This document shows, in pieces, positions 1 through 64,000 of a stretch of 64,000 nt of DNA. The number at the start of each line of letters is the position of its first letter. Within the stretch, counting starts at the first letter, position 1. The stretch is from a virus: positions 1-64,000 of the IMG/VR virus record IMGVR_UViG_3300032053_000038; one strand, 5' to 3'. Made by a program: the position numbers and the translations under genes. The notes below the pieces were generated by a model that made no database searches, was not told the origin of the DNA, and saw only the letters and a program-made list of their open reading frames with translations.

Positions 1-116
1 TTCTAGTTGAATAATGTGTCCATACTTATGAGTGCACTTTACATTGCATGTTATCATACTTATGGGTGGAAGCATATCAGGACTTATAACTCGATCTTTT
101 ATAGAGGCCATAAATA

Positions 117-142
117 AAATAAGCCCCGCGAGGGGCTTATTT
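117..142 (-). terminator. Intrinsic terminator after recA (possibly bidirectional)
   Basis: AAATAAGCCCC-GCGA-GGGGCTTATTT perfect hairpin with A/T flanks just after the recA stop. Confidence 0.85.
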
Positions 143-153
143 CTCCTGTATAT

Positions 154-1131
154 TTACTTTGACTTCTGAATAATCCACTCTTCAATTTTTGCACGAAGAA
201 TGGGGTCTTCTTGTATTGCCTTGGTAACAGCAGCCTTACCTACCCACTTCTGATCACCCATAATATAAGTATGACCCGTATGTTCCATAAATTCCTTATT
301 TAGAGCATACTCAATCATATCTAGAGTAGTATCAATTCCCTTTCCAAATATAAAGGTTAATTCTGCCGTCCTGAGTGGAGGTGCTACCTTATTCTTTACA
401 ACATTAACATGAATGCGATGACCAAGAATAGTGTCACCATCTTTAATATCAGAACCACCTATACGACGAACATTCATGCGAACGGAACTATAGAACTTAA
501 GTGCTTCTCCGCCAGGCGTTGTTGTAGGATTACCATACATTACACCTATATTCTGGCGTGTCTGATTAATAAAGATAACACATGTTTTAGTCTTACCTAC
601 AATCGGTGTCAACTTTCTAAGAGCCTTACTCATCATACGCGGTTGAAGAGCCATAAACTGCTTCTCCATACCCGCTTCTGCTTCTTCCTTCGGAACAAGA
701 GCAGCAGTACTGTCAAGAACAATCATATCAAACTCATTTGTATTGACAAGTCGTTCAAGAGCTTCTAGAGCCTGCTCACCATAATCAGGTTGGTTAAAAT
801 ACAAGGCGTCTGTATTAATCCCTAAGGACTGTGCATAAGGAACACTAAATGCGTGCTCTACATCAATAAAAGCAGCTCTTCCTCCCGCTTTTTGAGCTTG
901 AGCAATCCCTAAAAGGCTCATGGTAGTCTTTCCACCACTGGGTTGCCCAAATATTTCAATAATGCGTCCTCGAGGATACCCGCCTACTCCAAGAGCTTCA
1001 TCGAGGAGGAATGACCCCGATCGGATTGCTTCCACTTGAAGTGTTGGCATTTCCGAAAGGGGTCTTACCGAAGTATCAAGATCTTTCTCTATACCTGAAA
1101 GAGTCTCTTTTAATGTTTTCCTCTCTTCCAT
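154..1131 (-). CDS. recA: RecA recombinase
   Basis: GYPRGRIIEIFGQPSGGKTT Walker A, AFIDVEHA, IFINQTR, TTPGGEALKFYSSVR, KNKVAPP. Confidence 0.97.
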   Translation of the reverse strand: MEERKTLKETLSGIEKDLDTSVRPLSEMPTLQVEAIRSGSFLLDEALGVGGYPRGRIIEIFGQPSGGKTTMSLLGIAQAQKAGGRAAFIDVEHAFSVPYAQSLGINTDALYFNQPDYGEQALEALERLVNTNEFDMIVLDSTAALVPKEEAEAGMEKQFMALQPRMMSKALRKLTPIVGKTKTCVIFINQTRQNIGVMYGNPTTTPGGEALKFYSSVRMNVRRIGGSDIKDGDTILGHRIHVNVVKNKVAPPLRTAELTFIFGKGIDTTLDMIEYALNKEFMEHTGHTYIMGDQKWVGKAAVTKAIQEDPILRAKIEEWIIQKSK

Positions 1132-1578
1132 TTAAAAAGGTACATCCTCAATGTCAGGAGATACAGGCGTCGGTGGTGCCTTTGCAGTAGCCTTCTGAAC
1201 AGCAGCTACGGGAGTCCTACGACTGTCAGAAACTCCTTTAACCTCTTCAACATTAGCAAAAACCTTACCGCGCTCTGTTGTCTTGTTAACGACGGTAACC
1301 TTAACTAGCCTACCCTTGAGTGTATCAACATCTAGCTCATCTTCAATAGTCAGCGTATCAATACCCATAGACTGAAGAGTCTTATCAAGTCTATTACCCG
1401 GGATAAGTTTCGCAGGACGAATCATCGAAACCTCAGTATCTGCGTACTCTCCATCCACTACTCTGAAGAAGAACTTTAAGCAAGGACCATACTGCCCCGC
1501 AGCCTGCTCAACATCAGATAATACGGCGTTATACTCGCCTTCCTGAATCGACTTAGACTTCTGTATCTTAAAACCCAT
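1132..1578 (-). CDS. Probable single-stranded DNA-binding protein (OB-fold, DUF669-like)
   Basis: EGEYNAVLSDVE start, acidic-aromatic tail DIEDVPF, GGAGGAG RBS, adjacent to recA. Confidence 0.7.
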   Translation of the reverse strand: MGFKIQKSKSIQEGEYNAVLSDVEQAAGQYGPCLKFFFRVVDGEYADTEVSMIRPAKLIPGNRLDKTLQSMGIDTLTIEDELDVDTLKGRLVKVTVVNKTTERGKVFANVEEVKGVSDSRRTPVAAVQKATAKAPPTPVSPDIEDVPF

Positions 1579-1603
1579 TTGTACTCCTCCTATCTATATG
1601 ATA

Positions 1604-1789
1604 TTACACTTCGTTTTTCTTTTCAGCACCTAACGTAACTTTTAGATTCTTTTCCTTAATAAGTTTCCAAAAGCGCTTATTACATTCTGTTATAGGAACT
1701 ATTCCCGTGCCATAAATCTCTTCCACTGTCATATGCTTAATGGCGTCAAGATTAATACCAAAAGACTTTAGTCCTATCCTAGGCATCAT
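1604..1789 (-). CDS. Hypothetical protein (likely start MMPRIG)
   Basis: Fills the gap between neighbours; the later start avoids an 83-nt overlap. Confidence 0.5.
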   Translation of the reverse strand: MMPRIGLKSFGINLDAIKHMTVEEIYGTGIVPITECNKRFWKLIKEKNLKVTLGAEKKNEV

Positions 1790-2324
1790 TCCCTTCTGAT
1801 TGGCGATGTACGCCAAGTGTCCTTTCTCGGAAAGGAGCCCCAGTACCTCTATTAATTTCACCGATATCTAATTGGAGTTGAATAACAGATATCTGCCGAG
1901 AGATATTAGTGTTGGCACTATCTAACAAGGCATATTTACTTTGTACTAATTTTTGAAATGCTTCCGCCTCGGATAGATCAATCATTGTTGCATTCGTTCT
2001 TGCGAACTCATCAGGAAGCTTTGCATTACAAGCAGCTCTGCGTAATCCTTCCGACTTTAGACTTTGAATACTAGTATCTTGCATTAGCAAGCTGTCAAAC
2101 TTCCTTTCGTAGTCTACTTTACATTCCTGATGAATACGATCTCTTTCATACACATTGGCAATAGCTGCACTGAGGACGGCTGAAACTCTTTCCTTGAGGG
2201 CATGAACTGCTGCTATCTTAGCATTTAAACTTCCAATGCCTGCTTGAGCTGGATCTGCATCTAACTCAATATTGATCCCAAGCAATTCCTTCCGGAGTTG
2301 CTCATACTGCAATTGATTAATCAT
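1779..2324 (-). CDS. Coiled-coil protein, possible UvsY-like recombination mediator
   Basis: All-helical heptad pattern; in operon with SSB-like gene and recA (function inferred from context). Confidence 0.5.
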   Translation of the reverse strand: MINQLQYEQLRKELLGINIELDADPAQAGIGSLNAKIAAVHALKERVSAVLSAAIANVYERDRIHQECKVDYERKFDSLLMQDTSIQSLKSEGLRRAACNAKLPDEFARTNATMIDLSEAEAFQKLVQSKYALLDSANTNISRQISVIQLQLDIGEINRGTGAPFRERTLGVHRQSEGNDA

Positions 2325-2571
2325 TAGTTGTCTCTAACTTACCGTCAGCCTTAGCTTGCTTTAGAAGTTCGGAGTTAGATTCACAATCGCGGTTAGTAAG
2401 TACTTTAACCTGCTTTGCTAACTTGTCATGCTCAGCCATATACTCTTCTTTAGAGCTAAAAATAATAGTACGACTCTCTTCCGTCATGAACTCCTCTGAC
2501 TGCCAATCATATGAAACCTTTCGTGAATATCTCTTTGTAATCGTTGCTGTCTGCTTTTCTTGTTTATCCAT
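2317..2571 (-). CDS. Hypothetical protein
   Basis: GAGGA RBS, tightly packed ORF. Confidence 0.7.
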   Translation of the reverse strand: MDKQEKQTATITKRYSRKVSYDWQSEEFMTEESRTIIFSSKEEYMAEHDKLAKQVKVLTNRDCESNSELLKQAKADGKLETTND

Positions 2572-2578
2572 TTTATCC

Positions 2579-3235
2579 TCACGCTATAATTAAACCATTA
2601 GCTTCAAAAGCTGCGATACGCTCACGACAAGCCGGACAGACCTTACAGCCACCTAGAACTCCCTTATAACATGAGTGAGTTAAGTTGTAAGGAACTTCTA
2701 ATGTCTTCCCTAAAGCGACTACTTCTGCTTTCCACATATGTACATAGGGTGTATGTACTACTACAGCCCTCTCAGCACTCCTACTTAAGGTCTCTTGTAA
2801 TGAATCAAAGAAGGGACGGCGGCAATCTGGATAGTTTTCATCATCATCTTTAACTGGCGTTAAAAATATATTATAGACTCCCAGTGATCCGCCGTAAGCT
2901 GCCGCGAGCGTTGTCATCAAAGTATTTCGATGAGGAACAACTGTCTTCGGCTGATCCTTCATGTTATCTGGTACAGGAATGCTAGAATCCGTTAAAGCTG
3001 AATTACCAATCTGTCTAAGATCAATGGTAATAATCTTATAAGGCTTTAATTGACCAGGATATTTTCTACTATAGAATCCGAAGACTTTGGCAGCTGCGTC
3101 GTTTTCTGCGATCCGATGTTGCTGTCCATAATCGAATACTACTGGATGAATAATCCATCCCTGATTTAAAATGTCTGCTAATAGAGTAGTCGAATCCATT
3201 CCGCCTGAAAGAAGTAAAATTCCTGTCTTTTCCAT
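2579..3235 (-). CDS. queC: 7-cyano-7-deazaguanine synthase QueC
   Basis: LLSGGMDSTT PP-loop, FDYGQQH, VVPHRN, YPDCRRPF, THSCY..CKVCPACRER Zn site. Confidence 0.95.
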   Translation of the reverse strand: MEKTGILLLSGGMDSTTLLADILNQGWIIHPVVFDYGQQHRIAENDAAAKVFGFYSRKYPGQLKPYKIITIDLRQIGNSALTDSSIPVPDNMKDQPKTVVPHRNTLMTTLAAAYGGSLGVYNIFLTPVKDDDENYPDCRRPFFDSLQETLSRSAERAVVVHTPYVHMWKAEVVALGKTLEVPYNLTHSCYKGVLGGCKVCPACRERIAAFEANGLIIA

Positions 3236-3236
3236 A

Positions 3237-3995
3237 CTATTCTCCTGTTACTGCCGGAACCTTCTCGGCAACTAATACAGCGTTACACTTATTTCTCATG
3301 CTCTTAATTTCATCGCTAAACGCTTTCATAAGGTCTAATGAAATATTTCTAGGATCTTCTTGAGTAAATTGATAAAGGTAAGCAACATCTAAAGGACAAT
3401 CTCCCTTGGATATGTTGATTGCATAATGCATTACACATGTATTATTAATTGTATTTGTAGCAATTCCTACACTTAACTTCTTCTTTCTAAAATAGATATC
3501 ATTCCCCTTAATGGAAAATTCCCCTGCAAAGCAGATGCAGGATTCCTTAAGTCTCTCGTAGGCTATGCGCGCAAATAATCTCTGGCATAGCATCATTTCA
3601 GTCAGCGTGGCGCTCTTAAACTCTGCGATAAAATGAAGCATATATCCCTTAATAAAAGGGGCCATCGTATTTAGATCATCTCGATCACACATTCCGTTAA
3701 ATGTTACATCGGCATTACCTATGAAAGAAACGATATAATCTTTCGCGGATAAATAGTAGTCGGATCTGAGGGTACCATCCTTATAATCCCGTAGACCCAG
3801 AAACCTCATATCTAGATACGAAAATTTATAATAATCGTTTAACTCGCATTCACAAGAAAGACATACTGGAATAAAGTTTTCAAAAGTCTTTTTAATACCT
3901 AGATGGAACATAATAGCTGATGCCTTACCACAGCGAGTGCATGGTAGATGTGCCTCTTCTAATCGTGTATAAATCGTCTCTTCTAATTCGCTCAT
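3237..3995 (-). CDS. Zn-finger + DUF366-like (biotin/lipoate-ligase, class II aaRS fold) protein
   Basis: N-terminal CTRC/CLSC; MLHFIAEF, QRLF, GNDIY..KKLSVGIAT, HYAINI match the DUF366 pattern as recalled. Confidence 0.7.
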   Translation of the reverse strand: MSELEETIYTRLEEAHLPCTRCGKASAIMFHLGIKKTFENFIPVCLSCECELNDYYKFSYLDMRFLGLRDYKDGTLRSDYYLSAKDYIVSFIGNADVTFNGMCDRDDLNTMAPFIKGYMLHFIAEFKSATLTEMMLCQRLFARIAYERLKESCICFAGEFSIKGNDIYFRKKKLSVGIATNTINNTCVMHYAINISKGDCPLDVAYLYQFTQEDPRNISLDLMKAFSDEIKSMRNKCNAVLVAEKVPAVTGE

Positions 3996-4002
3996 GTTAA
4001 TT

Positions 4003-4485
4003 TTACACCTCTTCTAATCTTTTCGTTACGAGACTAATTAATTCAGTTGCCTGACCTTGATTTAAATCTTGGGTCAACTTCTGATCAACTTCCTTCATCA
4101 CTTCTTTTACCCTTTCTAATCGTTCAGGGTGTTTAATAAGAAAACTGTGAAACTGTTTACTTAGAAGTTTAGTAACGGCGCCGTTATATGGTTTTTCTTT
4201 TACAACAGTTTCTTGTAGCTTTCCTATCAAAATTTGTAAGTCGTCAAATAAACGGAACTCAGCCTGCTGTCTTGTTATACCCTCTATCTCCGCGTAAAAG
4301 TCAATAGCATCTCCGCCTTTAGAGCAGGTATAACAAAAGAAACTATTTGTACTGGTATAAATAGTAAAATTGGGCCGCTTAACATCTCGATGAAATGGGC
4401 AGAAACAAACATATAAATCTCCCTGTTTCTTTGGGGAGAGACCATACTTTTCTGCAAGTTCAACTATATTAATTGAGTTAATCAT
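4003..4485 (-). CDS. Stand-alone CHC2 primase-type zinc-finger protein
   Basis: CPFHRD..PNF..FFCYTCSKGGDAIDF; no TOPRIM domain follows. Confidence 0.85.
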   Translation of the reverse strand: MINSINIVELAEKYGLSPKKQGDLYVCFCPFHRDVKRPNFTIYTSTNSFFCYTCSKGGDAIDFYAEIEGITRQQAEFRLFDDLQILIGKLQETVVKEKPYNGAVTKLLSKQFHSFLIKHPERLERVKEVMKEVDQKLTQDLNQGQATELISLVTKRLEEV

Positions 4486-4490
4486 AGGGG

Positions 4491-4526
4491 TTGGGGCGGT
4501 AGCATTAGTGGATGCTACCGCCCCAA
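4491..4526 (-). terminator. 15-bp perfect hairpin after csp (terminator, stabiliser or processing site)
   Basis: TTGGGGCGGTAGCAT-TAGTGG-ATGCTACCGCCCCAA; no clear U-tract. Confidence 0.6.
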
Positions 4527-4530
4527 ATCT

Positions 4531-4746
4531 TTAACTCTTTACCATGGCTAACGACTTCACATTGGTAGCCTTAGGTCCCTTATCAGACTGCTCGAGATCA
4601 AACTCGACATTCTGCTTTTCCTTGAGCGTCTTAAATCCATCCATCAAGATAGATGTGTGATGAACAAAGACATCTTTAGATCCATCTTCTGGCGTGATGA
4701 ATCCATAACCCTTCTGATTATTAAACCATTTTACAACTCCACGCAT
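4531..4746 (-). CDS. csp: Cold-shock protein (CspA family)
   Basis: [13 protein letters not shown] (RNP1), DVFVHH (RNP2), KGPKATNV. Confidence 0.97.
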
Positions 4747-4788
4747 ATTAACTTCTCCTTTACTAATTTAACTAACTTCAACTACAAA

Positions 4789-4866
4789 TGGGCGCGGGAA
4801 TGGGAGTCGAACCCATTATCGCTCACCTTATGAGAGTGGCATGATCTTCCGTTTCACTCTCCCGCA
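4789..4866 (-). tRNA. tRNA with CAT anticodon (Met/fMet-like), CCA encoded
   Basis: Acceptor TGCGGGA/TCCCGCG, D stem GTGA/TCAT, anticodon loop CTCATAA, T arm ATGGG-TTCGACT-CCCAT, 3' CCA. Confidence 0.9.
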
Positions 4867-4872
4867 CAAATT

Positions 4873-5562
4873 CTAGAGAACCTTTGAGTCGTTCTCTGTA
4901 AAGTTTTCTCGAATTTTTCTGATGATGGTATTGATGTTCGTTCCCGTAACACCAAGTACCTTAGCTATTTCGCTCTGCGAATACCCAAGATAGATCCTCT
5001 TTAGTATTCTTTTCTGCTTTGGCGTCGATCTATTATACAACTGTCGAAGCGCCATCGCATTGAAATTATTATCAAGAGTTTCTTCCATCATTGCAAACTT
5101 ATCGGGTTGCACTTCAGAGAGGGTTTCAAGGGAGGCGGTTTTAGTTACATCACGCTTCCGCGCTCTTTCTTGCTTCCTTTTGTTGCGGAAAATATTTCTG
5201 TTGTACATCCAAAAGAAGGATGTAAACTTACAGAAGGGAACTGTGGTTGTCTTATACCGCATAATCGCTTCTAGTAAATGCTCATAAACATACGACTTAG
5301 CATCGTCATACGAGAAACAATTATACCAGCCGTAACTGATAGCATCTAAGAAGTCAGGAATCTGACCTATAACATCTGTAGCTATTTCGTTTCGTACTGT
5401 TTCAATCCTGAACTTTAAAGCGTCTGCTAATACAGGATCTTTAGCAGCTTCAAGATGAGCCTTTAATAATTCAAGATTCTTGAATTTAGGAAGGATGAAG
5501 TTATTGAGGTTGTCTAGACGTTGCTTCTGCAGCGCTCGTCCAGTTACCGTTTGAGTAGTCAT
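4873..5562 (-). CDS. Phage sigma-70-family sigma factor (likely start MTTQT)
   Basis: Region 2-like LLEAIMRY..KFTSFFWMYNRN..RKQERARKR; region 4 HTH TPKQKRIL..GYSQSEIAKVLGVT. Confidence 0.85.
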   Translation of the reverse strand: MTTQTVTGRALQKQRLDNLNNFILPKFKNLELLKAHLEAAKDPVLADALKFRIETVRNEIATDVIGQIPDFLDAISYGWYNCFSYDDAKSYVYEHLLEAIMRYKTTTVPFCKFTSFFWMYNRNIFRNKRKQERARKRDVTKTASLETLSEVQPDKFAMMEETLDNNFNAMALRQLYNRSTPKQKRILKRIYLGYSQSEIAKVLGVTGTNINTIIRKIRENFTENDSKVL

Positions 5563-5624
5563 TATCACTAACCCTCGTTTTTGGTACTTGGTCAAAATAC
5601 AACTGATAAGTTTCCATCAACAAT

Positions 5625-5653
5625 ATATTACACTTGTTTTGAGAGAAACTTAC
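5625..5653 (-). promoter_or_regulatory. Putative phage middle promoter upstream of sigma gene
   Basis: GTAAG-N16-TGTAATAT, the same motif and spacing as at 9229-9257 and 12657-12685. Confidence 0.6.
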
Positions 5654-5805
5654 CTGGATACTACATCTAACGTCTGGAACTGTAAGAGTTTAACGGTTTC
5701 TTGACTGCAATTTGTTTGACAGCTTGGCTTGGGACCGGCAGCAATTGTTAAGGCGACAGTAATGAATACTGTAAGGCATGTTGTAATTAATACTTTCTTC
5801 ATCAT
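5650..5805 (-). CDS. Small exported protein, 51 aa (not in ORF track)
   Basis: MMKKVLITTCLTVFITVALTIAAGPKPSCQTNCSQETVKLLQFQTLDVVSR*; classical signal peptide; directly behind a consensus promoter. Confidence 0.7.
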   Translation of the reverse strand: MMKKVLITTCLTVFITVALTIAAGPKPSCQTNCSQETVKLLQFQTLDVVSR

Positions 5806-5810
5806 GTTAT

Positions 5811-5839
5811 ATTATATAACATTAAAAATAAAAAAGCAA
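5811..5839 (-). promoter_or_regulatory. Host sigma70-type promoter (early), leaderless
   Basis: TTGCTT-N17-TATAAT, 5 nt before ATG 5805. Confidence 0.75.
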
Positions 5840-5883
5840 CTGGTAATACAAAAAGGGCTTATTTTATTTATGTAACTTACAAA

Positions 5884-7254
5884 TTATCTGTTTTCTGCAA
5901 CAGCTAGAGAACTTGCAAAAGGAGACATTATTGATGAAGAGCTAAGTGAAATAGATCTTTCTTGCATAAGCATTTTGTCGAAGCAAGCATCAATAGTAAA
6001 GCGGCAACCTTTATCATCTCTGATTGCAATCGTTGCTGCTGTCATCTCTACAACATCATTAATTTCTAATTCGTCTCTATCTACTAACCGAAGGGATAAT
6101 AGAATGTCGGCATGGGCTGTAATTAGATGGGACAACCCTACGTTTTCAACTCCGTACTTATATCTCTTGTTTTCTTTGATGCCTTCACGGTTAGCCTGTG
6201 CAGCTGTTATAATAGGAATATTTAATTCTCTTGCAATAGCTCTAACCTCTTCAGTTACCTTACCAATGGTTTCCCATTGATCCTTACCCCTTCTCATAGG
6301 AGTAACTAAAGTTAAGTAGTCTAGAACTACTAGATCGAACTTGTGTGGGAATGTTGTGAGCTTTGACTTTAATAAGGAGGTACTGCAATCGTGAGCATCT
6401 ATGACGTAAAACTTCCCAGGACGCGCCTTCTGCTTTGCAATGGTTTGCTTATAAATAAGTTCTTCACCTGGGGAAAGTTTACCATCCCGAATTTTACCAC
6501 AGGAAAGACCTGAATCTCTTGCATCATATCTACGTTCTACCTGAATCTTAGGCATCTCCACTGAAACGTATAATACATTTTTATTTTGGACAGCATGAGC
6601 ATAATAACCTATATTAGTAAGGGCTGCGCTCTTTCCTTCCTTTACACCACCGATAATAACCATTAATTGACCACCTCTAACACCATTAGTAACACTATCA
6701 AAAGAGGGCCAACCAATGTGAATACCCTTATACTTATCTGGATTATCTCTTACGTCACAATAATGAGTAAAGCGTTCATCAGCACTCTCATCAAGGAATC
6801 CTTCCCGTACATCTTCATGACCTGTTAAATCTAATTTAACAATTCCGCTCTTTAAGTCTGCGATAGCTTGATCTAGCTTTTTCTCTTCTAGGGAATTAAC
6901 GGAGGAAATTAACATCCTCTTTAATTCTGCATTCTTAAAGTCATGCTTTATCTCATCAATAAGAAAAGCTAAAGGTCTATCTTCGTAGGTCTTTCCGATT
7001 AATTCAGTGTACAGTAGAATTATTTTTTGTTTCGAGTCTTCTTCTATCTTACTTTTTGCCAAGATAGATTGAAGCATACTAGCTGATATAAGAGAGGAAT
7101 ACTTATTGTAGAACCATAAGACTATCTCAAATAGCTTCTTATTAGTAGCTTCCTGAAATAATATAAGTTCTACTCTCTTTTCAAGAGCTTGTGTGATATC
7201 ATTTTTAGATGTTAAAAGCTTACTTAAAAATTCCTTCTCAATATCCACGGACAT
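5884..7254 (-). CDS. DnaB-like replicative helicase
   Basis: GGVKEGKSA Walker A, YVSVEMP, VVLDYLTLV, ELNIPIITAAQANREG. Confidence 0.93.
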   Translation of the reverse strand: MSVDIEKEFLSKLLTSKNDITQALEKRVELILFQEATNKKLFEIVLWFYNKYSSLISASMLQSILAKSKIEEDSKQKIILLYTELIGKTYEDRPLAFLIDEIKHDFKNAELKRMLISSVNSLEEKKLDQAIADLKSGIVKLDLTGHEDVREGFLDESADERFTHYCDVRDNPDKYKGIHIGWPSFDSVTNGVRGGQLMVIIGGVKEGKSAALTNIGYYAHAVQNKNVLYVSVEMPKIQVERRYDARDSGLSCGKIRDGKLSPGEELIYKQTIAKQKARPGKFYVIDAHDCSTSLLKSKLTTFPHKFDLVVLDYLTLVTPMRRGKDQWETIGKVTEEVRAIARELNIPIITAAQANREGIKENKRYKYGVENVGLSHLITAHADILLSLRLVDRDELEINDVVEMTAATIAIRDDKGCRFTIDACFDKMLMQERSISLSSSSIMSPFASSLAVAENR

Positions 7255-7956
7255 TTAATTCTCTCCTATCGAGGCCATTCCCTGACGAAAGTCTACGCCT
7301 TTAAATTCAATAGGTAGAGTACACTCGTTCAGAATAGAGTATACCTCATCGCCGTATACATTTTTTACCTTGTCGAAGAAAAGGTTACTGGTAAGAACTG
7401 TAGTCATTAAATTATTACTTCGCTGTCGTAGTATATCATTGAGACAGGTAGCTACTAGTGAAGTGTTGGTTCTCGTCTCGTTACCAACTTCATCAATAAC
7501 TAACAAGTCTACCCCCAAAATTATGTCGTTATATTTCTCTTTAAGCTCCTCATCCTTCCAACCGCCTGCGTACATATCAACACATTGGTCTAATGTCAAA
7601 AAATACCCGGAGTAGCCTTTCCATAGGGACTCCATTAGTACAATACATGCTAACCCCGTCTTTGCCAGACCTGTCGAACCATATAAGAATAAACCCATTC
7701 CGTCGTCTACATTCTTGTCTATAACGTTAAGATATTCTCCAACTTTATTACGCGAAGCTATCGTCTGTGGGTGGGATATCTGATTTAGAGTTAGGGTTCT
7801 GTACTTCAAAGGAATGTTAGCTTTATGCTTTTTAAACTCTAGACGATAATTATCAAGGCAGGAGCACGCATGATCTTTCCCGTGACACTTCGGGCACCTC
7901 GTGATAATTTTTTCTTTAAGCTTTAAAAGAAACTTCTTATCTCTTTCACTTAACAC
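7255..7956 (-). CDS. DnaC/IstB-like helicase loader ATPase
   Basis: N-terminal CPKC..CSC, ANIPLKY, GLFLYGSTGLAKT, LLVIDEVGNE, TSN, GVDFR. Confidence 0.9.
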   Translation of the reverse strand: MLSERDKKFLLKLKEKIITRCPKCHGKDHACSCLDNYRLEFKKHKANIPLKYRTLTLNQISHPQTIASRNKVGEYLNVIDKNVDDGMGLFLYGSTGLAKTGLACIVLMESLWKGYSGYFLTLDQCVDMYAGGWKDEELKEKYNDIILGVDLLVIDEVGNETRTNTSLVATCLNDILRQRSNNLMTTVLTSNLFFDKVKNVYGDEVYSILNECTLPIEFKGVDFRQGMASIGEN

Positions 7957-7960
7957 GATA

Positions 7961-8176
7961 TTACCCCTTATATTCTAAAACGATCTTTTCCTTTTTTCCT
8001 ATTTCTAAAATACAACCCCAAATATAGAAGACTTCATCGCGGCATTCTACAAATTCAGAACTCTGCCTCATCAACTCTCTGAATAATGTCTCGCTGATAA
8101 TAATTCTTGAAGGCTTTTTCCCTTCATGGATAGCCTTCATAATAGTGTCTACTACCTTATTGACAATTCGTTTCAT
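7961..8176 (-). CDS. Hypothetical protein
   Basis: Packed ORF in operon. Confidence 0.6.
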   Translation of the reverse strand: MKRIVNKVVDTIMKAIHEGKKPSRIIISETLFRELMRQSSEFVECRDEVFYIWGCILEIGKKEKIVLEYKG

Positions 8177-8399
8177 TTTTGTTTTTCAATATTCCAATAA
8201 CAGGAACTGTTAAAAGATATTCATACAAACACTCATCACAAATATATCCTATATAATCAAGGGACGCTGCTCTCATTATATAGCGAACGTGTTCTACACA
8301 ACAACGTCTCATGCATTGAGAACACTTCTGAACCGGATTAACTAAACAGCAGAGTCTCTCTGCTCTTTGAAATACTTTTCTTTCTGTGCCTTCAACCAT
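8157..8399 (-). CDS. Cys-rich hypothetical protein
   Basis: CC, CSQC, CC..H, CDEC. Confidence 0.55.
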   Translation of the reverse strand: MVEGTERKVFQRAERLCCLVNPVQKCSQCMRRCCVEHVRYIMRAASLDYIGYICDECLYEYLLTVPVIGILKNKNETNCQ

Positions 8400-8761
8400 G
8401 CTTTCATCTCGTCATCTAATTCTACAGCAGGCGTTTTTACTTTGTTCTCAGCTTTTCTCTTAGGATTTTTCTTACTCAGATAAAGATCAACTACTCCTAG
8501 AAGAAATTGAATATCGATAGGCTTAACTCGTTTGCGCTTGGGATATTCTACGAACATATCATCAATAAATTTAAAAATTCCTCTAATAGGTTTTCCTTGT
8601 TGATTGAACCGTCTCAGAATACCTAACATAATAGTACAGTCCCTGGCAAATACAATCTGGTATTCTATATTATTATTAACTTCACGAAACTTCTTCATGA
8701 AGTATTTTACAAAGTCTGTCGTATTATATTCTGCAAAAAGTTTATCTCGTTTTATAACCAT
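8342..8761 (-). CDS. Hypothetical protein, possible replication-initiation partner of the loader
   Basis: Heads the loader/helicase operon; basic helical protein. Confidence 0.55.
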   Translation of the reverse strand: MVIKRDKLFAEYNTTDFVKYFMKKFREVNNNIEYQIVFARDCTIMLGILRRFNQQGKPIRGIFKFIDDMFVEYPKRKRVKPIDIQFLLGVVDLYLSKKNPKRKAENKVKTPAVELDDEMKAWLKAQKEKYFKEQRDSAV

Positions 8762-8844
8762 AAAAGAAAAACTCCAGATTACGCGCTGGAGAACCGCGAG
8801 GAGGCAGCCTTGGAGATGGTATTTATGGGCGAGACATAAATACC
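8762..8844 (-). terminator. Double hairpin: 10-bp stem plus terminator-like stem with U-tract
   Basis: GGTATTTATG-loop-CATAAATACC (8818-8844); CTCCAG-loop-CTGGAG followed by TTTTTCTTTT on the minus strand. Confidence 0.65.
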
Positions 8845-8852
8845 GATTAAAC

Positions 8853-9224
8853 TTATACCTTCTTTAGCTTGGAGCGACGAACGCTAACAAGATTGCGAAC
8901 AGCCTTCTCCGTGTTATCGGGGAAAGAGGCTAGAACGTTCTTTACAATATCATCAGTGGCGAGACCATTCTTGAGACCGTCATCCACGATGTTAGACTTC
9001 TTCATCTTCTTCAAAGAAACGGGCTGTACAACTTCAGTTGTGGGGGTGGGTGTTACGTCGGACATTATAATCTCCTTTAATTCGTATTCTGGAGGAACCG
9101 ATATTAGATTCCCTGTTTCACAAGACTTTACAATAACTTTGTTATCAGATTTTTCCACTACTTCAATCTGAACGCCAGATCGAGTGGAATAAGCTCTACC
9201 TATTTCTGATTGTTTTGCTTGCAT
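8853..9224 (-). CDS. Hypothetical protein with basic helical C-domain
   Basis: Leaderless ATG behind promoter motif; internal AAGGAG-preceded ATG (MSDVTPT). Confidence 0.7.
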   Translation of the reverse strand: MQAKQSEIGRAYSTRSGVQIEVVEKSDNKVIVKSCETGNLISVPPEYELKEIIMSDVTPTPTTEVVQPVSLKKMKKSNIVDDGLKNGLATDDIVKNVLASFPDNTEKAVRNLVSVRRSKLKKV

Positions 9225-9228
9225 GAAA

Positions 9229-9257
9229 ATATTACAGTAATCCGACAGAAATCTTAC
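9229..9257 (-). promoter_or_regulatory. Putative phage middle promoter (leaderless)
   Basis: GTAAG-N16-TGTAAT, 6 nt before ATG 9224. Confidence 0.6.
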
Positions 9258-9442
9258 TAGAGTTTTTCTTCTTTACAAAAAGGGCAATAATCTTTTCCAT
9301 CTTTAGCCAGCCAGCCAGCACGAGTAAGAATAACATCAACTATTTTTTTGTCGTGAGCGTCATTCCCATTAATAGAAATTTTAATCTGAATCATGTCTGT
9401 ACAGTCATCACACACAACTTGTAGATAAGGGCCGTCTCTCAT
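9257..9442 (-). CDS. Small Zn-ribbon protein
   Basis: CDDC...GW..DYCPFC. Confidence 0.7.
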   Translation of the reverse strand: MRDGPYLQVVCDDCTDMIQIKISINGNDAHDKKIVDVILTRAGWLAKDGKDYCPFCKEEKL

Positions 9443-9443
9443 A

Positions 9444-9965
9444 TTAATCCCACCAGGTACGAATATATTTATATATGTATTTGTTAAAAAACATAATATC
9501 TTGGTTTCTTAAATAATCTCGGTGTTTATTAATTCTGTTAAACTCGACCTTCTGTACCTCATCCTTTAAATGGGGAATGAAAGTATAACCAGTCACGGGA
9601 TCTTTTTCCATTCTATCAAAAATAGAACCGTACTTCTGAGTATAAAGATCATACTCATAGGTACAGTAGTCGTCTTTAATAAGTCTTTCTAGAATAAGCT
9701 CTACTACCTTCATTCTGCGAGCACATATCTTATTACTAGGAGAAATATCGCAGGTTTCCATGTGATCTCGCATGCGAGAAATCTTATATTTCAAAATTCT
9801 CCAGATACATATATAATCGTAGTCGTAGTCTCCCCAGAGTACTTTCCCCCACTGAAACCATCTAACTAGGAACCACCCTACTCTCCGGAAGAACCATATA
9901 ATATTACGTACACGGTTGGATCTAAAATCGAAGATCGTTTTCATCTTTAATTTTTCGAATTTCAA
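9444..9965 (-). CDS. Hypothetical phage protein
   Basis: Aromatic-rich, WGDYDYDY, ends TWWD. Confidence 0.7.
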   Translation of the reverse strand: MKFEKLKMKTIFDFRSNRVRNIIWFFRRVGWFLVRWFQWGKVLWGDYDYDYICIWRILKYKISRMRDHMETCDISPSNKICARRMKVVELILERLIKDDYCTYEYDLYTQKYGSIFDRMEKDPVTGYTFIPHLKDEVQKVEFNRINKHRDYLRNQDIMFFNKYIYKYIRTWWD

Positions 9966-12651
9966 ATTCGGGTTCAGTCTTATAAATATTTAAACGGCTC
10001 TTCGCGTGCTTCCCTAGATATTTACAGTGATCATCGTAGATATCAACTATGGTCACTCTATTTTTCGTGGGTGTTTTTCTCAAAGCCCTTCCAATTAATT
10101 GTAATGAATCTACAGACGATTGATTTGCTTTGGCGTTAATAAGAACATCTAGGGAGGGGCAATTATGTGCAATTAATCCATTCGCGGATAACGAATGTGA
10201 TTCAGGTAAAGTAACGTCATAAACAAAACCATCATAATGTGAGGTTTCAATAGTCTTAATCGGTACAAAAATATATCCTTCTTCGAAGCTGTAGTGATAT
10301 TTAAATTTTCTCTTACTTGAGGAATAAACATTCATCTTGCATAAACTAGCTAGGTCACTTAAGTAAGGGCCCGATATATTAAGGCCGTAAGTGTTATTAC
10401 TCTTCATAAAAATTATCGACCCATATATACCTTCACTGAGTAGTAAGTCACGAAGCTGCATTATTAATTTTTTAGACTGAGAGACATATCTTATTGTACC
10501 GTTACTGTATTTTTTACAGAAATGGCCGTCTCCCTGTATCATACCTTTAATTAATTGACCTTTACATTCGCGGGATGCCCCGAATACAAATGAAGGAATT
10601 TTCTTATTTACAGTTCTATCAGTGAGACTGTCAAATATATCTTTAAACCAAGATCTATGAAAGCGAATTACGGTACTATTTCCTTTTATAATTTTAATAC
10701 CATTTACTCCAAGAATTCTCTTTCCTAACTGCATAATATCTTTATGATACTCTGTTTCTTTAGTGTGAAATGCAAAAGAAACTCTGCCTTTATCAGCATG
10801 CCCCTCACTAAGAAAAAATCCAAATAATCTATAAGTGTCGGGGTCTTCCAAATCCAGAAATCTATTTGTGGAGGAGTTTTCTCTCAGCCATACCTTTTCT
10901 TTGTCCGACTTAATATTAAATGTTTTTCTTTTCTGAAGCAAAGGAACAATATCTATATTTTTTTCTATGTTCTTTTTAAATATTGGTATCTTGACAGCAA
11001 CTAGATCATTTAATTTTAAATCTTTGGCAAGAATCCATTCTTTTTTATAATGTTTCCAAAACGCATCCTTACAAGAGATAATGGAACATTTATGACAAAT
11101 CGTATATGTCCCTGAATTCTTATAAATACATTCTTTAGAAGGTATCGCTAAAATGGGGTGATTCGGCGTTACTTTGAGGGGTAACATTCCAGCTGCTTTA
11201 ATACTAAAAAGATCCCCTTTATAAGGTTTTTTAATAGTATTATCAACTTTTTCAAATGTACCACTCCCACCTAAAACGTAATCGCCCTTTGAAATATTAG
11301 CAATTTCCTTCACTCCCTGGGAAGTATGTACTAATGTTTCTCCATTAAAACAATCAATTCCTTCTCCGAAGACCGTTGTAGCTATAACAACATCTATCTT
11401 TCTGTCATTTAAATCAGCTAAAATTTGTTTTCGTTCCAACGAATCTATCTGTCCACTAGCGAATCTAACTTTACCGGGAACACACTCTTTGAGCATTGCT
11501 TCTAAAAGTTTGCCGTGTTCAATTCGCGTAACTGCAACTAGTGATGTCTTTTTTGCAGCCATGGCCTTTAGTACGGACTTTATAACAAGCCTATTGCGGA
11601 ATATATTATTTACAACTTGCTGTTCATACATGTGAGGATAACCATATGCGGTGGGTCTACCATGATCAAACTGCCATAAATATATAGTTGGCTTGGATAA
11701 ATAACCTCTGACTATTAAATCGGAAGCGGAAAGATCGACGCACCTAGCTCCAGTGTGAGCATCCAAGAGTATGTCAGCGTTATCCTCTCTAAAAGGTGTT
11801 GCGCTAAATCCTACACGGTAGTAAGCTTTTCCACATTCCCGCATTACCTTATCATAGATGTTACAACTACAATGATGTGCTTCGTCCACAATGACACATC
11901 CAACACGTTCAACAAATTGTTTAATTATCTCAGGCTTAGGAATAACAGTAATGTCATCATCTATATCTTTTACTCCCTTTAAAGAGCCCCCGTAGGCTTT
12001 ATGAATTGTTTGAATCATTCCTACAGTAATTTCTTCAGGGTATACGATGCCACAACCAATCTGCCCTATTTTAACACCTAAACTGCTTTTAAAAGTTTGA
12101 ACTAGCTGATGAAATATATCTTGTTTATGAATAAGCACAAGCGTTGGAATATTTAAACGACCAATTAGTTCAGCTGCAATTAAGCTCTTCCCACCGCCGG
12201 TAGCCACCCTTATCATCCCACGCTGCTTCTTTAAGATGGCATCTACTGCTTCCAATTGGTAGTCTCTAAGACTAATACCAATTAAAGGTATTGACTTACC
12301 TAACGAGGGCTTTTGTCTGAGATCAGACACTTTTAGCTCGACACGATTGTCAGCAGCTACTTCTCTTAAGATTGAAAAGAGTCCCGTGGGAAATGTTAAA
12401 TGTCTTTTATTGAAGAGATGTTTGCGACCATCCCAATGCTTGTTCTGAAACTGTTGTGAAAAGAAAGCGCCCGGTATCTCATATGACATCCTCTGATACA
12501 GCGCCTCCCAAAACAGAACAGGTATTTCACCATTAACCGAGGTCAATACATTTTCTATATAAACGTTACATGTATATATTGGGGGTTGTGGCGGGGGCTT
12601 AGGAGGTTGAATTTCTTTCAGAATTTCCCCTAATTTTATAATCTTTCCCAT
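9922..12651 (-). CDS. SF2 DEAH helicase (UvsW/XPB-like) with intein
   Basis: LRDYQ, ATGGGKS, VDEAHH, GFSATPFRED, GEGID|intein|CPSLD, QLIGRALR. Confidence 0.93.
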   Translation of the reverse strand: MGKIIKLGEILKEIQPPKPPPQPPIYTCNVYIENVLTSVNGEIPVLFWEALYQRMSYEIPGAFFSQQFQNKHWDGRKHLFNKRHLTFPTGLFSILREVAADNRVELKVSDLRQKPSLGKSIPLIGISLRDYQLEAVDAILKKQRGMIRVATGGGKSLIAAELIGRLNIPTLVLIHKQDIFHQLVQTFKSSLGVKIGQIGCGIVYPEEITVGMIQTIHKAYGGSLKGVKDIDDDITVIPKPEIIKQFVERVGCVIVDEAHHCSCNIYDKVMRECGKAYYRVGFSATPFREDNADILLDAHTGARCVDLSASDLIVRGYLSKPTIYLWQFDHGRPTAYGYPHMYEQQVVNNIFRNRLVIKSVLKAMAAKKTSLVAVTRIEHGKLLEAMLKECVPGKVRFASGQIDSLERKQILADLNDRKIDVVIATTVFGEGIDCFNGETLVHTSQGVKEIANISKGDYVLGGSGTFEKVDNTIKKPYKGDLFSIKAAGMLPLKVTPNHPILAIPSKECIYKNSGTYTICHKCSIISCKDAFWKHYKKEWILAKDLKLNDLVAVKIPIFKKNIEKNIDIVPLLQKRKTFNIKSDKEKVWLRENSSTNRFLDLEDPDTYRLFGFFLSEGHADKGRVSFAFHTKETEYHKDIMQLGKRILGVNGIKIIKGNSTVIRFHRSWFKDIFDSLTDRTVNKKIPSFVFGASRECKGQLIKGMIQGDGHFCKKYSNGTIRYVSQSKKLIMQLRDLLLSEGIYGSIIFMKSNNTYGLNISGPYLSDLASLCKMNVYSSSKRKFKYHYSFEEGYIFVPIKTIETSHYDGFVYDVTLPESHSLSANGLIAHNCPSLDVLINAKANQSSVDSLQLIGRALRKTPTKNRVTIVDIYDDHCKYLGKHAKSRLNIYKTEPEFEIRKIKDENDLRF
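10162..11352 (-). mobile_element. Intein with LAGLIDADG homing endonuclease (397 aa)
   Basis: CFNGET start, VTPNHP block B, FGFFLSEGH and IKGMIQGDGH motifs, VYDVT..ANGLIAHN|C end; inserted in helicase motif V. Confidence 0.95.
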
Positions 12652-12656
12652 CTTTT

Positions 12657-12717
12657 ATATTACCTTTTTTCTTAATACTTCTGACACTGTTATACTATAA
12701 GAATTCAATTGTATTAT
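12657..12717. promoter_or_regulatory. Back-to-back putative middle promoters
   Basis: Minus: GTCAG-N16-GGTAATAT, 7 nt before ATG 12651. Plus: GTTAT-N16-TGTATTAT, 6 nt before ATG 12722. Confidence 0.55.
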
Positions 12718-12721
12718 TGTC

Positions 12722-12958
12722 ATGCAAAAATATATTGTTGTTTATATTAAAGCTGTCGCGGGATTTCCTTCGGAAATGAGAGTGCTTTCTTTAAACCCAT
12801 GGAATACGTACCAAGAACTAATTCGTTTTCCATCTGAAGATGCAAAGACGGTCGCTAATTTAATTCTTTCGCATCCTTCTTTGAAGGACAGAGCTGTTAT
12901 TGCCAAGAATAAGACAAAGGCTACTAAACGTAAAAATCTTCGTGCGGTTCGCAAATAA
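12722..12958 (+). CDS. Small basic hypothetical protein
   Basis: Protein-like composition, Lys/Arg tail, promoter motif directly upstream. Confidence 0.6.
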   Translation: MQKYIVVYIKAVAGFPSEMRVLSLNPWNTYQELIRFPSEDAKTVANLILSHPSLKDRAVIAKNKTKATKRKNLRAVRK

Positions 12959-13032
12959 ACGCGATTTAAGCCTATATATGCAAGCTGTTGCCAAGCTGTT
13001 TATGTCGAGAAAATCATCGATAATTGTACCGT

Positions 13033-13209
13033 GTCAGAAAATGTGGCGACGGATTGTATTATTGAGTGCCGCAACATCGCAACATCGCAACATCGCAACA
13101 GCTATAGCTATAGCTATAATAATTTGAATTCAATTGGATTCTTAAATTTATCATCCAATTATAAATTACGGATTATATATCAAAAGATATATAATCCGGG
13201 AAAGCCCGG
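13033..13209 (+). repeat. Candidate replication origin: promoter motif, 4x CGCAACAT, 3x CTATAG, AT-rich tract, 13-bp palindrome
   Basis: Repeats at 13070-13119; CGGATTATATATC-AAAA-GATATATAATCCG at 13169-13198; CCGGG-AAAG-CCCGG. Confidence 0.55.
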
Positions 13210-13240
13210 AACAGAAATCGTAATAGAAAAGGGGAATTAA

Positions 13241-13486
13241 ATGCGTATTTTAAAGGAAATCAAGACGTATCCGATGCGAGGAGATCGTATAACTACCGAG
13301 GATATCAAGATTACCGATAAGATAGTTTGCGATAAGTGTGCGGCCACATTATGGGAAGCATCTCACCCGAGTCATAAGGATTTCTTTTCCTCGACGGCTA
13401 CCTGGGGAAAGAAGCAGCTAGAGGACATTCACCTTTGTTTGGGGTGTTATACAGGTCTAGAGAAGAGCTTTACGGCGAAGGCTTAA
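13241..13486 (+). CDS. Zn-finger hypothetical protein
   Basis: CDKC...HLCLGC; GGGGAA RBS. Confidence 0.75.
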   Translation: MRILKEIKTYPMRGDRITTEDIKITDKIVCDKCAATLWEASHPSHKDFFSSTATWGKKQLEDIHLCLGCYTGLEKSFTAKA

Positions 13487-13487
13487 T

Positions 13488-13874
13488 ATGATAGGTAGGG
13501 AAACCTTTGGTAAGAATAATACTGGTGAGATTAATATTCCGGAAAGTATTATAAGGTTAGCAAAGCGTAGTGCAGATAGGTCGTGTCACCGTTTCAGACT
13601 AGGTGCTGTTATATTTAATGGTCACAATGTAATCGGTAAGGGTTGGAATAATGCTTGCAAAACTCACCCGCGCTCTCCTACCCCGTATAATACTATACAC
13701 GCCGAGTTCGCGGCGATAGCTGATGCCCTCTACAGCGTTCGTGGTTGTGATATTTATGTTCACCGACTATTAGCAGACGGGGCGCCTGGTCTTGCTAGGC
13801 CTTGTTCTAAGTGCTTGAAAATGTTGATTGATGCAGGGGTACGTAATGTTTACTTCAGTATTGAGGGAGAATAA
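13488..13874 (+). CDS. Cytidine/dCMP deaminase-family protein
   Basis: RLGAVI, GWN, TIHAE, ARPCSKC..LIDAGVRNVYFS. Confidence 0.88.
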   Translation: MIGRETFGKNNTGEINIPESIIRLAKRSADRSCHRFRLGAVIFNGHNVIGKGWNNACKTHPRSPTPYNTIHAEFAAIADALYSVRGCDIYVHRLLADGAPGLARPCSKCLKMLIDAGVRNVYFSIEGE

Positions 13875-15162
13875 TCAAGCGGAGTAAATAGTAAGCTACT
13901 AAGAAATCCATTCCATTATAAGTTTCAACAACTTCTTTAATACCTATATCACCATCTAGAGATCTCGGGTCTCGCTGCCAAAAGAAATCTGCGCCTGGTC
14001 TTCGCCAGATAGGGAGTGGTTGTCTCGCTATAGTTTGTTTCTTAGAAAAATATCCCCAAGTAACTTTTGGTATGCTGGGATTGAAAGAATTAATCTTTTC
14101 CACCTTCTGCTTACCTCTATTAAATTCCGTATCAAATTCCCTTAATGTTTTTAGTGATTGCTTTCCCTGTTCCAGGAATTCTTTTTCGGTCGATAGTCTA
14201 TACATTGCATAATAGAAAGGATTTCCATCCCTGTTTGTTTTCTCCCACAGAACATCAAAAGACTTCGTAAGATCTTTAATTAGACCATCATCCTTATCGA
14301 CGAGTCCCTTCTCCGTTGTAAGTAACATTGTAAGACACATGTATGCAAGTACATCTTGATAAAAAGGATGTATCCATAAGAAATGAGTTTCTGGGTGGGT
14401 TAAGGCCCCTCTGTATGCTTTGTGTATCTTGTTATATTCTTCGCGGTAAATAGGCTTTTGTGTTATAGCATACGCTAGAGAAAATAGAGAACATAGAGCC
14501 GCAATTCTAATAGGGGCTGTTAGAAACCCCGGTTTAAGATTACCGAATTTGGGAGTACTTCCATCAGTATTCTTTAATATGTAACCATCTGCAATAAGTT
14601 GATCTGCAAGATCACTTATCATCTGCGTCACTAACGGATTCTTAAGACCTGTATAGTGAAAAGCCCATAGCCCAAATAGATGACCAATTAATGTACTCTC
14701 GCTTACATTATCAATATAAACGTATTCTCCATTAAAATAATACTTTCGGCTAGGATCTTTTGCGTATGGACCATTTATGCTGTCTGAGCCCCTAACTAAC
14801 TTATTAGCTCCACTCAGAGTTTGTAGTTTATTCATTCCGAAAAGAGCTTGGAGTGTTGCTTTCAGGACTAAAGGTTCTGGTTCCTTAACATACTTAAAAG
14901 CACACATCGCAGTGTATACTCCCTGCCATATGCACATATCTCCTAAGTCGTTTCTACTTGCATGCCAGTAGAATTCTCTCTTCGGACCAAATAGCCAATT
15001 TGCTTGAATATCCTTCCAGTAATAGTCAGCTTTGACACGTAGACCCTTAGTATCCGCCTCATCAGTATCCCTAGTAAAAGGGTCAAAGGGACTAAAGCTT
15101 ATGTTGATTTGATCTATTACTGATAAAGTGAGTCCCTTCAAGCAATCCAATAGATGAATCAT
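13855..15162 (-). CDS. Probable alpha/alpha-barrel (glycoside hydrolase/lyase-like) protein
   Basis: D..IWQGVY.A..AFKY, LVRG, DNVSES..GHLFGL helical pattern; fold inferred. Confidence 0.5.
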   Translation of the reverse strand: MIHLLDCLKGLTLSVIDQINISFSPFDPFTRDTDEADTKGLRVKADYYWKDIQANWLFGPKREFYWHASRNDLGDMCIWQGVYTAMCAFKYVKEPEPLVLKATLQALFGMNKLQTLSGANKLVRGSDSINGPYAKDPSRKYYFNGEYVYIDNVSESTLIGHLFGLWAFHYTGLKNPLVTQMISDLADQLIADGYILKNTDGSTPKFGNLKPGFLTAPIRIAALCSLFSLAYAITQKPIYREEYNKIHKAYRGALTHPETHFLWIHPFYQDVLAYMCLTMLLTTEKGLVDKDDGLIKDLTKSFDVLWEKTNRDGNPFYYAMYRLSTEKEFLEQGKQSLKTLREFDTEFNRGKQKVEKINSFNPSIPKVTWGYFSKKQTIARQPLPIWRRPGADFFWQRDPRSLDGDIGIKEVVETYNGMDFLVAYYLLRLIILPQY

Positions 15163-15818
15163 TATAAGGTTACAGGGCCATTAATAGTAGCGTCAACTAC
15201 GACCGTAGTTCTATTATCGAGGTTAAATACTCGAGCCTTCCACTGAGCCGCTAGTAGATTAGCTTTAGCCTTTAGCTCATTTAAGTCAATGTAACTTGTC
15301 ATCTCAGTACCCGCAACAGGAACTTCGATTGAACTATATTTACCTGCTCCGTCTGTTAGAAAATAATGCACCATATAAGAAACACCCGCAGCCATACTAC
15401 CCACAGTTTCAACTCCACCGTTAGCTACACCTAATTTCAAAGGAACAGCAGCTGTTCCCCCTGTTATCACAATAGAGCTAGTTGGGCCTACTGTTTCTGA
15501 TGTAAGAGTATATTGAATCTTAATTGAATCGAAAGCGCAGATAAACTGAGTATAACCTAGAGCTCTAACCAGAGATTGAATATAATCGGCTACCATATCC
15601 CCTGTATGCATTGCATTAACAAGAATAATAGTTTGAGGAATCCCACCATCTACGATCATAGTAAGTGTTGCACCGGCAATTGTGACCGACGCAGCTGTTA
15701 TTGCCGAGATGGACTTTCCCGCTTGCAGAAATGGATTCTCAGTTTTAGTTGTAGCTAAGATAGTATCTACAGGAGCTAAGATAGGACTAATACTTGGATT
15801 GCCATAAGATTGTGTCAT
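15162..15818 (-). CDS. Virion structural protein carrying the sheath-type insertion domain
   Basis: VDGGIPQTI..SSIVITGGTAAVPLKLGVANGGVE shared with 22931, 20546 and 37262. Confidence 0.7.
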   Translation of the reverse strand: MTQSYGNPSISPILAPVDTILATTKTENPFLQAGKSISAITAASVTIAGATLTMIVDGGIPQTIILVNAMHTGDMVADYIQSLVRALGYTQFICAFDSIKIQYTLTSETVGPTSSIVITGGTAAVPLKLGVANGGVETVGSMAAGVSYMVHYFLTDGAGKYSSIEVPVAGTEMTSYIDLNELKAKANLLAAQWKARVFNLDNRTTVVVDATINGPVTL

Positions 15819-15863
15819 TTATTTATTCCTCATTGAGTGTTAAAATTAAAGGTGATAGAGATT

Positions 15864-16595
15864 TTACCAATTATTTCTTAAGTAGAAGTCAATACGATTT
15901 CCTCCCGTATATTTTAATCCACCAGTAAGACCAACTTCTAAATTGAGTAGATGTAAGAAGTTCGGGGTTATATCATCAATATGACGTGTAATACCAGGAC
16001 CAAAATAAACTGGGTTAACTTGAAGAGTCCCAGAATAACGACTCCAATAGACCCACTTCCAGTCTATTAAAGGCATTAGAGGTAAAGTATATCCATTAAC
16101 ACCGAGATTAAGTCCAGGACCTATAATTATACCAGAACCAAATCTAGAAGTAAATCCTTTGTCATGAATAATAACTTCCGGAGGATTATTTATATCCTCC
16201 ATTATTTGGCCAAGCTCCTCTTTAATCTTTTGAATCTCTTCAGGAGTTTTGGCCTCCAGCAACTTTTTAACAAGCTCATTATACTTCTTTATAGCCTCGT
16301 CCCGCTTTTTAGATATAATTTCGATTTTACCTTCGTCGGGAACATATACTGTACGTATTTTTACTTTACCTCGTGCATCTCTTACAGCTTGTTGAAGTTT
16401 TCTGTTTTCAATGACAAACTTAGCTATTACATCATCCGGAAGGCTTCCCGCCATCTCCTGATCTGTTCTGTTTGCAACCTCTTTGTTATATAGATAACTA
16501 AATGCACATGCAAAACAGATAGCGATAACTAGAAGCAGTCGTTCAGTCGTTCTTATATATACTTTTAACGAATTAGTCAGAGCCTGAAATATCAT
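15864..16595 (-). CDS. Membrane-anchored lysis protein, spanin-like candidate
   Basis: N-terminal TM, coiled coil, C-terminal amphipathic beta strands ending in W; follows holin and endolysin. Confidence 0.5.
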   Translation of the reverse strand: MIFQALTNSLKVYIRTTERLLLVIAICFACAFSYLYNKEVANRTDQEMAGSLPDDVIAKFVIENRKLQQAVRDARGKVKIRTVYVPDEGKIEIISKKRDEAIKKYNELVKKLLEAKTPEEIQKIKEELGQIMEDINNPPEVIIHDKGFTSRFGSGIIIGPGLNLGVNGYTLPLMPLIDWKWVYWSRYSGTLQVNPVYFGPGITRHIDDITPNFLHLLNLEVGLTGGLKYTGGNRIDFYLRNNW

Positions 16596-16884
16596 CGGTT
16601 AACTCCAAAGGCTTCGCAGCAGTTCTCATTCCATTCTTCTTTTCAAGATAAGTAGTTACAACATATCCTGTAAATATGACCGATATTAGTCCACCATTAA
16701 TAGTGAGAACGGTATTACCACATTTTTCCGCATAGAAAAGAACTAACCATATACTTGTCCAGACATGTAATGACAGATATACCCAGTTCCAAACGACACG
16801 AAGAGAATGTAAGTCCTTAACAAACGTCTCTATAAGACTATAGCTTCTTTTTCCAAACCATGCAACTACAGAAGAACCTATCAT
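16573..16884 (-). CDS. Putative holin
   Basis: Two hydrophobic segments, charged C-tail, overlaps the endolysin stop. Confidence 0.6.
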   Translation of the reverse strand: MIGSSVVAWFGKRSYSLIETFVKDLHSLRVVWNWVYLSLHVWTSIWLVLFYAEKCGNTVLTINGGLISVIFTGYVVTTYLEKKNGMRTAAKPLELTDDISGSD

Positions 16885-17570
16885 AGCTGACTCCTAAAGA
16901 GATCCATAGACCAAAGATCTCCTGGACAACTTTTCTGTTGCGGTACACTTAAAAGATCAAAAACTTCTCTATGGCCTATTACATCTGCAGCTTCAATATT
17001 ATATGCTGACATAAATGCTCTGGTCAGAGAAAGACAATACTCCCATAACTCCGCAGAAGGAACTGTACTATCAAAGTTACCAATAGCACATAAACCTATA
17101 TGAGTTTTATTGAACTCATTAGAAACTTTAGCTACGGCAGCATGAGCTCCCGCCATACTTAAAGGTCGTCCCCATCTAAAAATGAGTCTATTATCCTCTG
17201 ATTCTACACCACCGTGATAGCCAACTGCCTGCCACGGAGGCTCAAAGAGGTGTCCCTTCCCTTCTTTCTTTAGCCTTTCAAACTCTTCTTTAGTTACGAT
17301 GACACCATCAATTCTATAACTGGTATGATATTTTACAATACCATCCCAATTTTTTGAAACAGGATCATCCTTAGTAGCTGAATGATGCCACACAATCCCT
17401 TTCCAGGAATAAGAAGAATCGATAGCAATATTCAGCATTGGTTTTGTTATTGTATCCCTTACGGCGGGAAGTTGTAACTTTGGGGGAACATAGATACCCT
17501 CGGAAGTAGTATGCCAGTTTCCGTTAGCTAGAGACGCTAGAAGATATTTTAAGCTCTCAAACCATGTCAT
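16881..17570 (-). CDS. Endolysin, N-acetylmuramoyl-L-alanine amidase (Amidase_2)
   Basis: IVWHHSAT, GYH, GAHA, IGLCAIGNFD, VIGHRE, KSCPG. Confidence 0.92.
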   Translation of the reverse strand: MTWFESLKYLLASLANGNWHTTSEGIYVPPKLQLPAVRDTITKPMLNIAIDSSYSWKGIVWHHSATKDDPVSKNWDGIVKYHTSYRIDGVIVTKEEFERLKKEGKGHLFEPPWQAVGYHGGVESEDNRLIFRWGRPLSMAGAHAAVAKVSNEFNKTHIGLCAIGNFDSTVPSAELWEYCLSLTRAFMSAYNIEAADVIGHREVFDLLSVPQQKSCPGDLWSMDLFRSQL

Positions 17571-17595
17571 TTAAAGATACCTCTAGGATTTGTCA

Positions 17596-18003
17596 TCACC
17601 AAATTCCAGGAGTACCCGGGTTAGTTACTCGATCGCCTATTGCTACTACAGCCACGTGCGCAGGATCTGTTGCGCTAGCATTAGCTAGCTGTAGTTGAGT
17701 ATAAGTAGCATTCACCATGATAAAGTCGGTAATCTCGAAGTCTTTATCGATAGCATTTTGTGTCAGGGTTACTTGAATAGGTTTATCTGTTCTAATCCAG
17801 AGTGTCTTAGCTGTAGCAATACTTCCAATTGGAAGAACCGTTACAGTGGTAGTAGGATTAACGGTAAACGTATTAGCAAAGTAGTCGCCCATGCTAACAT
17901 TAGCCGAAGAAAGGGATGGGTTAGCTAATAGAGTAATTCCCGATCCTGCAGTGGGAGTAATACCATTAATTGATATTGAAGCCGACTGTGAAACATTAAT
18001 CAT
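17596..18003 (-). CDS. Beta-rich structural protein
   Basis: GAGGA RBS; Thr/Val/Ala-rich. Confidence 0.7.
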   Translation of the reverse strand: MINVSQSASISINGITPTAGSGITLLANPSLSSANVSMGDYFANTFTVNPTTTVTVLPIGSIATAKTLWIRTDKPIQVTLTQNAIDKDFEITDFIMVNATYTQLQLANASATDPAHVAVVAIGDRVTNPGTPGIW

Positions 18004-18127
18004 TTTTTATTTCCTCATTAGATTGCTTTTTCTTTGCACATTCAGGACATACTTTAGACCCACTAATAGAACCAGATGTTCTTCCTATCCATTTGTCACA
18101 TCGAGGACAATAGTATCTATCTGTCAA
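17996..18127 (-). CDS. 43-aa Zn-ribbon protein (not in ORF track)
   Basis: GAGGAG RBS + TTG; MTDRYYCPRCDKWIGRTSGSISGSKVCPECAKKKQSNEEIKND*. Confidence 0.7.
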   Translation of the reverse strand: MTDRYYCPRCDKWIGRTSGSISGSKVCPECAKKKQSNEEIKND

Positions 18128-18147
18128 TGTAGTTCTCCTCAAAACTA

Positions 18148-20133
18148 TTATTGCCACTCCACAAGGCCAGCAATACCCGCGTTGAAACTTACTATATAGT
18201 AATAAAGCGGTGGAACTACGAAAAAGAGTTTAACGGGACTATTATTAACATCAGGAGTGTGATAATCCGCAGCTACCAATGTAGTTGGAGGAGAAAAAGA
18301 ATTACAATAGGCACCTCCGCTCGGATTCGAAGCATATCCTGACCAAGTAGATACAAAAAGAGGCTTTGTGGTAGATGTATTTTGATATACACTTCCAGAA
18401 GTACGTGAAGCAGTAGGTACACCTGCCCACGGAGCAGACGCATACTGAGATTGAGCGAGAAGAGGAGAAGCAACATCTTGAACAGATGCATCCGGGAATG
18501 TAATGCCCTGCTCAGTAAGAACAACTTTATTTACAAGACCTGTTGCAGAATCCTTAACTATAAATCCTGGTTGATTAAGAGCGGGAGGAATAGTAATTAT
18601 AGTTGGTGCAGTTACATTTTTTGTAATGTCTACGTTATGATCAATAGTAACTGTATCTGTAGCAGAATCTCTTAAAAGATCATCTGACCCCGTTACGCCA
18701 AATAAACGAAGATCAGCGACGTTAGTGAAGTTGCCCGGACCTGCCCCATTAAAATATGTAAAGGAGTATAATACAAAATCTGTTACAGGGGTAATGATAG
18801 GTAGTGTAGCAACGGTTCGTGTTTCATACACTCCAGTAGGGGATCCAATTTTAACTAGATATTGATCAGTAGTAGTCGGCCCCTGCAATTTGATAGTTTG
18901 AGTTACAGTGTCTAGTACAATTTTGTAATTACCACTGCTACAAGGAGTACCATTATCAACCAAGAAAAATTCGTGGAGACTTCCTATATTGGTAGTTGAG
19001 GATGTGAAAGTTTTACTTTCATTCCCCGTACCTTTGATATGTACAATTTCAGAAGAAGTTAATCCGAAGACACGAAAACTATCCCTTCCATATGTAGGAT
19101 ATCCAGCTCCCGCGGCAGGCTGCACATTTCCATAAAAGCTTGAAGATGTAGATAACTGATCTCCTGCTATACCGGCGCTATGAAAATATTGTTCATGCGA
19201 CTCTGTTGTTTTTCCAGTAAGTCCTAAATCAATAGCAGAGAATCCGTGAGGATTATTCGGCGAAACTGTTCCCACACCTACCGCACGCACGTGCTCTTCG
19301 AAAGTTACAGTCTGTCCTGGAGAATATACAGATGTTACTGGATATACAGGAGGAGCCGCTACTATAGCCTTAACATTGTCAATCTTAATAAAAACAGGTG
19401 TTAAATCCTGTCCACCAGTTGCACTAGAAAAGATAATGTTACCAGGTGCAATGGACCCCGCACCTGTAGGAATTCTATTTACAATTCCAATAAAGATCCA
19501 AAGAGATGGATCAGTAAATCCGGCAGCGGTAAGAACAGCTGTCGGACTATCTGATGTGTTGTTGTTAGGAATTACTATTATTTGATAACCATCATTTATG
19601 GTAGTAAATAATCTCTTATTAGTTATTTTCTGTAGTGTGAATATACTAGTATCTACCACTTCTAGATAAGAAATAAAAATGTAATTTGCTTTAGGTGTCC
19701 CTGAAACCATTCCATACGTAGAAATAGATTTAGAACCAGATATCTGTGGAGCAGGAATAAAATTATCAATTCCATCATCAGCCTTAGTTAAAGGGCCGTT
19801 GGGATCATCATTTACTATAGTAGGATCTCCGGAAGAGTAGTAAAGGCTACTATTATCATATGCATTTACATAATTGACACTGTCATTAATTATAATACGC
19901 TCGCCTACAGAGCTATACGCTACGCCCGTTCCTATATCTACCCGAGTAGGATCTAAAGAGTTAACAGTAATATTAAAGGGACGAGGCTCTGCGAGCACCT
20001 GCGACTGAGCTACAATACCCGTTTGATAAAGATCCGTCAATCTTTCACGGATAGCATCTTCTTTAGAAGACTGTGCTAAGGAAAGATCTTCCTTGAAAAT
20101 AGGTTGATCCGATTGAAAATTTTCTCTTTTCAT
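18148..20133 (-). CDS. Tail fibre / baseplate-attached protein (paralog B)
   Basis: N-terminal DQPIFKEDL..AQS.KED shared with 20546; NNPH motif; fibre-tip RTSGSVYQNTS..FFVVPP. Confidence 0.8.
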   Translation of the reverse strand: MKRENFQSDQPIFKEDLSLAQSSKEDAIRERLTDLYQTGIVAQSQVLAEPRPFNITVNSLDPTRVDIGTGVAYSSVGERIIINDSVNYVNAYDNSSLYYSSGDPTIVNDDPNGPLTKADDGIDNFIPAPQISGSKSISTYGMVSGTPKANYIFISYLEVVDTSIFTLQKITNKRLFTTINDGYQIIVIPNNNTSDSPTAVLTAAGFTDPSLWIFIGIVNRIPTGAGSIAPGNIIFSSATGGQDLTPVFIKIDNVKAIVAAPPVYPVTSVYSPGQTVTFEEHVRAVGVGTVSPNNPHGFSAIDLGLTGKTTESHEQYFHSAGIAGDQLSTSSSFYGNVQPAAGAGYPTYGRDSFRVFGLTSSEIVHIKGTGNESKTFTSSTTNIGSLHEFFLVDNGTPCSSGNYKIVLDTVTQTIKLQGPTTTDQYLVKIGSPTGVYETRTVATLPIITPVTDFVLYSFTYFNGAGPGNFTNVADLRLFGVTGSDDLLRDSATDTVTIDHNVDITKNVTAPTIITIPPALNQPGFIVKDSATGLVNKVVLTEQGITFPDASVQDVASPLLAQSQYASAPWAGVPTASRTSGSVYQNTSTTKPLFVSTWSGYASNPSGGAYCNSFSPPTTLVAADYHTPDVNNSPVKLFFVVPPLYYYIVSFNAGIAGLVEWQ

Positions 20134-20145
20134 GAGCTATACCAT

Positions 20146-20532
20146 TTACTTGTATTCAACTACTGTGAAATATACTGTAACAGTTCCAGCACCGGTACTA
20201 CGACATTGACTAGCGTGAGCAGTTACTGTAGTAGTGTTAGTTAACTCCACACTTGCAGTAGTATCCACATTACTGACTGTAGTAGCTACTGTGGAAGTCA
20301 TCCCATTAAAAATCACAAATGATTTAGATGTAGTAACTGCGGTGATAGTAGATGTATTAGAAGAAGTATTATACTTGTTTGCGGTTCCCGCGGGAATCGT
20401 AATGACAATAGATCCCTTTTGAATAGAATTAACAACTGTCATACTTGCAGGAGTAGTAACTACAGTATAAATATCATCAACTACGGTTTTAATTTGTTGT
20501 GTCTTACTCAAAACAGCTGCAAATAGACTCAT
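20146..20532 (-). CDS. Small fibre/tip protein
   Basis: SIQKG..TITAVTTSKS..ELTNTTTVTA..FTVVEY. Confidence 0.65.
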   Translation of the reverse strand: MSLFAAVLSKTQQIKTVVDDIYTVVTTPASMTVVNSIQKGSIVITIPAGTANKYNTSSNTSTITAVTTSKSFVIFNGMTSTVATTVSNVDTTASVELTNTTTVTAHASQCRSTGAGTVTVYFTVVEYK

Positions 20533-20545
20533 GTAATATACCCCG

Positions 20546-22921
20546 TTAAGCTATACTTTCCGTTATTGAAACGATGTTATCAGTTGCATCATACGTGAAA
20601 GTAGAAGATAAAACCTTATTCCCGGTACGAGTAGTTACACTTGATATTCTGGAAAAAGTATCATAGGTAAGAATAATTTCAGTATCAGCTAATCCCGTTG
20701 CAGTTAATGGCTTCCCAATAGTAGCTGAATCTCCAGAAACAACTATTTCTCGGAGAAGACCTGAATCAGTTGTTCCATTTATAAAACCTAAAACAGTATT
20801 GTTAGCATCAATGCTCAAGGAAGTTTTTGTAAGCAGCTTAATAATGTCTCCTCCCACGGCTTCTGTACCACCATTAGCGACACCTATTTTAAGATCCGCT
20901 GCAATGTTATTAAGGCCTATACCATCAGTAACAATTACAGAACTACCCACTCCACTTATACCCGAAGTAAAGGTATAAACTCCCGTATCATACACTGCAG
21001 TAAAATTGTCATAAGCACCCTGTTTAGCTAGGGTAGCTGCTGTTAATGTCCTCACAGCTGTTTGAATAGCCGCAGCAATAAGTGAGCCAGTTGTTAACAA
21101 AGTTGTTGTAACTGAAACAGTCTGAACACCATCGTCATTAAGATTAACAACAAACGTCCCAGGTGTAGTATGCGCTGAGAGGTCTGTTGAGGGGGTTGTA
21201 TCAGAAATACTAGTTCCTATTAAACCTTGTGAGACCCTAACAGCTAATATGTCTGAAACATTAGTATTGATTAATGAAGTAACTGAATCAATAGGCTGAT
21301 CAGCAGGTAAAGCTGGGAATGTATATACTACTGGAGCTCCGCCATCGACGGTAACACTTAAAGAAGTTCCACCAATTCCTATATATTTAACAAAGCCCGC
21401 AGATTCGACTGCTGGTTGATTTCCCGTAATAGATGCATTATAAAGAGTATAACTCCTATTACCAGTAGCCGCACCAAAAGTAAGGCCATCTAACAACTCC
21501 ATTCTTAGATTGCTTGAGGATGTGGTACCAAATAGACGAAGGTCTGTAGCATAAATAATAGAGGCGTCGTGAAGACCTAAATTAGTAATCGTCCAGTAAA
21601 CTGACGCTAAATAAAATCTATTTGGATCAGGGATTGCTGCACCAAATACTTTGTCAATAACCTTTGTATCCTTCCTCACAAAGAAAGAATAAGTTCCCTC
21701 AGCAAGAGGTACTCCTCCACTATCAACAAATCTAAAGTCGACATCATAAGGAATGTCCGCGTTAGAGACAACAGTCCCTTCTATATTGATATATTCACCA
21801 TCACCTAAAGCCTTAAAAGTTATAAGGTTAGCATAGTCAGTCTGAGAAATAGTTATTACAGGAAAAAGCGCTGATAGCGTTGTTCCAGGTGTAGGTGAAA
21901 CTATACCAGAATCATTTAAAATAGCTCCCAGCTCTTCAATCCCTATGATGCCTAGATCCGCGGCAGTTAGTGCATGAGGATTAAAAGGAGTAATAATGCC
22001 CGTGCCTCTCGCGTTAGAATGATCTTTAAAGGTTGCACCAATACCTATTCTATAAGTAGACGGTCTAGCTACTACCTCTATATTAGTAGCTGCTCTCTTA
22101 GGTTGTATTCGTCCAAACTGCCTGTTTACTATTTCTCTGTCATATACTACTACAATAGAAGCACTGGCATTAGAAATATCAAAAGTCAATACACCTGTAG
22201 CAAAGTCGACAGTGAAAGCATTTGGTCCCACTGTAGTCGAATAGGTGAATCCGGAGATAGTTGGTATACTTTTCGGAATAAAAGATAATGTAATTGTAAA
22301 TGGTCCAGAAGCAGGAACCGTTGTAGAAGTTGATTGACTTACAATACTGTTAGTTGTTGTAATAGTTGTAACCAACCCTCCAGATAGAACTACAGTACCA
22401 ATCAGAATAAATCTAGTTGGGTCAGGATTTGTTCCTGTAAGATTTGTTTGAATTTCAAATCCATCATTCGAATTAACAAATAGTCTTTCACTTGTAAACT
22501 TACTAAGGGTAAAAACCGCCGGGTCAATAGTTTGAAGATAGCCTAACCAAACATAGTTCGTTCCATCTACCAAAGTACTTATATTAACCGAGCCAGATGA
22601 TTGAGGTGTTAAGGTAGTCCCACCAATTCCATTGTCAGTTGTAGTAGTAACATTAGCTGCATTATAAGAAATAAGGGAATCGATTATAATTCTCTCACCC
22701 ACGGGAGAAAAGGCAGTACCCGTAGTAATAGTTATCTTACCCGCGCCGGCATCCAGAATATTTAGCGCTTGAGGCTCCAGCGACAATTGAGAATCCTCGA
22801 GAACACCTACACTACATAAATCTAATAGGCGATTTCGGATAGAATCTTCTTTTGTGGACTGTGCCCTTTCCAGATCTTCCTTGAAAATTGGCTGATCGGG
22901 ATACCAGTTCTCTTTTTTCAT
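20546..22921 (-). CDS. Tail fibre / baseplate-attached protein (paralog A)
   Basis: Same N-terminus as 18148; FNPH; sheath-type insertion domain; YD-like C-terminus. Confidence 0.8.
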   Translation of the reverse strand: MKKENWYPDQPIFKEDLERAQSTKEDSIRNRLLDLCSVGVLEDSQLSLEPQALNILDAGAGKITITTGTAFSPVGERIIIDSLISYNAANVTTTTDNGIGGTTLTPQSSGSVNISTLVDGTNYVWLGYLQTIDPAVFTLSKFTSERLFVNSNDGFEIQTNLTGTNPDPTRFILIGTVVLSGGLVTTITTTNSIVSQSTSTTVPASGPFTITLSFIPKSIPTISGFTYSTTVGPNAFTVDFATGVLTFDISNASASIVVVYDREIVNRQFGRIQPKRAATNIEVVARPSTYRIGIGATFKDHSNARGTGIITPFNPHALTAADLGIIGIEELGAILNDSGIVSPTPGTTLSALFPVITISQTDYANLITFKALGDGEYINIEGTVVSNADIPYDVDFRFVDSGGVPLAEGTYSFFVRKDTKVIDKVFGAAIPDPNRFYLASVYWTITNLGLHDASIIYATDLRLFGTTSSSNLRMELLDGLTFGAATGNRSYTLYNASITGNQPAVESAGFVKYIGIGGTSLSVTVDGGAPVVYTFPALPADQPIDSVTSLINTNVSDILAVRVSQGLIGTSISDTTPSTDLSAHTTPGTFVVNLNDDGVQTVSVTTTLLTTGSLIAAAIQTAVRTLTAATLAKQGAYDNFTAVYDTGVYTFTSGISGVGSSVIVTDGIGLNNIAADLKIGVANGGTEAVGGDIIKLLTKTSLSIDANNTVLGFINGTTDSGLLREIVVSGDSATIGKPLTATGLADTEIILTYDTFSRISSVTTRTGNKVLSSTFTYDATDNIVSITESIA

Positions 22922-22930
22922 GGTTGTGCC

Positions 22931-24766
22931 TTAAGGATTTGTTATCAATACAAATCGTGTATGAGCCGGAACAATTTGTTTAATTAAGAATGAAATTATA
23001 CTTAGGTCCAGAGTAAAGCCTGCCGGATTATTTAAAGTTATCAAAATAGAGAATCCAGTTTCAGTTCTATCATAGATGTTAGGTGTATATGACGGAACGG
23101 TCGGAATTGTAGGATAGAGTGCAGGCTTTTCTGGTACATAGGTATAAATAGTATCTGTTGCATTATACAAGATGTAGAACGGGCCTTGCCCCGAATTAGC
23201 TGCATTAAATGTGACTTCACCTGTTGTAAAGTTTATTGAGTATTCTCCCACTGCAGGAGTAGAACTATAAGGCGAAGGTACAGATAATCCTGTTGTCTCA
23301 GTACCCCCGTTAGCAATACCTAATTTTAAATCAGCTGCTGCGGTGCCACCTAATATAACTACAGTACTCAACGTTGAATCTGTTCCAGATGCAAGAATAT
23401 ACTGAAGTGTCGCTGGTACAAATTCGACTATAAAATTGTCAAAAGCTATTTGATTAGCTGGAGTAACAGCTGTGAGAGCTTGTATCTTCGTTTGTATATC
23501 AGTAGCTATATCAAAGCCATTATTATCTATTGCTAGCGTAATAGTTTGAACTCCATCTCCATTAATATTAACAAAGAGAGTCTTTACTGAAGCTAGGGCA
23601 GTAGCAGCTCCAATTGCAGAAATAGATGACCCTCTAACAGAGGGAAGATTCCTAGGTATTTTCGATAATGTTATTTGAAACGGAAATAATCCTGGAACCG
23701 TAACGGTTTCACTCGTAGTCGTCTCCGCTGCTGTAATAAAATTAGCTAATTCTGAAAAAGGAGTAATAATAGGATCTACTCCCGTAAATGATCTACCAAC
23801 AAACTTGATTGCGTTATAAGTCCCACCGATTAAAGAAGCCCTCCACATCGATTCAACAATATATCTATAATCAGTAAACTCCATTGAGTTTGACTTTAAG
23901 AATCCAAACTTTCGACCATACACATCATAAATACGCGCGTCACGCGTTCTCGCGGTTAAACCATCTTCCTGCGTCAGTGTCATTTCAAGATTAAGTAGAT
24001 CAAACTCATTACCCAACATTTCATAAATAAAAGAAATATTCTTCGTTCTCTGACTCAAAGGTTTGAGAGCTTCTTCATATGGATAAACATGTCTATCAGG
24101 AAGTCCATTAATAAGATCATCAGCAGCTGCACGAGTTGTATCTGGTAATGTTTGTAAGGATAGAGTAGACGACCAACTCGTAAAAGTTATTGGACCAGAT
24201 TTTGATCTCACTCTTGCATAGAATGGAATAGAATCATCTGTTCGAACGTAAATGGGTATGCTAAACCCTTTAACAACATTGCCTCGATGAAATTCTAAAA
24301 TGTCTGTACTACCAACATCCACATATATAACTCGAATAGCAGCGCCGGCATTCGCAGCGTTGAAGGTTAAAATACCTGTAGACAAATCAACAAGATATTG
24401 ACCGGCTGCCGGAGCAGTAGCTACCGGAGTAAACTTTGTAGTTCCACTCTCTACAACGAGAATTCTCTGAGGAATTAAACTTAAAGTTATAGTGTATGTA
24501 GGTACAGCCGGAATTGTGAAATCTTCTGTGCTAGTAGTATATGTAAATAAATTAACAGAATCAAAAGTAGAAACTTGATCTATTTGTAATTGAAAATCTA
24601 AATCTTTAAGAGTTGAAGTGAAAAAATTCTGATCGAAGGTCCACCTAAAAGTATAGATGTTATCCATATCAGTCCTAGTAAAATCTAGAGAGATAGGAAC
24701 GTCTACACCTGTAGGTGAGAAGAAAGATCCAGAACCGTAAAAAGTACCGTCGCCGTAAAAGCTCAT
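22931..24766 (-). CDS. Baseplate wedge protein (gpI-like) with Ig-like inserts
   Basis: IYDVYG..DYR..GGTYNAIK, ends IVPAHTRFVL; downstream of J-like gene. Confidence 0.7.
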   Translation of the reverse strand: MSFYGDGTFYGSGSFFSPTGVDVPISLDFTRTDMDNIYTFRWTFDQNFFTSTLKDLDFQLQIDQVSTFDSVNLFTYTTSTEDFTIPAVPTYTITLSLIPQRILVVESGTTKFTPVATAPAAGQYLVDLSTGILTFNAANAGAAIRVIYVDVGSTDILEFHRGNVVKGFSIPIYVRTDDSIPFYARVRSKSGPITFTSWSSTLSLQTLPDTTRAAADDLINGLPDRHVYPYEEALKPLSQRTKNISFIYEMLGNEFDLLNLEMTLTQEDGLTARTRDARIYDVYGRKFGFLKSNSMEFTDYRYIVESMWRASLIGGTYNAIKFVGRSFTGVDPIITPFSELANFITAAETTTSETVTVPGLFPFQITLSKIPRNLPSVRGSSISAIGAATALASVKTLFVNINGDGVQTITLAIDNNGFDIATDIQTKIQALTAVTPANQIAFDNFIVEFVPATLQYILASGTDSTLSTVVILGGTAAADLKLGIANGGTETTGLSVPSPYSSTPAVGEYSINFTTGEVTFNAANSGQGPFYILYNATDTIYTYVPEKPALYPTIPTVPSYTPNIYDRTETGFSILITLNNPAGFTLDLSIISFLIKQIVPAHTRFVLITNP

Positions 24767-24767
24767 G

Positions 24768-25652
24768 TTATCCCAGTATTACGATTGCTGTACCATTAAA
24801 TCCTTTGAACTGACCGTCTACAACATTAAACCACATAACACCCGCATCAGTTGGGCCTAAGGAAGAAACGAAAGCCGTTTCATTTGGAGTAGTAGTTGAA
24901 TCAATTGTTTGTAGTTGTACCCCTCCTGCATTTCTTACCTTGAAAAGAGTTGTCTTATCTGGAAATACATCATCTGTTGAAAGAAACTGCCAAGAATAAT
25001 TCCCCACAGCTTCATACCAGACTAACTGTGGATCTTTATTAGCTGCATAAGGAAATACCCGTTGAACCTCTATTCCTAAATAACTAGAGGTCGGCGCCGC
25101 CGATCCACTATTAAGAAGAAGTATATCATCTGTAGTTTTTAAGATTTCAGTAACAGTTTCGTTGATTACTGAAACGTTTAGAGTCCCAGTAACAGTTACA
25201 TCTCCAGGAAATGTAAAAGTTTGAGTCGCTGGGATATCCGGAACGATTCCATTCAACTTTGCATAGAAAGGAGCAAGAGGCGTTATAATATTATTGATGT
25301 GAGCAGCATCAATTACAGAGCCTATTCCATTATATGAAATAACAGCTTTCTTTCCCACGTCTCCAGTAAAGAAAGTAATTATCCCCGTGATATAGTCTAC
25401 GGAAAAATGATAAGTACTGGGAGTTGAAGAAAAAGTTTCAATAAAGGGAACAGCTGTATTCTGTTCAACAATAGTCACACCTGTTGGGATAGTGTTACTT
25501 AACTTCTGAGGGGCTTCTCTCAGAAGAACTGTCCCTGAAGCAGGAATAATATAAGTCTCTATGTAAGGCTGAAAGGAAGTTATAACTCTCTTATCATGAA
25601 GAGTTAACAAAGAATCAGAACTTATTTCAGCTGGATCAAGATCAAAAGCCAT
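24768..25652 (-). CDS. Baseplate/fibre-associated protein
   Basis: VDYITG domain, FPGDVTVTGTLNV fibre motif, WFNVVDGQFKGFNG tail. Confidence 0.65.
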   Translation of the reverse strand: MAFDLDPAEISSDSLLTLHDKRVITSFQPYIETYIIPASGTVLLREAPQKLSNTIPTGVTIVEQNTAVPFIETFSSTPSTYHFSVDYITGIITFFTGDVGKKAVISYNGIGSVIDAAHINNIITPLAPFYAKLNGIVPDIPATQTFTFPGDVTVTGTLNVSVINETVTEILKTTDDILLLNSGSAAPTSSYLGIEVQRVFPYAANKDPQLVWYEAVGNYSWQFLSTDDVFPDKTTLFKVRNAGGVQLQTIDSTTTPNETAFVSSLGPTDAGVMWFNVVDGQFKGFNGTAIVILG

Positions 25653-25666
25653 ACTTGAATCTCCCG

Positions 25667-27106
25667 TTAAACAATTACGAGAACATCTGGACGAGCATAT
25701 TCCGTTCTAGAAATTAAAATGTCTGTTACAGTTATAAATGCGGGATCTGTTGGTCTCTTTACTTCAATTAGCAATGTGGTCGTATCTACAGAGTCAACTC
25801 CAGGAGTATTTTGAATGTTAGTAATAACATCAGATCTGTCAACTTTTTCCCCAAGCAACTTACTATTTAAAAGATTACTTAAGTTAGTCGTTGCTTCTGT
25901 AACTACGTCAGCGTGAACATATCCAGCTAAGTTAGTAATAGAAGCATTAACTTTCACTAAAACTTTAACTGCTTCTCTCACTTCAACATCAGTACCTATA
26001 ATCTTAGTGTCATCAGAATCTAGAGAGGATTGTAGACTCGTCACTAAACTATTAACCTCATACAATACGCTAAAAGAACTACCTACATCAGGATAAGGAC
26101 CTCCCAAGAATCTTATCTTTGTTTTAGCATGAGTAGTCCCGCCCGTTAAAGATGTGGTATCAAAAACTACTGAATAATGAGTATCTTTAATAAATGTAAA
26201 AGCTACGCTACTCGCAACGCCTGTAATAGTATCTCCTACAGCAACAATAGGCTGCTGACTCAAAACATATTCAAGTGCATCTGCTGTAAAGGTTCTAGAT
26301 TCAGTAACTTCTTGGAGAATTTGTCCAATAATAACTACATCCGCTGCATTTCCAAATTGGTCACGTGTTAATTCAATATCACCAGGTCTTACCATTAAAG
26401 AATCAACTACTGAGGCATTCTGATTAATTAGTGATAAAATACCGTTTGCAGTTCCAATATTATTTCCTACAAGCTTAGTGTTAATACGACTTAATAAGAC
26501 TGCGTCTGTTTCAACGTCCGCACCTCCAGATGTTGAAAGAGTGTTAGTAATAAGTAAACTCCCCGACAGAGACGTAACTATAGTATCAATGGCACCCACC
26601 GCCACATTTCCAGAAGCGCCTGCTTGAGTAGCTTGAATAGGAACATTTAACTCAAAATATCCCGTAACAGGATTAAAATAAGAATCAGCATTAACCGCCA
26701 GAAAGGTACGTGTAGTAGTTGTCTGAAACGTTATAATGTCCGGAGATAAAGTAGTTGGAGAAGTACTAACTTCTGTACTAATAGGAACAGAAATATCAGA
26801 TGACGCTGTCGAAAAGGTTCGAAGACGAAATATTGCTGTACCTGATGACTGAACTCCCGGCTCGCGCGTTAGCCCTATATTATTAGCATAAGCTGTTAGT
26901 TGATCAGATGTCCAAACAGTCGCATCAGTTAAGGTTTGTTGTATTTGAACATCATTTATAGAGGTATAGGCTGTATTAAATTCGTTAGCTGGCGATTCAA
27001 TTACAACGTCTCTAGTAACAGTTCCTTCCAGCGTTGAGAGCGCAGGAATTTTTGTTGCTATAAAAGCTATAGCTGTATCTATGATCTGACCTAAAGTTCT
27101 AATCAT
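25667..27106 (-). CDS. Baseplate J / gp6-like wedge protein
   Basis: GTVTRD, IGLTR.PG, QAGASGNV..GAI, SGGADVETD..L..RI, PGVDSV. Confidence 0.88.
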   Translation of the reverse strand: MIRTLGQIIDTAIAFIATKIPALSTLEGTVTRDVVIESPANEFNTAYTSINDVQIQQTLTDATVWTSDQLTAYANNIGLTREPGVQSSGTAIFRLRTFSTASSDISVPISTEVSTSPTTLSPDIITFQTTTTRTFLAVNADSYFNPVTGYFELNVPIQATQAGASGNVAVGAIDTIVTSLSGSLLITNTLSTSGGADVETDAVLLSRINTKLVGNNIGTANGILSLINQNASVVDSLMVRPGDIELTRDQFGNAADVVIIGQILQEVTESRTFTADALEYVLSQQPIVAVGDTITGVASSVAFTFIKDTHYSVVFDTTSLTGGTTHAKTKIRFLGGPYPDVGSSFSVLYEVNSLVTSLQSSLDSDDTKIIGTDVEVREAVKVLVKVNASITNLAGYVHADVVTEATTNLSNLLNSKLLGEKVDRSDVITNIQNTPGVDSVDTTTLLIEVKRPTDPAFITVTDILISRTEYARPDVLVIV

Positions 27107-27116
27107 TGTTTTAGCC

Positions 27117-27575
27117 CTATGTAAGCTGTAAGACTAGAGAAGCAACAGACCTACCCGTTTTTGTAATAACATTGAAGCTTACGTCTATGCGGTCAATAGC
27201 AGTTTGTTGTATTCTCATAGAAGTTAAAGTATCAACTTGTTCATCTAAATTAGAATTATTTCTATTAATAAATTGATAGATACGAAGGGCGTCAATAATT
27301 TCTGTCTTAATCTTAGCCCTTAAAAAGTCTATTTCCAGATTGTTACCAATTAAAGATTGTAGTCCAGAACCATATAACGCAAAGAAGGTATTTGCCCCTT
27401 GCTCGGTCACAAGAATCTTTGCAGTTGATTGTTTAAGACATTCAACGCCCTGTACCAATGCAAAGTCGCCATTTTGTACTAAAAGGTCGTTTTCGCCCTG
27501 ACCCCAGAATGTCGGAGACTGTCCAACATGGAGAGGATTATTTGAGTCTTTTTGAGTTCGTAGATATAAATCCAT
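27117..27575 (-). CDS. gp25-like baseplate wedge / sheath initiator
   Basis: GDFALVQG..LKQ..KILVTEQG..YGSGLQSLIG. Confidence 0.85.
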   Translation of the reverse strand: MDLYLRTQKDSNNPLHVGQSPTFWGQGENDLLVQNGDFALVQGVECLKQSTAKILVTEQGANTFFALYGSGLQSLIGNNLEIDFLRAKIKTEIIDALRIYQFINRNNSNLDEQVDTLTSMRIQQTAIDRIDVSFNVITKTGRSVASLVLQLT

Positions 27576-27577
27576 AA

Positions 27578-28216
27578 TTATAATTTTGAAGAAGCTTCTT
27601 TCACCAGATCATCTGTATACTTAATAGTAGTAGTAACTAAAAATTGTAAAAATTCAATCTGTATTTTTAAAAGATCAATAAGAGCTGTTAACTTTTCTAC
27701 TTGTTTCACTCTTCTTCGTATTTCAAATTCAAGGCGTTTAATCTTATTCTTGTAAGAGTTATATCCTTTAACATATTTATTATTACTAAGTGCTGAAGGC
27801 ATCGACGGTTTAGGTATTAACTTTTTAATTGTTTTTACAACAAATTGAACTGGAGGACAATCAGCAAATTCTTTAAAGGGATATTGCCCGCCAAAATTCC
27901 CACCAGTTACCTTACTTGCTGCCCCCCTGTATAAACTAATTGCGCTTGATGTTAACTGATTAAGAAGATTTAATTGATTTACTAAAAGCTGCACAGCTGT
28001 AAGAGTCGCGGTAGCAGTTGATAATAGTCCGTTTAAAAAAGAAGTAAACTGAGATAATAAAGCTGGATTTTTAGCTAAAAGTATGAGAAACTGCTTTAAA
28101 CATAACAGTTTAGCCAACCCGTCAAAGGCGGCTAGAGCAACAGTAGCTACTGCCCCATACTGTCGTTTGATCTCTTTTACCTTAGTATCTAATTCTTTTA
28201 CTATATCTTCAGCCAT
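27578..28216 (-). CDS. Helical hypothetical baseplate-region protein
   Basis: Between spike and gp25-like genes; amphipathic helices. Confidence 0.65.
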   Translation of the reverse strand: MAEDIVKELDTKVKEIKRQYGAVATVALAAFDGLAKLLCLKQFLILLAKNPALLSQFTSFLNGLLSTATATLTAVQLLVNQLNLLNQLTSSAISLYRGAASKVTGGNFGGQYPFKEFADCPPVQFVVKTIKKLIPKPSMPSALSNNKYVKGYNSYKNKIKRLEFEIRRRVKQVEKLTALIDLLKIQIEFLQFLVTTTIKYTDDLVKEASSKL

Positions 28217-29310
28217 TAGCCTATACTCGTTATAATACCATTAGTTACCATTACAGGTCCACTTAAAGAAGCAAATGATCCGGTAACTCCCGGAAGAGTT
28301 CCAACAAGTAATGTCCCCGGAGCTATTGGTAATGATACTATTCCTAAAAATTCAGCTGCCCCGCCTACAAAAAGATTACCAGTAATTTCTGTAGCACCTA
28401 CAGTAAGAGTATTACCTACAAATGTAGATAGTCCTTCTACAGTAAACGCCCCCGAGAAGTTTATAACAGGAGCAACTACAGCGAAGGCAGCTTCTAACAT
28501 TCCGATAAAAGTAGGTCCCACAATCTTCGTCCCTAAAGGATTAATAGTTAATTCGGATGCAGCTATCATTGCTCTTAAAGTAATCTGTGGGGCTAATGGT
28601 GTCGTAATTCCTGGAATAGGATTATAAGAAATTCCAGAAAGAAGGACCAAGTTAAGAGGATCAGTTATACCTAAACTTATAGCGCCACCGGAAGATACAT
28701 CTCCTATTTCTATTCTACTTATAAAAGTATCTAAAACAGGATCTTTATATCCCCAGGTAGATGTAGTCGCTCCCAGTAAATTAGGTCGAATAACAAATGC
28801 ATGTGTTCCAGTAAGAAGACCCGTTCCTTGAATTGTAACAGTGTTTCCAAATATATCGACGGAGTCAGACGAATCATTTACAGATATCTGATTAGCCATC
28901 GTTCCGGAATATAAAGAAACATCACCGCAGTTTTTAGCCCAGAATAATCCTCCCTCTGTCGGAGGAAAATCATCATCATTGCCTGCAGCTTGTATAGCTA
29001 CTTCTCCGGGAAGAAATGTTTGCTCCCCAGTCTCTATTTCATCCTCTGCAGTATCTCTATCTATAGGAGAAGAAACTGGAGTTGGATCACTCAGTAGACA
29101 AACGAATTTAGCAATAGAAGCAGAATCACAATAGAATAAAATTTTTGAGCCAATCTTATATTGTTCTTGGCGTGAAACTGTAATGGGTAGTTGTACTTCC
29201 TGAACTTCGAAGCCCATTGTTGTTTGAACAGAAAGGGAGGTTGAATTATCAGAAGCCCCTTTTTGTGGGCGATTTATTCGGGATACATACCCTTCGAAAA
29301 ATTGAATCAT
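28216..29310 (-). CDS. Baseplate central spike (gpV/gp5-like)
   Basis: OB-like N-terminus, PGE motif, C-terminal beta-helix repeats, ends VTNGIITSI. Confidence 0.7.
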   Translation of the reverse strand: MIQFFEGYVSRINRPQKGASDNSTSLSVQTTMGFEVQEVQLPITVSRQEQYKIGSKILFYCDSASIAKFVCLLSDPTPVSSPIDRDTAEDEIETGEQTFLPGEVAIQAAGNDDDFPPTEGGLFWAKNCGDVSLYSGTMANQISVNDSSDSVDIFGNTVTIQGTGLLTGTHAFVIRPNLLGATTSTWGYKDPVLDTFISRIEIGDVSSGGAISLGITDPLNLVLLSGISYNPIPGITTPLAPQITLRAMIAASELTINPLGTKIVGPTFIGMLEAAFAVVAPVINFSGAFTVEGLSTFVGNTLTVGATEITGNLFVGGAAEFLGIVSLPIAPGTLLVGTLPGVTGSFASLSGPVMVTNGIITSIG

Positions 29311-32300
29311 TTATTTAGAATACCAGGCTCCAGGTAATCCTCCATTGGGCCCCAAACCTGGATCGTGACTAATCATTTTAGCTGGAGACCCTGGAGTAGC
29401 TGGCTTTATTTGCTTCAAAATTGATTGCATGACCAACGCTTCCTTAGTGGGCGCTATTTTAGTACTTGGAGTAGATGGTTTATCATCTACAGAGCCTCCA
29501 AATTTTTCAATGATGTCACTAAGATAAGGTAGCTTCCTAAAAGGTTCTCCCGAACCAACAGCATCCCTTACTGCATGTAGACTAAAGGATGTAGTATATG
29601 ACCCGCCAACAACTAGATTTTTTACTACACTTGTAATATAACCAAACTTACCTTTCTCAAAATCAAAGTAGGTTTTACCTACTTGTATACTGGGATCACC
29701 AACACATTGTACTTCCCCATAAAATCTATTCATATTTTTAAATTCTAAAAAGAAACGACAATACTCAAAAATACCATTAAGATAACTAGTAGTAGTCAGA
29801 CCGGAAGATTTCAATTCTTTTTTAAACGGTTTCATTCTTACGTTTGGATTAACCTGAACAACGTCGGTAAAAAGACCATACTGAGAGAGAATCTTCCCAT
29901 TAGTGTAGTGATAGTATAAAAATGGAGCAACTAGTCCAATTAAATCTACACCGGGGCCGGCTATGTGTTGTTTTGCTATAAAATTATAGGCGTCTTCAGC
30001 ATAAGACGTACGTATTATATTAAGATGAATAGAAGAAATCATATTTCCCATTAGATGATTTGGATCATAGGGATCGGTTTCATTCCACTGGGGAGCTCTA
30101 AGAATGATTCTTCCTCCAGGAGTTTCAAAGAATTCTAAGTAAGACGATGTTTTAACATCATTCATTATTTCCCAAGGAGTCTTCATCTCAGGAATATAAG
30201 AACCCAGCGAACTATTTAAGAATAGAAAGTAAGGTTTAAAACCCTCTGTTCTTTTAAAGTCAACCATTTCAAGAGTACTTCCACCGGCAGCATCACATTC
30301 TTTTTGATGTTTGGTAGTTTGGTGAATTTGAAAATTCGCAGAAGCGTACGCCGCTTTCGTCGGTACCCTTACATTAAACTTACGCATGCGCATTACATTC
30401 GCATATAAAAACATAGGTAAGTTAAATAATAACTTACTGCCCTCCAGATTTAAATTACCATTTTTATTTTTATATTGATTAAGAAAAATCATATCTGAGA
30501 TATCAAAAACGGCCGCGATCTCTTCAATACCGTCCAAATTGCTACTATCTCGAATATACGGTCCATTTAATAAAGCATCTCTACTCTTATAAAATGTCAA
30601 GTTCTTTTCAATAGCCTCCTTTTCAGCCGCCGCTTCATGAAGAGCCTGAAGTTGCTTACCCAAAATAACTAAAATCCCCTGGGGTGGAGTAGTATCCGTA
30701 GCAGGAGTTTCTATGCTAGAAATTGCCCGGTCAACAAAAGTTAAAAGTTCCACTACACCGTTAGAAGGAGAAGACAAAGCTGCATTATTGTAATCCGATA
30801 GATAGGCTTTCAAAGTTGCTATTTTATTATAAACGGTATTACTCATTGGAACAGTAATGGGGAGTTGCCGGAAAAGGAGTTCGGGTGTAGCTTCAGGGGG
30901 CTGAAAGATTACTAACTCCCGAGTCTTAGTAGTTACGACGCTAGGACGATAAGGAGTAGGGCCAGCCAGATTATCCCCTCTATTTTCTGTAGTTTCTATA
31001 GGCAAATCAGGATAGGCCAAGAGTGTATCTATTTTATTAACTAATGCTGTAGTATCAGCTATAAGATTATTATTTTGTAAATTAGGTGTTAAACCCGCTT
31101 GTGTAAACAGTGGTCTAATACTTTGCAAAAAAGCTAAAAGACCTGCGGCATTATTATAAGAAACATCTTCTTTGCGAAGTTCCTGTGTAGTAAGTATTCT
31201 TGCTGCGGTAGAGGTCTTACCTAAGTCTCTTATCTTGAGCTTGTATACACCTTCAAGAAGCAATTCTAAAATTTCATTTGGAGCTAAATCTGCAAATAGA
31301 TTTTGGAAGACAGTAAAGAGGTCGTCTCCCATCGCCTCAGCAGCATCGAAGATAGTCTTCTGCCAGATTGTCGTATTAAATAACCGACGTGAAGCGGCAA
31401 ATAATCCAAGACCACCCTCTCCAGTAATATTTAATAGATTAACTTTTCCAGAAACTTCCATGGAAGATTTCTTCTTGACAAATCCAGTAAACTCTGGTTC
31501 GTACAACGAGAAATATTGGTCAACCACCTCAGGAATTACCTTCTGCAAAGGATAATATAAAAAGTTAGCTTCCTTATCAAAGAAATCTGGATCCATTTGC
31601 AATAAAAGATCTTCAAAGGATGTCGGAGAAATAGGCCACTTATAAACAAAAATGCTTAAAACATCATATTTCTGTACCAAATCACTTAAAGCAATTCCAT
31701 CGACCTCCGGATTAGTTATGCTCTTTAGAAAAGCTATTCTTATTTTCTCGCTTGTATCTAGTTTAAATTCATCTTGAAGAATTTGTACACCGTTCAAGAT
31801 TGAAACAGCACGAAACGGAGCACCTTCGAAATAGATTTTTTTACTTTCAAGGAGCTTTATAAGAGATTCATGAGGTGACAATCCCCTAAAAAGATCAATA
31901 CAGCCCCTTCTAACAGCTAAATCTTTAATTCCCCTTAAACGAATTGCCAGCTCTATCCGGTCAATATCTCTATCGTAATGATCCCCATCATCAACAGATT
32001 GATAAGTAGCTATTCTCTCAATTAAAATATCAGGATCTAATTCAGAAACTAATTCCCCAGAAATAGGATCGTTATTACGGTAGCTTCTGCCTTCGGGAGA
32101 TATTGGGGCTGTTGGAACTGTTGGAGTATATTCTTGAACTGGACCTACAAAAGTTCCTTGAGAAGGCCCTTCAGGACCCACAGGACCCGATGACACTTCC
32201 TCTGCGTAGTTTCCTTTTTCGTCAGGAAAAAAAATAGGGCGTCTTATAGCGTTTGGCGTATCCATCCTTAGTTGATTCATCGGAATAATGACATCCTGTA

Positions 32301-33129
32301 ATGAAACAACCCAATTAATAGTACCAGATGATAAATCTTGTCTTGTATTGTAGCTAGTTACAAATTGTGAAATATCAAAACGAGAAAGATCCTTTGTGTG
32401 TAAGTCGTGAGCAAATTTAACAACTTTAAATTGGGAGCGATCAGCAGCTAAACCTGCTGCAACTGCCTTTGCTGCGTCAACACTGCTCTGACTCTTCAGC
32501 AATTCTTTATCTAAAGTGTTTAATGTAGCTATGGCGCGATTATCTAAGAAGTAAAGAAGATGTGTAATTGTAGCCTCGGTAAATTTATCAAACCTTCCCT
32601 TACCACTCCCTACCCAATATGAAACAGAATATTTAATATTATCAACTAGAGCTGTCCAATCATTAGTAAGAGGAGAATAAGTTAGAACACCCGGCTGTCC
32701 TTGTACAGGCGTTTTCTTTATTGTAATCGAAGAAATATTTTCCGTAGTTATTACTAAGTATTTGGTACCGGCAACATCATTCCAAGATAGAAAAGTTCTA
32801 TAGACGACATCCAGTCTTTCTATTAAAGGTTCTATATGAATAGGGCTATAAGGCAGAACTAAATCATTAAGTGCTCGCTGAATATTCTTCAACTCCTTAC
32901 TTAAAGTAGCAATGTTTACACGCAAAGTTTGCGCCTTATTAGCAACAGTCCTTATAGCATTATAATTCGCCGTAGCTGCTTTAATGGCATCACTCTGCAT
33001 GTCAGGGCGTACTTTACCCTTACCAAGTTTGGTAAAATCGGGCGAGAATTTATAAAGGTATGCTCTTACCTTTAGATATTGAGCGGCATCAAACGTCGAT
33101 AGCTGTTCAAACGTTGGTGAGGTTTCCAT
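29311..33129 (-). CDS. Baseplate hub protein (large, with insertions)
   Basis: DISQFVTS, LEFFETPGGRIILRAPQW, GDPSIQVG..GYITSV....VGGSYTTSFSL..VR. Confidence 0.75.
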   Translation of the reverse strand: METSPTFEQLSTFDAAQYLKVRAYLYKFSPDFTKLGKGKVRPDMQSDAIKAATANYNAIRTVANKAQTLRVNIATLSKELKNIQRALNDLVLPYSPIHIEPLIERLDVVYRTFLSWNDVAGTKYLVITTENISSITIKKTPVQGQPGVLTYSPLTNDWTALVDNIKYSVSYWVGSGKGRFDKFTEATITHLLYFLDNRAIATLNTLDKELLKSQSSVDAAKAVAAGLAADRSQFKVVKFAHDLHTKDLSRFDISQFVTSYNTRQDLSSGTINWVVSLQDVIIPMNQLRMDTPNAIRRPIFFPDEKGNYAEEVSSGPVGPEGPSQGTFVGPVQEYTPTVPTAPISPEGRSYRNNDPISGELVSELDPDILIERIATYQSVDDGDHYDRDIDRIELAIRLRGIKDLAVRRGCIDLFRGLSPHESLIKLLESKKIYFEGAPFRAVSILNGVQILQDEFKLDTSEKIRIAFLKSITNPEVDGIALSDLVQKYDVLSIFVYKWPISPTSFEDLLLQMDPDFFDKEANFLYYPLQKVIPEVVDQYFSLYEPEFTGFVKKKSSMEVSGKVNLLNITGEGGLGLFAASRRLFNTTIWQKTIFDAAEAMGDDLFTVFQNLFADLAPNEILELLLEGVYKLKIRDLGKTSTAARILTTQELRKEDVSYNNAAGLLAFLQSIRPLFTQAGLTPNLQNNNLIADTTALVNKIDTLLAYPDLPIETTENRGDNLAGPTPYRPSVVTTKTRELVIFQPPEATPELLFRQLPITVPMSNTVYNKIATLKAYLSDYNNAALSSPSNGVVELLTFVDRAISSIETPATDTTPPQGILVILGKQLQALHEAAAEKEAIEKNLTFYKSRDALLNGPYIRDSSNLDGIEEIAAVFDISDMIFLNQYKNKNGNLNLEGSKLLFNLPMFLYANVMRMRKFNVRVPTKAAYASANFQIHQTTKHQKECDAAGGSTLEMVDFKRTEGFKPYFLFLNSSLGSYIPEMKTPWEIMNDVKTSSYLEFFETPGGRIILRAPQWNETDPYDPNHLMGNMISSIHLNIIRTSYAEDAYNFIAKQHIAGPGVDLIGLVAPFLYYHYTNGKILSQYGLFTDVVQVNPNVRMKPFKKELKSSGLTTTSYLNGIFEYCRFFLEFKNMNRFYGEVQCVGDPSIQVGKTYFDFEKGKFGYITSVVKNLVVGGSYTTSFSLHAVRDAVGSGEPFRKLPYLSDIIEKFGGSVDDKPSTPSTKIAPTKEALVMQSILKQIKPATPGSPAKMISHDPGLGPNGGLPGAWYSK

Positions 33130-33633
33130 TTAAATAAATTTTCCCAGAGTCTTATTTAGTGCGTTTGAGGCTCTCGCAATAGGTGCGTTAATATTTTCTT
33201 CAAGGAAATCTTGAGCTTCTCCAACAATACCACTAGGCTGAAGAGAAAGATCGTGAATATTAAAAGACTGTCCAGCTAATAACTGAAAGTTAATTTCGTA
33301 AGGAAATCGTAAGAAATTATCAAGAGAGTGGCCTACTGTCAAATTAGTTATAAAACCTTTATAAGCGGTTAACTTATAGTAGAGCTCGCTTAAATTATTT
33401 GTAGTAGTATATTCAAAGTTACTCTTAAGAGATAATAATTCACTATATGCGGATTCTCCCGCTGACCAACCAGTAATAACTATCATCTCAGGCTGACTAT
33501 ACCAAATTTGATATATGATTCCTCCTTGAGTTTGGAGATTTCCATATACCAAAGGGCTTGTAACTCTGATGCTTCTAGGGTTTACAAGAAACTTGACGCC
33601 ATTTATAATTAACGGAAATTTGGTATTAGACAT
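33130..33633 (-). CDS. Tail tube initiator / hub-proximal protein
   Basis: FLVNPRSI..QTQGG..YKGFITNL..FPYEINF; follows tape measure. Confidence 0.7.
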   Translation of the reverse strand: MSNTKFPLIINGVKFLVNPRSIRVTSPLVYGNLQTQGGIIYQIWYSQPEMIVITGWSAGESAYSELLSLKSNFEYTTTNNLSELYYKLTAYKGFITNLTVGHSLDNFLRFPYEINFQLLAGQSFNIHDLSLQPSGIVGEAQDFLEENINAPIARASNALNKTLGKFI

Positions 33634-33635
33634 AA

Positions 33636-35351
33636 TTAGGGAACGCGACCCATGTTATTTTGGTTATCCTGACTATTAACTATATGCTCCAGCCCTTTGT
33701 ATGTAGCATATCCTCCAGCAGCAAACGCCCCAGCAAATGCAATAGGTGGTCCCGCTGTCGCAAGTAACGCAGCACCCCCAGCTCTTATAGCAGATCCAGC
33801 ACCTAATGCTAGAGCAAGCTGTGTAATAGCCGTCCCCGCGTGCACAGCTCCAGCAGCCATAGTACCCACATCTCTACCCATCCAAGTACCTAATGCACCG
33901 GCAAGAGGGCCGGCTACTATCTGCATTATATTCTTTGTATGATTCTCAATCTGCTTGAGAGGCTCTATCATATTTGTTAACTTCTCGATACCAGCAGCTG
34001 TTCTCTTCTGAGGGTCACCTAACTCAGCTAATTTGTCATGCATACCTTGTTCTGTTAAAGCTGAATTCTCCATTACATTTCTAAGTAAGAGAACCTCTTT
34101 AGGTGTAGTGGCATTTATACCCAGAAGTTCAGATACTTTCTGGGCTGCCATAGATTGAGTAGCAAAGTCGCCCGGCAGTGTAGAAGTTATCTGATCAAAA
34201 ACTCTTCTTGCGCTCTCAAAAGGCTTATCAAAGAACTTACCAAAATCTTTTTCCCCTATAGAAGTAACAGGCATACCTGTCGCGAAAGACATTATACCTA
34301 ATGCCTTATCCATTGGCATTTGACCTAAACCAGTAGCAATACGTTCGGCCATCTGTGCAATTTCTACCTGCGTGGTAGACTGACCTAATATTGTAATATC
34401 TCGAGAGAAGGCAGCCATAATGTTGGTGGCTTCTCCCAGATCTGCGCCTACACCACGGAGAGACTTACCCATATTAAGTAAGTGGTCCCCAACTTCTTTT
34501 GTATGCATCCCGGTCTGCTGAGAAAGGATGCTAGCTTCATTATATGCTTTAGTTAGACCACCAGTATCTAAATTTAAATTTCTTGTAGCGGTAATTAATA
34601 TATCAATAGAATCTTTTGTTTGCAATCCAAAATTGGCGAGAGTACCAATTAAGGTAGTCATACCCTCTTCAGTATTCTTAAATGCCGTAGGAGCCTTGAA
34701 AGCAACGTCTGTTAAGAGTTGCATCCTTTCAACTGGGTCCATTGCGCCCGCAGGCACCCCACCTAAGAGGCGACTTGTCGCCATCCCAGGACCCATACCT
34801 CCACCACCTACGGCAGCACTCAATTTTGCTGAAGCAGCTTCGAGTTGGGATGCTAATCCTATAATGGGATTTTTTTCGATCTCTCCTAACAGAGCTCCAC
34901 CCTTAGCGAAAGGGGATTCCGTTATTAGTGCCCTAGATAAGGCTACATCTCGCTCCCTATTTATGTCCGCTTCTGCTTTTCTTATTTTTTCAAGTAGTTC
35001 AGGTTGATCCCTCTCTAACAGTCTTAAAGAGGCCTTTCTTCTATCAAATTGTTCATCCAACTGAGCTTTTATTTTATCTTCTGCAGAACCTATTTCCGCA
35101 TAAGCTTCTTTTTCAAGTTCCCTCTGAGCTTTTAACCCATCTAATTGTGTCTGAATAGCTCTTATTCTATCTTTGTCTTTGTCGTCTTCCCCTTGCTTAT
35201 AAGAAATAGCTTTCTCAATTAGCTGATTTATTTCAGCTAAGGAGCGAGCTATTTCCTTCTGGGAAATGCTTTGATTATAGAGTAAGTCAGCCTCCTTCTG
35301 GAGAGAAGAAATTCTATCATCACCAGAAGATGGATCAGCCGGATCTACCAT
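33636..35351 (-). CDS. Tape measure protein
   Basis: Helical, Ala/Gly-rich, hydrophobic C-terminus; follows chaperones. Confidence 0.75.
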   Translation of the reverse strand: MVDPADPSSGDDRISSLQKEADLLYNQSISQKEIARSLAEINQLIEKAISYKQGEDDKDKDRIRAIQTQLDGLKAQRELEKEAYAEIGSAEDKIKAQLDEQFDRRKASLRLLERDQPELLEKIRKAEADINRERDVALSRALITESPFAKGGALLGEIEKNPIIGLASQLEAASAKLSAAVGGGGMGPGMATSRLLGGVPAGAMDPVERMQLLTDVAFKAPTAFKNTEEGMTTLIGTLANFGLQTKDSIDILITATRNLNLDTGGLTKAYNEASILSQQTGMHTKEVGDHLLNMGKSLRGVGADLGEATNIMAAFSRDITILGQSTTQVEIAQMAERIATGLGQMPMDKALGIMSFATGMPVTSIGEKDFGKFFDKPFESARRVFDQITSTLPGDFATQSMAAQKVSELLGINATTPKEVLLLRNVMENSALTEQGMHDKLAELGDPQKRTAAGIEKLTNMIEPLKQIENHTKNIMQIVAGPLAGALGTWMGRDVGTMAAGAVHAGTAITQLALALGAGSAIRAGGAALLATAGPPIAFAGAFAAGGYATYKGLEHIVNSQDNQNNMGRVP

Positions 35352-35719
35352 TAGATTCTCTCAATTACATCTATATCAACATCAACAACAGCAGGAGTAA
35401 TACTTTGCTCCGTAATATTAAGTCTAGTTAATTCTTCTTCACTTAATTTTCGCCCAGCCATTTTTTCAATATCACTTAAGAATTCAGTAGACTCTTGTTT
35501 TCCTTCCAACTCATCTTGATATGCTTCCGGTCTAATATGGATACAGAGATATTTTAAAAGATCTACCTGCTCTCCTCTATCTTTGTTAATATTAGATATT
35601 AACCAAAGCTTCTGCGGAAGAGTCAAGCTCAAAAACTTTTCATCGTTCGGAGAACAATGAAAGAGTTTACATATCTCGTAATCAGTTCTAAAAAGAGGCG
35701 ACTCTACGTTTTTTTTAAA
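35351..35719 (-). CDS. Tail assembly chaperone, -1 frameshift extension
   Basis: -1 frame open from the slippery site: KKNVESPLFRTDYEICKLFHCSPNDEKFLSLTLPQKLWL... Confidence 0.8.
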   Translation of the reverse strand, partial: FKKNVESPLFRTDYEICKLFHCSPNDEKFLSLTLPQKLWLISNINKDRGEQVDLLKYLCIHIRPEAYQDELEGKQESTEFLSDIEKMAGRKLSEEELTRLNITEQSITPAVVDVDIDVIERI

Positions 35720-36102
35720 CCAGTCAGAACTAGATCCTGATCGGTGACTAGTTCCATATAAAAACCGTAGAATTCTCTCAGTACACGGGTTTGTAGCCCC
35801 GCATAGAACTTACGTAATGTATCCACATCAGCTTCGGTATATACTGCATCGTTGATAGCTACCGTAGCATAGGCTAATGTTTCCACCTGCAATTGCGTAT
35901 ACTTGGCAATTGCGTCAACATTTTCGGAGGCGGGAAGAGTCGAGAGGATTTTATGTTGGCGGGCAGCCGACAGAGTTTGTAGCGATACTACAACACCAGT
36001 AAGAATCTCCTTGGTCTTTTTTATGTAACCAAGTTGAGAAATATCTTTTAGTTCAAGAGGCTTTACAGACTTTTCTTCTTTCTTTTCTTCGACGTTAGAC
36101 AT
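35704..36102 (-). CDS. Tail assembly chaperone (start MSNVEE)
   Basis: AGGAG RBS; ends GGT TTA AAA AAA ACG TAG; between tube and tape measure. Confidence 0.82.
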   Translation of the reverse strand: MSNVEEKKEEKSVKPLELKDISQLGYIKKTKEILTGVVVSLQTLSAARQHKILSTLPASENVDAIAKYTQLQVETLAYATVAINDAVYTEADVDTLRKFYAGLQTRVLREFYGFYMELVTDQDLVLTGLKKT

Positions 36103-36115
36103 TAAAATGTCTCCT

Positions 36116-36658
36116 TTAGGAAGCAACCTCTACAACTTCTCTTTCTGTATAAGCAATATTAACGTCCTGTACGATCTTTAGATCTGATCCACCACCACCT
36201 AATGTATAAGCCTTAGGGTTAGTAGTTAGCCAGCACTTTCTATAAATAGTAATGTTAGTTGGCTGATTAGATCCTTCTGGTACAGCCTCAATTTTGATAA
36301 GAGCAAATGGTTTATACTGGAATACTACGTCGCCATTTTCTATAACGAAGGTTTGTGTAACATCGGAGTCGTACAGAACAACTCGAGTTAGACGTACCGT
36401 TCGCATTTGAACTAGCCCAGGATATACTTCAGTTACAACGCCTGGCTTAGTATAATCCATCTCAAAACGCATGTGAGCTGGGCGATCGTTGGATTCAGTT
36501 AATGATTGAACAGCACCAATCGGCGTATTCTGTACAGCTGTAAGAATAGCTGCCGGATTCGAAAGTTGTCCTGCGTCTAGAGTATCTTCTGGAATGAGTT
36601 TGATTGTAATCGACGTTGCAAGTCGAGCTACAGTTTTTGGAAGCTTTGGAATTGACAT
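36116..36658 (-). CDS. Tail tube protein
   Basis: PIGAVQSL..R..FEM..EVYPG..LTRVVLY..PF..YRKCWLT. Confidence 0.8.
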   Translation of the reverse strand: MSIPKLPKTVARLATSITIKLIPEDTLDAGQLSNPAAILTAVQNTPIGAVQSLTESNDRPAHMRFEMDYTKPGVVTEVYPGLVQMRTVRLTRVVLYDSDVTQTFVIENGDVVFQYKPFALIKIEAVPEGSNQPTNITIYRKCWLTTNPKAYTLGGGGSDLKIVQDVNIAYTEREVVEVAS

Positions 36659-36671
36659 TGGTTAAATCTCC

Positions 36672-37262
36672 CTAAGAATTCAACGTAATTTGCTGTCTTG
36701 GTCCATAGCCGATAACAGCGTCTTCAAATACAGCTGGGTCAGACCCAGGAGTTCGTACAGCATATTCACGAGTTAAGTTTGTTAATAAACACTGCCTAAA
36801 AAAAGTTACTGTTGCAGCAACACCTGATCCCTCTGGAGCACTTTCATGTCTTATAATTATAAATGGTATCTTGATTTGTTGAGAAAGCAAACTCGCCTCA
36901 TTAATACCCGACTGCTTCATTACATCTTCATATCCTAAGATCTGAATAAGATCGCTCTTATATAGAACAGCCCTTCTTAAATTGATTCTCCGCTGTAATG
37001 GAGAACCCATAATCTCTAAAGGCTGTCCTGGAATATCAGAATCAAGCTCGTGTCTAGGTGTACCCGTTCTTTCCTGAGTATCAGTAAAACTAACAACACC
37101 ATCTAACAACTTCATTTGAGTCTGAATTGCTGAAAGAACCGTCCTCGGTTGAAAGATAGACTTAAAGAAAGTTCCCAGACTGATTGCGTCTTCCCGCAGC
37201 GTATAAAAACTAACCGATGTGGCAAGACGAATCTGTGTCTTAGGAAGATTCGGAATAGCCAT
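36672..37262 (-). CDS. Tail tube paralog
   Basis: MAIPNLPKT..RLATS and LRRAVLY..PF..FRQCLLT parallel the 36116 protein. Confidence 0.75.
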   Translation of the reverse strand: MAIPNLPKTQIRLATSVSFYTLREDAISLGTFFKSIFQPRTVLSAIQTQMKLLDGVVSFTDTQERTGTPRHELDSDIPGQPLEIMGSPLQRRINLRRAVLYKSDLIQILGYEDVMKQSGINEASLLSQQIKIPFIIIRHESAPEGSGVAATVTFFRQCLLTNLTREYAVRTPGSDPAVFEDAVIGYGPRQQITLNS

Positions 37263-39286
37263 TAAATGGTAAACTTAACGTTAATCCACCGAAGGGTTCT
37301 TACAGGCTGAATCTTAAACGATACATCGATCTGTCGGGGATCCAGCGAATTAATAGTCGAACGAATGTTACTGTAACTATTAAGAATTGTTAAAGCAACT
37401 AAGTTATCTAGAATGGTCTGAATAGTGGCTATTACTAGGTTAGGTGTATCCGGTAGTAACTTAACACCTATGAAGATGTTCTCAAGTAGTCGCCGAATTA
37501 CCTTTGCAGTAAAGTCAGTGATTTCAGTAACAGCAAATTCCTGACCATCTACTGTAGAGCGATCAGCTGTAGTATCTTCTGTAATACGGGCAATGGTATC
37601 AATAGTTTCAATTACAGTTACACCACCGTTTCTAAGTAAGAGCTTGTCTGTTCTAAGAAGACCAGTTATCACCGTCTGAAAACCAGTTACTTCCTTTCTA
37701 AGCAGCGGTTCGGCTACGTCATAGTTTGCATTAATACGAATACCAGCTACAGCAGCTGCTAGGAAGGAACCATCTAGAGCAGTTTCTGTTCCATTTAATA
37801 GCATCGTTACAGATGATGGATACACCAGCATGATTCTACGGCCATTACCACCAGAGGCTAATGCTGCCGCATAACCAGTTGCCTGAGCGACGGAAGGATT
37901 ACCCTGTAGCCCAAGAATCGATGTTCTCTCTTTCTTCTCAAGAGGCGCACTGGAATTCACTACATGAGATAGAACGAAAGAGTATAAGTTAGGATCAGCG
38001 GTTAGTGGAACCACGATGTTAACATTTTCGACAGCAGCTAGTCTGTTAAGAGCATTAATATATCCAAGAAGATCAGGCTGATCGGCCGGATTAATCTGAA
38101 CTGCTACGATTCCACCTGTATTACCACTATTCTCGAAGATAAGCTGAGAGCCTAGGGACAATGAGTTAGCAACACTCGGATCTCCATAAGTGGCCATTAA
38201 CTGATCGTGGCTGCTGAAGAACTGCGGCGCATAGTCAGCAGTTACTTTAGGAGTATTATACGTTAAGGAATAAGTAACAGCAGCTACAGGCTCTTTAGGA
38301 GATAATGCAATTAGCCCACCGAAGAAGCCTAGTAATGTGTTAGCTGAGCCATTTCCAATAGAAAGGCTTGCGTTATCAGTTTCAGTAGTTTCTACTTTAA
38401 TATACTTACTGGAAACAACAGATACAGTTACACCTAAGAAGCCAGCACTCAGGGCAACTTGAACAGCTGCAGCGTTCGCATAAACACCGCTGAGCGTAAC
38501 TGCTTGGAGTTGATCTACGTAACCACTTCCAGTAGTATCATGGACAATAATAGAGAAGACGGCTGGAGTAGCGAAAGTAATGCCACCACTAAGATCTACA
38601 CTTCCAGTAAAAGCAGCTGCGAAAGCGGGACTCCAGTCTACATCTCCACCAGCGCGTTCGGTACCAGTATTAGTGATACCTAGCTTAAGATCCCCGGCAA
38701 TATCATTTAATGTTCCAACAGTAACAACTGCGGAGCTACTAGCACCAGCTACTCCAGAAGTCAATGTATAAACTCCAGCAGCAAATACCGCTGTGAAATC
38801 GCTATAGACTAATGCATTAGCTATGCTAATGGGGGTTAACGCTCTCACAGCTACTTGAATGGCGGCGGCAATGAGTGATCCAGTTGTTAACAAAGTTGTC
38901 GTAATTGAAACAGTCTGAACCCCATCACCGTTAAGATTAATCTTAAAGGTGCCAGGAGTTGCATGAGCAGATAGATCCGCAGATGCTCCACCACCAGATA
39001 CACTTGTACCATATGATAGAATATAATCTAGGTCCCGAGTATACTGGACCATGTTAACATCCATAATATTTGCAGGCAAAGCAGTAGCCTTCGGGGTTAG
39101 AACATCATAAGAAAGAGTTCCTGATCGGGTAATGGTACTCGATTGAACTAACTTAGTTATCTCTCCCTTTCCTATAAGGCCTACTGTCCTTACACCGCCA
39201 GGAACTGAGGGAAGAGCTGTTGATGGTACGAATTGAACAACTACTCCGGACTCAGCGTTCTGCGCGCTTAATGGTGCTTCACTCAT
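37262..39286 (-). CDS. Contractile tail sheath protein
   Basis: VGLIGKG, YGDP, KKERTSILG, LAAAVAG, EPLLRKEVTGF, DPRQIDVSFKIQPV..WINVKF. Confidence 0.92.
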   Translation of the reverse strand: MSEAPLSAQNAESGVVVQFVPSTALPSVPGGVRTVGLIGKGEITKLVQSSTITRSGTLSYDVLTPKATALPANIMDVNMVQYTRDLDYILSYGTSVSGGGASADLSAHATPGTFKINLNGDGVQTVSITTTLLTTGSLIAAAIQVAVRALTPISIANALVYSDFTAVFAAGVYTLTSGVAGASSSAVVTVGTLNDIAGDLKLGITNTGTERAGGDVDWSPAFAAAFTGSVDLSGGITFATPAVFSIIVHDTTGSGYVDQLQAVTLSGVYANAAAVQVALSAGFLGVTVSVVSSKYIKVETTETDNASLSIGNGSANTLLGFFGGLIALSPKEPVAAVTYSLTYNTPKVTADYAPQFFSSHDQLMATYGDPSVANSLSLGSQLIFENSGNTGGIVAVQINPADQPDLLGYINALNRLAAVENVNIVVPLTADPNLYSFVLSHVVNSSAPLEKKERTSILGLQGNPSVAQATGYAAALASGGNGRRIMLVYPSSVTMLLNGTETALDGSFLAAAVAGIRINANYDVAEPLLRKEVTGFQTVITGLLRTDKLLLRNGGVTVIETIDTIARITEDTTADRSTVDGQEFAVTEITDFTAKVIRRLLENIFIGVKLLPDTPNLVIATIQTILDNLVALTILNSYSNIRSTINSLDPRQIDVSFKIQPVRTLRWINVKFTI

Positions 39287-39377
39287 TTTATTTCTCCAAT
39301 AAATTTAGCTTTTTAACAATATCAACCCTTTGGAAAGAGGTTTTCTTCTTTTTCTTGAGAACACTTCGTGCAATTCA

Positions 39378-39995
39378 TTAGAAATCTACTTTGAAATCTT
39401 GTGCTATAAAATCAGTATAAATATGACCACTGAAATTATCCACAGTGGAATTAGGATCGATAGTTGATTCTTCAACCCACTCTGCATAAAGTTTCATCTC
39501 TATGCCAGAAGTATAATACCAACGATCGTTAATATATTCTCGTCCATCTCTCGATAATGACGTTCTGATAATACCCACACCTCTATCAGCTAGGTCATCA
39601 GTTACAATCTTTAATTTTTGATACATCCTGTCCATTACTTCGTCGCGAGTAATCACATCTAGAGACATAGCTGTTACCCCAACGGTAAATGTAATGGGTG
39701 CGCCTCTTCTTTCTACCTGATTACCATTTTCAACTGAATATTGAAAATAATCTTCCTGTAAGAATCTTTGCTCTTCTCCCGACAACGTCATTACGTTAAT
39801 TGAAGGAAGAAAATAAAAATCTTGCGGCGTTGCATCATTAATCGCTATCTTAGTACAATCCCAAACAACCTGATGTGTCACAGGATCTTCTACATAAGTA
39901 TAAAGTGCATCTGTAGAAAAGACTCGACGAAACTCTAAAATAATAGCATCGCGAACTCGCTTCGCGATTAGTGGTCCCAGAACATACTCTGGCAT
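39378..39995 (-). CDS. Tail terminator / completion protein
   Basis: Position before sheath; LPSINV..RDEVMD pattern. Confidence 0.6.
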   Translation of the reverse strand: MPEYVLGPLIAKRVRDAIILEFRRVFSTDALYTYVEDPVTHQVVWDCTKIAINDATPQDFYFLPSINVMTLSGEEQRFLQEDYFQYSVENGNQVERRGAPITFTVGVTAMSLDVITRDEVMDRMYQKLKIVTDDLADRGVGIIRTSLSRDGREYINDRWYYTSGIEMKLYAEWVEESTIDPNSTVDNFSGHIYTDFIAQDFKVDF

Positions 39996-40039
39996 TAGAT
40001 TATTCCTTGATTTTTAAGAACCAAATAAATATCATTTGA

Positions 40040-40606
40040 TTAAGGTGCAGGCGGCACAACAGGGCACGTTAAGCCTGTCATATTGGTAGGTAATCCCTCA
40101 ATAGCAACATTGTAAATAGGATTACTCCGCTCAATCTCTGTAGATGTAAATAGTTGTCTTAATATATGGTGACGCCATTTAGTCTGTTGTACGTTATTAA
40201 TCCAAAATCTCTGATTGTTTCGACGTACAAAGAAGTCCTTATTGTCTATTCGGGGCTCCCATAAAGCCCAATCAGTAGACGTAAAATCGCGCCTTAGGCC
40301 CTGTTCGTAAACACGTATCTGTTGAGCTGCTACAGTGCTAAAACTAATAAAAATTTCGAATGGCCCAAAGTATCCACCCACGAAACCAGTACCATAACAA
40401 ATTGTATCAGTAAGATCAACCTTATGCTGCCTTCTGACAGTGTCGAAGTTAGGACATACTACTCCAGCCCACATCCTCTTATAAAGGAGAACGCGCTCGC
40501 CACCCATCGCTTGCATCCACCGTAAGCGATCTCTTATATCAAGAAATCTTTCTACTGGTGGATCAATGCGATCCTCTACAGCTGGAAGAATTTGTAAGTG
40601 ACTCAC
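40040..40606 (-). CDS. Head closure / neck protein
   Basis: GERVLLYKR..G..CP..CYGTGFVGGY, W..EPRI..D..R. Confidence 0.7.
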   Translation of the reverse strand: MSHLQILPAVEDRIDPPVERFLDIRDRLRWMQAMGGERVLLYKRMWAGVVCPNFDTVRRQHKVDLTDTICYGTGFVGGYFGPFEIFISFSTVAAQQIRVYEQGLRRDFTSTDWALWEPRIDNKDFFVRRNNQRFWINNVQQTKWRHHILRQLFTSTEIERSNPIYNVAIEGLPTNMTGLTCPVVPPAP

Positions 40607-40607
40607 T

Positions 40608-41183
40608 TTACACCCTCAAGTAGCTAACTAATAATGTTCCCGATACAGGAGCTGTATTCACCGTAAGAGTAGCCTGATTTGTTCCTTCTGTATAATCGGT
40701 TCCTCGAATAAGTAAATGAGATGTAGATCCGACGTTAAGAACTACTTGGGTTGTATTATATCTAAATAAAGAAGCTGTTGTAAAGGCGTGGTTTGATCCG
40801 TCGATAGCACCTGAAGGTATCTCACCCATTACAAAGGAATCAAAGGTAACTGTAGTAGCTCTGAATGGTTTTTCTTCAAAGCCGTCAAAAGTTGTATCTG
40901 AAACTGGAGGTGTTTGAGAAATATCACTGCTCATCCCAGAAGCATCAACAGCTACTACTTTATAAAAGAAGTTTAATCCAAAGGTATAAGGAACCTTATC
41001 GACATACTGTTTGTAAGGAGATATGATGTCAGCAATTTTTGCATAACTTTCATATTCAAGATTTGAACGCCAAACCTGATAGATAGTTACACCCTCCGCA
41101 GCGTCATTTAATTCCCACTCAACCAGTATACGACGACCGGCGAGCAAATTAGTGACGACCGGATGCCTAACTATACTAGGCAT
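40608..41183 (-). CDS. FnIII + Ig-like structural protein
   Basis: YQVWRS..YVD..FFYKVVAVD.SG..S; EIPSGAIDG..GTDYT. Confidence 0.7.
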   Translation of the reverse strand: MPSIVRHPVVTNLLAGRRILVEWELNDAAEGVTIYQVWRSNLEYESYAKIADIISPYKQYVDKVPYTFGLNFFYKVVAVDASGMSSDISQTPPVSDTTFDGFEEKPFRATTVTFDSFVMGEIPSGAIDGSNHAFTTASLFRYNTTQVVLNVGSTSHLLIRGTDYTEGTNQATLTVNTAPVSGTLLVSYLRV

Positions 41184-41713
41184 TATTCAACCTCACAAAC
41201 GCAAGGCATTGTGTCGCAAGTTTCACAGGTACCACTATATCTAATCACAATATTACTAGGGAGTTCAATGATACCTAGATACGCGCGCTTATCATTAATA
41301 ATAATTGAATCTCCTGCGAAGAGGAGCTCCACCTTATCATTTATAGCTGTCTTATTAACCTCTGCAACGGCTCCAGCAGATAGAACTATAGCATACGTGC
41401 CGACCTTCTCAACATTGTCGGAAACATAATCTGTAATGACCAGGTTGCCTTGTGAATCCAAAAAGATATCTTTTTCACAAGCGTAGTCGCTGACTAGTTC
41501 AACTACATCACCTGTTCTAAAAGAATTAGTAGGTAGATGCTTTTGAATATCAACATCTTCGACATCTCCCATTGTTTTCACTAATTCCTTAACAGTTTCC
41601 ACGTTCCATTTCTTGTCGGCGGAAACGCGAAGATCTACAGTAACTCTATATAGACCATCTAGTTCCTGCTCTCCCGATGCTTCTTTTGTCGACAAACTAG
41701 TCAGTTTCTCCAT
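41183..41713 (-). CDS. Hypothetical protein
   Basis: Acidic; C-terminal CETCDTMPCVC. Confidence 0.65.
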   Translation of the reverse strand: MEKLTSLSTKEASGEQELDGLYRVTVDLRVSADKKWNVETVKELVKTMGDVEDVDIQKHLPTNSFRTGDVVELVSDYACEKDIFLDSQGNLVITDYVSDNVEKVGTYAIVLSAGAVAEVNKTAINDKVELLFAGDSIIINDKRAYLGIIELPSNIVIRYSGTCETCDTMPCVCEVE

Positions 41714-41767
41714 AATATTCTTATCCTATTAATAAATGACATTATACTAAATAGTCGGTTATTTTCC

Positions 41768-42655
41768 TTACTTTAAAGAATCTAGGCCAGTGAAATTACC
41801 TGTTTTAATGTCATGTTCCCAAATACGAGCAACAACATATCCGGCTTTTTTTAATTGGGAATCAACAAAATTATCATGACTTCTAGTGTATTTAAGTCCG
41901 GAATTTCTATCACTTACATTACAAGTAGGACACCCATGCCAATAACATCCGTCGGCATAGATACAAATATTTGGTTTAATAAAGACATCAGGAACCGTAA
42001 GATTTATAATTTTAGGGTGCAACTCAAATGAAACACCTCGACGAGTAAGTTCCGCTTGAAGGGCAATTTCGATAGAGGTATTTTTAAAAATTTCAGGCTG
42101 ATTCATTCGATTTTCACGACACTGTTGACTCCACGCTACAGTTTCAGTTAGAGCTTTATGAGGACCTGCTACCAATTGAATGTTCAATTTATTTGCTCTA
42201 TCACGTACAGAGGATTGTGAGCAGCTAAGTTCTTTAGCTAAATTTAAAATTCCTCTAAATTCTACTGCTTCCCTAAAAAGTCCATCAGGAATAGATAGCA
42301 TTTGATGATTACGTCTATGAGGCTGCTTTCGATTACGTTGTATATTTAACTCAGTCATTCGCGCAACTATTTGACCTGGATGAGAATCATACTTAGTAGC
42401 CACTTGCTTAATAGTATTACTCTTTAAAAGTAACTCTAAATTTTCTTTCGTAAGATGACTAAGTTTTTTAACAACTAAGGGTTTGTGACAAAATTTACCA
42501 ATAGGAATATTATAGTGATTAAATACTTTTACCAGAGTAGCATAGTCACATTGAACAGTATCAGCTACTTTATAGATGTTACGTTGTTCGTCGTAGATAT
42601 TGATTAAATCTTCTTTTTTATAGACCGATAAAATATTTTGTATTGAGTTTCTCAT
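41768..42655 (-). mobile_element. Free-standing homing-type endonuclease (HTH repeats + Vsr/DUF559-like domain)
   Basis: TSIE..L, PDVF..IYADGCYWHGC, D..L..AGY.V.RIWEHDI; AT-rich; own TTGATT..TATAAG promoter. Confidence 0.8.
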
Positions 42656-42698
42656 ATATCTTATAACAAATAGATAATAGAAATCAATGGCGTTTCGG

Positions 42699-43190
42699 TT
42701 AAAAGCTACTCCAGAGGAAGCTGGACCCTAAACTTATTTTTAAGAATTGACCTAGCTGACTTTGATACCGAGGAGTACCTAAACCACGACCACCCTGCGC
42801 AATAATACGGGTCTTTTTAAAGTTAGTAATCATTCGCTCGTAGGCTTTTGTCATGGTAATGAGAGAGGCATTAATCTTGGAGGTTTGATCTATAGCAACA
42901 GTAACGCCTTGATCGCTCCAAGAGAAGTCATCAAGAGTAGCTCTCATCTGCATAAAAACTGATGCGTAGTAGCTAGCACCGAATCGAATAATAGGGGATA
43001 GTGTCCCAGGCATCGAGTCTATTGTGTAATATTCAGCTGGAGGAACGTTGTTAATATCAGACAAGACTATCTCTAAAAACTGTAGAACTCTTGCCGGTGT
43101 AGCCGTACCTCGAAAACGTTCAGGCATCAATACATAAGCTTCCTGGACTAGCTGTTGCTCCTTAGCTGTTAAAACTTCTCCGGTTGGCAT
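42699..43190 (-). CDS. Head-tail adaptor / neck protein
   Basis: SDINNVPP, DFSWSDQGVTVAID; AGGAGG RBS. Confidence 0.65.
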   Translation of the reverse strand: MPTGEVLTAKEQQLVQEAYVLMPERFRGTATPARVLQFLEIVLSDINNVPPAEYYTIDSMPGTLSPIIRFGASYYASVFMQMRATLDDFSWSDQGVTVAIDQTSKINASLITMTKAYERMITNFKKTRIIAQGGRGLGTPRYQSQLGQFLKISLGSSFLWSSF

Positions 43191-43193
43191 ATA

Positions 43194-43370
43194 TTATGGC
43201 CTCCTAATCCACCAGACCCAATCGTCGGATTTGATTAAACCTTTTTCGAGTAAGTCTTGTTTAGTTGCTTTCCGAAGACACTGCTTATGAAAAGTATACT
43301 CTTTACCTTGAGTGTATATCTTCTTTTTGTCAGAAGCCTTTACCAATTCATTACACAGAGCGCAAATCAT
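43194..43370 (-). CDS. 58-aa Zn-finger protein (not in ORF track)
   Basis: MICALCNE..FHKQCL..DDWVWWIRRP*; fills the gap exactly. Confidence 0.65.
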   Translation of the reverse strand: MICALCNELVKASDKKKIYTQGKEYTFHKQCLRKATKQDLLEKGLIKSDDWVWWIRRP

Positions 43371-43678
43371 AATTCGTTAATAACTCTGTTGAGACATTTC
43401 ACACAAATTACTTCGTCTCGTAATTCAAACTTTCTTTTTGAGATTCTGTGCCAGATCTGCTTATTAAGTACGTTGTCGTGTGTACAAAGTAACTGACGCT
43501 TCTTAAGAGCAAGAGCTTCTAATAGCGTTAACTGTTTAGGTAGCTCTTCACAACTGATGGGATTGCCTGGAGTTACTACTTCCATAGGTAATATTTGGGC
43601 AACTACATCTTTAACATCAGCTTTTAAAGTCTGAATTGTTTTAAATGCGTAATAGTTTAATGTATCGTTCCAGTTCAT
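43367..43678 (-). CDS. Hypothetical protein
   Basis: Coupled ORF, CTH..CVKC. Confidence 0.65.
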   Translation of the reverse strand: MNWNDTLNYYAFKTIQTLKADVKDVVAQILPMEVVTPGNPISCEELPKQLTLLEALALKKRQLLCTHDNVLNKQIWHRISKRKFELRDEVICVKCLNRVINEL

Positions 43679-43986
43679 TATTTTTCGACGAAGTAATAAA
43701 GAATGCCATTCGTAACAGATGTTACTAAAAAAGTAACTAAAGCTACGCCTGCGGCCATCTTACCAGAGATACCTCTTACTTGTTCGACTAATCCCGGCTT
43801 ATCACCATCAATACCATATACAGTTGCTTCTAGACGGTCACATCTCTTACAGCTAGTTTTATGATAATCATCAACTTTATTAGAAAGATTCTTTTGATCA
43901 GTTTTAATTTCTCTCTGATCAGTTTTAATTTCTCCAACTAGCTTCATTAGGTCCGACCGCCACTGAATATCTTCATTACGGGGCAT
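43678..43986 (-). CDS. Coiled-coil protein with C-terminal TM helix
   Basis: AAGGAG RBS; GLVEQV then hydrophobic segment. Confidence 0.7.
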   Translation of the reverse strand: MPRNEDIQWRSDLMKLVGEIKTDQREIKTDQKNLSNKVDDYHKTSCKRCDRLEATVYGIDGDKPGLVEQVRGISGKMAAGVALVTFLVTSVTNGILYYFVEK

Positions 43987-44051
43987 TTGATTGCTCCTTT
44001 CTCTTACGTGGCGCTAAGCGTGCGTCTAATAAGCTATTCTATAAATACTAA

Positions 44052-44480
44052 TTACTCTGCGCTAACGGTTACAGTAGAGGCATCACTTGTTACACTATTG
44101 CCACCAACGGTAACTACACAAGAGTAGCTTCCACTATCACCAACGGCACTAGGATCTATCGAAAGAGAAGCAGAGGTAGCATCCTGAATATTATCTTCGC
44201 CCTTCTTCCATTGATAAGACTTTACGCCATCAGCTACAGCACTCACACCGAGAGAAATTGCTGCAGGTGCTATTACGCTAAGGTCGCTCATCGGCGCCAC
44301 AAATATTCCATTGCCTTCTTTATAGCCGATACCTACTTTATCGGGAGTTAGTATCCAAGAACCAGCAGCATCACCATACTGTGCTCTAATCTCATTGCCA
44401 TGAGTGGTAACGAAATCAGCATCAGCAACGATAACGGCCTTTACCTTTGTATCAATTCCTACGAGTGCGTATTCTGCCAT
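44052..44480 (-). CDS. Fibre-partner protein with Ig domain
   Basis: MAEYALV..VIVAD, GIGY; YQWKK..I..AT..L.I..DSGSYSCVVT. Confidence 0.75.
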   Translation of the reverse strand: MAEYALVGIDTKVKAVIVADADFVTTHGNEIRAQYGDAAGSWILTPDKVGIGYKEGNGIFVAPMSDLSVIAPAAISLGVSAVADGVKSYQWKKGEDNIQDATSASLSIDPSAVGDSGSYSCVVTVGGNSVTSDASTVTVSAE

Positions 44481-44499
44481 CTTTGTATCTCCTATTAAA

Positions 44500-45357
44500 T
44501 TATTCGTACCACATTACGAAACAGTATCCACTACCACCATTGCCGCCGTTATAGGTGGAACTAGTGCCACCACCGCCCCCACCCGTATTTGCGACACCAT
44601 TTCCCCCGCCAGTGAAAGAACCATCTCCCCCGCCACTGCTACCTGCACCACATGAGTAGGTACTGCCGCCTCCGCCGCCTCCGCCACCAAAAGCAGTTAA
44701 GCTAGTAGAACCACTAAAACATATTCCGCAGCCACCGTTTCCAGCAGCTATTTGAGGACCTCCCGCTGCACCAAAAGCACAGCCCCCACCCCCACCAGTC
44801 GAACCATTACCACCATTTCTTGAATTTAATTGCGAATCCGTTCCAGAACCTACGCGCACAGCATTGCCGCCAAAGGTCGAAGCACCGCCTCCACCCCCAC
44901 CAGCCGAATTGTTCGTCGAAGTTGTGGAACAACCGCCTCCGCCTCCACAACCTCCAGAGCCGCCAATATTACCATCAGTGGAGGAATTACCACTCCCTCC
45001 TCCTCCACCCCCTCCCTGAGCAGTTAATAAGGCACCAAAGGTACTAGAAGTACCAGTACTACCAGAACTACCAGAAGTGCTACCACCCCCAGCACCTCCG
45101 CTACCAAGAGTAACAGAAACATTCCCAGCAACAGTTACAAATGAATGTACGACTGCGCCCCCACCGCCACCGCCACCAGCCGGTATAGAAGTATTTGCTT
45201 TTGAACCCCCACCGCCGCCGCCACCACCTACAAGAAATACTTCTGCAGTATTTACTCCGGAAGGTTTAGTCCAAGTACCCGAAGAAAGAAATTCTTGAAA
45301 TTTAAAAGTTTTACCAGAACCGCTAGAACCACCAAGTCCCGTTAATGTAATTGTCAT
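44500..45357 (-). CDS. Glycine-rich fibre/adhesin A (start MTITL)
   Basis: FLSSGTWTKPSGV..VFLVGGGGGG, ANTGGGGGG, GGSG ending. Confidence 0.8.
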   Translation of the reverse strand: MTITLTGLGGSSGSGKTFKFQEFLSSGTWTKPSGVNTAEVFLVGGGGGGGGSKANTSIPAGGGGGGGAVVHSFVTVAGNVSVTLGSGGAGGGSTSGSSGSTGTSSTFGALLTAQGGGGGGGSGNSSTDGNIGGSGGCGGGGGCSTTSTNNSAGGGGGGASTFGGNAVRVGSGTDSQLNSRNGGNGSTGGGGGCAFGAAGGPQIAAGNGGCGICFSGSTSLTAFGGGGGGGGSTYSCGAGSSGGGDGSFTGGGNGVANTGGGGGGTSSTYNGGNGGSGYCFVMWYE

Positions 45358-45359
45358 AA

Positions 45360-45782
45360 TTATTGAGTCCTTGTTATCCAGACCCATACATCAACTGAGC
45401 CTGCAGATAAAGTATTTAGATTAACATTTGAAGTTAGAGCTAACCTGATAGAAGTTGCTGAGCCATGATTTTCACTTCCAACTACGCTATTAATATTAAA
45501 GGTAGTAGCAGCAACAGGATTAGCAGTAGCATCTATCTCATACTGAGGATGATACTTAGTAAGAGTTCCTACAATACCTACGCTTGCCTTACAGGTAGTC
45601 TGACCCGCAGCAACAAAGCCGGTAGAGTGTTTCATCTTTACCATAGTAATAATACCCGCAGCAGGAAGGGAAAGTAGTTCCACATCACCTGTAACTGCGG
45701 CGAATCCAGAGAAAGCTGTATAAGGAACTGTGACCCTAGCTAAGCTTCCTTCTTGACTAAGATTTATTGAAGTTTGACTCAT
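45360..45782 (-). CDS. Small beta-sandwich fibre/decoration protein
   Basis: Homologous to the C-domain of 47369 (VPY..F, LPA, AGSV). Confidence 0.7.
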   Translation of the reverse strand: MSQTSINLSQEGSLARVTVPYTAFSGFAAVTGDVELLSLPAAGIITMVKMKHSTGFVAAGQTTCKASVGIVGTLTKYHPQYEIDATANPVAATTFNINSVVGSENHGSATSIRLALTSNVNLNTLSAGSVDVWVWITRTQ

Positions 45783-45794
45783 AGTTTAAATTCC

Positions 45795-46196
45795 TTACCA
45801 AGTAAATGCTAATACCGCTGCAACAGTCTCTAAAGCATTGATATCACTTTCTGCTTGTGTTTGTGCCGTACGGAAAGCTTGAATACCACTTTTAATAGCT
45901 ATGGTAGTAGATTCATCATAGAATCCATTGGCACAGTTAGCTTGTTTCCAGATAGGATAAGTGGCATAAATACGAGTTTGACATTCTTCTTTAGATTTAG
46001 TTATACTCCAAATTTTAGCGGTAGCGAGTTCAGCATTGAGGAGTTGTTGCTCAGTGGGTTTATCTGATTGATCGAGCCACTCTAATTTGGAGTAATCCTT
46101 CATATCTTCGCGGATACCCCACTGCTTTCCCGCCCAGCCACCATTCTGAAGAATCGTAGGTATATCAAGTACAAACATTTTTTTCTCCTCGCTCAA
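45795..46196 (-). CDS. Fibre assembly chaperone-like protein
   Basis: LEWLD..KPTEQQL, RIYATYPIWKQAN; follows a fibre-tip gene. Confidence 0.65.
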   Translation of the reverse strand: MSEEKKMFVLDIPTILQNGGWAGKQWGIREDMKDYSKLEWLDQSDKPTEQQLLNAELATAKIWSITKSKEECQTRIYATYPIWKQANCANGFYDESTTIAIKSGIQAFRTAQTQAESDINALETVAAVLAFTW

Positions 46197-46197
46197 A

Positions 46198-46689
46198 TTA
46201 TGCGACTATCTCCACAATCCTGATGAATGACCCAGCTCCATAGCTTGCTCCCAATTCCACATAATCGTGATTGAAACGTCCCTGGACTCCAGTATATGTC
46301 CCACCGCGTGCGGTTAATGTAACTGGCGATGTAGTCCCTGCGATCTTATACCCCTCACATCTAACTATAGTACGAGATAATGCGGTTGAAGCATGAGTCG
46401 TCGCGTTGATGAACGCCGTTGTTTCTGAACCGAAAAGCAACCCAACTTCTCCATAAAAAGCACCCCAAGGACTATTCAGTCCGCATTGTAGTACACAATG
46501 TAAAATGTTGCCCACCGCTTTCGGCGTAATTGTGGCAGTGAATAGCAACGCTCCATTTGAAGTGGTCATTGGACCGGCCATATTGATGGAAGCGGTCGTA
46601 TCCAAATATCCTAGCCAAGGCTGATGAACCACCTGAACTACACACCCCGGCAATGCATCTAATGATAAATTTAATTTTGTTTCAGCCAT
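46198..46689 (-). CDS. Fibre tip protein
   Basis: PGCVVQVV, ATITPK..N, SFIRIVEIVA end. Confidence 0.7.
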   Translation of the reverse strand: MAETKLNLSLDALPGCVVQVVHQPWLGYLDTTASINMAGPMTTSNGALLFTATITPKAVGNILHCVLQCGLNSPWGAFYGEVGLLFGSETTAFINATTHASTALSRTIVRCEGYKIAGTTSPVTLTARGGTYTGVQGRFNHDYVELGASYGAGSFIRIVEIVA

Positions 46690-46698
46690 ATGTTTACC

Positions 46699-47358
46699 TT
46701 ATGCGTACCACTCGACGCGGCAGTAACCCTGAGTTCCTAAACCTCCGGTGCCGCCGGCTAAAACGTTAGCCGTAGCAGCTTTGATTGCACCACTTCCTCC
46801 GCCACCGCCAGCGCCATAGCCGGCAGCAGTTGCACCAGCGTTGCCCACAGCCATACCGACGGCTGGAATTCCTCCCAGACCTCCTATACCGTAACTTGTA
46901 CTTCCTCCCACTCCTCCGTAACTAGAGTAAGCTGGCGTGCCGTCACCCAGACCTCCCTCAGTCCCCCAACTTGTTCCACTACCCGTCTGTCCCCTAGGGC
47001 CATTCGAAACGCCCGATACGGCTGTGCCCCCCGCAATTCCTCCAGAAGCGGAAACTGCTCCGAAGGAACTAGCAGAACCGTTTCCACCGCCACCTGCTCC
47101 AATAGTGATGAGCACGTCTCCCGCAACCATTACTGGAAGACGTATTTCTTGTCCTGCTGCACCACCCCCACCTCCTCCACACGCCTGTGCCGGTATAGAA
47201 CTATTGGTTCCGCCTCCTCCCCCTCCTTGACCTCCTCCCCCAAGTAGAGTAATTGTTACCGTACTAACGCCAGAAGGTCTAGTCCAAGTACCTGAAGAAG
47301 TGAATTCTTGAAAATAAAAAGTTTTACTAAAAGCGGAACCATCAGTTATAAAAGACAT
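46699..47358 (-). CDS. Glycine-rich fibre/adhesin B
   Basis: FTSSGTWTRPSGV..GGGGQGGGG, GYGAGGGG, GYCRVEW. Confidence 0.8.
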   Translation of the reverse strand: MSFITDGSAFSKTFYFQEFTSSGTWTRPSGVSTVTITLLGGGGQGGGGGGTNSSIPAQACGGGGGGAAGQEIRLPVMVAGDVLITIGAGGGGNGSASSFGAVSASGGIAGGTAVSGVSNGPRGQTGSGTSWGTEGGLGDGTPAYSSYGGVGGSTSYGIGGLGGIPAVGMAVGNAGATAAGYGAGGGGGSGAIKAATANVLAGGTGGLGTQGYCRVEWYA

Positions 47359-47368
47359 TTAATTCTCC

Positions 47369-48946
47369 TTAGAATACCTGCGATACTAGGACCTTTATGG
47401 TCACAGATCCTGCCGCAGCGGTATTTAAGTTTCCACCTACCGAGGTAGCGGTGATCTTAATAGAAACAGGATTAGCTGTATCTTCCATACCTGGATTACT
47501 TGATACTTGACCTAACGTGGTCGCAGGAGCTTGGAAGACATTAAATGCGTTAGCATATTTTGCTAATGTACCAATAATACCCACGCTGACGGTGTAAGCT
47601 GAAATGCTTCCACCGGTAAATGATGCAGTGTGAGATATTACGACATTATGAATCATTTGACCAGCAGCTAACGTAAATAGTGTAATAGATTCAGTAAGGC
47701 CTGCAGCTGTAAACGAACCATAAGGAACAGTATAAGTTTGCCACTGAGGTGTTCTAGATGTAATAGCAGTAGCAGATGTCCATAATTCAATTACTACCCT
47801 ATCACCAAGACCCCTTCCAGCATTAAATACAATACTGTTACCACTGATAGTATAGTCGTTACTTGCCCCGTACGACTTTCTTAATCCGTTAGCATAAACG
47901 CTCTCTTGGCCTGATACGAGCGTGTTTGTTAGTGCAAACGTAGTTTGACCCGCAGTAGCAGTGAACTCTTCAACGGTTGGAGCGTTTGCAGTGTTTAATA
48001 CGGTTAGAATCTCTACTGTTACTTTATCATCAACGGAAAGACCTGTATTAAAGACAATGTTCTGACCAGAAACTTGATAGTCGTAAGAGGCACCGTTCCT
48101 CATTAAGCGACCGTTCCAGTATACCCACTCATTTCCTGAAGTAAATGTCTGAACTACTACAAACGTAGTCTGACCAGCAGTAGCTACGAAATTCTCCCGA
48201 ACAGGCTGTGAACCATTACCACTAACAGTAACTATCGAAGCATCGTTACCAACATCATCCGAAACAGTTACCGCTGCGCCCACGAAGTTAAGTTTTAGGC
48301 GTTGTGTTACAGAACTTCCTTCATCTTGAATGGTATGACCTGCACCAACAGGATTCCATAAAGCACCGTCAAATCTATAAAGTTTGTTATCTGTTGTACT
48401 ATCAATAACTAGACCCTGTATAGCAGAAATTGAATTTCTCTGCGTATTGGTCATCTGAGGGAAACGAACACCTTTAGCTGTAGAGACCATATCTAAGATG
48501 GCTACAGAGTTAGGAGACGCGGCCCCTATAGATAGCGTACCAGCAGAAACATTATTTGACGCGGCAATAGCTCCAGCTACATCTAAATCTAAAGTAGGTG
48601 TCTTATTAATACCAACCCAATTATTACCAACGTCTACTAAAAGAACATTAGTGTCAACAGCTACGTTACCAGAAATTGCAACAGCTCCGCTTACATCAAG
48701 AGGGACCGCTGGAGTTTTATTAATACCAACCCAATTGTTGCCAACATCAACTAAAAGAACATTAGTATCTATTGCAACATTCCCCGAGATAGCTACAGCT
48801 CCAGAAACATCTAGGGGGACAGTCGGAGTTTTATTAATACCAACCCAATTGTTGCCAGCATCAACTAAAAGAACATTAGTATCAACAGCTAGGTCATTAG
48901 TAAGAGTTACCTTACCATCATTAGCTACAGTATATGTTGTGCCCAC
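47369..48946 (-). CDS. Modular fibre protein
   Basis: 3x 38-aa DTNVLLVD..WVGINKTP repeats, KGVRFPQMT, 2x ATAGQTTF Ig-like units. Confidence 0.8.
   Translation of the reverse strand: MGTTYTVANDGKVTLTNDLAVDTNVLLVDAGNNWVGINKTPTVPLDVSGAVAISGNVAIDTNVLLVDVGNNWVGINKTPAVPLDVSGAVAISGNVAVDTNVLLVDVGNNWVGINKTPTLDLDVAGAIAASNNVSAGTLSIGAASPNSVAILDMVSTAKGVRFPQMTNTQRNSISAIQGLVIDSTTDNKLYRFDGALWNPVGAGHTIQDEGSSVTQRLKLNFVGAAVTVSDDVGNDASIVTVSGNGSQPVRENFVATAGQTTFVVVQTFTSGNEWVYWNGRLMRNGASYDYQVSGQNIVFNTGLSVDDKVTVEILTVLNTANAPTVEEFTATAGQTTFALTNTLVSGQESVYANGLRKSYGASNDYTISGNSIVFNAGRGLGDRVVIELWTSATAITSRTPQWQTYTVPYGSFTAAGLTESITLFTLAAGQMIHNVVISHTASFTGGSISAYTVSVGIIGTLAKYANAFNVFQAPATTLGQVSSNPGMEDTANPVSIKITATSVGGNLNTAAAGSVTIKVLVSQVF
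48560..48895 (-). repeat. ~114-bp tandem repeat x3 (coding)
   Basis: TTAATACCAACCCAATT..ACTAAAAGAACATTAGT recurs at 114-nt spacing. Confidence 0.85.
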
Positions 48947-48970
48947 TTTATCTCTCCTACTATCCTATGT

Positions 48971-49420
48971 TTAGCCCAGGATGACAATCGCCGTGCTAAA
49001 GCCTTTAAATTGTTTATCGGTGCTGTTATACCAAAATTGTCCCTCTACAGGACTTCCAGGATCCCCTGCAACTACACCTAAAAAGAAAGTAGCCCCGGAA
49101 ATGTTCCCGGTAGTTACTACATTTTGAGCGACGAAATTGGCTGAAATCTTTGAACCAGAAATAGCGGCAGTAGATGATACTTTGTTATCATAAATAGCAT
49201 TATCATAAATAGCTGCAGTTGATACTGCCGATGTAGCCAACTTACCATCCGTTACATTGGCATCAGCAATAGCTGCAGATAATACCGATGAAGTAGCTAA
49301 CTTAGTAGAAGTTACATTGGCATCAGCTATATGAGTTGTTCTTACCGCAGAAGTACCAATATCTACAGCTTGGATAGTACTATCTGTAATCTGCCCGCCA
49401 TTGATTGTAGTTCGGCCCAT
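48971..49420 (-). CDS. Short fibre protein with DANVT repeats
   Basis: Same repeat as 49464; C-terminus WYN..QFKGF..AIVILG like 24768. Confidence 0.75.
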   Translation of the reverse strand: MGRTTINGGQITDSTIQAVDIGTSAVRTTHIADANVTSTKLATSSVLSAAIADANVTDGKLATSAVSTAAIYDNAIYDNKVSSTAAISGSKISANFVAQNVVTTGNISGATFFLGVVAGDPGSPVEGQFWYNSTDKQFKGFSTAIVILG

Positions 49421-49463
49421 TATTAATTCCCCCTCATGAAGAGAAATTTATCTTCAATCAGGA

Positions 49464-51935
49464 TTAGTACCGATAGGTACTTCTTAACTTTTCACCTGAT
49501 GCGGGCGCTGTCGCAAAGGCAAAACTCTTATCCTTTATTGCGTAGTCGTCCCCAACGACAACAAAATTAATAGTACCACCTACTTGAGTAGTTCCGAGCC
49601 ATACCTGCTCTAGAACTAAGGTGCTAACTGTCTTAGAAGCTACAGCTCCTAGGGCTAGCGTTTCACCACTGCGAGTTACAATATCACCTGCGACAAAGCC
49701 AGAGGTATCAGCGATGTTCGAGATAGTATTATTGCCATTAGCGAAGTTACCTGTCTGTCCCGAAGAAACCTCAGAAACGTTATTTCTATCCTGCAGCTGT
49801 CCATTTAGATAAATGTTTTCACTACCGGTAACTGGTGAATATACAAGCTCGAAATACTTCTTTACACCATCAGGAGTTATGGCTGGAGCTTCACGGGTAA
49901 CAAATCTAAAGCTAAGTTTATTTTCAGATATTGCATTATCTGCAAGTTTAACAGTCGTAACGTTACTATCAGCTATAGCATTAGATAATACCGATGAAGT
50001 AGCTAGTTTAGTAGCTGTTACATTAGCATCTGCAATAGCATTAGATAATACCGATGAAGTAGCTAACTTAGTAGAAGTTACATTGGCATCAGCTATAGCA
50101 TTAGATAATACTGAAGATGTAGCTAGTTTAGTAGAAGTTACATTGGCATCTGCTATAGCATTAGATAATACCGATGAAGTAGCTAACTTAGTAGAAGTTA
50201 CATTGGCATCAGCTATAGCATTGGTAAGAACAGAAGATGTAGCTAATTTGTCACTAGTTACATTAGCATCAGCTATAGAATTAGATAATACTGAAGATGT
50301 AGCTAACTTAGTAGCTGTTACATTGGCATCAGCTATAGCATTAGATAATACTGATGATGTAGCTAGTTTAGTAGAAGTTACATTAGCATCTGCAATAGCA
50401 TTAGTTAATACCGATGAAGTAGCTAGTTTAGTAGCTGTTACATTAGCATCTGCAATAGCATTAGTTAATACCGATGAAGTAGCTAGTTTAGTAGAAGTTA
50501 CATTAGCATCTGCAATAGCATTAGATAATACCGATGAAGTAGCTAGTTTAGTAGCTGTTACATTGGCATCAGCAATCAGGTTGGAAGTAACACCACTAAC
50601 ATCAATACTAACGGAGTTAGCATCAATGATAATACCTGTTCCTGCTCCTACGTTAAGTGTATTACCATCCTTTGTTAAGCCATCACCTGCGTTAATGCCC
50701 GCCGCACCAGTCCATTCTATCCAACTTCCTGTAGGACCCGTTCCTTCAAATACGAAGCCCTCGTTGTCATTAAAAGGTATAGGGACATTGTGAATTAATA
50801 TAGAATTACCATTAGCAGGAGCTGTTAAAGTAGCAGTAAGGCTAGCCCCACCGAACTCCGCAATTTTGTTGTCATCAGCACCTTCTGTATATGGTGCGAT
50901 AAGCGCAGTAGTTTTGGCGAGAAGGGCTCGGGTATGATTTGGAGGGAAACCACCGGAGTTAGCTACAATCTTAACCCAGATTGTACCATTATCTTCAACC
51001 AGGTCTCCGGCAACTACACTAACAGTACCACGAGTAAGTATACCGGCATCAGTTACAACGTAAGAATCTCCACCTACAATAGATAGACCGTCTAAGGTAG
51101 CAACAGTTGCGTTACCGACTAGGGATCGAACTGCAGCAGGCTCAATCCATAGGAGGCCGGAAACCAAATTATCTACATAGCTCTTGTTAGCTGCTTCATT
51201 AGCATTAAGCGGAGTAGCTAGAGATGTAATATAAAAGCTGTTAGCACTAAGATTACCCGATAATGCGCGAGTACCGTTTGCATAAAGATAGACCGCCGCT
51301 AACTTACCATCAGTTACATTAGCATCAGCTATAGCATTAGATAATACCGATGATGTAGCTAGTTTATCGCTAGTTACATTGGCATCTGCTATAGCATTAG
51401 ATAATACCGATGATGTAGCTAACTTAGTAGAAGTTACATTAGCATCAGCTATAGCATTAGATAATACCGATGAAGTAGCTAGTTTAGTAGCTGTTACATT
51501 AGCATCTGCAATAGCATTAGATAATACCGATGAAGTAGCTAACTTAGTAGAAGTTACATTGGCATCTGCTATAGCATTAGATAATACCGATGATGTAGCT
51601 AACTTAGTAGAAGTTACATTGGCATCTGCTATAGCATTAGATAATACCGATGAAGTAGCTAGTTTAGTAGCTGTTACATTAGCATCTGCAATAGCATTAG
51701 TTAATACCGATGAAGTAGCTAGTTTAGTAGCTGTTACATTAGCATCAGCTATAGCATTAGATAATACCGATGAAGTAGCTAATTTAGTAGATGTTACATT
51801 GGCATCTGCTATCTGATTAGACTGTACTGCAGAATAAGCAATCTTCTCAGTTGTTACATTATTGTCTGCTATTTTAGCAGTGACTAACGAATTATCTTGG
51901 CCCTGTTTACCAAGATCAATTTGAGTTCTCGCCAT
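49464..51935 (-). CDS. Long repeat fibre protein
   Basis: Two blocks of 20-aa IADANVTxTKLATSSVLSNA; AANKSYVD; AGDGLTKDGNTLNV; YLNGQLQ domain. Confidence 0.85.
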   Translation of the reverse strand: MARTQIDLGKQGQDNSLVTAKIADNNVTTEKIAYSAVQSNQIADANVTSTKLATSSVLSNAIADANVTATKLATSSVLTNAIADANVTATKLATSSVLSNAIADANVTSTKLATSSVLSNAIADANVTSTKLATSSVLSNAIADANVTATKLATSSVLSNAIADANVTSTKLATSSVLSNAIADANVTSDKLATSSVLSNAIADANVTDGKLAAVYLYANGTRALSGNLSANSFYITSLATPLNANEAANKSYVDNLVSGLLWIEPAAVRSLVGNATVATLDGLSIVGGDSYVVTDAGILTRGTVSVVAGDLVEDNGTIWVKIVANSGGFPPNHTRALLAKTTALIAPYTEGADDNKIAEFGGASLTATLTAPANGNSILIHNVPIPFNDNEGFVFEGTGPTGSWIEWTGAAGINAGDGLTKDGNTLNVGAGTGIIIDANSVSIDVSGVTSNLIADANVTATKLATSSVLSNAIADANVTSTKLATSSVLTNAIADANVTATKLATSSVLTNAIADANVTSTKLATSSVLSNAIADANVTATKLATSSVLSNSIADANVTSDKLATSSVLTNAIADANVTSTKLATSSVLSNAIADANVTSTKLATSSVLSNAIADANVTSTKLATSSVLSNAIADANVTATKLATSSVLSNAIADSNVTTVKLADNAISENKLSFRFVTREAPAITPDGVKKYFELVYSPVTGSENIYLNGQLQDRNNVSEVSSGQTGNFANGNNTISNIADTSGFVAGDIVTRSGETLALGAVASKTVSTLVLEQVWLGTTQVGGTINFVVVGDDYAIKDKSFAFATAPASGEKLRSTYRY
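49950..50580 (-). repeat. 60-bp tandem repeat block 2 (~11 units)
   Basis: Successive 60-nt lines are near-identical. Confidence 0.95.
51300..51875 (-). repeat. 60-bp tandem repeat block 1 (~10 units)
   Basis: Same unit as block 2. Confidence 0.95.
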
Positions 51936-52058
51936 TATATATCTCCTAAACTGGTTTTAAAACTATTCCACAATTAGTGCAACATTGTAATCTGCCAATA
52001 CCAGCAGATGTTAATCTATGAAAGCCGAAAAAGCATTTGATACGTCGTAGTCGTCTTA

Positions 52059-52658
52059 TCATATTTTCATATACTTTAAGACACCACGACCTACTCTATA
52101 AATCTTTCCACCTACTAGGGAATATCCCTCTAAAATCCTATCTACTTGTCTACGATTATCTTCACCATGATATTCTAATAAAATAATAGAATATGTTAGC
52201 TTGTTAAAATCTTTTAATTTGGAAAGAATATAACCCTCAGCTCCCTCTACGTCTAATTTTAATATAGTTGTTTCAGGTATAGTCTCAGGGGCTACGGTTA
52301 TAATATCTTCAAATTCGTCGGACTGTTCCCCAATCTTATATAAGCTACATTCGCCGATGTTATTCTTTCCTTTATAAAGCCTTGTTAGTGACTTATCACC
52401 TACAGCCTCGTTTCTACAAATAACAGTAGAATTGCTTATTTGAGAAATATTTTTCGACAGTAATTCAAAGTTAGACTTTGAGGGCTCATAACAATGAATA
52501 GTACAACCTGGCCACTTCATTGAAGCCCATACAGCAAAGCTACCAACATTAGCACCTAAGTCTGTAATTGTTGGTGTTCCTTCGTATTGGATATTATATT
52601 CTCCATCTAATACTTGCTGTACATGTGGTACCATCGATTGGGGGCAAGTAATATTCAT
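52059..52658 (-). CDS. FkbM-family methyltransferase
   Basis: DLGANVG, HCYEP, LKLDVEGAE, LEYH. Confidence 0.92.
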   Translation of the reverse strand: MNITCPQSMVPHVQQVLDGEYNIQYEGTPTITDLGANVGSFAVWASMKWPGCTIHCYEPSKSNFELLSKNISQISNSTVICRNEAVGDKSLTRLYKGKNNIGECSLYKIGEQSDEFEDIITVAPETIPETTILKLDVEGAEGYILSKLKDFNKLTYSIILLEYHGEDNRRQVDRILEGYSLVGGKIYRVGRGVLKYMKI

Positions 52659-53368
52659 TATGGTCTAAAGGTATAAGTACCTGCATGTTCTAATACAACA
52701 TTGGTGTTTAGATACACAGGAATTCCATTTTCACGCGCTATACTACAGAATGCCCAATCCTCAGACTCTAAAATGTTGTTTTTAATTCTAATTGGAAAAA
52801 ATTCATATAAGGTTGATATTTCACCTGTATGATGATCCCGTTGCTGATAAGTAGCAACCTTACTCTTTAGGCGATCAAGAACGTTAATATTGATGGCCAT
52901 AAAGCCAGTAGGAACATGCATTACTTCTACTTCCCCATTCACGTCTGCGCATTTTTCCTTATATGTCTTATACTTATCTAAGGACTTATTGTACATAGTA
53001 CCCTTATCACTCTTCTCCGCAAAATATTCAAAGTGTTGAGGTAGAGCATTAAAATTCAAACATATAGGAAGGGTCTTGAGAGGATACGTACCCCCTACAA
53101 TCCCCTTATCTGAATTGCACACAGCGCACAGATCCGCGTAGGTCCAACCCATATCCGCATCAATGAATACTAACTTCTCATATCCCATTTTAAGAGCTTC
53201 ATTAGCTATAGTATTTCTTCCCCGGTTAATCAAGCTCTCATTAGTGAGTGTATAAACTACGAACTCTGCATTGTCTCTAACAAAACATCTAGTAGTTTGA
53301 ATCATGGAGATTAGATAATTTGTCATTACCATCCCCCCATAAGCCGGCGTACCTATAATTACTTTCAT
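52658..53368 (-). CDS. GT-A fold glycosyltransferase-like protein
   Basis: GTPAYGG, ESLINRGRN, FIDAD (DxD), GGTYP, TGFM, SEDWAFC, LEHAG. Confidence 0.82.
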   Translation of the reverse strand: MKVIIGTPAYGGMVMTNYLISMIQTTRCFVRDNAEFVVYTLTNESLINRGRNTIANEALKMGYEKLVFIDADMGWTYADLCAVCNSDKGIVGGTYPLKTLPICLNFNALPQHFEYFAEKSDKGTMYNKSLDKYKTYKEKCADVNGEVEVMHVPTGFMAININVLDRLKSKVATYQQRDHHTGEISTLYEFFPIRIKNNILESEDWAFCSIARENGIPVYLNTNVVLEHAGTYTFRP

Positions 53369-53396
53369 TTTGCTTTCCTTTTCTTTTTTCTTTTCT

Positions 53397-53723
53397 TTAC
53401 ATTCTGTAACTAAACGAAACTTTTCCTGTCGGCGCTTCTACGAATGTTACTGTAGGAAATGCAAGAGTATAATCGGTTCCACTACCATATACTAACTGAC
53501 CATTCACATATACATGAAGAGAATCGTCAAGGGGTAAATTATCAATAGTAAAAACTAAATTGAATCCGTCGACAGCTTCTGATGGTATCTCGTTGTCTAT
53601 ATATGTTGCAGAAACGGGCACTCCATTAGAATAGACAAAGAAACCGCCTGATAGAATGATATTACCATCTACGACGGTTAAATCACCAATAATTTCACTA
53701 GGGCTTGAGAAAAATCCAGACAT
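53397..53723 (-). CDS. Ig-like structural protein (start MSGFF)
   Basis: EIPS..VDG.N..F..VYVNGQL..GTDYT; GGAG RBS. Confidence 0.7.
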   Translation of the reverse strand: MSGFFSSPSEIIGDLTVVDGNIILSGGFFVYSNGVPVSATYIDNEIPSEAVDGFNLVFTIDNLPLDDSLHVYVNGQLVYGSGTDYTLAFPTVTFVEAPTGKVSFSYRM

Positions 53724-53724
53724 T

Positions 53725-54267
53725 TTAGTAACTCCAGCTGCGGTAAAGGCCGCTACCAGGTGTAGGTATTCCATCTACCTTTTTTAACCAGATACTGGAA
53801 TGTGCTCGATTATCCATTGAAAAGCCTTCACCCGGTCTTAATCGCCCATGAGTATTAACACCATTAAAACTATATATTAGTGTATCTTTGGTATCATCAT
53901 TGGCTACTGTGATACTAATAGAAGTAAATCCAAATGAACGTTGAACAAAAGAAGTGGTAAGTGCTGCTACGGTATTATCTATATAAAAAGCGTTTGCAGA
54001 GGGAGTAACAGCTGTTTTAATCAACGCAAGTGTTTCTTCTGTTGCCGGATTAATACGAACAGAGTCAACGTCATCAATTCCGATAGCAGTACCTACATCA
54101 AGAGTTACCCCGGTAACATTTGAAGCAAGAACTCCATTATCATCTACTTGAATGGCTATAAGACTTCCATCTGTTTTACGTCCGTAGAGAACAACTATAC
54201 CTTTATTAGCAGTAGTGAGTTCCTGTTGCTGCAAATCCTTCGGAAGTGAATTCTTAAATAGTTGCAT
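53725..54267 (-). CDS. Fibre/decoration protein
   Basis: NPATEETL linker; jelly-roll-like C-terminus (ANDD..YSFNG..LRPGE). Confidence 0.65.
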   Translation of the reverse strand: MQLFKNSLPKDLQQQELTTANKGIVVLYGRKTDGSLIAIQVDDNGVLASNVTGVTLDVGTAIGIDDVDSVRINPATEETLALIKTAVTPSANAFYIDNTVAALTTSFVQRSFGFTSISITVANDDTKDTLIYSFNGVNTHGRLRPGEGFSMDNRAHSSIWLKKVDGIPTPGSGLYRSWSY

Positions 54268-54269
54268 AA

Positions 54270-54911
54270 TTATGCCCCGTTACTAATCTCCTTTAGACGT
54301 AGTTGGGCATTATGTATAAGCTGTGGATAAGAATCCTTTTCAACTATAAGATGTAAAAGTTCCCTGTCATTCATGTCCTTAATAGCTTTTAACTTTTGGA
54401 AATAACGTAATTTCGAAAAGTTGCTATAAGAAGGAATATTTCTAATACTTTTTTCTGTTATAGCAAAAGTATTAACCGTACGGGAATCCTTTACAGAAAT
54501 AATTTCGTGAACAGGAAGAGCCTTATCCTTTGGGAATGGATCCATACCAATAGGCTGTGCAGCCGTAGATATAGGATTCGTCAGATCACTAGCTTTAACA
54601 ATGCCGGCTTCCACTTCGTTAATTCCTCTTGAAGGAGCTGAAAATTTTACCTCAACAGGCTTTCGTATAGATCCAATCTCGGTCGCTGGATTTTCCACAA
54701 TGATATAGCCTAATTCTATTAGTCGCTTTAGACAGCCATATAACCTTGACTTTTTAATATCATCGGATGATAAGATCTCTGTAGGTAGATAGTCGCCTCT
54801 TTTTAACGTAACGACCCTCATTCCATTTGTCATCTTAATGAAAAGGTCGGAGATTGTAACTTCGTTAAAATTGCAAATGTATTTCTCTTTCTCTAGCTGT
54901 TCTTTTGTCAT
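54270..54911 (-). CDS. Structural protein with shared N-terminal anchor domain
   Basis: VTISDL..TL..G..DIKKS..L.RL..LGYI similar to 58337 and 58994. Confidence 0.65.
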   Translation of the reverse strand: MTKEQLEKEKYICNFNEVTISDLFIKMTNGMRVVTLKRGDYLPTEILSSDDIKKSRLYGCLKRLIELGYIIVENPATEIGSIRKPVEVKFSAPSRGINEVEAGIVKASDLTNPISTAAQPIGMDPFPKDKALPVHEIISVKDSRTVNTFAITEKSIRNIPSYSNFSKLRYFQKLKAIKDMNDRELLHLIVEKDSYPQLIHNAQLRLKEISNGA

Positions 54912-55023
54912 TTTTTCGTTTCTCCATCTATATTAAAAGATACATATACTATTCTTTTCCGTAGTTAACTACAGAGTTCTACCCACGGATGCCAAGTATC
55001 ATGTCCGGACCCCCACGTGGAGC

Positions 55024-55140
55024 TTATACCTTCCAGAATAAGCTCCAGCCCTCTATCCGAGTATCTGGGCTAGTGATGGCCACCTTCAGCCGCATCTGCG
55101 TTCCTTCGAGCTCAGTCGTGAACGTAAACTCCCCGCAGTC
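55024..55140 (-). pseudogene. Orphan C-terminal fragment homologous to the end of the 968-aa fibre
   Basis: DCGEFTFTTELEGTQMRLKVAITSPDTRIEGWSLFWKV* vs SGTQMRYKVVLPSLTSVLDNIAMFWK*. Confidence 0.75.
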
Positions 55141-55419
55141 TCATCGCATTATCTTCTTGCACATTTCCCAGTCCGGATTGAAGTCTCTACACACTAGAGG
55201 CCTGTGCTCATAATCCTTGCAGAGCCTGGTGACAGAATCGAACATGACGCAGTCGCCATTCTCTTTTCGGTCCATCCACCACGAAAGCGGACCTTTACAG
55301 GCCCTACGAAACGAACAGAACCCGGTGAGTTGGGCGGCCTCGGCTGGAGTCAGTTTCACTTCCAGATCGGGGTCGCTCGCCAACTGGCAGCATCGCCCAC
55401 AGCCCCTGCAACCCGCCAT
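55141..55419 (-). CDS. YkgJ-family cysteine-cluster (CxxCxxCC) protein
   Basis: CRGCGRCC, GDCVMFD..LCKDYEHRPLVCRDF. Confidence 0.88.
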   Translation of the reverse strand: MAGCRGCGRCCQLASDPDLEVKLTPAEAAQLTGFCSFRRACKGPLSWWMDRKENGDCVMFDSVTRLCKDYEHRPLVCRDFNPDWEMCKKIMR

Positions 55420-58326
55420 CTACTTCCAGAACATTGCGATGTTGTCCAACACTGAGGTCAAACTTGGAAGCACGACCTTGTATCGCATCTGCGTCCCGCT
55501 CGCCTGTCCCGAGATATCGGTCAACTCGGAGTTGGGAACCTCGTAAAACGTCGCCCCGTTATCCCGGCTCGCAAACAGTTGAAGGTCTGGTGTCCCCTCC
55601 GCTACAATGAACGCCTGCGCTGGCTCGACGGATGTAGTGTGAGCCTTGGATACGACATTGGCTGGTATGGCCGCGCTTTCCAGCGATATGGTCCCGACGT
55701 TATACATCCAGAGGATTTCGGCAGGCGTTAGGACTCGGTCAAAGACCGCCACCTCGTCGAGTGTGCCCTTGGCCTGATTGGAACCGGGGTCCCATCCCAT
55801 GATGGTGCTGAGCCCTGTCGATGGGACATAGGGTGTGGTCTCCTCGAACGTCCCGATGGACAGCCCATTCACGAAAAATTCGACATAAGAGGGCACTCCG
55901 TCGGAGTAGTGCTGAACGGCAGAGACATAGTAGAAGACCCCAGCTAGGAACAAATACGGCACATACTGGTCCGCAATCGGGTTTTTCAACAGAGATATCC
56001 CGTAAGCATTTATCTTGAAGCCGAGACCCACAGCCCCATCCTCCAACGAGGTGGTGAATATCGGGATGTCGTTGAGCGTGGCACCTCCCTTCGACGTATA
56101 ACTGGTAGGTTTGACCCAGGCGCACACGCTGAACTCCTGTGTCTCGACGGATTTTAGCGTGGATCCGAGGTTGACCCAGTTGTCCTCTCCCCCAGGAAAC
56201 TCCAATGCGGTGCCCGCCAACCCGGGGACATACGGAATCGGGCTCGCCATTGAGCCGTCAAGACCGTTCCCCGAGCTATCCACAGCTGCCAGCCCCGAGC
56301 CCTCGTCGAACTTCCAGTAACCAGCCAGCCCGGACGGCTTCCCCTGGCTCACTACTAGTTTTTTCTCCCTAGAATACTGATACCCAGTAGATAGGGCGTC
56401 GTCCATATCACCCGCGTTGCTGAAAACGTCGATGAATCCTTTCTCCAACTCGTTGTTGCCGATATTCAGGAGCGTATCGACCTTGAAGTTGGTCTTGGCG
56501 AGATTGGTATTCATCTCACGGTCGAACTCTCCTCCACCAGTCGGAGCATTGACCCACTGAACCGTCCCTTCCGCATCTACAGCGGAAAGGACCTGACCCA
56601 TTGTTGGTGCTGTGACGGTAGGAATCCTAACAGCGCCACTGATGACCACTTTTCCGTCGTGGACTCCTCCACTACTGGAACCACCTTGGATTACGACATC
56701 ACCACCTATAAAGCTGACCGTAGTCTTGACATTGTGAACGAGGATGCCTGTGGCGAAGTAGGAATGTGTGTTCTTAACCTCGAAGTTGTAGGTGGGAATC
56801 TCCTCTACCACCTTCGTGGAAGAGGCTAGGGTCTCCGTCTCACCCTTGTCATTCAGTAGCTCGTCCCCAACCTTGAGGACAGCGGCTTCCTTCCACACTC
56901 CCTTGGAGTGGAAGAGGTGGTTCGGGGTTACCTTTATCTCCCGGCCCCCACTTGTCTTGAGGAGAAGGTACTCGGGCGCTAACTCCTCGGAAGTGGTGTG
57001 GTGCTTGAGGGCCGTGACCTCCGAGGCCCGCAAGGTCTTGGTGCGATTATCATACGACTTCACCACATCGCCGACCTTGATGTCCTCAATTCCCTTGAAG
57101 GTTCCATCCGCCATGGAGATTGGAGTACCGGCAGCGAAGCAGTAGTTGTGAACTAGAACACCAGCGAAATAGGCCTCCGTTCCCTTTACCTCGAAGCTGA
57201 AGGTGGAGATAGGAGACTTGATGAGCACGGACGCCGATACTGACTCCGAGGTTCCTGCCGGAGTGAGCAAAGCATCTCCCACGGATAGGGAGTGTGCTTC
57301 CTTCCACGCACCGTTGACATAAAACAGATGTTCCGGAGTCACCTTCAGTTCGTTACCGGCGCTTGTCCTTAGTGAGATGTACTCCAGGGCGTTGTACTGG
57401 AATGTTCGTGTCACTTCAGAGTTGGTGTAGAGTCCGGTCACCACATCGAAGGACTTGATGAAATCCCCAGCCTTAACCTCCTCGATGGGCTTAGTTGAAC
57501 CATCGGCCATGGAGACTGGGGTTCCGGCGGCGAAACAGTGAAGTGTGTAGTCGGCATCACCACCCACAAGTCGCAGCGTTCCTCCAGTGTATACCGCACT
57601 GATACTTTGCGGCTGTGCCCCCTTGATGTGTCCACCAGATATCGTGTTCTGCCCACCAGTTGCGGTCACTGTCCCCGCATCAAGACCAAGCGGACGAATC
57701 TGGATGGCACCGCCGGGATTCAGCGAGTCGATGAAGGTTGTTCCAGGAGATAGAAGGTCGTTGTAGACATTGGAGATTCCATCTCCACCCACTCCGACTT
57801 CCACCAAGTAATCCCTCACGGAGTTGTCAATCATCTCCGCCGTGACCTGTGTTGCGCCTGACGGGACAGTCACCTCGGCAACGAGGATCGCACCGGAGTC
57901 CGTCACTGGAGCCTGTGCTTCCACCGTCAAGTCTCCCCTGTCAAAGTCCTTCCTCTCAAAACCGTCGGACCCGACTATGTGCTTCGGGCGAAGGACAATG
58001 TACTGCTTCCCAACCGCGACGGTCAGGTCAGCGAGTCTGTTCGGCTCGAACTGCTCCTTGTTCTTATCACTGAGGACAGTGCCATCAATCATGGCAACGT
58101 AGTCCCTGACGCGAATCTGTAGTCCGGTACCCGGAATCGTTTCACCGTTAAGATCCTTGATGTTGCGAACGACACCACCTACGACCATTGTCCCCTTGAT
58201 GGGGAAAAAACCGTCACCCAACTGATTAAGTGCGAGTTGAAGCGAATCTGCTAGCTTAAAGTGGTCCGGAACGGTAACCACCTTAGCGGAACATGAAGTA
58301 ATAGGAATTTGAATTTTTTCTGCCAT
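55420..58326 (-). CDS. Fibre/adhesin with two tandem Hint domains and a LamG-like domain
   Basis: CFAAGT..VTPEH..LVHN-Y-CFAAGT..VTPNH..LVHN; GYWKFDEGSG..FSVCAWVKP..GTLDEVAVFDRVLT. Confidence 0.88.
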   Translation of the reverse strand: MAEKIQIPITSCSAKVVTVPDHFKLADSLQLALNQLGDGFFPIKGTMVVGGVVRNIKDLNGETIPGTGLQIRVRDYVAMIDGTVLSDKNKEQFEPNRLADLTVAVGKQYIVLRPKHIVGSDGFERKDFDRGDLTVEAQAPVTDSGAILVAEVTVPSGATQVTAEMIDNSVRDYLVEVGVGGDGISNVYNDLLSPGTTFIDSLNPGGAIQIRPLGLDAGTVTATGGQNTISGGHIKGAQPQSISAVYTGGTLRLVGGDADYTLHCFAAGTPVSMADGSTKPIEEVKAGDFIKSFDVVTGLYTNSEVTRTFQYNALEYISLRTSAGNELKVTPEHLFYVNGAWKEAHSLSVGDALLTPAGTSESVSASVLIKSPISTFSFEVKGTEAYFAGVLVHNYCFAAGTPISMADGTFKGIEDIKVGDVVKSYDNRTKTLRASEVTALKHHTTSEELAPEYLLLKTSGGREIKVTPNHLFHSKGVWKEAAVLKVGDELLNDKGETETLASSTKVVEEIPTYNFEVKNTHSYFATGILVHNVKTTVSFIGGDVVIQGGSSSGGVHDGKVVISGAVRIPTVTAPTMGQVLSAVDAEGTVQWVNAPTGGGEFDREMNTNLAKTNFKVDTLLNIGNNELEKGFIDVFSNAGDMDDALSTGYQYSREKKLVVSQGKPSGLAGYWKFDEGSGLAAVDSSGNGLDGSMASPIPYVPGLAGTALEFPGGEDNWVNLGSTLKSVETQEFSVCAWVKPTSYTSKGGATLNDIPIFTTSLEDGAVGLGFKINAYGISLLKNPIADQYVPYLFLAGVFYYVSAVQHYSDGVPSYVEFFVNGLSIGTFEETTPYVPSTGLSTIMGWDPGSNQAKGTLDEVAVFDRVLTPAEILWMYNVGTISLESAAIPANVVSKAHTTSVEPAQAFIVAEGTPDLQLFASRDNGATFYEVPNSELTDISGQASGTQMRYKVVLPSLTSVLDNIAMFWK
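56731..57537 (-). other. Tandem Hint (BIL/pretoxin-type) domains, 131 aa + Y + 137 aa
   Basis: Both have C1, TxxH and terminal HN; +1 residues are Y and V; no endonuclease. Confidence 0.9.
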
Positions 58327-58336
58327 TATTTTTACC

Positions 58337-58939
58337 TTAGGATAGATTTACGGTAGCCGTATCAGAATGATCTAGCGACGTATTCCCGTTCTGAAGCCCT
58401 AGAAGAACGCTTCCTGCACCAGAAGCAGAAATGGTAGCTGACGCCATACCATGCGACACTGTTAGAAGGACTGGACCAACAACTCCGTTAATCTTCGGAG
58501 AAGCAGCTGTACCACCAGTAATTGCTAGCTCTATGGTAGCAGTATTATTAAATGGATCGAGCACACCAACGCCGTTTGTTACACCGACATTAACTAATGT
58601 ACCTGCATGAGGTCCAGAATAAGTATTATCTGAGCTAGGACCATTTACAGAGAAAAACTGAATAATCATATCACCTGATTGTACCCAAGTTTCAAGAGCT
58701 TCTTGAGAACTGGCTGCACTTAATTCTACGGAAGAATTAACTGTTAATAGGCCGGAATCTCTAAGATGCTTTAAATGAAAAGACTTTGCAAGAACTTCTT
58801 CGGGAGCGTAATCGAGAAGTTCTACGGCAACACCAGGCGTTAGCTGAATGGGTTTTCCTGCAAAATCCACGATGTCGCGTAGATAAACAGGATGAGCCAC
58901 TGATGCGGATAATGTTACATTGTGTGGAACTAAAGACAT
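58337..58939 (-). CDS. Capsid-associated protein: anchor + Ig-like domain
   Basis: VYLRDI..G..I.L.PG..LAKSFHL; beta-rich C-terminus. Confidence 0.7.
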   Translation of the reverse strand: MSLVPHNVTLSASVAHPVYLRDIVDFAGKPIQLTPGVAVELLDYAPEEVLAKSFHLKHLRDSGLLTVNSSVELSAASSQEALETWVQSGDMIIQFFSVNGPSSDNTYSGPHAGTLVNVGVTNGVGVLDPFNNTATIELAITGGTAASPKINGVVGPVLLTVSHGMASATISASGAGSVLLGLQNGNTSLDHSDTATVNLS

Positions 58940-58993
58940 TATGTTTTTCTCCTTTTATGTTTACAAATATATTTCTTTTCCCGTATAAATAAA

Positions 58994-60964
58994 TTATGCA
59001 AACTTAACACGGGTTACTGTAACAGGAAAACCCCCGTCAAAAATTACAAGATTATTTCCAGATATGCTATAGAAGGGAGCTACCCCACCAGTGAGCGCAA
59101 CTCTCCACACGAAATCCGTAACACTTGCGTAATACAGTTGACTCGTGGCACCACTCATCGAGAATTGAAACACCCTACCATTACCCGCAGCTAACATAGC
59201 CATACCAGAAGCACACTGTATCTGTATCGAAGAAGACGAAAGGTCGAAGGGAACAACATAGATAGATGGGCTTGAACTCGCTTTCAAGAAATATTGAGAA
59301 GAGACTTCATCAAACCGGATTGGAGAGGATACATCTGCATCTATTCCACCCGCGAAAGTATAGATAAGTGCACCTGCTTCATCCACAACGGTAAAGGCGT
59401 ATGGAGATGAGCCATCTGTACGTAATACCGCAACCGTCGACTTTCCCGCAACTTCTGATCCAAACGCTAGATAGGGTGCGCTTGTTACAGTCCCTAACTT
59501 CACATAAGAACCCGCCACAAAGTCTGTAGGCGAGTTTGGATCAATTGCCCCATAGAATGAGTCTGTGCCACCATTTAATGTTCCCGATATCCAGATGAGA
59601 CCTCGAGTATCAATGTGACGCACTATCCTCTGAAAATCTATATTATCCAACGTATCTGTTCCGAATGATGTAAATGTGGCTACGTCAAATAACGCGGCCG
59701 TACTCATCACCCCAGTTGTCATGTTGATGTCGTGGAACGCTGTACCCACAACTCCAAATAAAGCGGGTACTCCTGCCAACCTACCTGTAGCAAGACCACC
59801 AGATATCACAGTAATGGAAGAATGCGTAATCGGAGTTATCTCATCCAAAGTTTCTGCATTTCGGATGGATGCTATTGAACCATCTGCATTGGGTACAGAA
59901 TATACGACAACTACTGCATCTACAGCAAGGCCAAACTCTAAGTCTGGTAAAGCAATTCCAAGTAGACTAATCATCGCGGGCGTATTAGACAGAGATGATA
60001 CTCCCATCATTTTATAAATCACATCAGGAACTGTGGACGCTTGCCACGAAGCTACTCCACCTGCATCACTACTAGTAAGAACTTTGCCAGGACCCGCTGT
60101 ACCATCAGAAATTGCGATAGTCCCGTTGAGTAAGATTTTACCATTTATTCCACCGCCAGCGCCAGTTCCAGGACTTAGACTAATTTGACCTCCGCTTCCA
60201 CTGGTGCTTGCACTACCTGCAGTCAAATTGATCGGTCCACCACCGCCCATAGCGCCGACTTCATCACCGGCTGTTATTTCAATAGGCCCCCCACCAGAAG
60301 TGTCACTTGTGTCTCCTGCGTTAAGGTAAATATAGCCACCGGGACCTGTGCTTGCTGCTACGCCCGCATCAACTATAAAAGAACCCCCACGACCGGCCGT
60401 AGAAAAAGGAGTAATTTTAACACCCACATTAAGTCCAGTGATTGCATCCAGGATGCTTGAATCAACAATTCCTGTTCCGGTATTATCGAACTTGACGGCT
60501 TTGTTCGGAGTGCCGCTATAAGAAACTCCGAGAGGAAGACCTACTGTACCATTTCCATCTAAGGTTGTATCTGTAGTTACAAAGGCTAACCCGCCACTTC
60601 CGGGTGTTTGCCAATCAGCTGCAGCTGATCCTGAGGCAGTTAAAACCTGTCCATGAATTGGGGGAACTGAGCCACTTGTACTTATAGGCCCTGAAGTAGA
60701 TTGTAAAGCACCCTCTGAAGCTATCTCTAAAGCATCTACAGAAAGAGCATCGAGATCGAAAGTGTCTACCACATATATATGACCTAGAGCTACCAGTCGA
60801 GCTAAGTGATTAGACTTGGCAATATCCTCTCCAGAAGCATTCGCAGATAGATCAAAGGAGGTCCCTGGATGTAAAATTATTAGTGATCCATCATAATTAA
60901 GTAAGTCATTAATGATGACGTTACCTGTGACAAGATTTGTGACTGTTTTTGGAAGAAGCCTCAT
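58994..60964 (-). CDS. Head fibre/adhesin: anchor + GGxIxIxAG repeats + propeller-like tip
   Basis: IINDL..G..I.L.PG..IAKSNHL; TLDGNGT, GKVLTS..G..SW. Confidence 0.72.
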   Translation of the reverse strand: MRLLPKTVTNLVTGNVIINDLLNYDGSLIILHPGTSFDLSANASGEDIAKSNHLARLVALGHIYVVDTFDLDALSVDALEIASEGALQSTSGPISTSGSVPPIHGQVLTASGSAAADWQTPGSGGLAFVTTDTTLDGNGTVGLPLGVSYSGTPNKAVKFDNTGTGIVDSSILDAITGLNVGVKITPFSTAGRGGSFIVDAGVAASTGPGGYIYLNAGDTSDTSGGGPIEITAGDEVGAMGGGGPINLTAGSASTSGSGGQISLSPGTGAGGGINGKILLNGTIAISDGTAGPGKVLTSSDAGGVASWQASTVPDVIYKMMGVSSLSNTPAMISLLGIALPDLEFGLAVDAVVVVYSVPNADGSIASIRNAETLDEITPITHSSITVISGGLATGRLAGVPALFGVVGTAFHDINMTTGVMSTAALFDVATFTSFGTDTLDNIDFQRIVRHIDTRGLIWISGTLNGGTDSFYGAIDPNSPTDFVAGSYVKLGTVTSAPYLAFGSEVAGKSTVAVLRTDGSSPYAFTVVDEAGALIYTFAGGIDADVSSPIRFDEVSSQYFLKASSSPSIYVVPFDLSSSSIQIQCASGMAMLAAGNGRVFQFSMSGATSQLYYASVTDFVWRVALTGGVAPFYSISGNNLVIFDGGFPVTVTRVKFA

Positions 60965-61192
60965 TTATTTATCCTTAGATTAAAAATTGTCTTTTATAGA
61001 TTGTAAGATACAGAACGAAGCTAAACGTTAAATGCTAAAAAGGAAATAGGAAGACGCGTAATAGGATCCCCTATTGAATGTTACTTAGGAGAGACCGCGT
61101 AATGTCTGGCGAGAGGCAAACGCGATTTCTCTTTCTTTTGATACTTTGCGCTTCTGCCCGTAAACTGATGGGAGGACTAATTAAAATGTCTA

Positions 61193-61226
61193 TAGGAGGG
61201 GCTACAAGTTAATGTAGCCCCTCCTA
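61193..61226 (-). terminator. 14-bp hairpin after the major capsid gene
   Basis: TAGGAGGGGCTACA-AGTTAA-TGTAGCCCCTCCTA. Confidence 0.75.
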
Positions 61227-61253
61227 ATAGATACCCGCTAATTCATTAAAAAA

Positions 61254-62222
61254 TTAGAGGTCAATGCGTACGATTCCCTTGGCGTATCGGATAACGAACC
61301 CGATATCTTCCCAAATAGCAAATACATCAGCAAATTTATTGGAATCCTTTAGGGTCTCTACGGAAACGTCTGTACGAACAGCTAGTACACCAAGGTAATC
61401 AGCCGGAGCTAGTACGTATACCATGTTGTCGGGGACGATAATGTCCTCTAGTACCTCTACGCCCCAAATGCTTCCAACGCGGCCAGCCTTAAGAGCCTGA
61501 TCCTGGAAGTTAGGTGCGAAGATACCTGCACCGCCGTTCATGCCAACGACGCTATTAAACAGCATTAGGTCGCGACCACGAACTGGGTTCATGAAGACCT
61601 TATTTGCGACAAGTAGCTTAGAACGAAGAGCTACGATACCCTCTACGAGAGACTCCATTGAAACCTTTGTAAGACCTACGGATGTGGTTACAACGGTAGG
61701 GTTAGCACTTGTTGCATCCGAGCCAGCGAGAGAAACAACTTCAGGCTGGTTAGTTAGATTAGACGCATACTCGAGGAGTGCGTATCCACGGCCATCTTCC
61801 TGGAACTGAATGGAAGCCTTACCGCGCTCTTGCGCACGATTGAGAATGTCAAACTTACGGAAGTTTGACTCGTTCCAACGTACCATAGGACGAACGGTAA
61901 TTGGAGACGTCTCACAACGAATACGATCGGATCTAACTTCTAGCTGCTCTGGAAGACCCTCGATAGAGATTCGAGCTGCGGGAACGTCAAGGTCCGCATC
62001 GAAGACTGCCTCTTCACCTAGGGCTAACTTATAAGTCTGATAGATCTGACGAATTCGACCTTCGAATAATAGATCGCGCTTTAGCGGCGATAACATCTGC
62101 TGTGCGATCTTCTGAAGCCCACCAGGAGAATTCATCAGCCTGGAAAGCCTTTCCTCTACCTGTGAACTGGTGAGGTTAATACCATAGACCTGCTCATCCG
62201 CAGGAGTGTTTTTCTGTTCCAT
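61254..62222 (-). CDS. Major capsid protein (HK97 fold)
   Basis: IAQQMLSPLKRDL, FDILNRAQ..I..QED, GSIWGVEV..IVP..VYVLA, WEDIGF; strong codon bias; follows scaffold and decoration genes. Confidence 0.88.
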   Translation of the reverse strand: MEQKNTPADEQVYGINLTSSQVEERLSRLMNSPGGLQKIAQQMLSPLKRDLLFEGRIRQIYQTYKLALGEEAVFDADLDVPAARISIEGLPEQLEVRSDRIRCETSPITVRPMVRWNESNFRKFDILNRAQERGKASIQFQEDGRGYALLEYASNLTNQPEVVSLAGSDATSANPTVVTTSVGLTKVSMESLVEGIVALRSKLLVANKVFMNPVRGRDLMLFNSVVGMNGGAGIFAPNFQDQALKAGRVGSIWGVEVLEDIIVPDNMVYVLAPADYLGVLAVRTDVSVETLKDSNKFADVFAIWEDIGFVIRYAKGIVRIDL

Positions 62223-62236
62223 TTTCTTTATCTCCG

Positions 62237-62716
62237 TTAGATGGTTAGCTTGAGCTGGAGTCGCATGGTTGTAGCGTTACCGGCATTGACTACCTTCATG
62301 CAGTATCCAACAAGCATATTTCCAGCGGCGTCCGCTGTGCTAAGACCAGAACCATTAGCATAAACTGGCTTGTTAAGAGCATATGGTGCTACAGGGGCTA
62401 ATACAAACGGATTCCCTGTACCATCATTATATAGCTCAAATACGCCGCCGTTAAGGAAACAACCAATGAGACCACCACGGTTGAAATTCGTGTAGTCATA
62501 TCCTACACCAACCGTAAGGCCGCCAGCACCCTGTAGGGGCTGTGTAACATTTGAGTCAGAAGCGAGCCCGAGGGGCACCGTTCCACCAGCAGCTAAAAAC
62601 GGCTTAACTGTGTCAGCAGTATCTAGCTGGATAGCTACACCAGCGATAATGCTCGCACCTACTGATGGTAGTCGGCCACCGTCTCGGCTAACTTCCTTTA
62701 GGATTCTAATAGCCAT
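62237..62716 (-). CDS. Capsid decoration / cement protein
   Basis: Between scaffold and MCP; PLGLA, GGVFE, YALN..VY..G.., VGYC. Confidence 0.7.
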   Translation of the reverse strand: MAIRILKEVSRDGGRLPSVGASIIAGVAIQLDTADTVKPFLAAGGTVPLGLASDSNVTQPLQGAGGLTVGVGYDYTNFNRGGLIGCFLNGGVFELYNDGTGNPFVLAPVAPYALNKPVYANGSGLSTADAAGNMLVGYCMKVVNAGNATTMRLQLKLTI

Positions 62717-62827
62717 TCTATTCTCCGATTTGGATTAATTTGAAAAACTTTCGTCATCTATCTTTTCTTTTTCTTTTCTGGTACGATTGACCTCGCACCT
62801 ATCCACTCTGCGCTGCTTTGCTAATAC

Positions 62828-64000
62828 TTACTGATTACGACTCTTTTGTGAACCCATCTGGTTGAAAACACCATTGAGCCAGGTATCTTCTACCATATTC
62901 TCGTTATAATGAAGGTTGAATGCCTTCTTCAGCATTCCCGGCTTTGCACTCGACCGCATCTTCATCCTGGTTACTGTCTGTGCGAAGGCTTTTAGTGTAG
63001 GTTCCTCCATTGCTAGGAGGTCTTTGCATTGCTTATCAATTGCGTTCTTAAGTGCGGCCGCTCGTGCATCGAAAAGCGGCTTTCCAGAAGCAACTTCGGC
63101 CTGAATGTCAGCCTCATCTGGAGAGATGAGATCTTTATCAAGCATCTCACTTACTATCATTTGACAGCGGCCTACCTTCTCACGAAGGGACTGCTCTATC
63201 TTCATCTGGCGTAGCTGAGCCTCTAGCTCACGCTCACGCTCTGAAACTTGTGGAGCTTCTACAACAGGTTCCTCTACCTTAGGAGTTTCCTCAGCCTTCT
63301 TCTCTATAATAGGCTGTTCCGGTACTACGGGAATTTCAGGCTTTACTTCTTCGGTCTTAGGAGTTTCGACTACAGGAGTTTCAACCTTAGGAAGTTCCTC
63401 AGCAGTCTTTTCCATTTTCTCTTCCTTTGGTTTCTCTTCCTTCTTAGCAAAGGGATTTTCTCCCTTTTCTTTAGGCTCGGGCTTCTCTTCCTTGGGCTCG
63501 GGCTTCTCTTCCTTGGGCTCGGGCTTCTCTTCTTTCTTCTCTTCCTTCTCCGCAGCCTTCTCCTCTTTAGCCTTTGCCTTATCAGCAGCAGCCTGTTCCT
63601 TCTCAGCTTCCTTTGCAGCCTTTTCCTCGGCCTTTGCAAGGGCTAACTCTAACTTCTCAACAGCCTTATGTGCAGCGGCTAGTGCCTTTGTAATGTCCTT
63701 TGATTCGCCGATGGCGCCAAGGAGCTCTTCCATATGCTCCATCTTTCCATGATCATCACCAGTGAGATACTCACACTTTCCAGCACCAGGAAGATCACCA
63801 ACGGGAGCTTCAACCGGAGGCATCTCTGCCATAGGCTTTACTTCAGGAGCTAGCTCAACGGGCTTCTCCATTAGAGGAGCCTCGGGCATATCAGGAGCAG
63901 CAGTCTTCTCCATGTACTCTGACTTTGCCTTAGGACCACCACCGCCAGCTGCGCTATATTGACTCTTTCCAATAGCCTTCGAGGAAGGAGCCTTATCCCC
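62828..64000 (-). CDS. Capsid scaffold / head-core protein, 5' end beyond window
   Basis: Glu/Lys/Pro-rich, KEEKPEP repeats; frame stays open from 63913 to the window edge (GDKAPSSK...SEYMEK). Confidence 0.78.
   Translation of the reverse strand, partial: GDKAPSSKAIGKSQYSAAGGGGPKAKSEYMEKTAAPDMPEAPLMEKPVELAPEVKPMAEMPPVEAPVGDLPGAGKCEYLTGDDHGKMEHMEELLGAIGESKDITKALAAAHKAVEKLELALAKAEEKAAKEAEKEQAAADKAKAKEEKAAEKEEKKEEKPEPKEEKPEPKEEKPEPKEKGENPFAKKEEKPKEEKMEKTAEELPKVETPVVETPKTEEVKPEIPVVPEQPIIEKKAEETPKVEEPVVEAPQVSERERELEAQLRQMKIEQSLREKVGRCQMIVSEMLDKDLISPDEADIQAEVASGKPLFDARAAALKNAIDKQCKDLLAMEEPTLKAFAQTVTRMKMRSSAKPGMLKKAFNLHYNENMVEDTWLNGVFNQMGSQKSRNQ

Follow-up and report, generated by a model that had tools for sequence, protein, structure and literature searches.

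To our knowledge, BIL-type Hint domains have been studied in very few proteins, of bacteria and ciliates, and their natural purpose is debated, and we know of ligation by such domains without a +1 nucleophile only from engineered constructs. PT-HINT domains, found in Rhs and similar toxins, are defined by their site just before a C-terminal toxin domain, which they are thought to release. BIL domains, which lack a +1 nucleophile, nevertheless cleave and can ligate (PMC7664689, citing Amitai 2003 and Aranko 2013), and their products in vitro are mostly cleaved, not spliced (PMC7664689). The BIL2 domain of Tetrahymena thermophila BUBL1 works beside other BILs in a polyprotein, with ubiquitin-like cargo between the BILs, and its acceptor is the amine of a lysine, so that an isopeptide results (PMC8616854). 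We found no description in the literature of tandem Hints or BILs, or of Hints in phage fibres or virions, and no experiments on the protein described here or on any other phage-fibre Hint.

We examined a window of 64,000 nucleotides (positions 1 to 64,000 of IMG/VR virus record IMGVR_UViG_3300032053_000038), in which two back-to-back Hint domains, one tyrosine apart, had been predicted within a virion fibre. The pair was borne out: it is encoded on the minus strand and covers aa 264-532 of a 968-aa fibre-like virion protein (P0001) of an uncultured sediment phage, the gene for which is a single open frame at 55420..58326 (minus strand). Like the Clostridium thermocellum BIL of known structure (2LWY), the two domains are of ~135 aa, carry Cys1, TxxH, and a terminal His-Asn, have neither an endonuclease nor a +1 nucleophile, and belong to a class hosted by variable surface or extracellular proteins. 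P0001 differs from type-A BILs in that two copies stand one residue apart, large structural parts lie on either side, and the host is a phage virion protein; its processing is proposed by analogy with them.

Results

A fibre-like protein with conserved ends

The P0001 gene (GC ~0.55, against ~0.38 in the remaining window) lies among fibre-like genes in the interval between the major head protein and tail sheath genes. It is plausible that P0001 is a virion fibre; that it is a receptor-binding protein, as had been proposed, is an assumption. Comparison with homologs gives an architecture in which the N-terminal domain is conserved and the distal parts are variable. The conserved N-terminal domain (aa 1-176; 57799..58326, minus strand), presumed to be the virion anchor, is homologous to the N-termini of P0003-P0008, which are 45-60% identical to it and are followed by differing distal parts, and to a Hint-less ortholog at another phage locus (L004; 53% identical over this domain). 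Structural-atlas matches of the anchor domain pointed towards tail-fibre N-termini, and these serve as leads only. The predicted LamG tip is present as a Laminin_G_3 domain (aa 713-871; 55714..56190, minus strand; Pfam, E = 2.4e-16), which also occurs in the L004 ortholog. The C-terminal domain (aa 872-968; 55423..55713, minus strand), ending in ...VLDNIAMFWK, shows strong conservation across P0003, P0004, and the ortholog in L004.

Directly downstream lies a 92-aa CxxCxxCC (YkgJ-like) gene (55141..55419, minus strand; Pfam PF03692, E = 4.6e-11), which shares the GC-rich island with the P0001 gene. We rejected it as a dedicated partner of Hint fibres because it has no homolog in 141 other phage loci, among them 80 that carry Hints and the locus of the Hint-less ortholog. 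The P0001 gene had no match in GenBank phages (blastn), an IMG/VR pattern scan with the whole of P0001 returned a distant LamG relative only, and no RNA datasets containing the stretch were listed.

Both domains are endonuclease-free Hints

The reverse complement of 56731-57537 translates to CFAAGTPVS...VLVHN, Y, and CFAAGTPIS...ILVHN, flanked by ...GGTLRLVGGDADYTLH on the N side and by VKTTVSFIGGDVVIQGG... on the C side. Hint1 (aa 264-394, 131 aa; 57145..57537, minus strand) carries Cys264, Thr330/His333, and His393-Asn394, whereas Hint2 (aa 396-532, 137 aa; 56731..57141, minus strand) carries Cys396, Thr467/His470, Asn514, His521, and His531-Asn532. In the translation, Tyr395 (57142..57144, minus strand) is the sole residue between them, being at once +1 of Hint1 and -1 of Hint2. 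P0001 matches Pfam PT-HINT (PF07591) in two stretches (E = 8.9e-29, 100.9 bits; cut-off 27.7), and the single copies score 53.8 bits (Hint1) and 57.5 bits (Hint2); judged by these profile scores, the Hint assignment of both domains is far beyond chance. TIGR01445 and TIGR01443, the splicing models for the intein N- and C-terminus, match as well. The residue table likewise upholds the retention of C1, TxxH, and HN in both domains, and their lengths leave no endonuclease insert. At +1, where a class 1 intein would have Cys, Ser, or Thr, stand Tyr395 and Val533, again as predicted.

In an AF2 model of the Hint pair (mean pLDDT 92.9; Hint1 above 90), both Hints fold as compact domains, and their relative orientation is not fixed (pTM 0.62); in a model of the mid-segment both flanks fall under pLDDT 50 and are hence uninformative on flank pairing. 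The top Foldseek matches of the pair model were BIL2 (6Y75/6TMM; best E = 9.4e-11) and 2LWY, with target TM 0.78-0.89 (0.89 for 2LWY), and BIL, intein, and Hedgehog Hint structures were all matched at target TM 0.75-0.89. By sequence, the closest solved structures are 2LWY (E = 2.4e-11) and then the Tetrahymena BIL2 chains. Among Pfam families, both copies fit PT-HINT best, and some of the more distant matches are RHS-repeat proteins that bear the name polymorphic toxin-type HINT. The BIL/pretoxin-type identity given to the domains was thus right: Hint1 and Hint2 are endonuclease-free Hints of the type-A BIL/PT-HINT class. Where a PT-HINT would precede a toxin, the pair is followed by a Gly-Gly module, the LamG domain, and the conserved fibre end, with no toxin family by Pfam. 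BUBL differs from P0001 in being eukaryotic, not of phage origin, and the identity is only 22-28%; the place of its ubiquitin-like cargo is taken by Tyr395 alone, and the flanks in P0001 are fibre parts.

Hint2 agrees with the family consensus at every conserved column. Hint1 departs from it twice in block F, with Ser377 (Asn in 85% of the family) and Glu384 (His in 69%). Lys534 is the +2 residue of Hint2, whereas the C-junction of Hint1 has no Lys nearby; because of this and the two block-F departures, the C-terminal step of Hint1 may be weak. A division of labour, with N-terminal chemistry in Hint1 and C-terminal chemistry in Hint2, was rejected because all core residues are present in both copies. 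Nothing but the two block-F changes of Hint1 leans that way, and these do so weakly. Among 244 relatives, C1 is present in 240 and His-Asn in 234, almost always both together.

The Hints might stay in the mature fibre as silent protruding knobs, as the insertion topology permits, the Hint ends being close together, and as their compact predicted folds would allow. We consider this very unlikely, given that the catalytic residues have been kept through saturating divergence and in over 95% of the 244 relatives. Since C1, TxxH, and HN are retained in both copies despite saturated synonymous divergence, autocatalytic activity of both Hints is plausible.

An old duplication in place

Hint1 and Hint2 share 54% amino acid identity and 57% DNA identity, with indels, and their synonymous divergence is saturated (dS 3.3, dN 0.43); the pair is under purifying selection. 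They are sisters in a tree of 244 Hints (support 0.90), and their GC equals that of the host gene. These comparisons indicate that the pair is an old in-place duplication of one Hint, with which the residue at -1 would have been copied; this is the simplest account of Tyr395. Closest to Hint2 are the single Hints of the fibre proteins P0080 and P0079 (~50% identity).

Inteins are common in phages, and P0001 shares several features with class 1 mini-inteins (Ssp and Npu DnaB, and the Mtu RecA splicing domain): the fold (target TM 0.75-0.85), blocks A, B, and G, the matches to both intein splicing models, the in-frame insertion, and flanks colinear with an uninterrupted relative. L004, moreover, carries a large intein in another gene. 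We nevertheless regard two invasions of the fibre gene by selfish mini-inteins as highly improbable. The Hints have no +1 Cys, Ser, or Thr, no endonuclease, and no trace of homing; their site is a variable module, not a conserved site in an essential enzyme; their GC matches the host gene; and because the copies are each other's sisters, one duplication is indicated, not two invasions. A tblastn search of 50,697 GenBank phage records with the mid-segment matched 12 records only, none in an annotated fibre gene, and there was no comparable match in these records at E <= 1e-8. The matches are only ~31-33% identical and lie in genes annotated as helicase, P-loop NTPase, or hypothetical protein, most of them helicase or NTPase, which also argues against mini-inteins.

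That the tandem is an assembly artefact in which one Hint was duplicated is excluded in practice, in line with the original prediction. One sediment-metagenome contig covers the whole stretch, and the run it comes from is the probable source of this DNA; two further sediment runs contain 99+% identical fragments inside each Hint, none of which crosses the Tyr junction. Nothing speaks for an artefact, although the junction is spanned only by the probable source run. It is contradicted by the divergence of the two copies in DNA and protein, indels included, by the intact reading frame, and by the fragments of both copies in independent runs.

The pair lies within a Gly-Gly module

The Hints are flanked by the two parts of a Gly-Gly strand-repeat module, the N-terminal part (aa 177-263; 57538..57798, minus strand) ending in ...GGTLRLVGGDADYTLH and the C-terminal part (aa 533-599; 56530..56730, minus strand) reading VKTTVSFIGGDVVIQGG...GKVVISG...GQVLSAVDAEGTVQW. 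Both were aligned to an uninterrupted Gly-Gly module at ~aa 190-310 (60035..60397, minus strand) of the neighbouring 656-aa gene (58994-60964), which offers a Hint-less comparison in the same genome. The N-flank (aa 201-258) is colinear with aa 205-252 of the neighbour module (E = 4e-4), and the C-flank (aa 541 onward) with aa 258-345 (E = 7e-9). The claim that the GGx(I/L)xLxGG repeat reads continuously once both Hints are removed is therefore supported indirectly, by flanks colinear with adjacent positions of the neighbour module; the neighbour is too diverged to give an empty site at the level of residues.

The N-terminal Gly-Gly part is missing from all anchor homologs, and P0003-P0008 are without the module. 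The L004 ortholog (579 aa), which has matching gene neighbours on either side, joins anchor and LamG tip directly and is without the entire ~420-aa module (~aa 177-599), not the Hints alone. Read from these alignments, the Hint-bearing module is a hinge between the conserved anchor and the LamG tip. Because the Hint-less ortholog has both in one chain, anchor and tip would need to stay together.

The same layout after the Hint is found in the single-Hint proteins P0080, P0109, P0116, P0084, and P0079; far downstream of the single Hint there is a Peptidase_S74 chaperone in one fibre protein and a phage depolymerase C-domain in another. The P0001 flanks also match those of single-Hint fibre proteins. 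This pattern suggests that a single Hint recurs at one site of the Gly-Gly module in phage fibres. Of homologs with fewer Hints, single Hints occur at the same module site and the ortholog is Hint-less. Among the proteins searched, no near relative kept the same flanks around one Hint or none, which would have given an empty site at residue level, and the C-flank (aa 533-640) matched only P0001 itself in a set of 5.8 billion proteins.

Related Hints favour lysine after His-Asn

In phage proteins from metagenomes and IMG/VR, Hint arrays with linkers of 1-6 residues are frequent, and T, R, K, and F occur as other single-residue linkers; a spacing of one Tyr is therefore nothing unusual. The arrays consist of the same Hint class, often have sister copies in a single protein, as P0001 does, and match phrog_21587 in their C-terminal part. 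Most of them form the very end of their protein (His-Asn, Lys, stop) or use Lys-Gly(n) linkers, whereas the P0001 pair is internal, is followed by a functional C-terminal part of 436 aa, and has Tyr and Val, not Lys, at its junctions. The hosts of this class in uncultured phages include fibre-like proteins, two proteins resembling tape-measure proteins, and a tail-assembly-protein-I-like protein. Across 363 related Hints, the residue after His-Asn is Lys in 56%, and Lys falls within +3 in 71% (background 5%); Cys, Ser, or Thr is at +1 in only 9%. In two IMG/VR loci (L095 and L102), a related Hint stands at the end of the N-terminal domain (...GAG or ...GSG) of a tail-assembly-protein-I-like protein and is followed by Lys. 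In many of the phage relatives the Hint caps the C-terminus, with only Lys and a stop codon behind it, and such caps can therefore only cleave or transfer, not splice.

One reading of the lysines is that, as in BUBL, the thioesters would be resolved by a non-neighbouring amine (Lys534, another fibre or capsid Lys, or a host-surface amine), giving an isopeptide-branched or cross-linked fibre without ATP. The Hint pair would then be an ATP-free thioester conjugation device, Hint1 activating His263 and Hint2 Tyr395, with lysine as the acceptor. Consistent with this are the conjugation of the N-flank to lysines by BIL2, the closest solved structure in the Foldseek search (PMC8616854), the lysine frequencies given above, Lys534 at +2 of Hint2, and the Hints of L095 and L102. 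We regard both the transfer and the device as unlikely: there is no cargo between the Hints but one Tyr, Hint1 has no nearby Lys, no acceptor can be named, and the idea is wholly by analogy. If it is true, the same chemistry would have left its mark in the common Lys behind His-Asn and in the Lys-Gly(n)-linked arrays of other phage proteins and of secreted proteins, and the class would correspond, across phages, to the BUBL system of ciliates. Delivery of the lone Tyr to another molecule, which had also been suggested, is not supported, because the strong preference of the relatives for Lys right behind His-Asn points to amine chemistry.

Cleavage with no re-joining, by thioester hydrolysis and Asn cyclisation, would split the fibre into aa 1-263 and aa 533-968; either a trimeric strand-repeat stalk would keep the halves together without a covalent bond, or the tip would be shed. 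BIL domains mainly yield N- and C-cleaved products (PMC7664689), the P0001 Hints have no +1 nucleophile, and many of their phage relatives are terminal caps limited to cleavage. We consider this outcome possible, though less likely than re-joining: because the Hint-less ortholog and the homologs hold anchor and tip in one chain, separating the halves would seem to defeat the protein, and the Lys enrichment behind His-Asn would go unexplained with water as the acceptor.

Discussion

Tip shedding, double splicing, and thioester transfer, the outcomes named in the original prediction, are indeed the live alternatives. We infer processing itself and its products from sequence. Self-removal of both Hints after translation is most likely, and to the fuller proposal, in which both Hints leave the protein and the main product is a re-joined fibre accompanied by some plain cleavage, we would give about an even chance.

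Under this proposal, each Hint would shift the bond preceding it (His263-Cys264 and Tyr395-Cys396) onto its Cys1 as a thioester and would then sever the chain at its own C-terminal end, where the final Asn (Asn394 and Asn532) cyclises. The thioesters would then be attacked by the alpha-amines of Tyr395 and Val533 or by the side chain of Lys534, yielding a re-joined fibre of 700 aa. Such re-joining would follow the nucleophile-free route known for BIL domains, and some plain cleavage products would arise alongside. The cleavage bias of BIL domains in vitro, the lack of a Lys near Hint1, and the cap-type relatives count against ligation.

P0001 is a clean natural test case, with two active-looking Hints one residue apart, a one-chain equivalent in a related phage, and a Hint-less copy of the module in the next gene. 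The question it poses is whether such a pair splices twice without a nucleophile, the middle extein being one residue long, breaks the fibre in a controlled way, or directs cross-linking to lysine. The Hint class to which the pair belongs is, by the homologs found, widespread in the proteins of uncultured phages and barely studied, so that, whatever its role, it would represent a common, unstudied step in virion maturation.

Identification and active sites of the two Hint domains

The fibre-like gene is a single open frame of 968 aa on the minus strand (55420–58326), and its product carries a Laminin_G_3 (LamG) domain at aa 713–871 (Pfam). The reverse-complement translation of 56731–57537 reads CFAAGTPVS...VLVHN-Y-CFAAGTPIS...ILVHN, so that the original prediction of tandem Hints had the position right: Hint1 (aa 264–394; 57145–57537, minus strand) and Hint2 (aa 396–532; 56731–57141, minus strand) are separated by a single residue, Tyr395. 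PT-HINT matched two stretches of the protein (Pfam, E = 8.9e-29), Hint, Intein_splicing, and other Hint families also matched it, NCBIfam detected intein N- and C-terminal splicing regions, and a PF07591 search of the genome returned two copies (57.5 and 53.8 bits). The closest solved proteins by sequence are 2LWY, a bacterial intein-like (BIL) domain from Clostridium thermocellum, and chains 6TMM/6Y75. AlphaFold2 modelled the Hint pair with a mean pLDDT of 92.9, the mutual orientation of the copies being uncertain (pTM 0.62); in the model of aa 177–640 the flanks of the pair came out unmodelled, and Foldseek with this model returned Tetrahymena BIL2 and 2LWY first, then mini-inteins and Hedgehog. 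Because these independent results agree, both copies are Hint domains, as had been proposed.

We compared active-site residues in an alignment of 244 full-length related Hints. The near-invariant Cys1, block B Thr and His, and terminal His-Asn are present in both copies. Hint2 has the consensus at all conserved columns, and Hint1 departs from it in block F at Ser377 (85% Asn) and Glu384 (69% His). Neither copy has room for an endonuclease, and neither junction has the Cys/Ser/Thr of class 1 inteins, since the residues just after the Hints (+1) are Tyr395 and Val533; alignment and translation bear out the earlier reading on each of these points. Tyr-Cys-Phe directly follows Hint1, and Lys534 is at +2 of Hint2. 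Among 363 related Hints ending in His-Asn, Lys occupies +1 in 56% (background frequency 5%) and lies within three residues in 71%, and Cys/Ser/Thr is at +1 in only 9%. The two Hints are intact and of BIL class, with catalytic residues under selection in both, which makes silent structural domains an unlikely explanation.

Host phage and insertion site

The window belongs to a 77.8-kb IMG/VR record (estimated completeness 37%) from a myovirus with a major head protein (61254–62222), tail sheath (37262–39286), and baseplate wedge (25667–27106). The fibre-like gene lies among fibre-like genes between the head and tail genes. Its presumed anchor, aa 1–176, is common to six metagenomic proteins (538–738 aa, 45–60% identity) whose distal parts differ and which all lack aa 177 to ~600. 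Sixty related phage loci were gathered via the head protein. One, L004 (head protein 85% identical), has a fibre ortholog of 579 aa with the same flanking genes on both sides, consisting of the anchor (53% identical), a short linker, LamG, and the same conserved C-terminal end. Given this ortholog and the anchor homologs, a module of ~420 aa has been inserted at the anchor–tip hinge in the window phage; it is made up of Gly-Gly strand repeats, both Hints, a further repeat, and a GQVLS...W motif.

A GC-rich island (54950–58250; 0.51–0.59 vs. ~0.38 elsewhere) covers the entire fibre gene and a 92-aa CxxCxxCC gene (PF03692; 55141–55419), which is absent from all 141 other loci, among them L004, where the fibre is present. 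The two genes that lie upstream of the fibre (58337–58939 and 58994–60964) have an N-terminal domain of ~80 aa in common, which is also present in two L004 genes (12678–12926 and 13566–13814), suggesting that several appendage proteins share one attachment domain. L004 also encodes, upstream of its head protein, a 1417-aa protein (5122–9375) with a large classical-looking intein at ~aa 137–538 (Hom_end_hint and Intein_splicing matches), unrelated to the fibre Hints.

The neighbouring 656-aa gene (58994–60964) contains the same kind of module, Hint-free. Both flanks of the pair align to the neighbour: aa 201–258 (N-flank) to its aa 205–252 (E = 4e-4) and aa 541 onward (C-flank) to its aa 258–345 (E = 7e-9). 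The pair thus seems to occupy a short loop linking one repeat unit to the next, and without the Hints the fibre repeat would be continuous, as first noticed. We searched 1.84 billion representative proteins with aa 177–640 and obtained 17,766 matches. Five of the best (P0079, P0080, P0084, P0109, and P0116) have a single Hint at the equivalent site, preceded by a strand ending in Gly-Gly or Ala-Gly plus 3–5 residues and followed by one or two further Gly-Gly repeats together with a G-N-V-I-L strand. The C-terminal end is a Peptidase_S74 fibre chaperone in P0079 and a phage depolymerase C-domain in P0109. On these alignments the Hint is a recurrent, site-specific resident of the Gly-Gly fibre module, and the window phage is not alone in having internal Hints followed by long structural parts.

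Origin of the pair

Hint1 and Hint2 share 54% protein and 57% DNA identity (dN = 0.43; dS = 3.3, saturated), which marks them as an old duplicate kept under purifying selection. The same divergence all but excludes an assembly artefact that duplicated one Hint, in agreement with the original assessment. The Tyr junction is spanned only in the probable source run, a sediment metagenome; two other sediment runs contain fragments of each Hint (99+% identical) in which the junction is not bridged. In the tree of 244 Hints the two copies are sisters (support 0.90), with P0088 as nearest outgroup. Hint2 is ~50% identical to the single Hints of P0080 and P0079; Hint1 is at most 47% identical to anything else compared. 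In the simplest history, a single Hint and its preceding (–1) residue would have been duplicated in tandem, a step that would account for a spacing of exactly one residue. The GC of the Hints (0.53–0.56) equals that of the remaining gene, so they were not acquired separately from it. Selfish mini-inteins are unlikely, as the copies are sisters without room for an endonuclease and without a +1 Cys/Ser/Thr.

Tandem Hints in other proteins

At least two Hint matches were found in 122 of the 150 best representatives (best 150 of 17,766). Among these, linkers between adjacent full copies are usually 2–6 residues, mostly Lys-Gly, Lys-Gly-Gly, or Lys-Gly-Gly-Gly; several have linkers of one residue, and in a further protein set T and R each serve as a one-residue linker. 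The 244-Hint tree often pairs copies from the same protein as sisters, so duplication in place has happened many times. Relatives are encoded in at least 313 IMG/VR loci. Many are proteins of ~740–925 aa that end in 2–4 Hints with 1–3-residue linkers, then Lys and a stop, the Hint part matching phrog_21587. In L064–L092 and others, the N-terminal 300–460 aa of such proteins are without a Pfam match; in several (L065, L074–L076, L079, L083, and L087) the last Hint ends in Asp-Glu instead of His-Asn and could cut only at its front. Only 12 GenBank phage records matched the mid-segment, mostly within genes annotated as helicase or NTPase and never within one annotated as a fibre gene, and a full-text literature search returned no paper that deals with tandem Hints or BILs, or with Hints located in the fibres of phages.

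Other layouts were also observed. In a distinct metagenomic family (P0013, P0023, P0034, P0035, P0036, P0056, P0070, P0097, P0101, P0119, P0121, and P0150), a signal-peptide-like start ending ...ARGGGG precedes 3–5 back-to-back Hints joined by Lys-Gly(1–6), followed by Lys-Gly(n)/Gly-rich sequence and, in many members, a hydrophobic segment; P0013 and P0035 have a Tim44-like domain. If all Hints leave, the ends of these proteins would be linked by almost nothing but Lys/Gly peptide. In L095 (3707–4846, P0267) and L102, a related Hint inside a tail-assembly-protein-I-like protein (phrog_32, phrog_4946) stands directly after an N-terminal domain ending ...VLQGAG and directly before Lys and a hydrophobic stretch, reminiscent of the BIL-ubiquitin-like (BUBL) arrangement of Tetrahymena; in tail assembly protein I of the lambda type, the N-domain is ubiquitin-like. 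Proteins of ~1820 aa in L126, L134, L140, L142, and L143 have a Hint at ~aa 28–157 flanked by ...(G)SKGG and KGGGK.... P0088 and P0118 have a single Hint in the C-terminal part and N-termini resembling phage tape-measure proteins, and a further match, P0261, carries PF10145, a phage minor-tail family.

Predicted processing of the fibre

Each Hint would form a thioester at Cys1 and then cut behind its own Asn; cut at both ends, both would leave the protein. The main outcome would be a re-joined fibre of 700 aa with a His263-Tyr395-Val533 junction or a branch at Lys534. We tentatively rank this first, because the tip would be needed along with the anchor and the flanks make up a single module; the two host halves are one chain in relatives. 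According to a passage in PMC7664689 (citing Amitai 2003 and Aranko 2013), BIL domains generally lack a +1 nucleophile and can ligate without nucleophilic side chains, their products being mainly cleaved. The last point favours cleavage without re-joining, in which case the two halves might be kept together by a stacked strand-repeat stalk, or the tip might come free; the need for anchor and tip together, one chain in relatives, speaks against it, and we consider it the next, less probable outcome. Tetrahymena BIL2, as a passage in PMC8616854 (citing Chiarini 2021) describes it, joins its own N-flank to a lysine side chain, forming an isopeptide, and can hand the N-flank to other proteins. The Lys enrichment after His-Asn in relatives fits the lysine-joining of BIL2, the closest solved relative, and by analogy transfer to another amine, cross-linking the fibre, is possible at a distinctly low probability.

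The two block F changes also raise the prospect that the C-terminal step of Hint1 is weak and that the outer junctions, Cys264 and Asn532, excise the pair whole; this is only a lead, as nearly all copies in relatives (244 Hints) keep both ends. The proposal of a self-processing fibre is partly supported and stands as regards BIL-class Hints inside a Gly-Gly module upstream of LamG; for the outcome, among the tip release, double splicing, and transfer first suggested, we infer that re-joining is favoured.

Judged by sequence, the pair consists of BIL/PT-HINT Hints, internal and duplicated, within a phage fibre-like protein, and belongs to a widespread use of Hints of this kind in the virion proteins of phages, one that appears undescribed. 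It involves no new principle but is a natural system in which nucleophile-free splicing, cleavage, and lysine transfer can be set against one another in a well-posed test.
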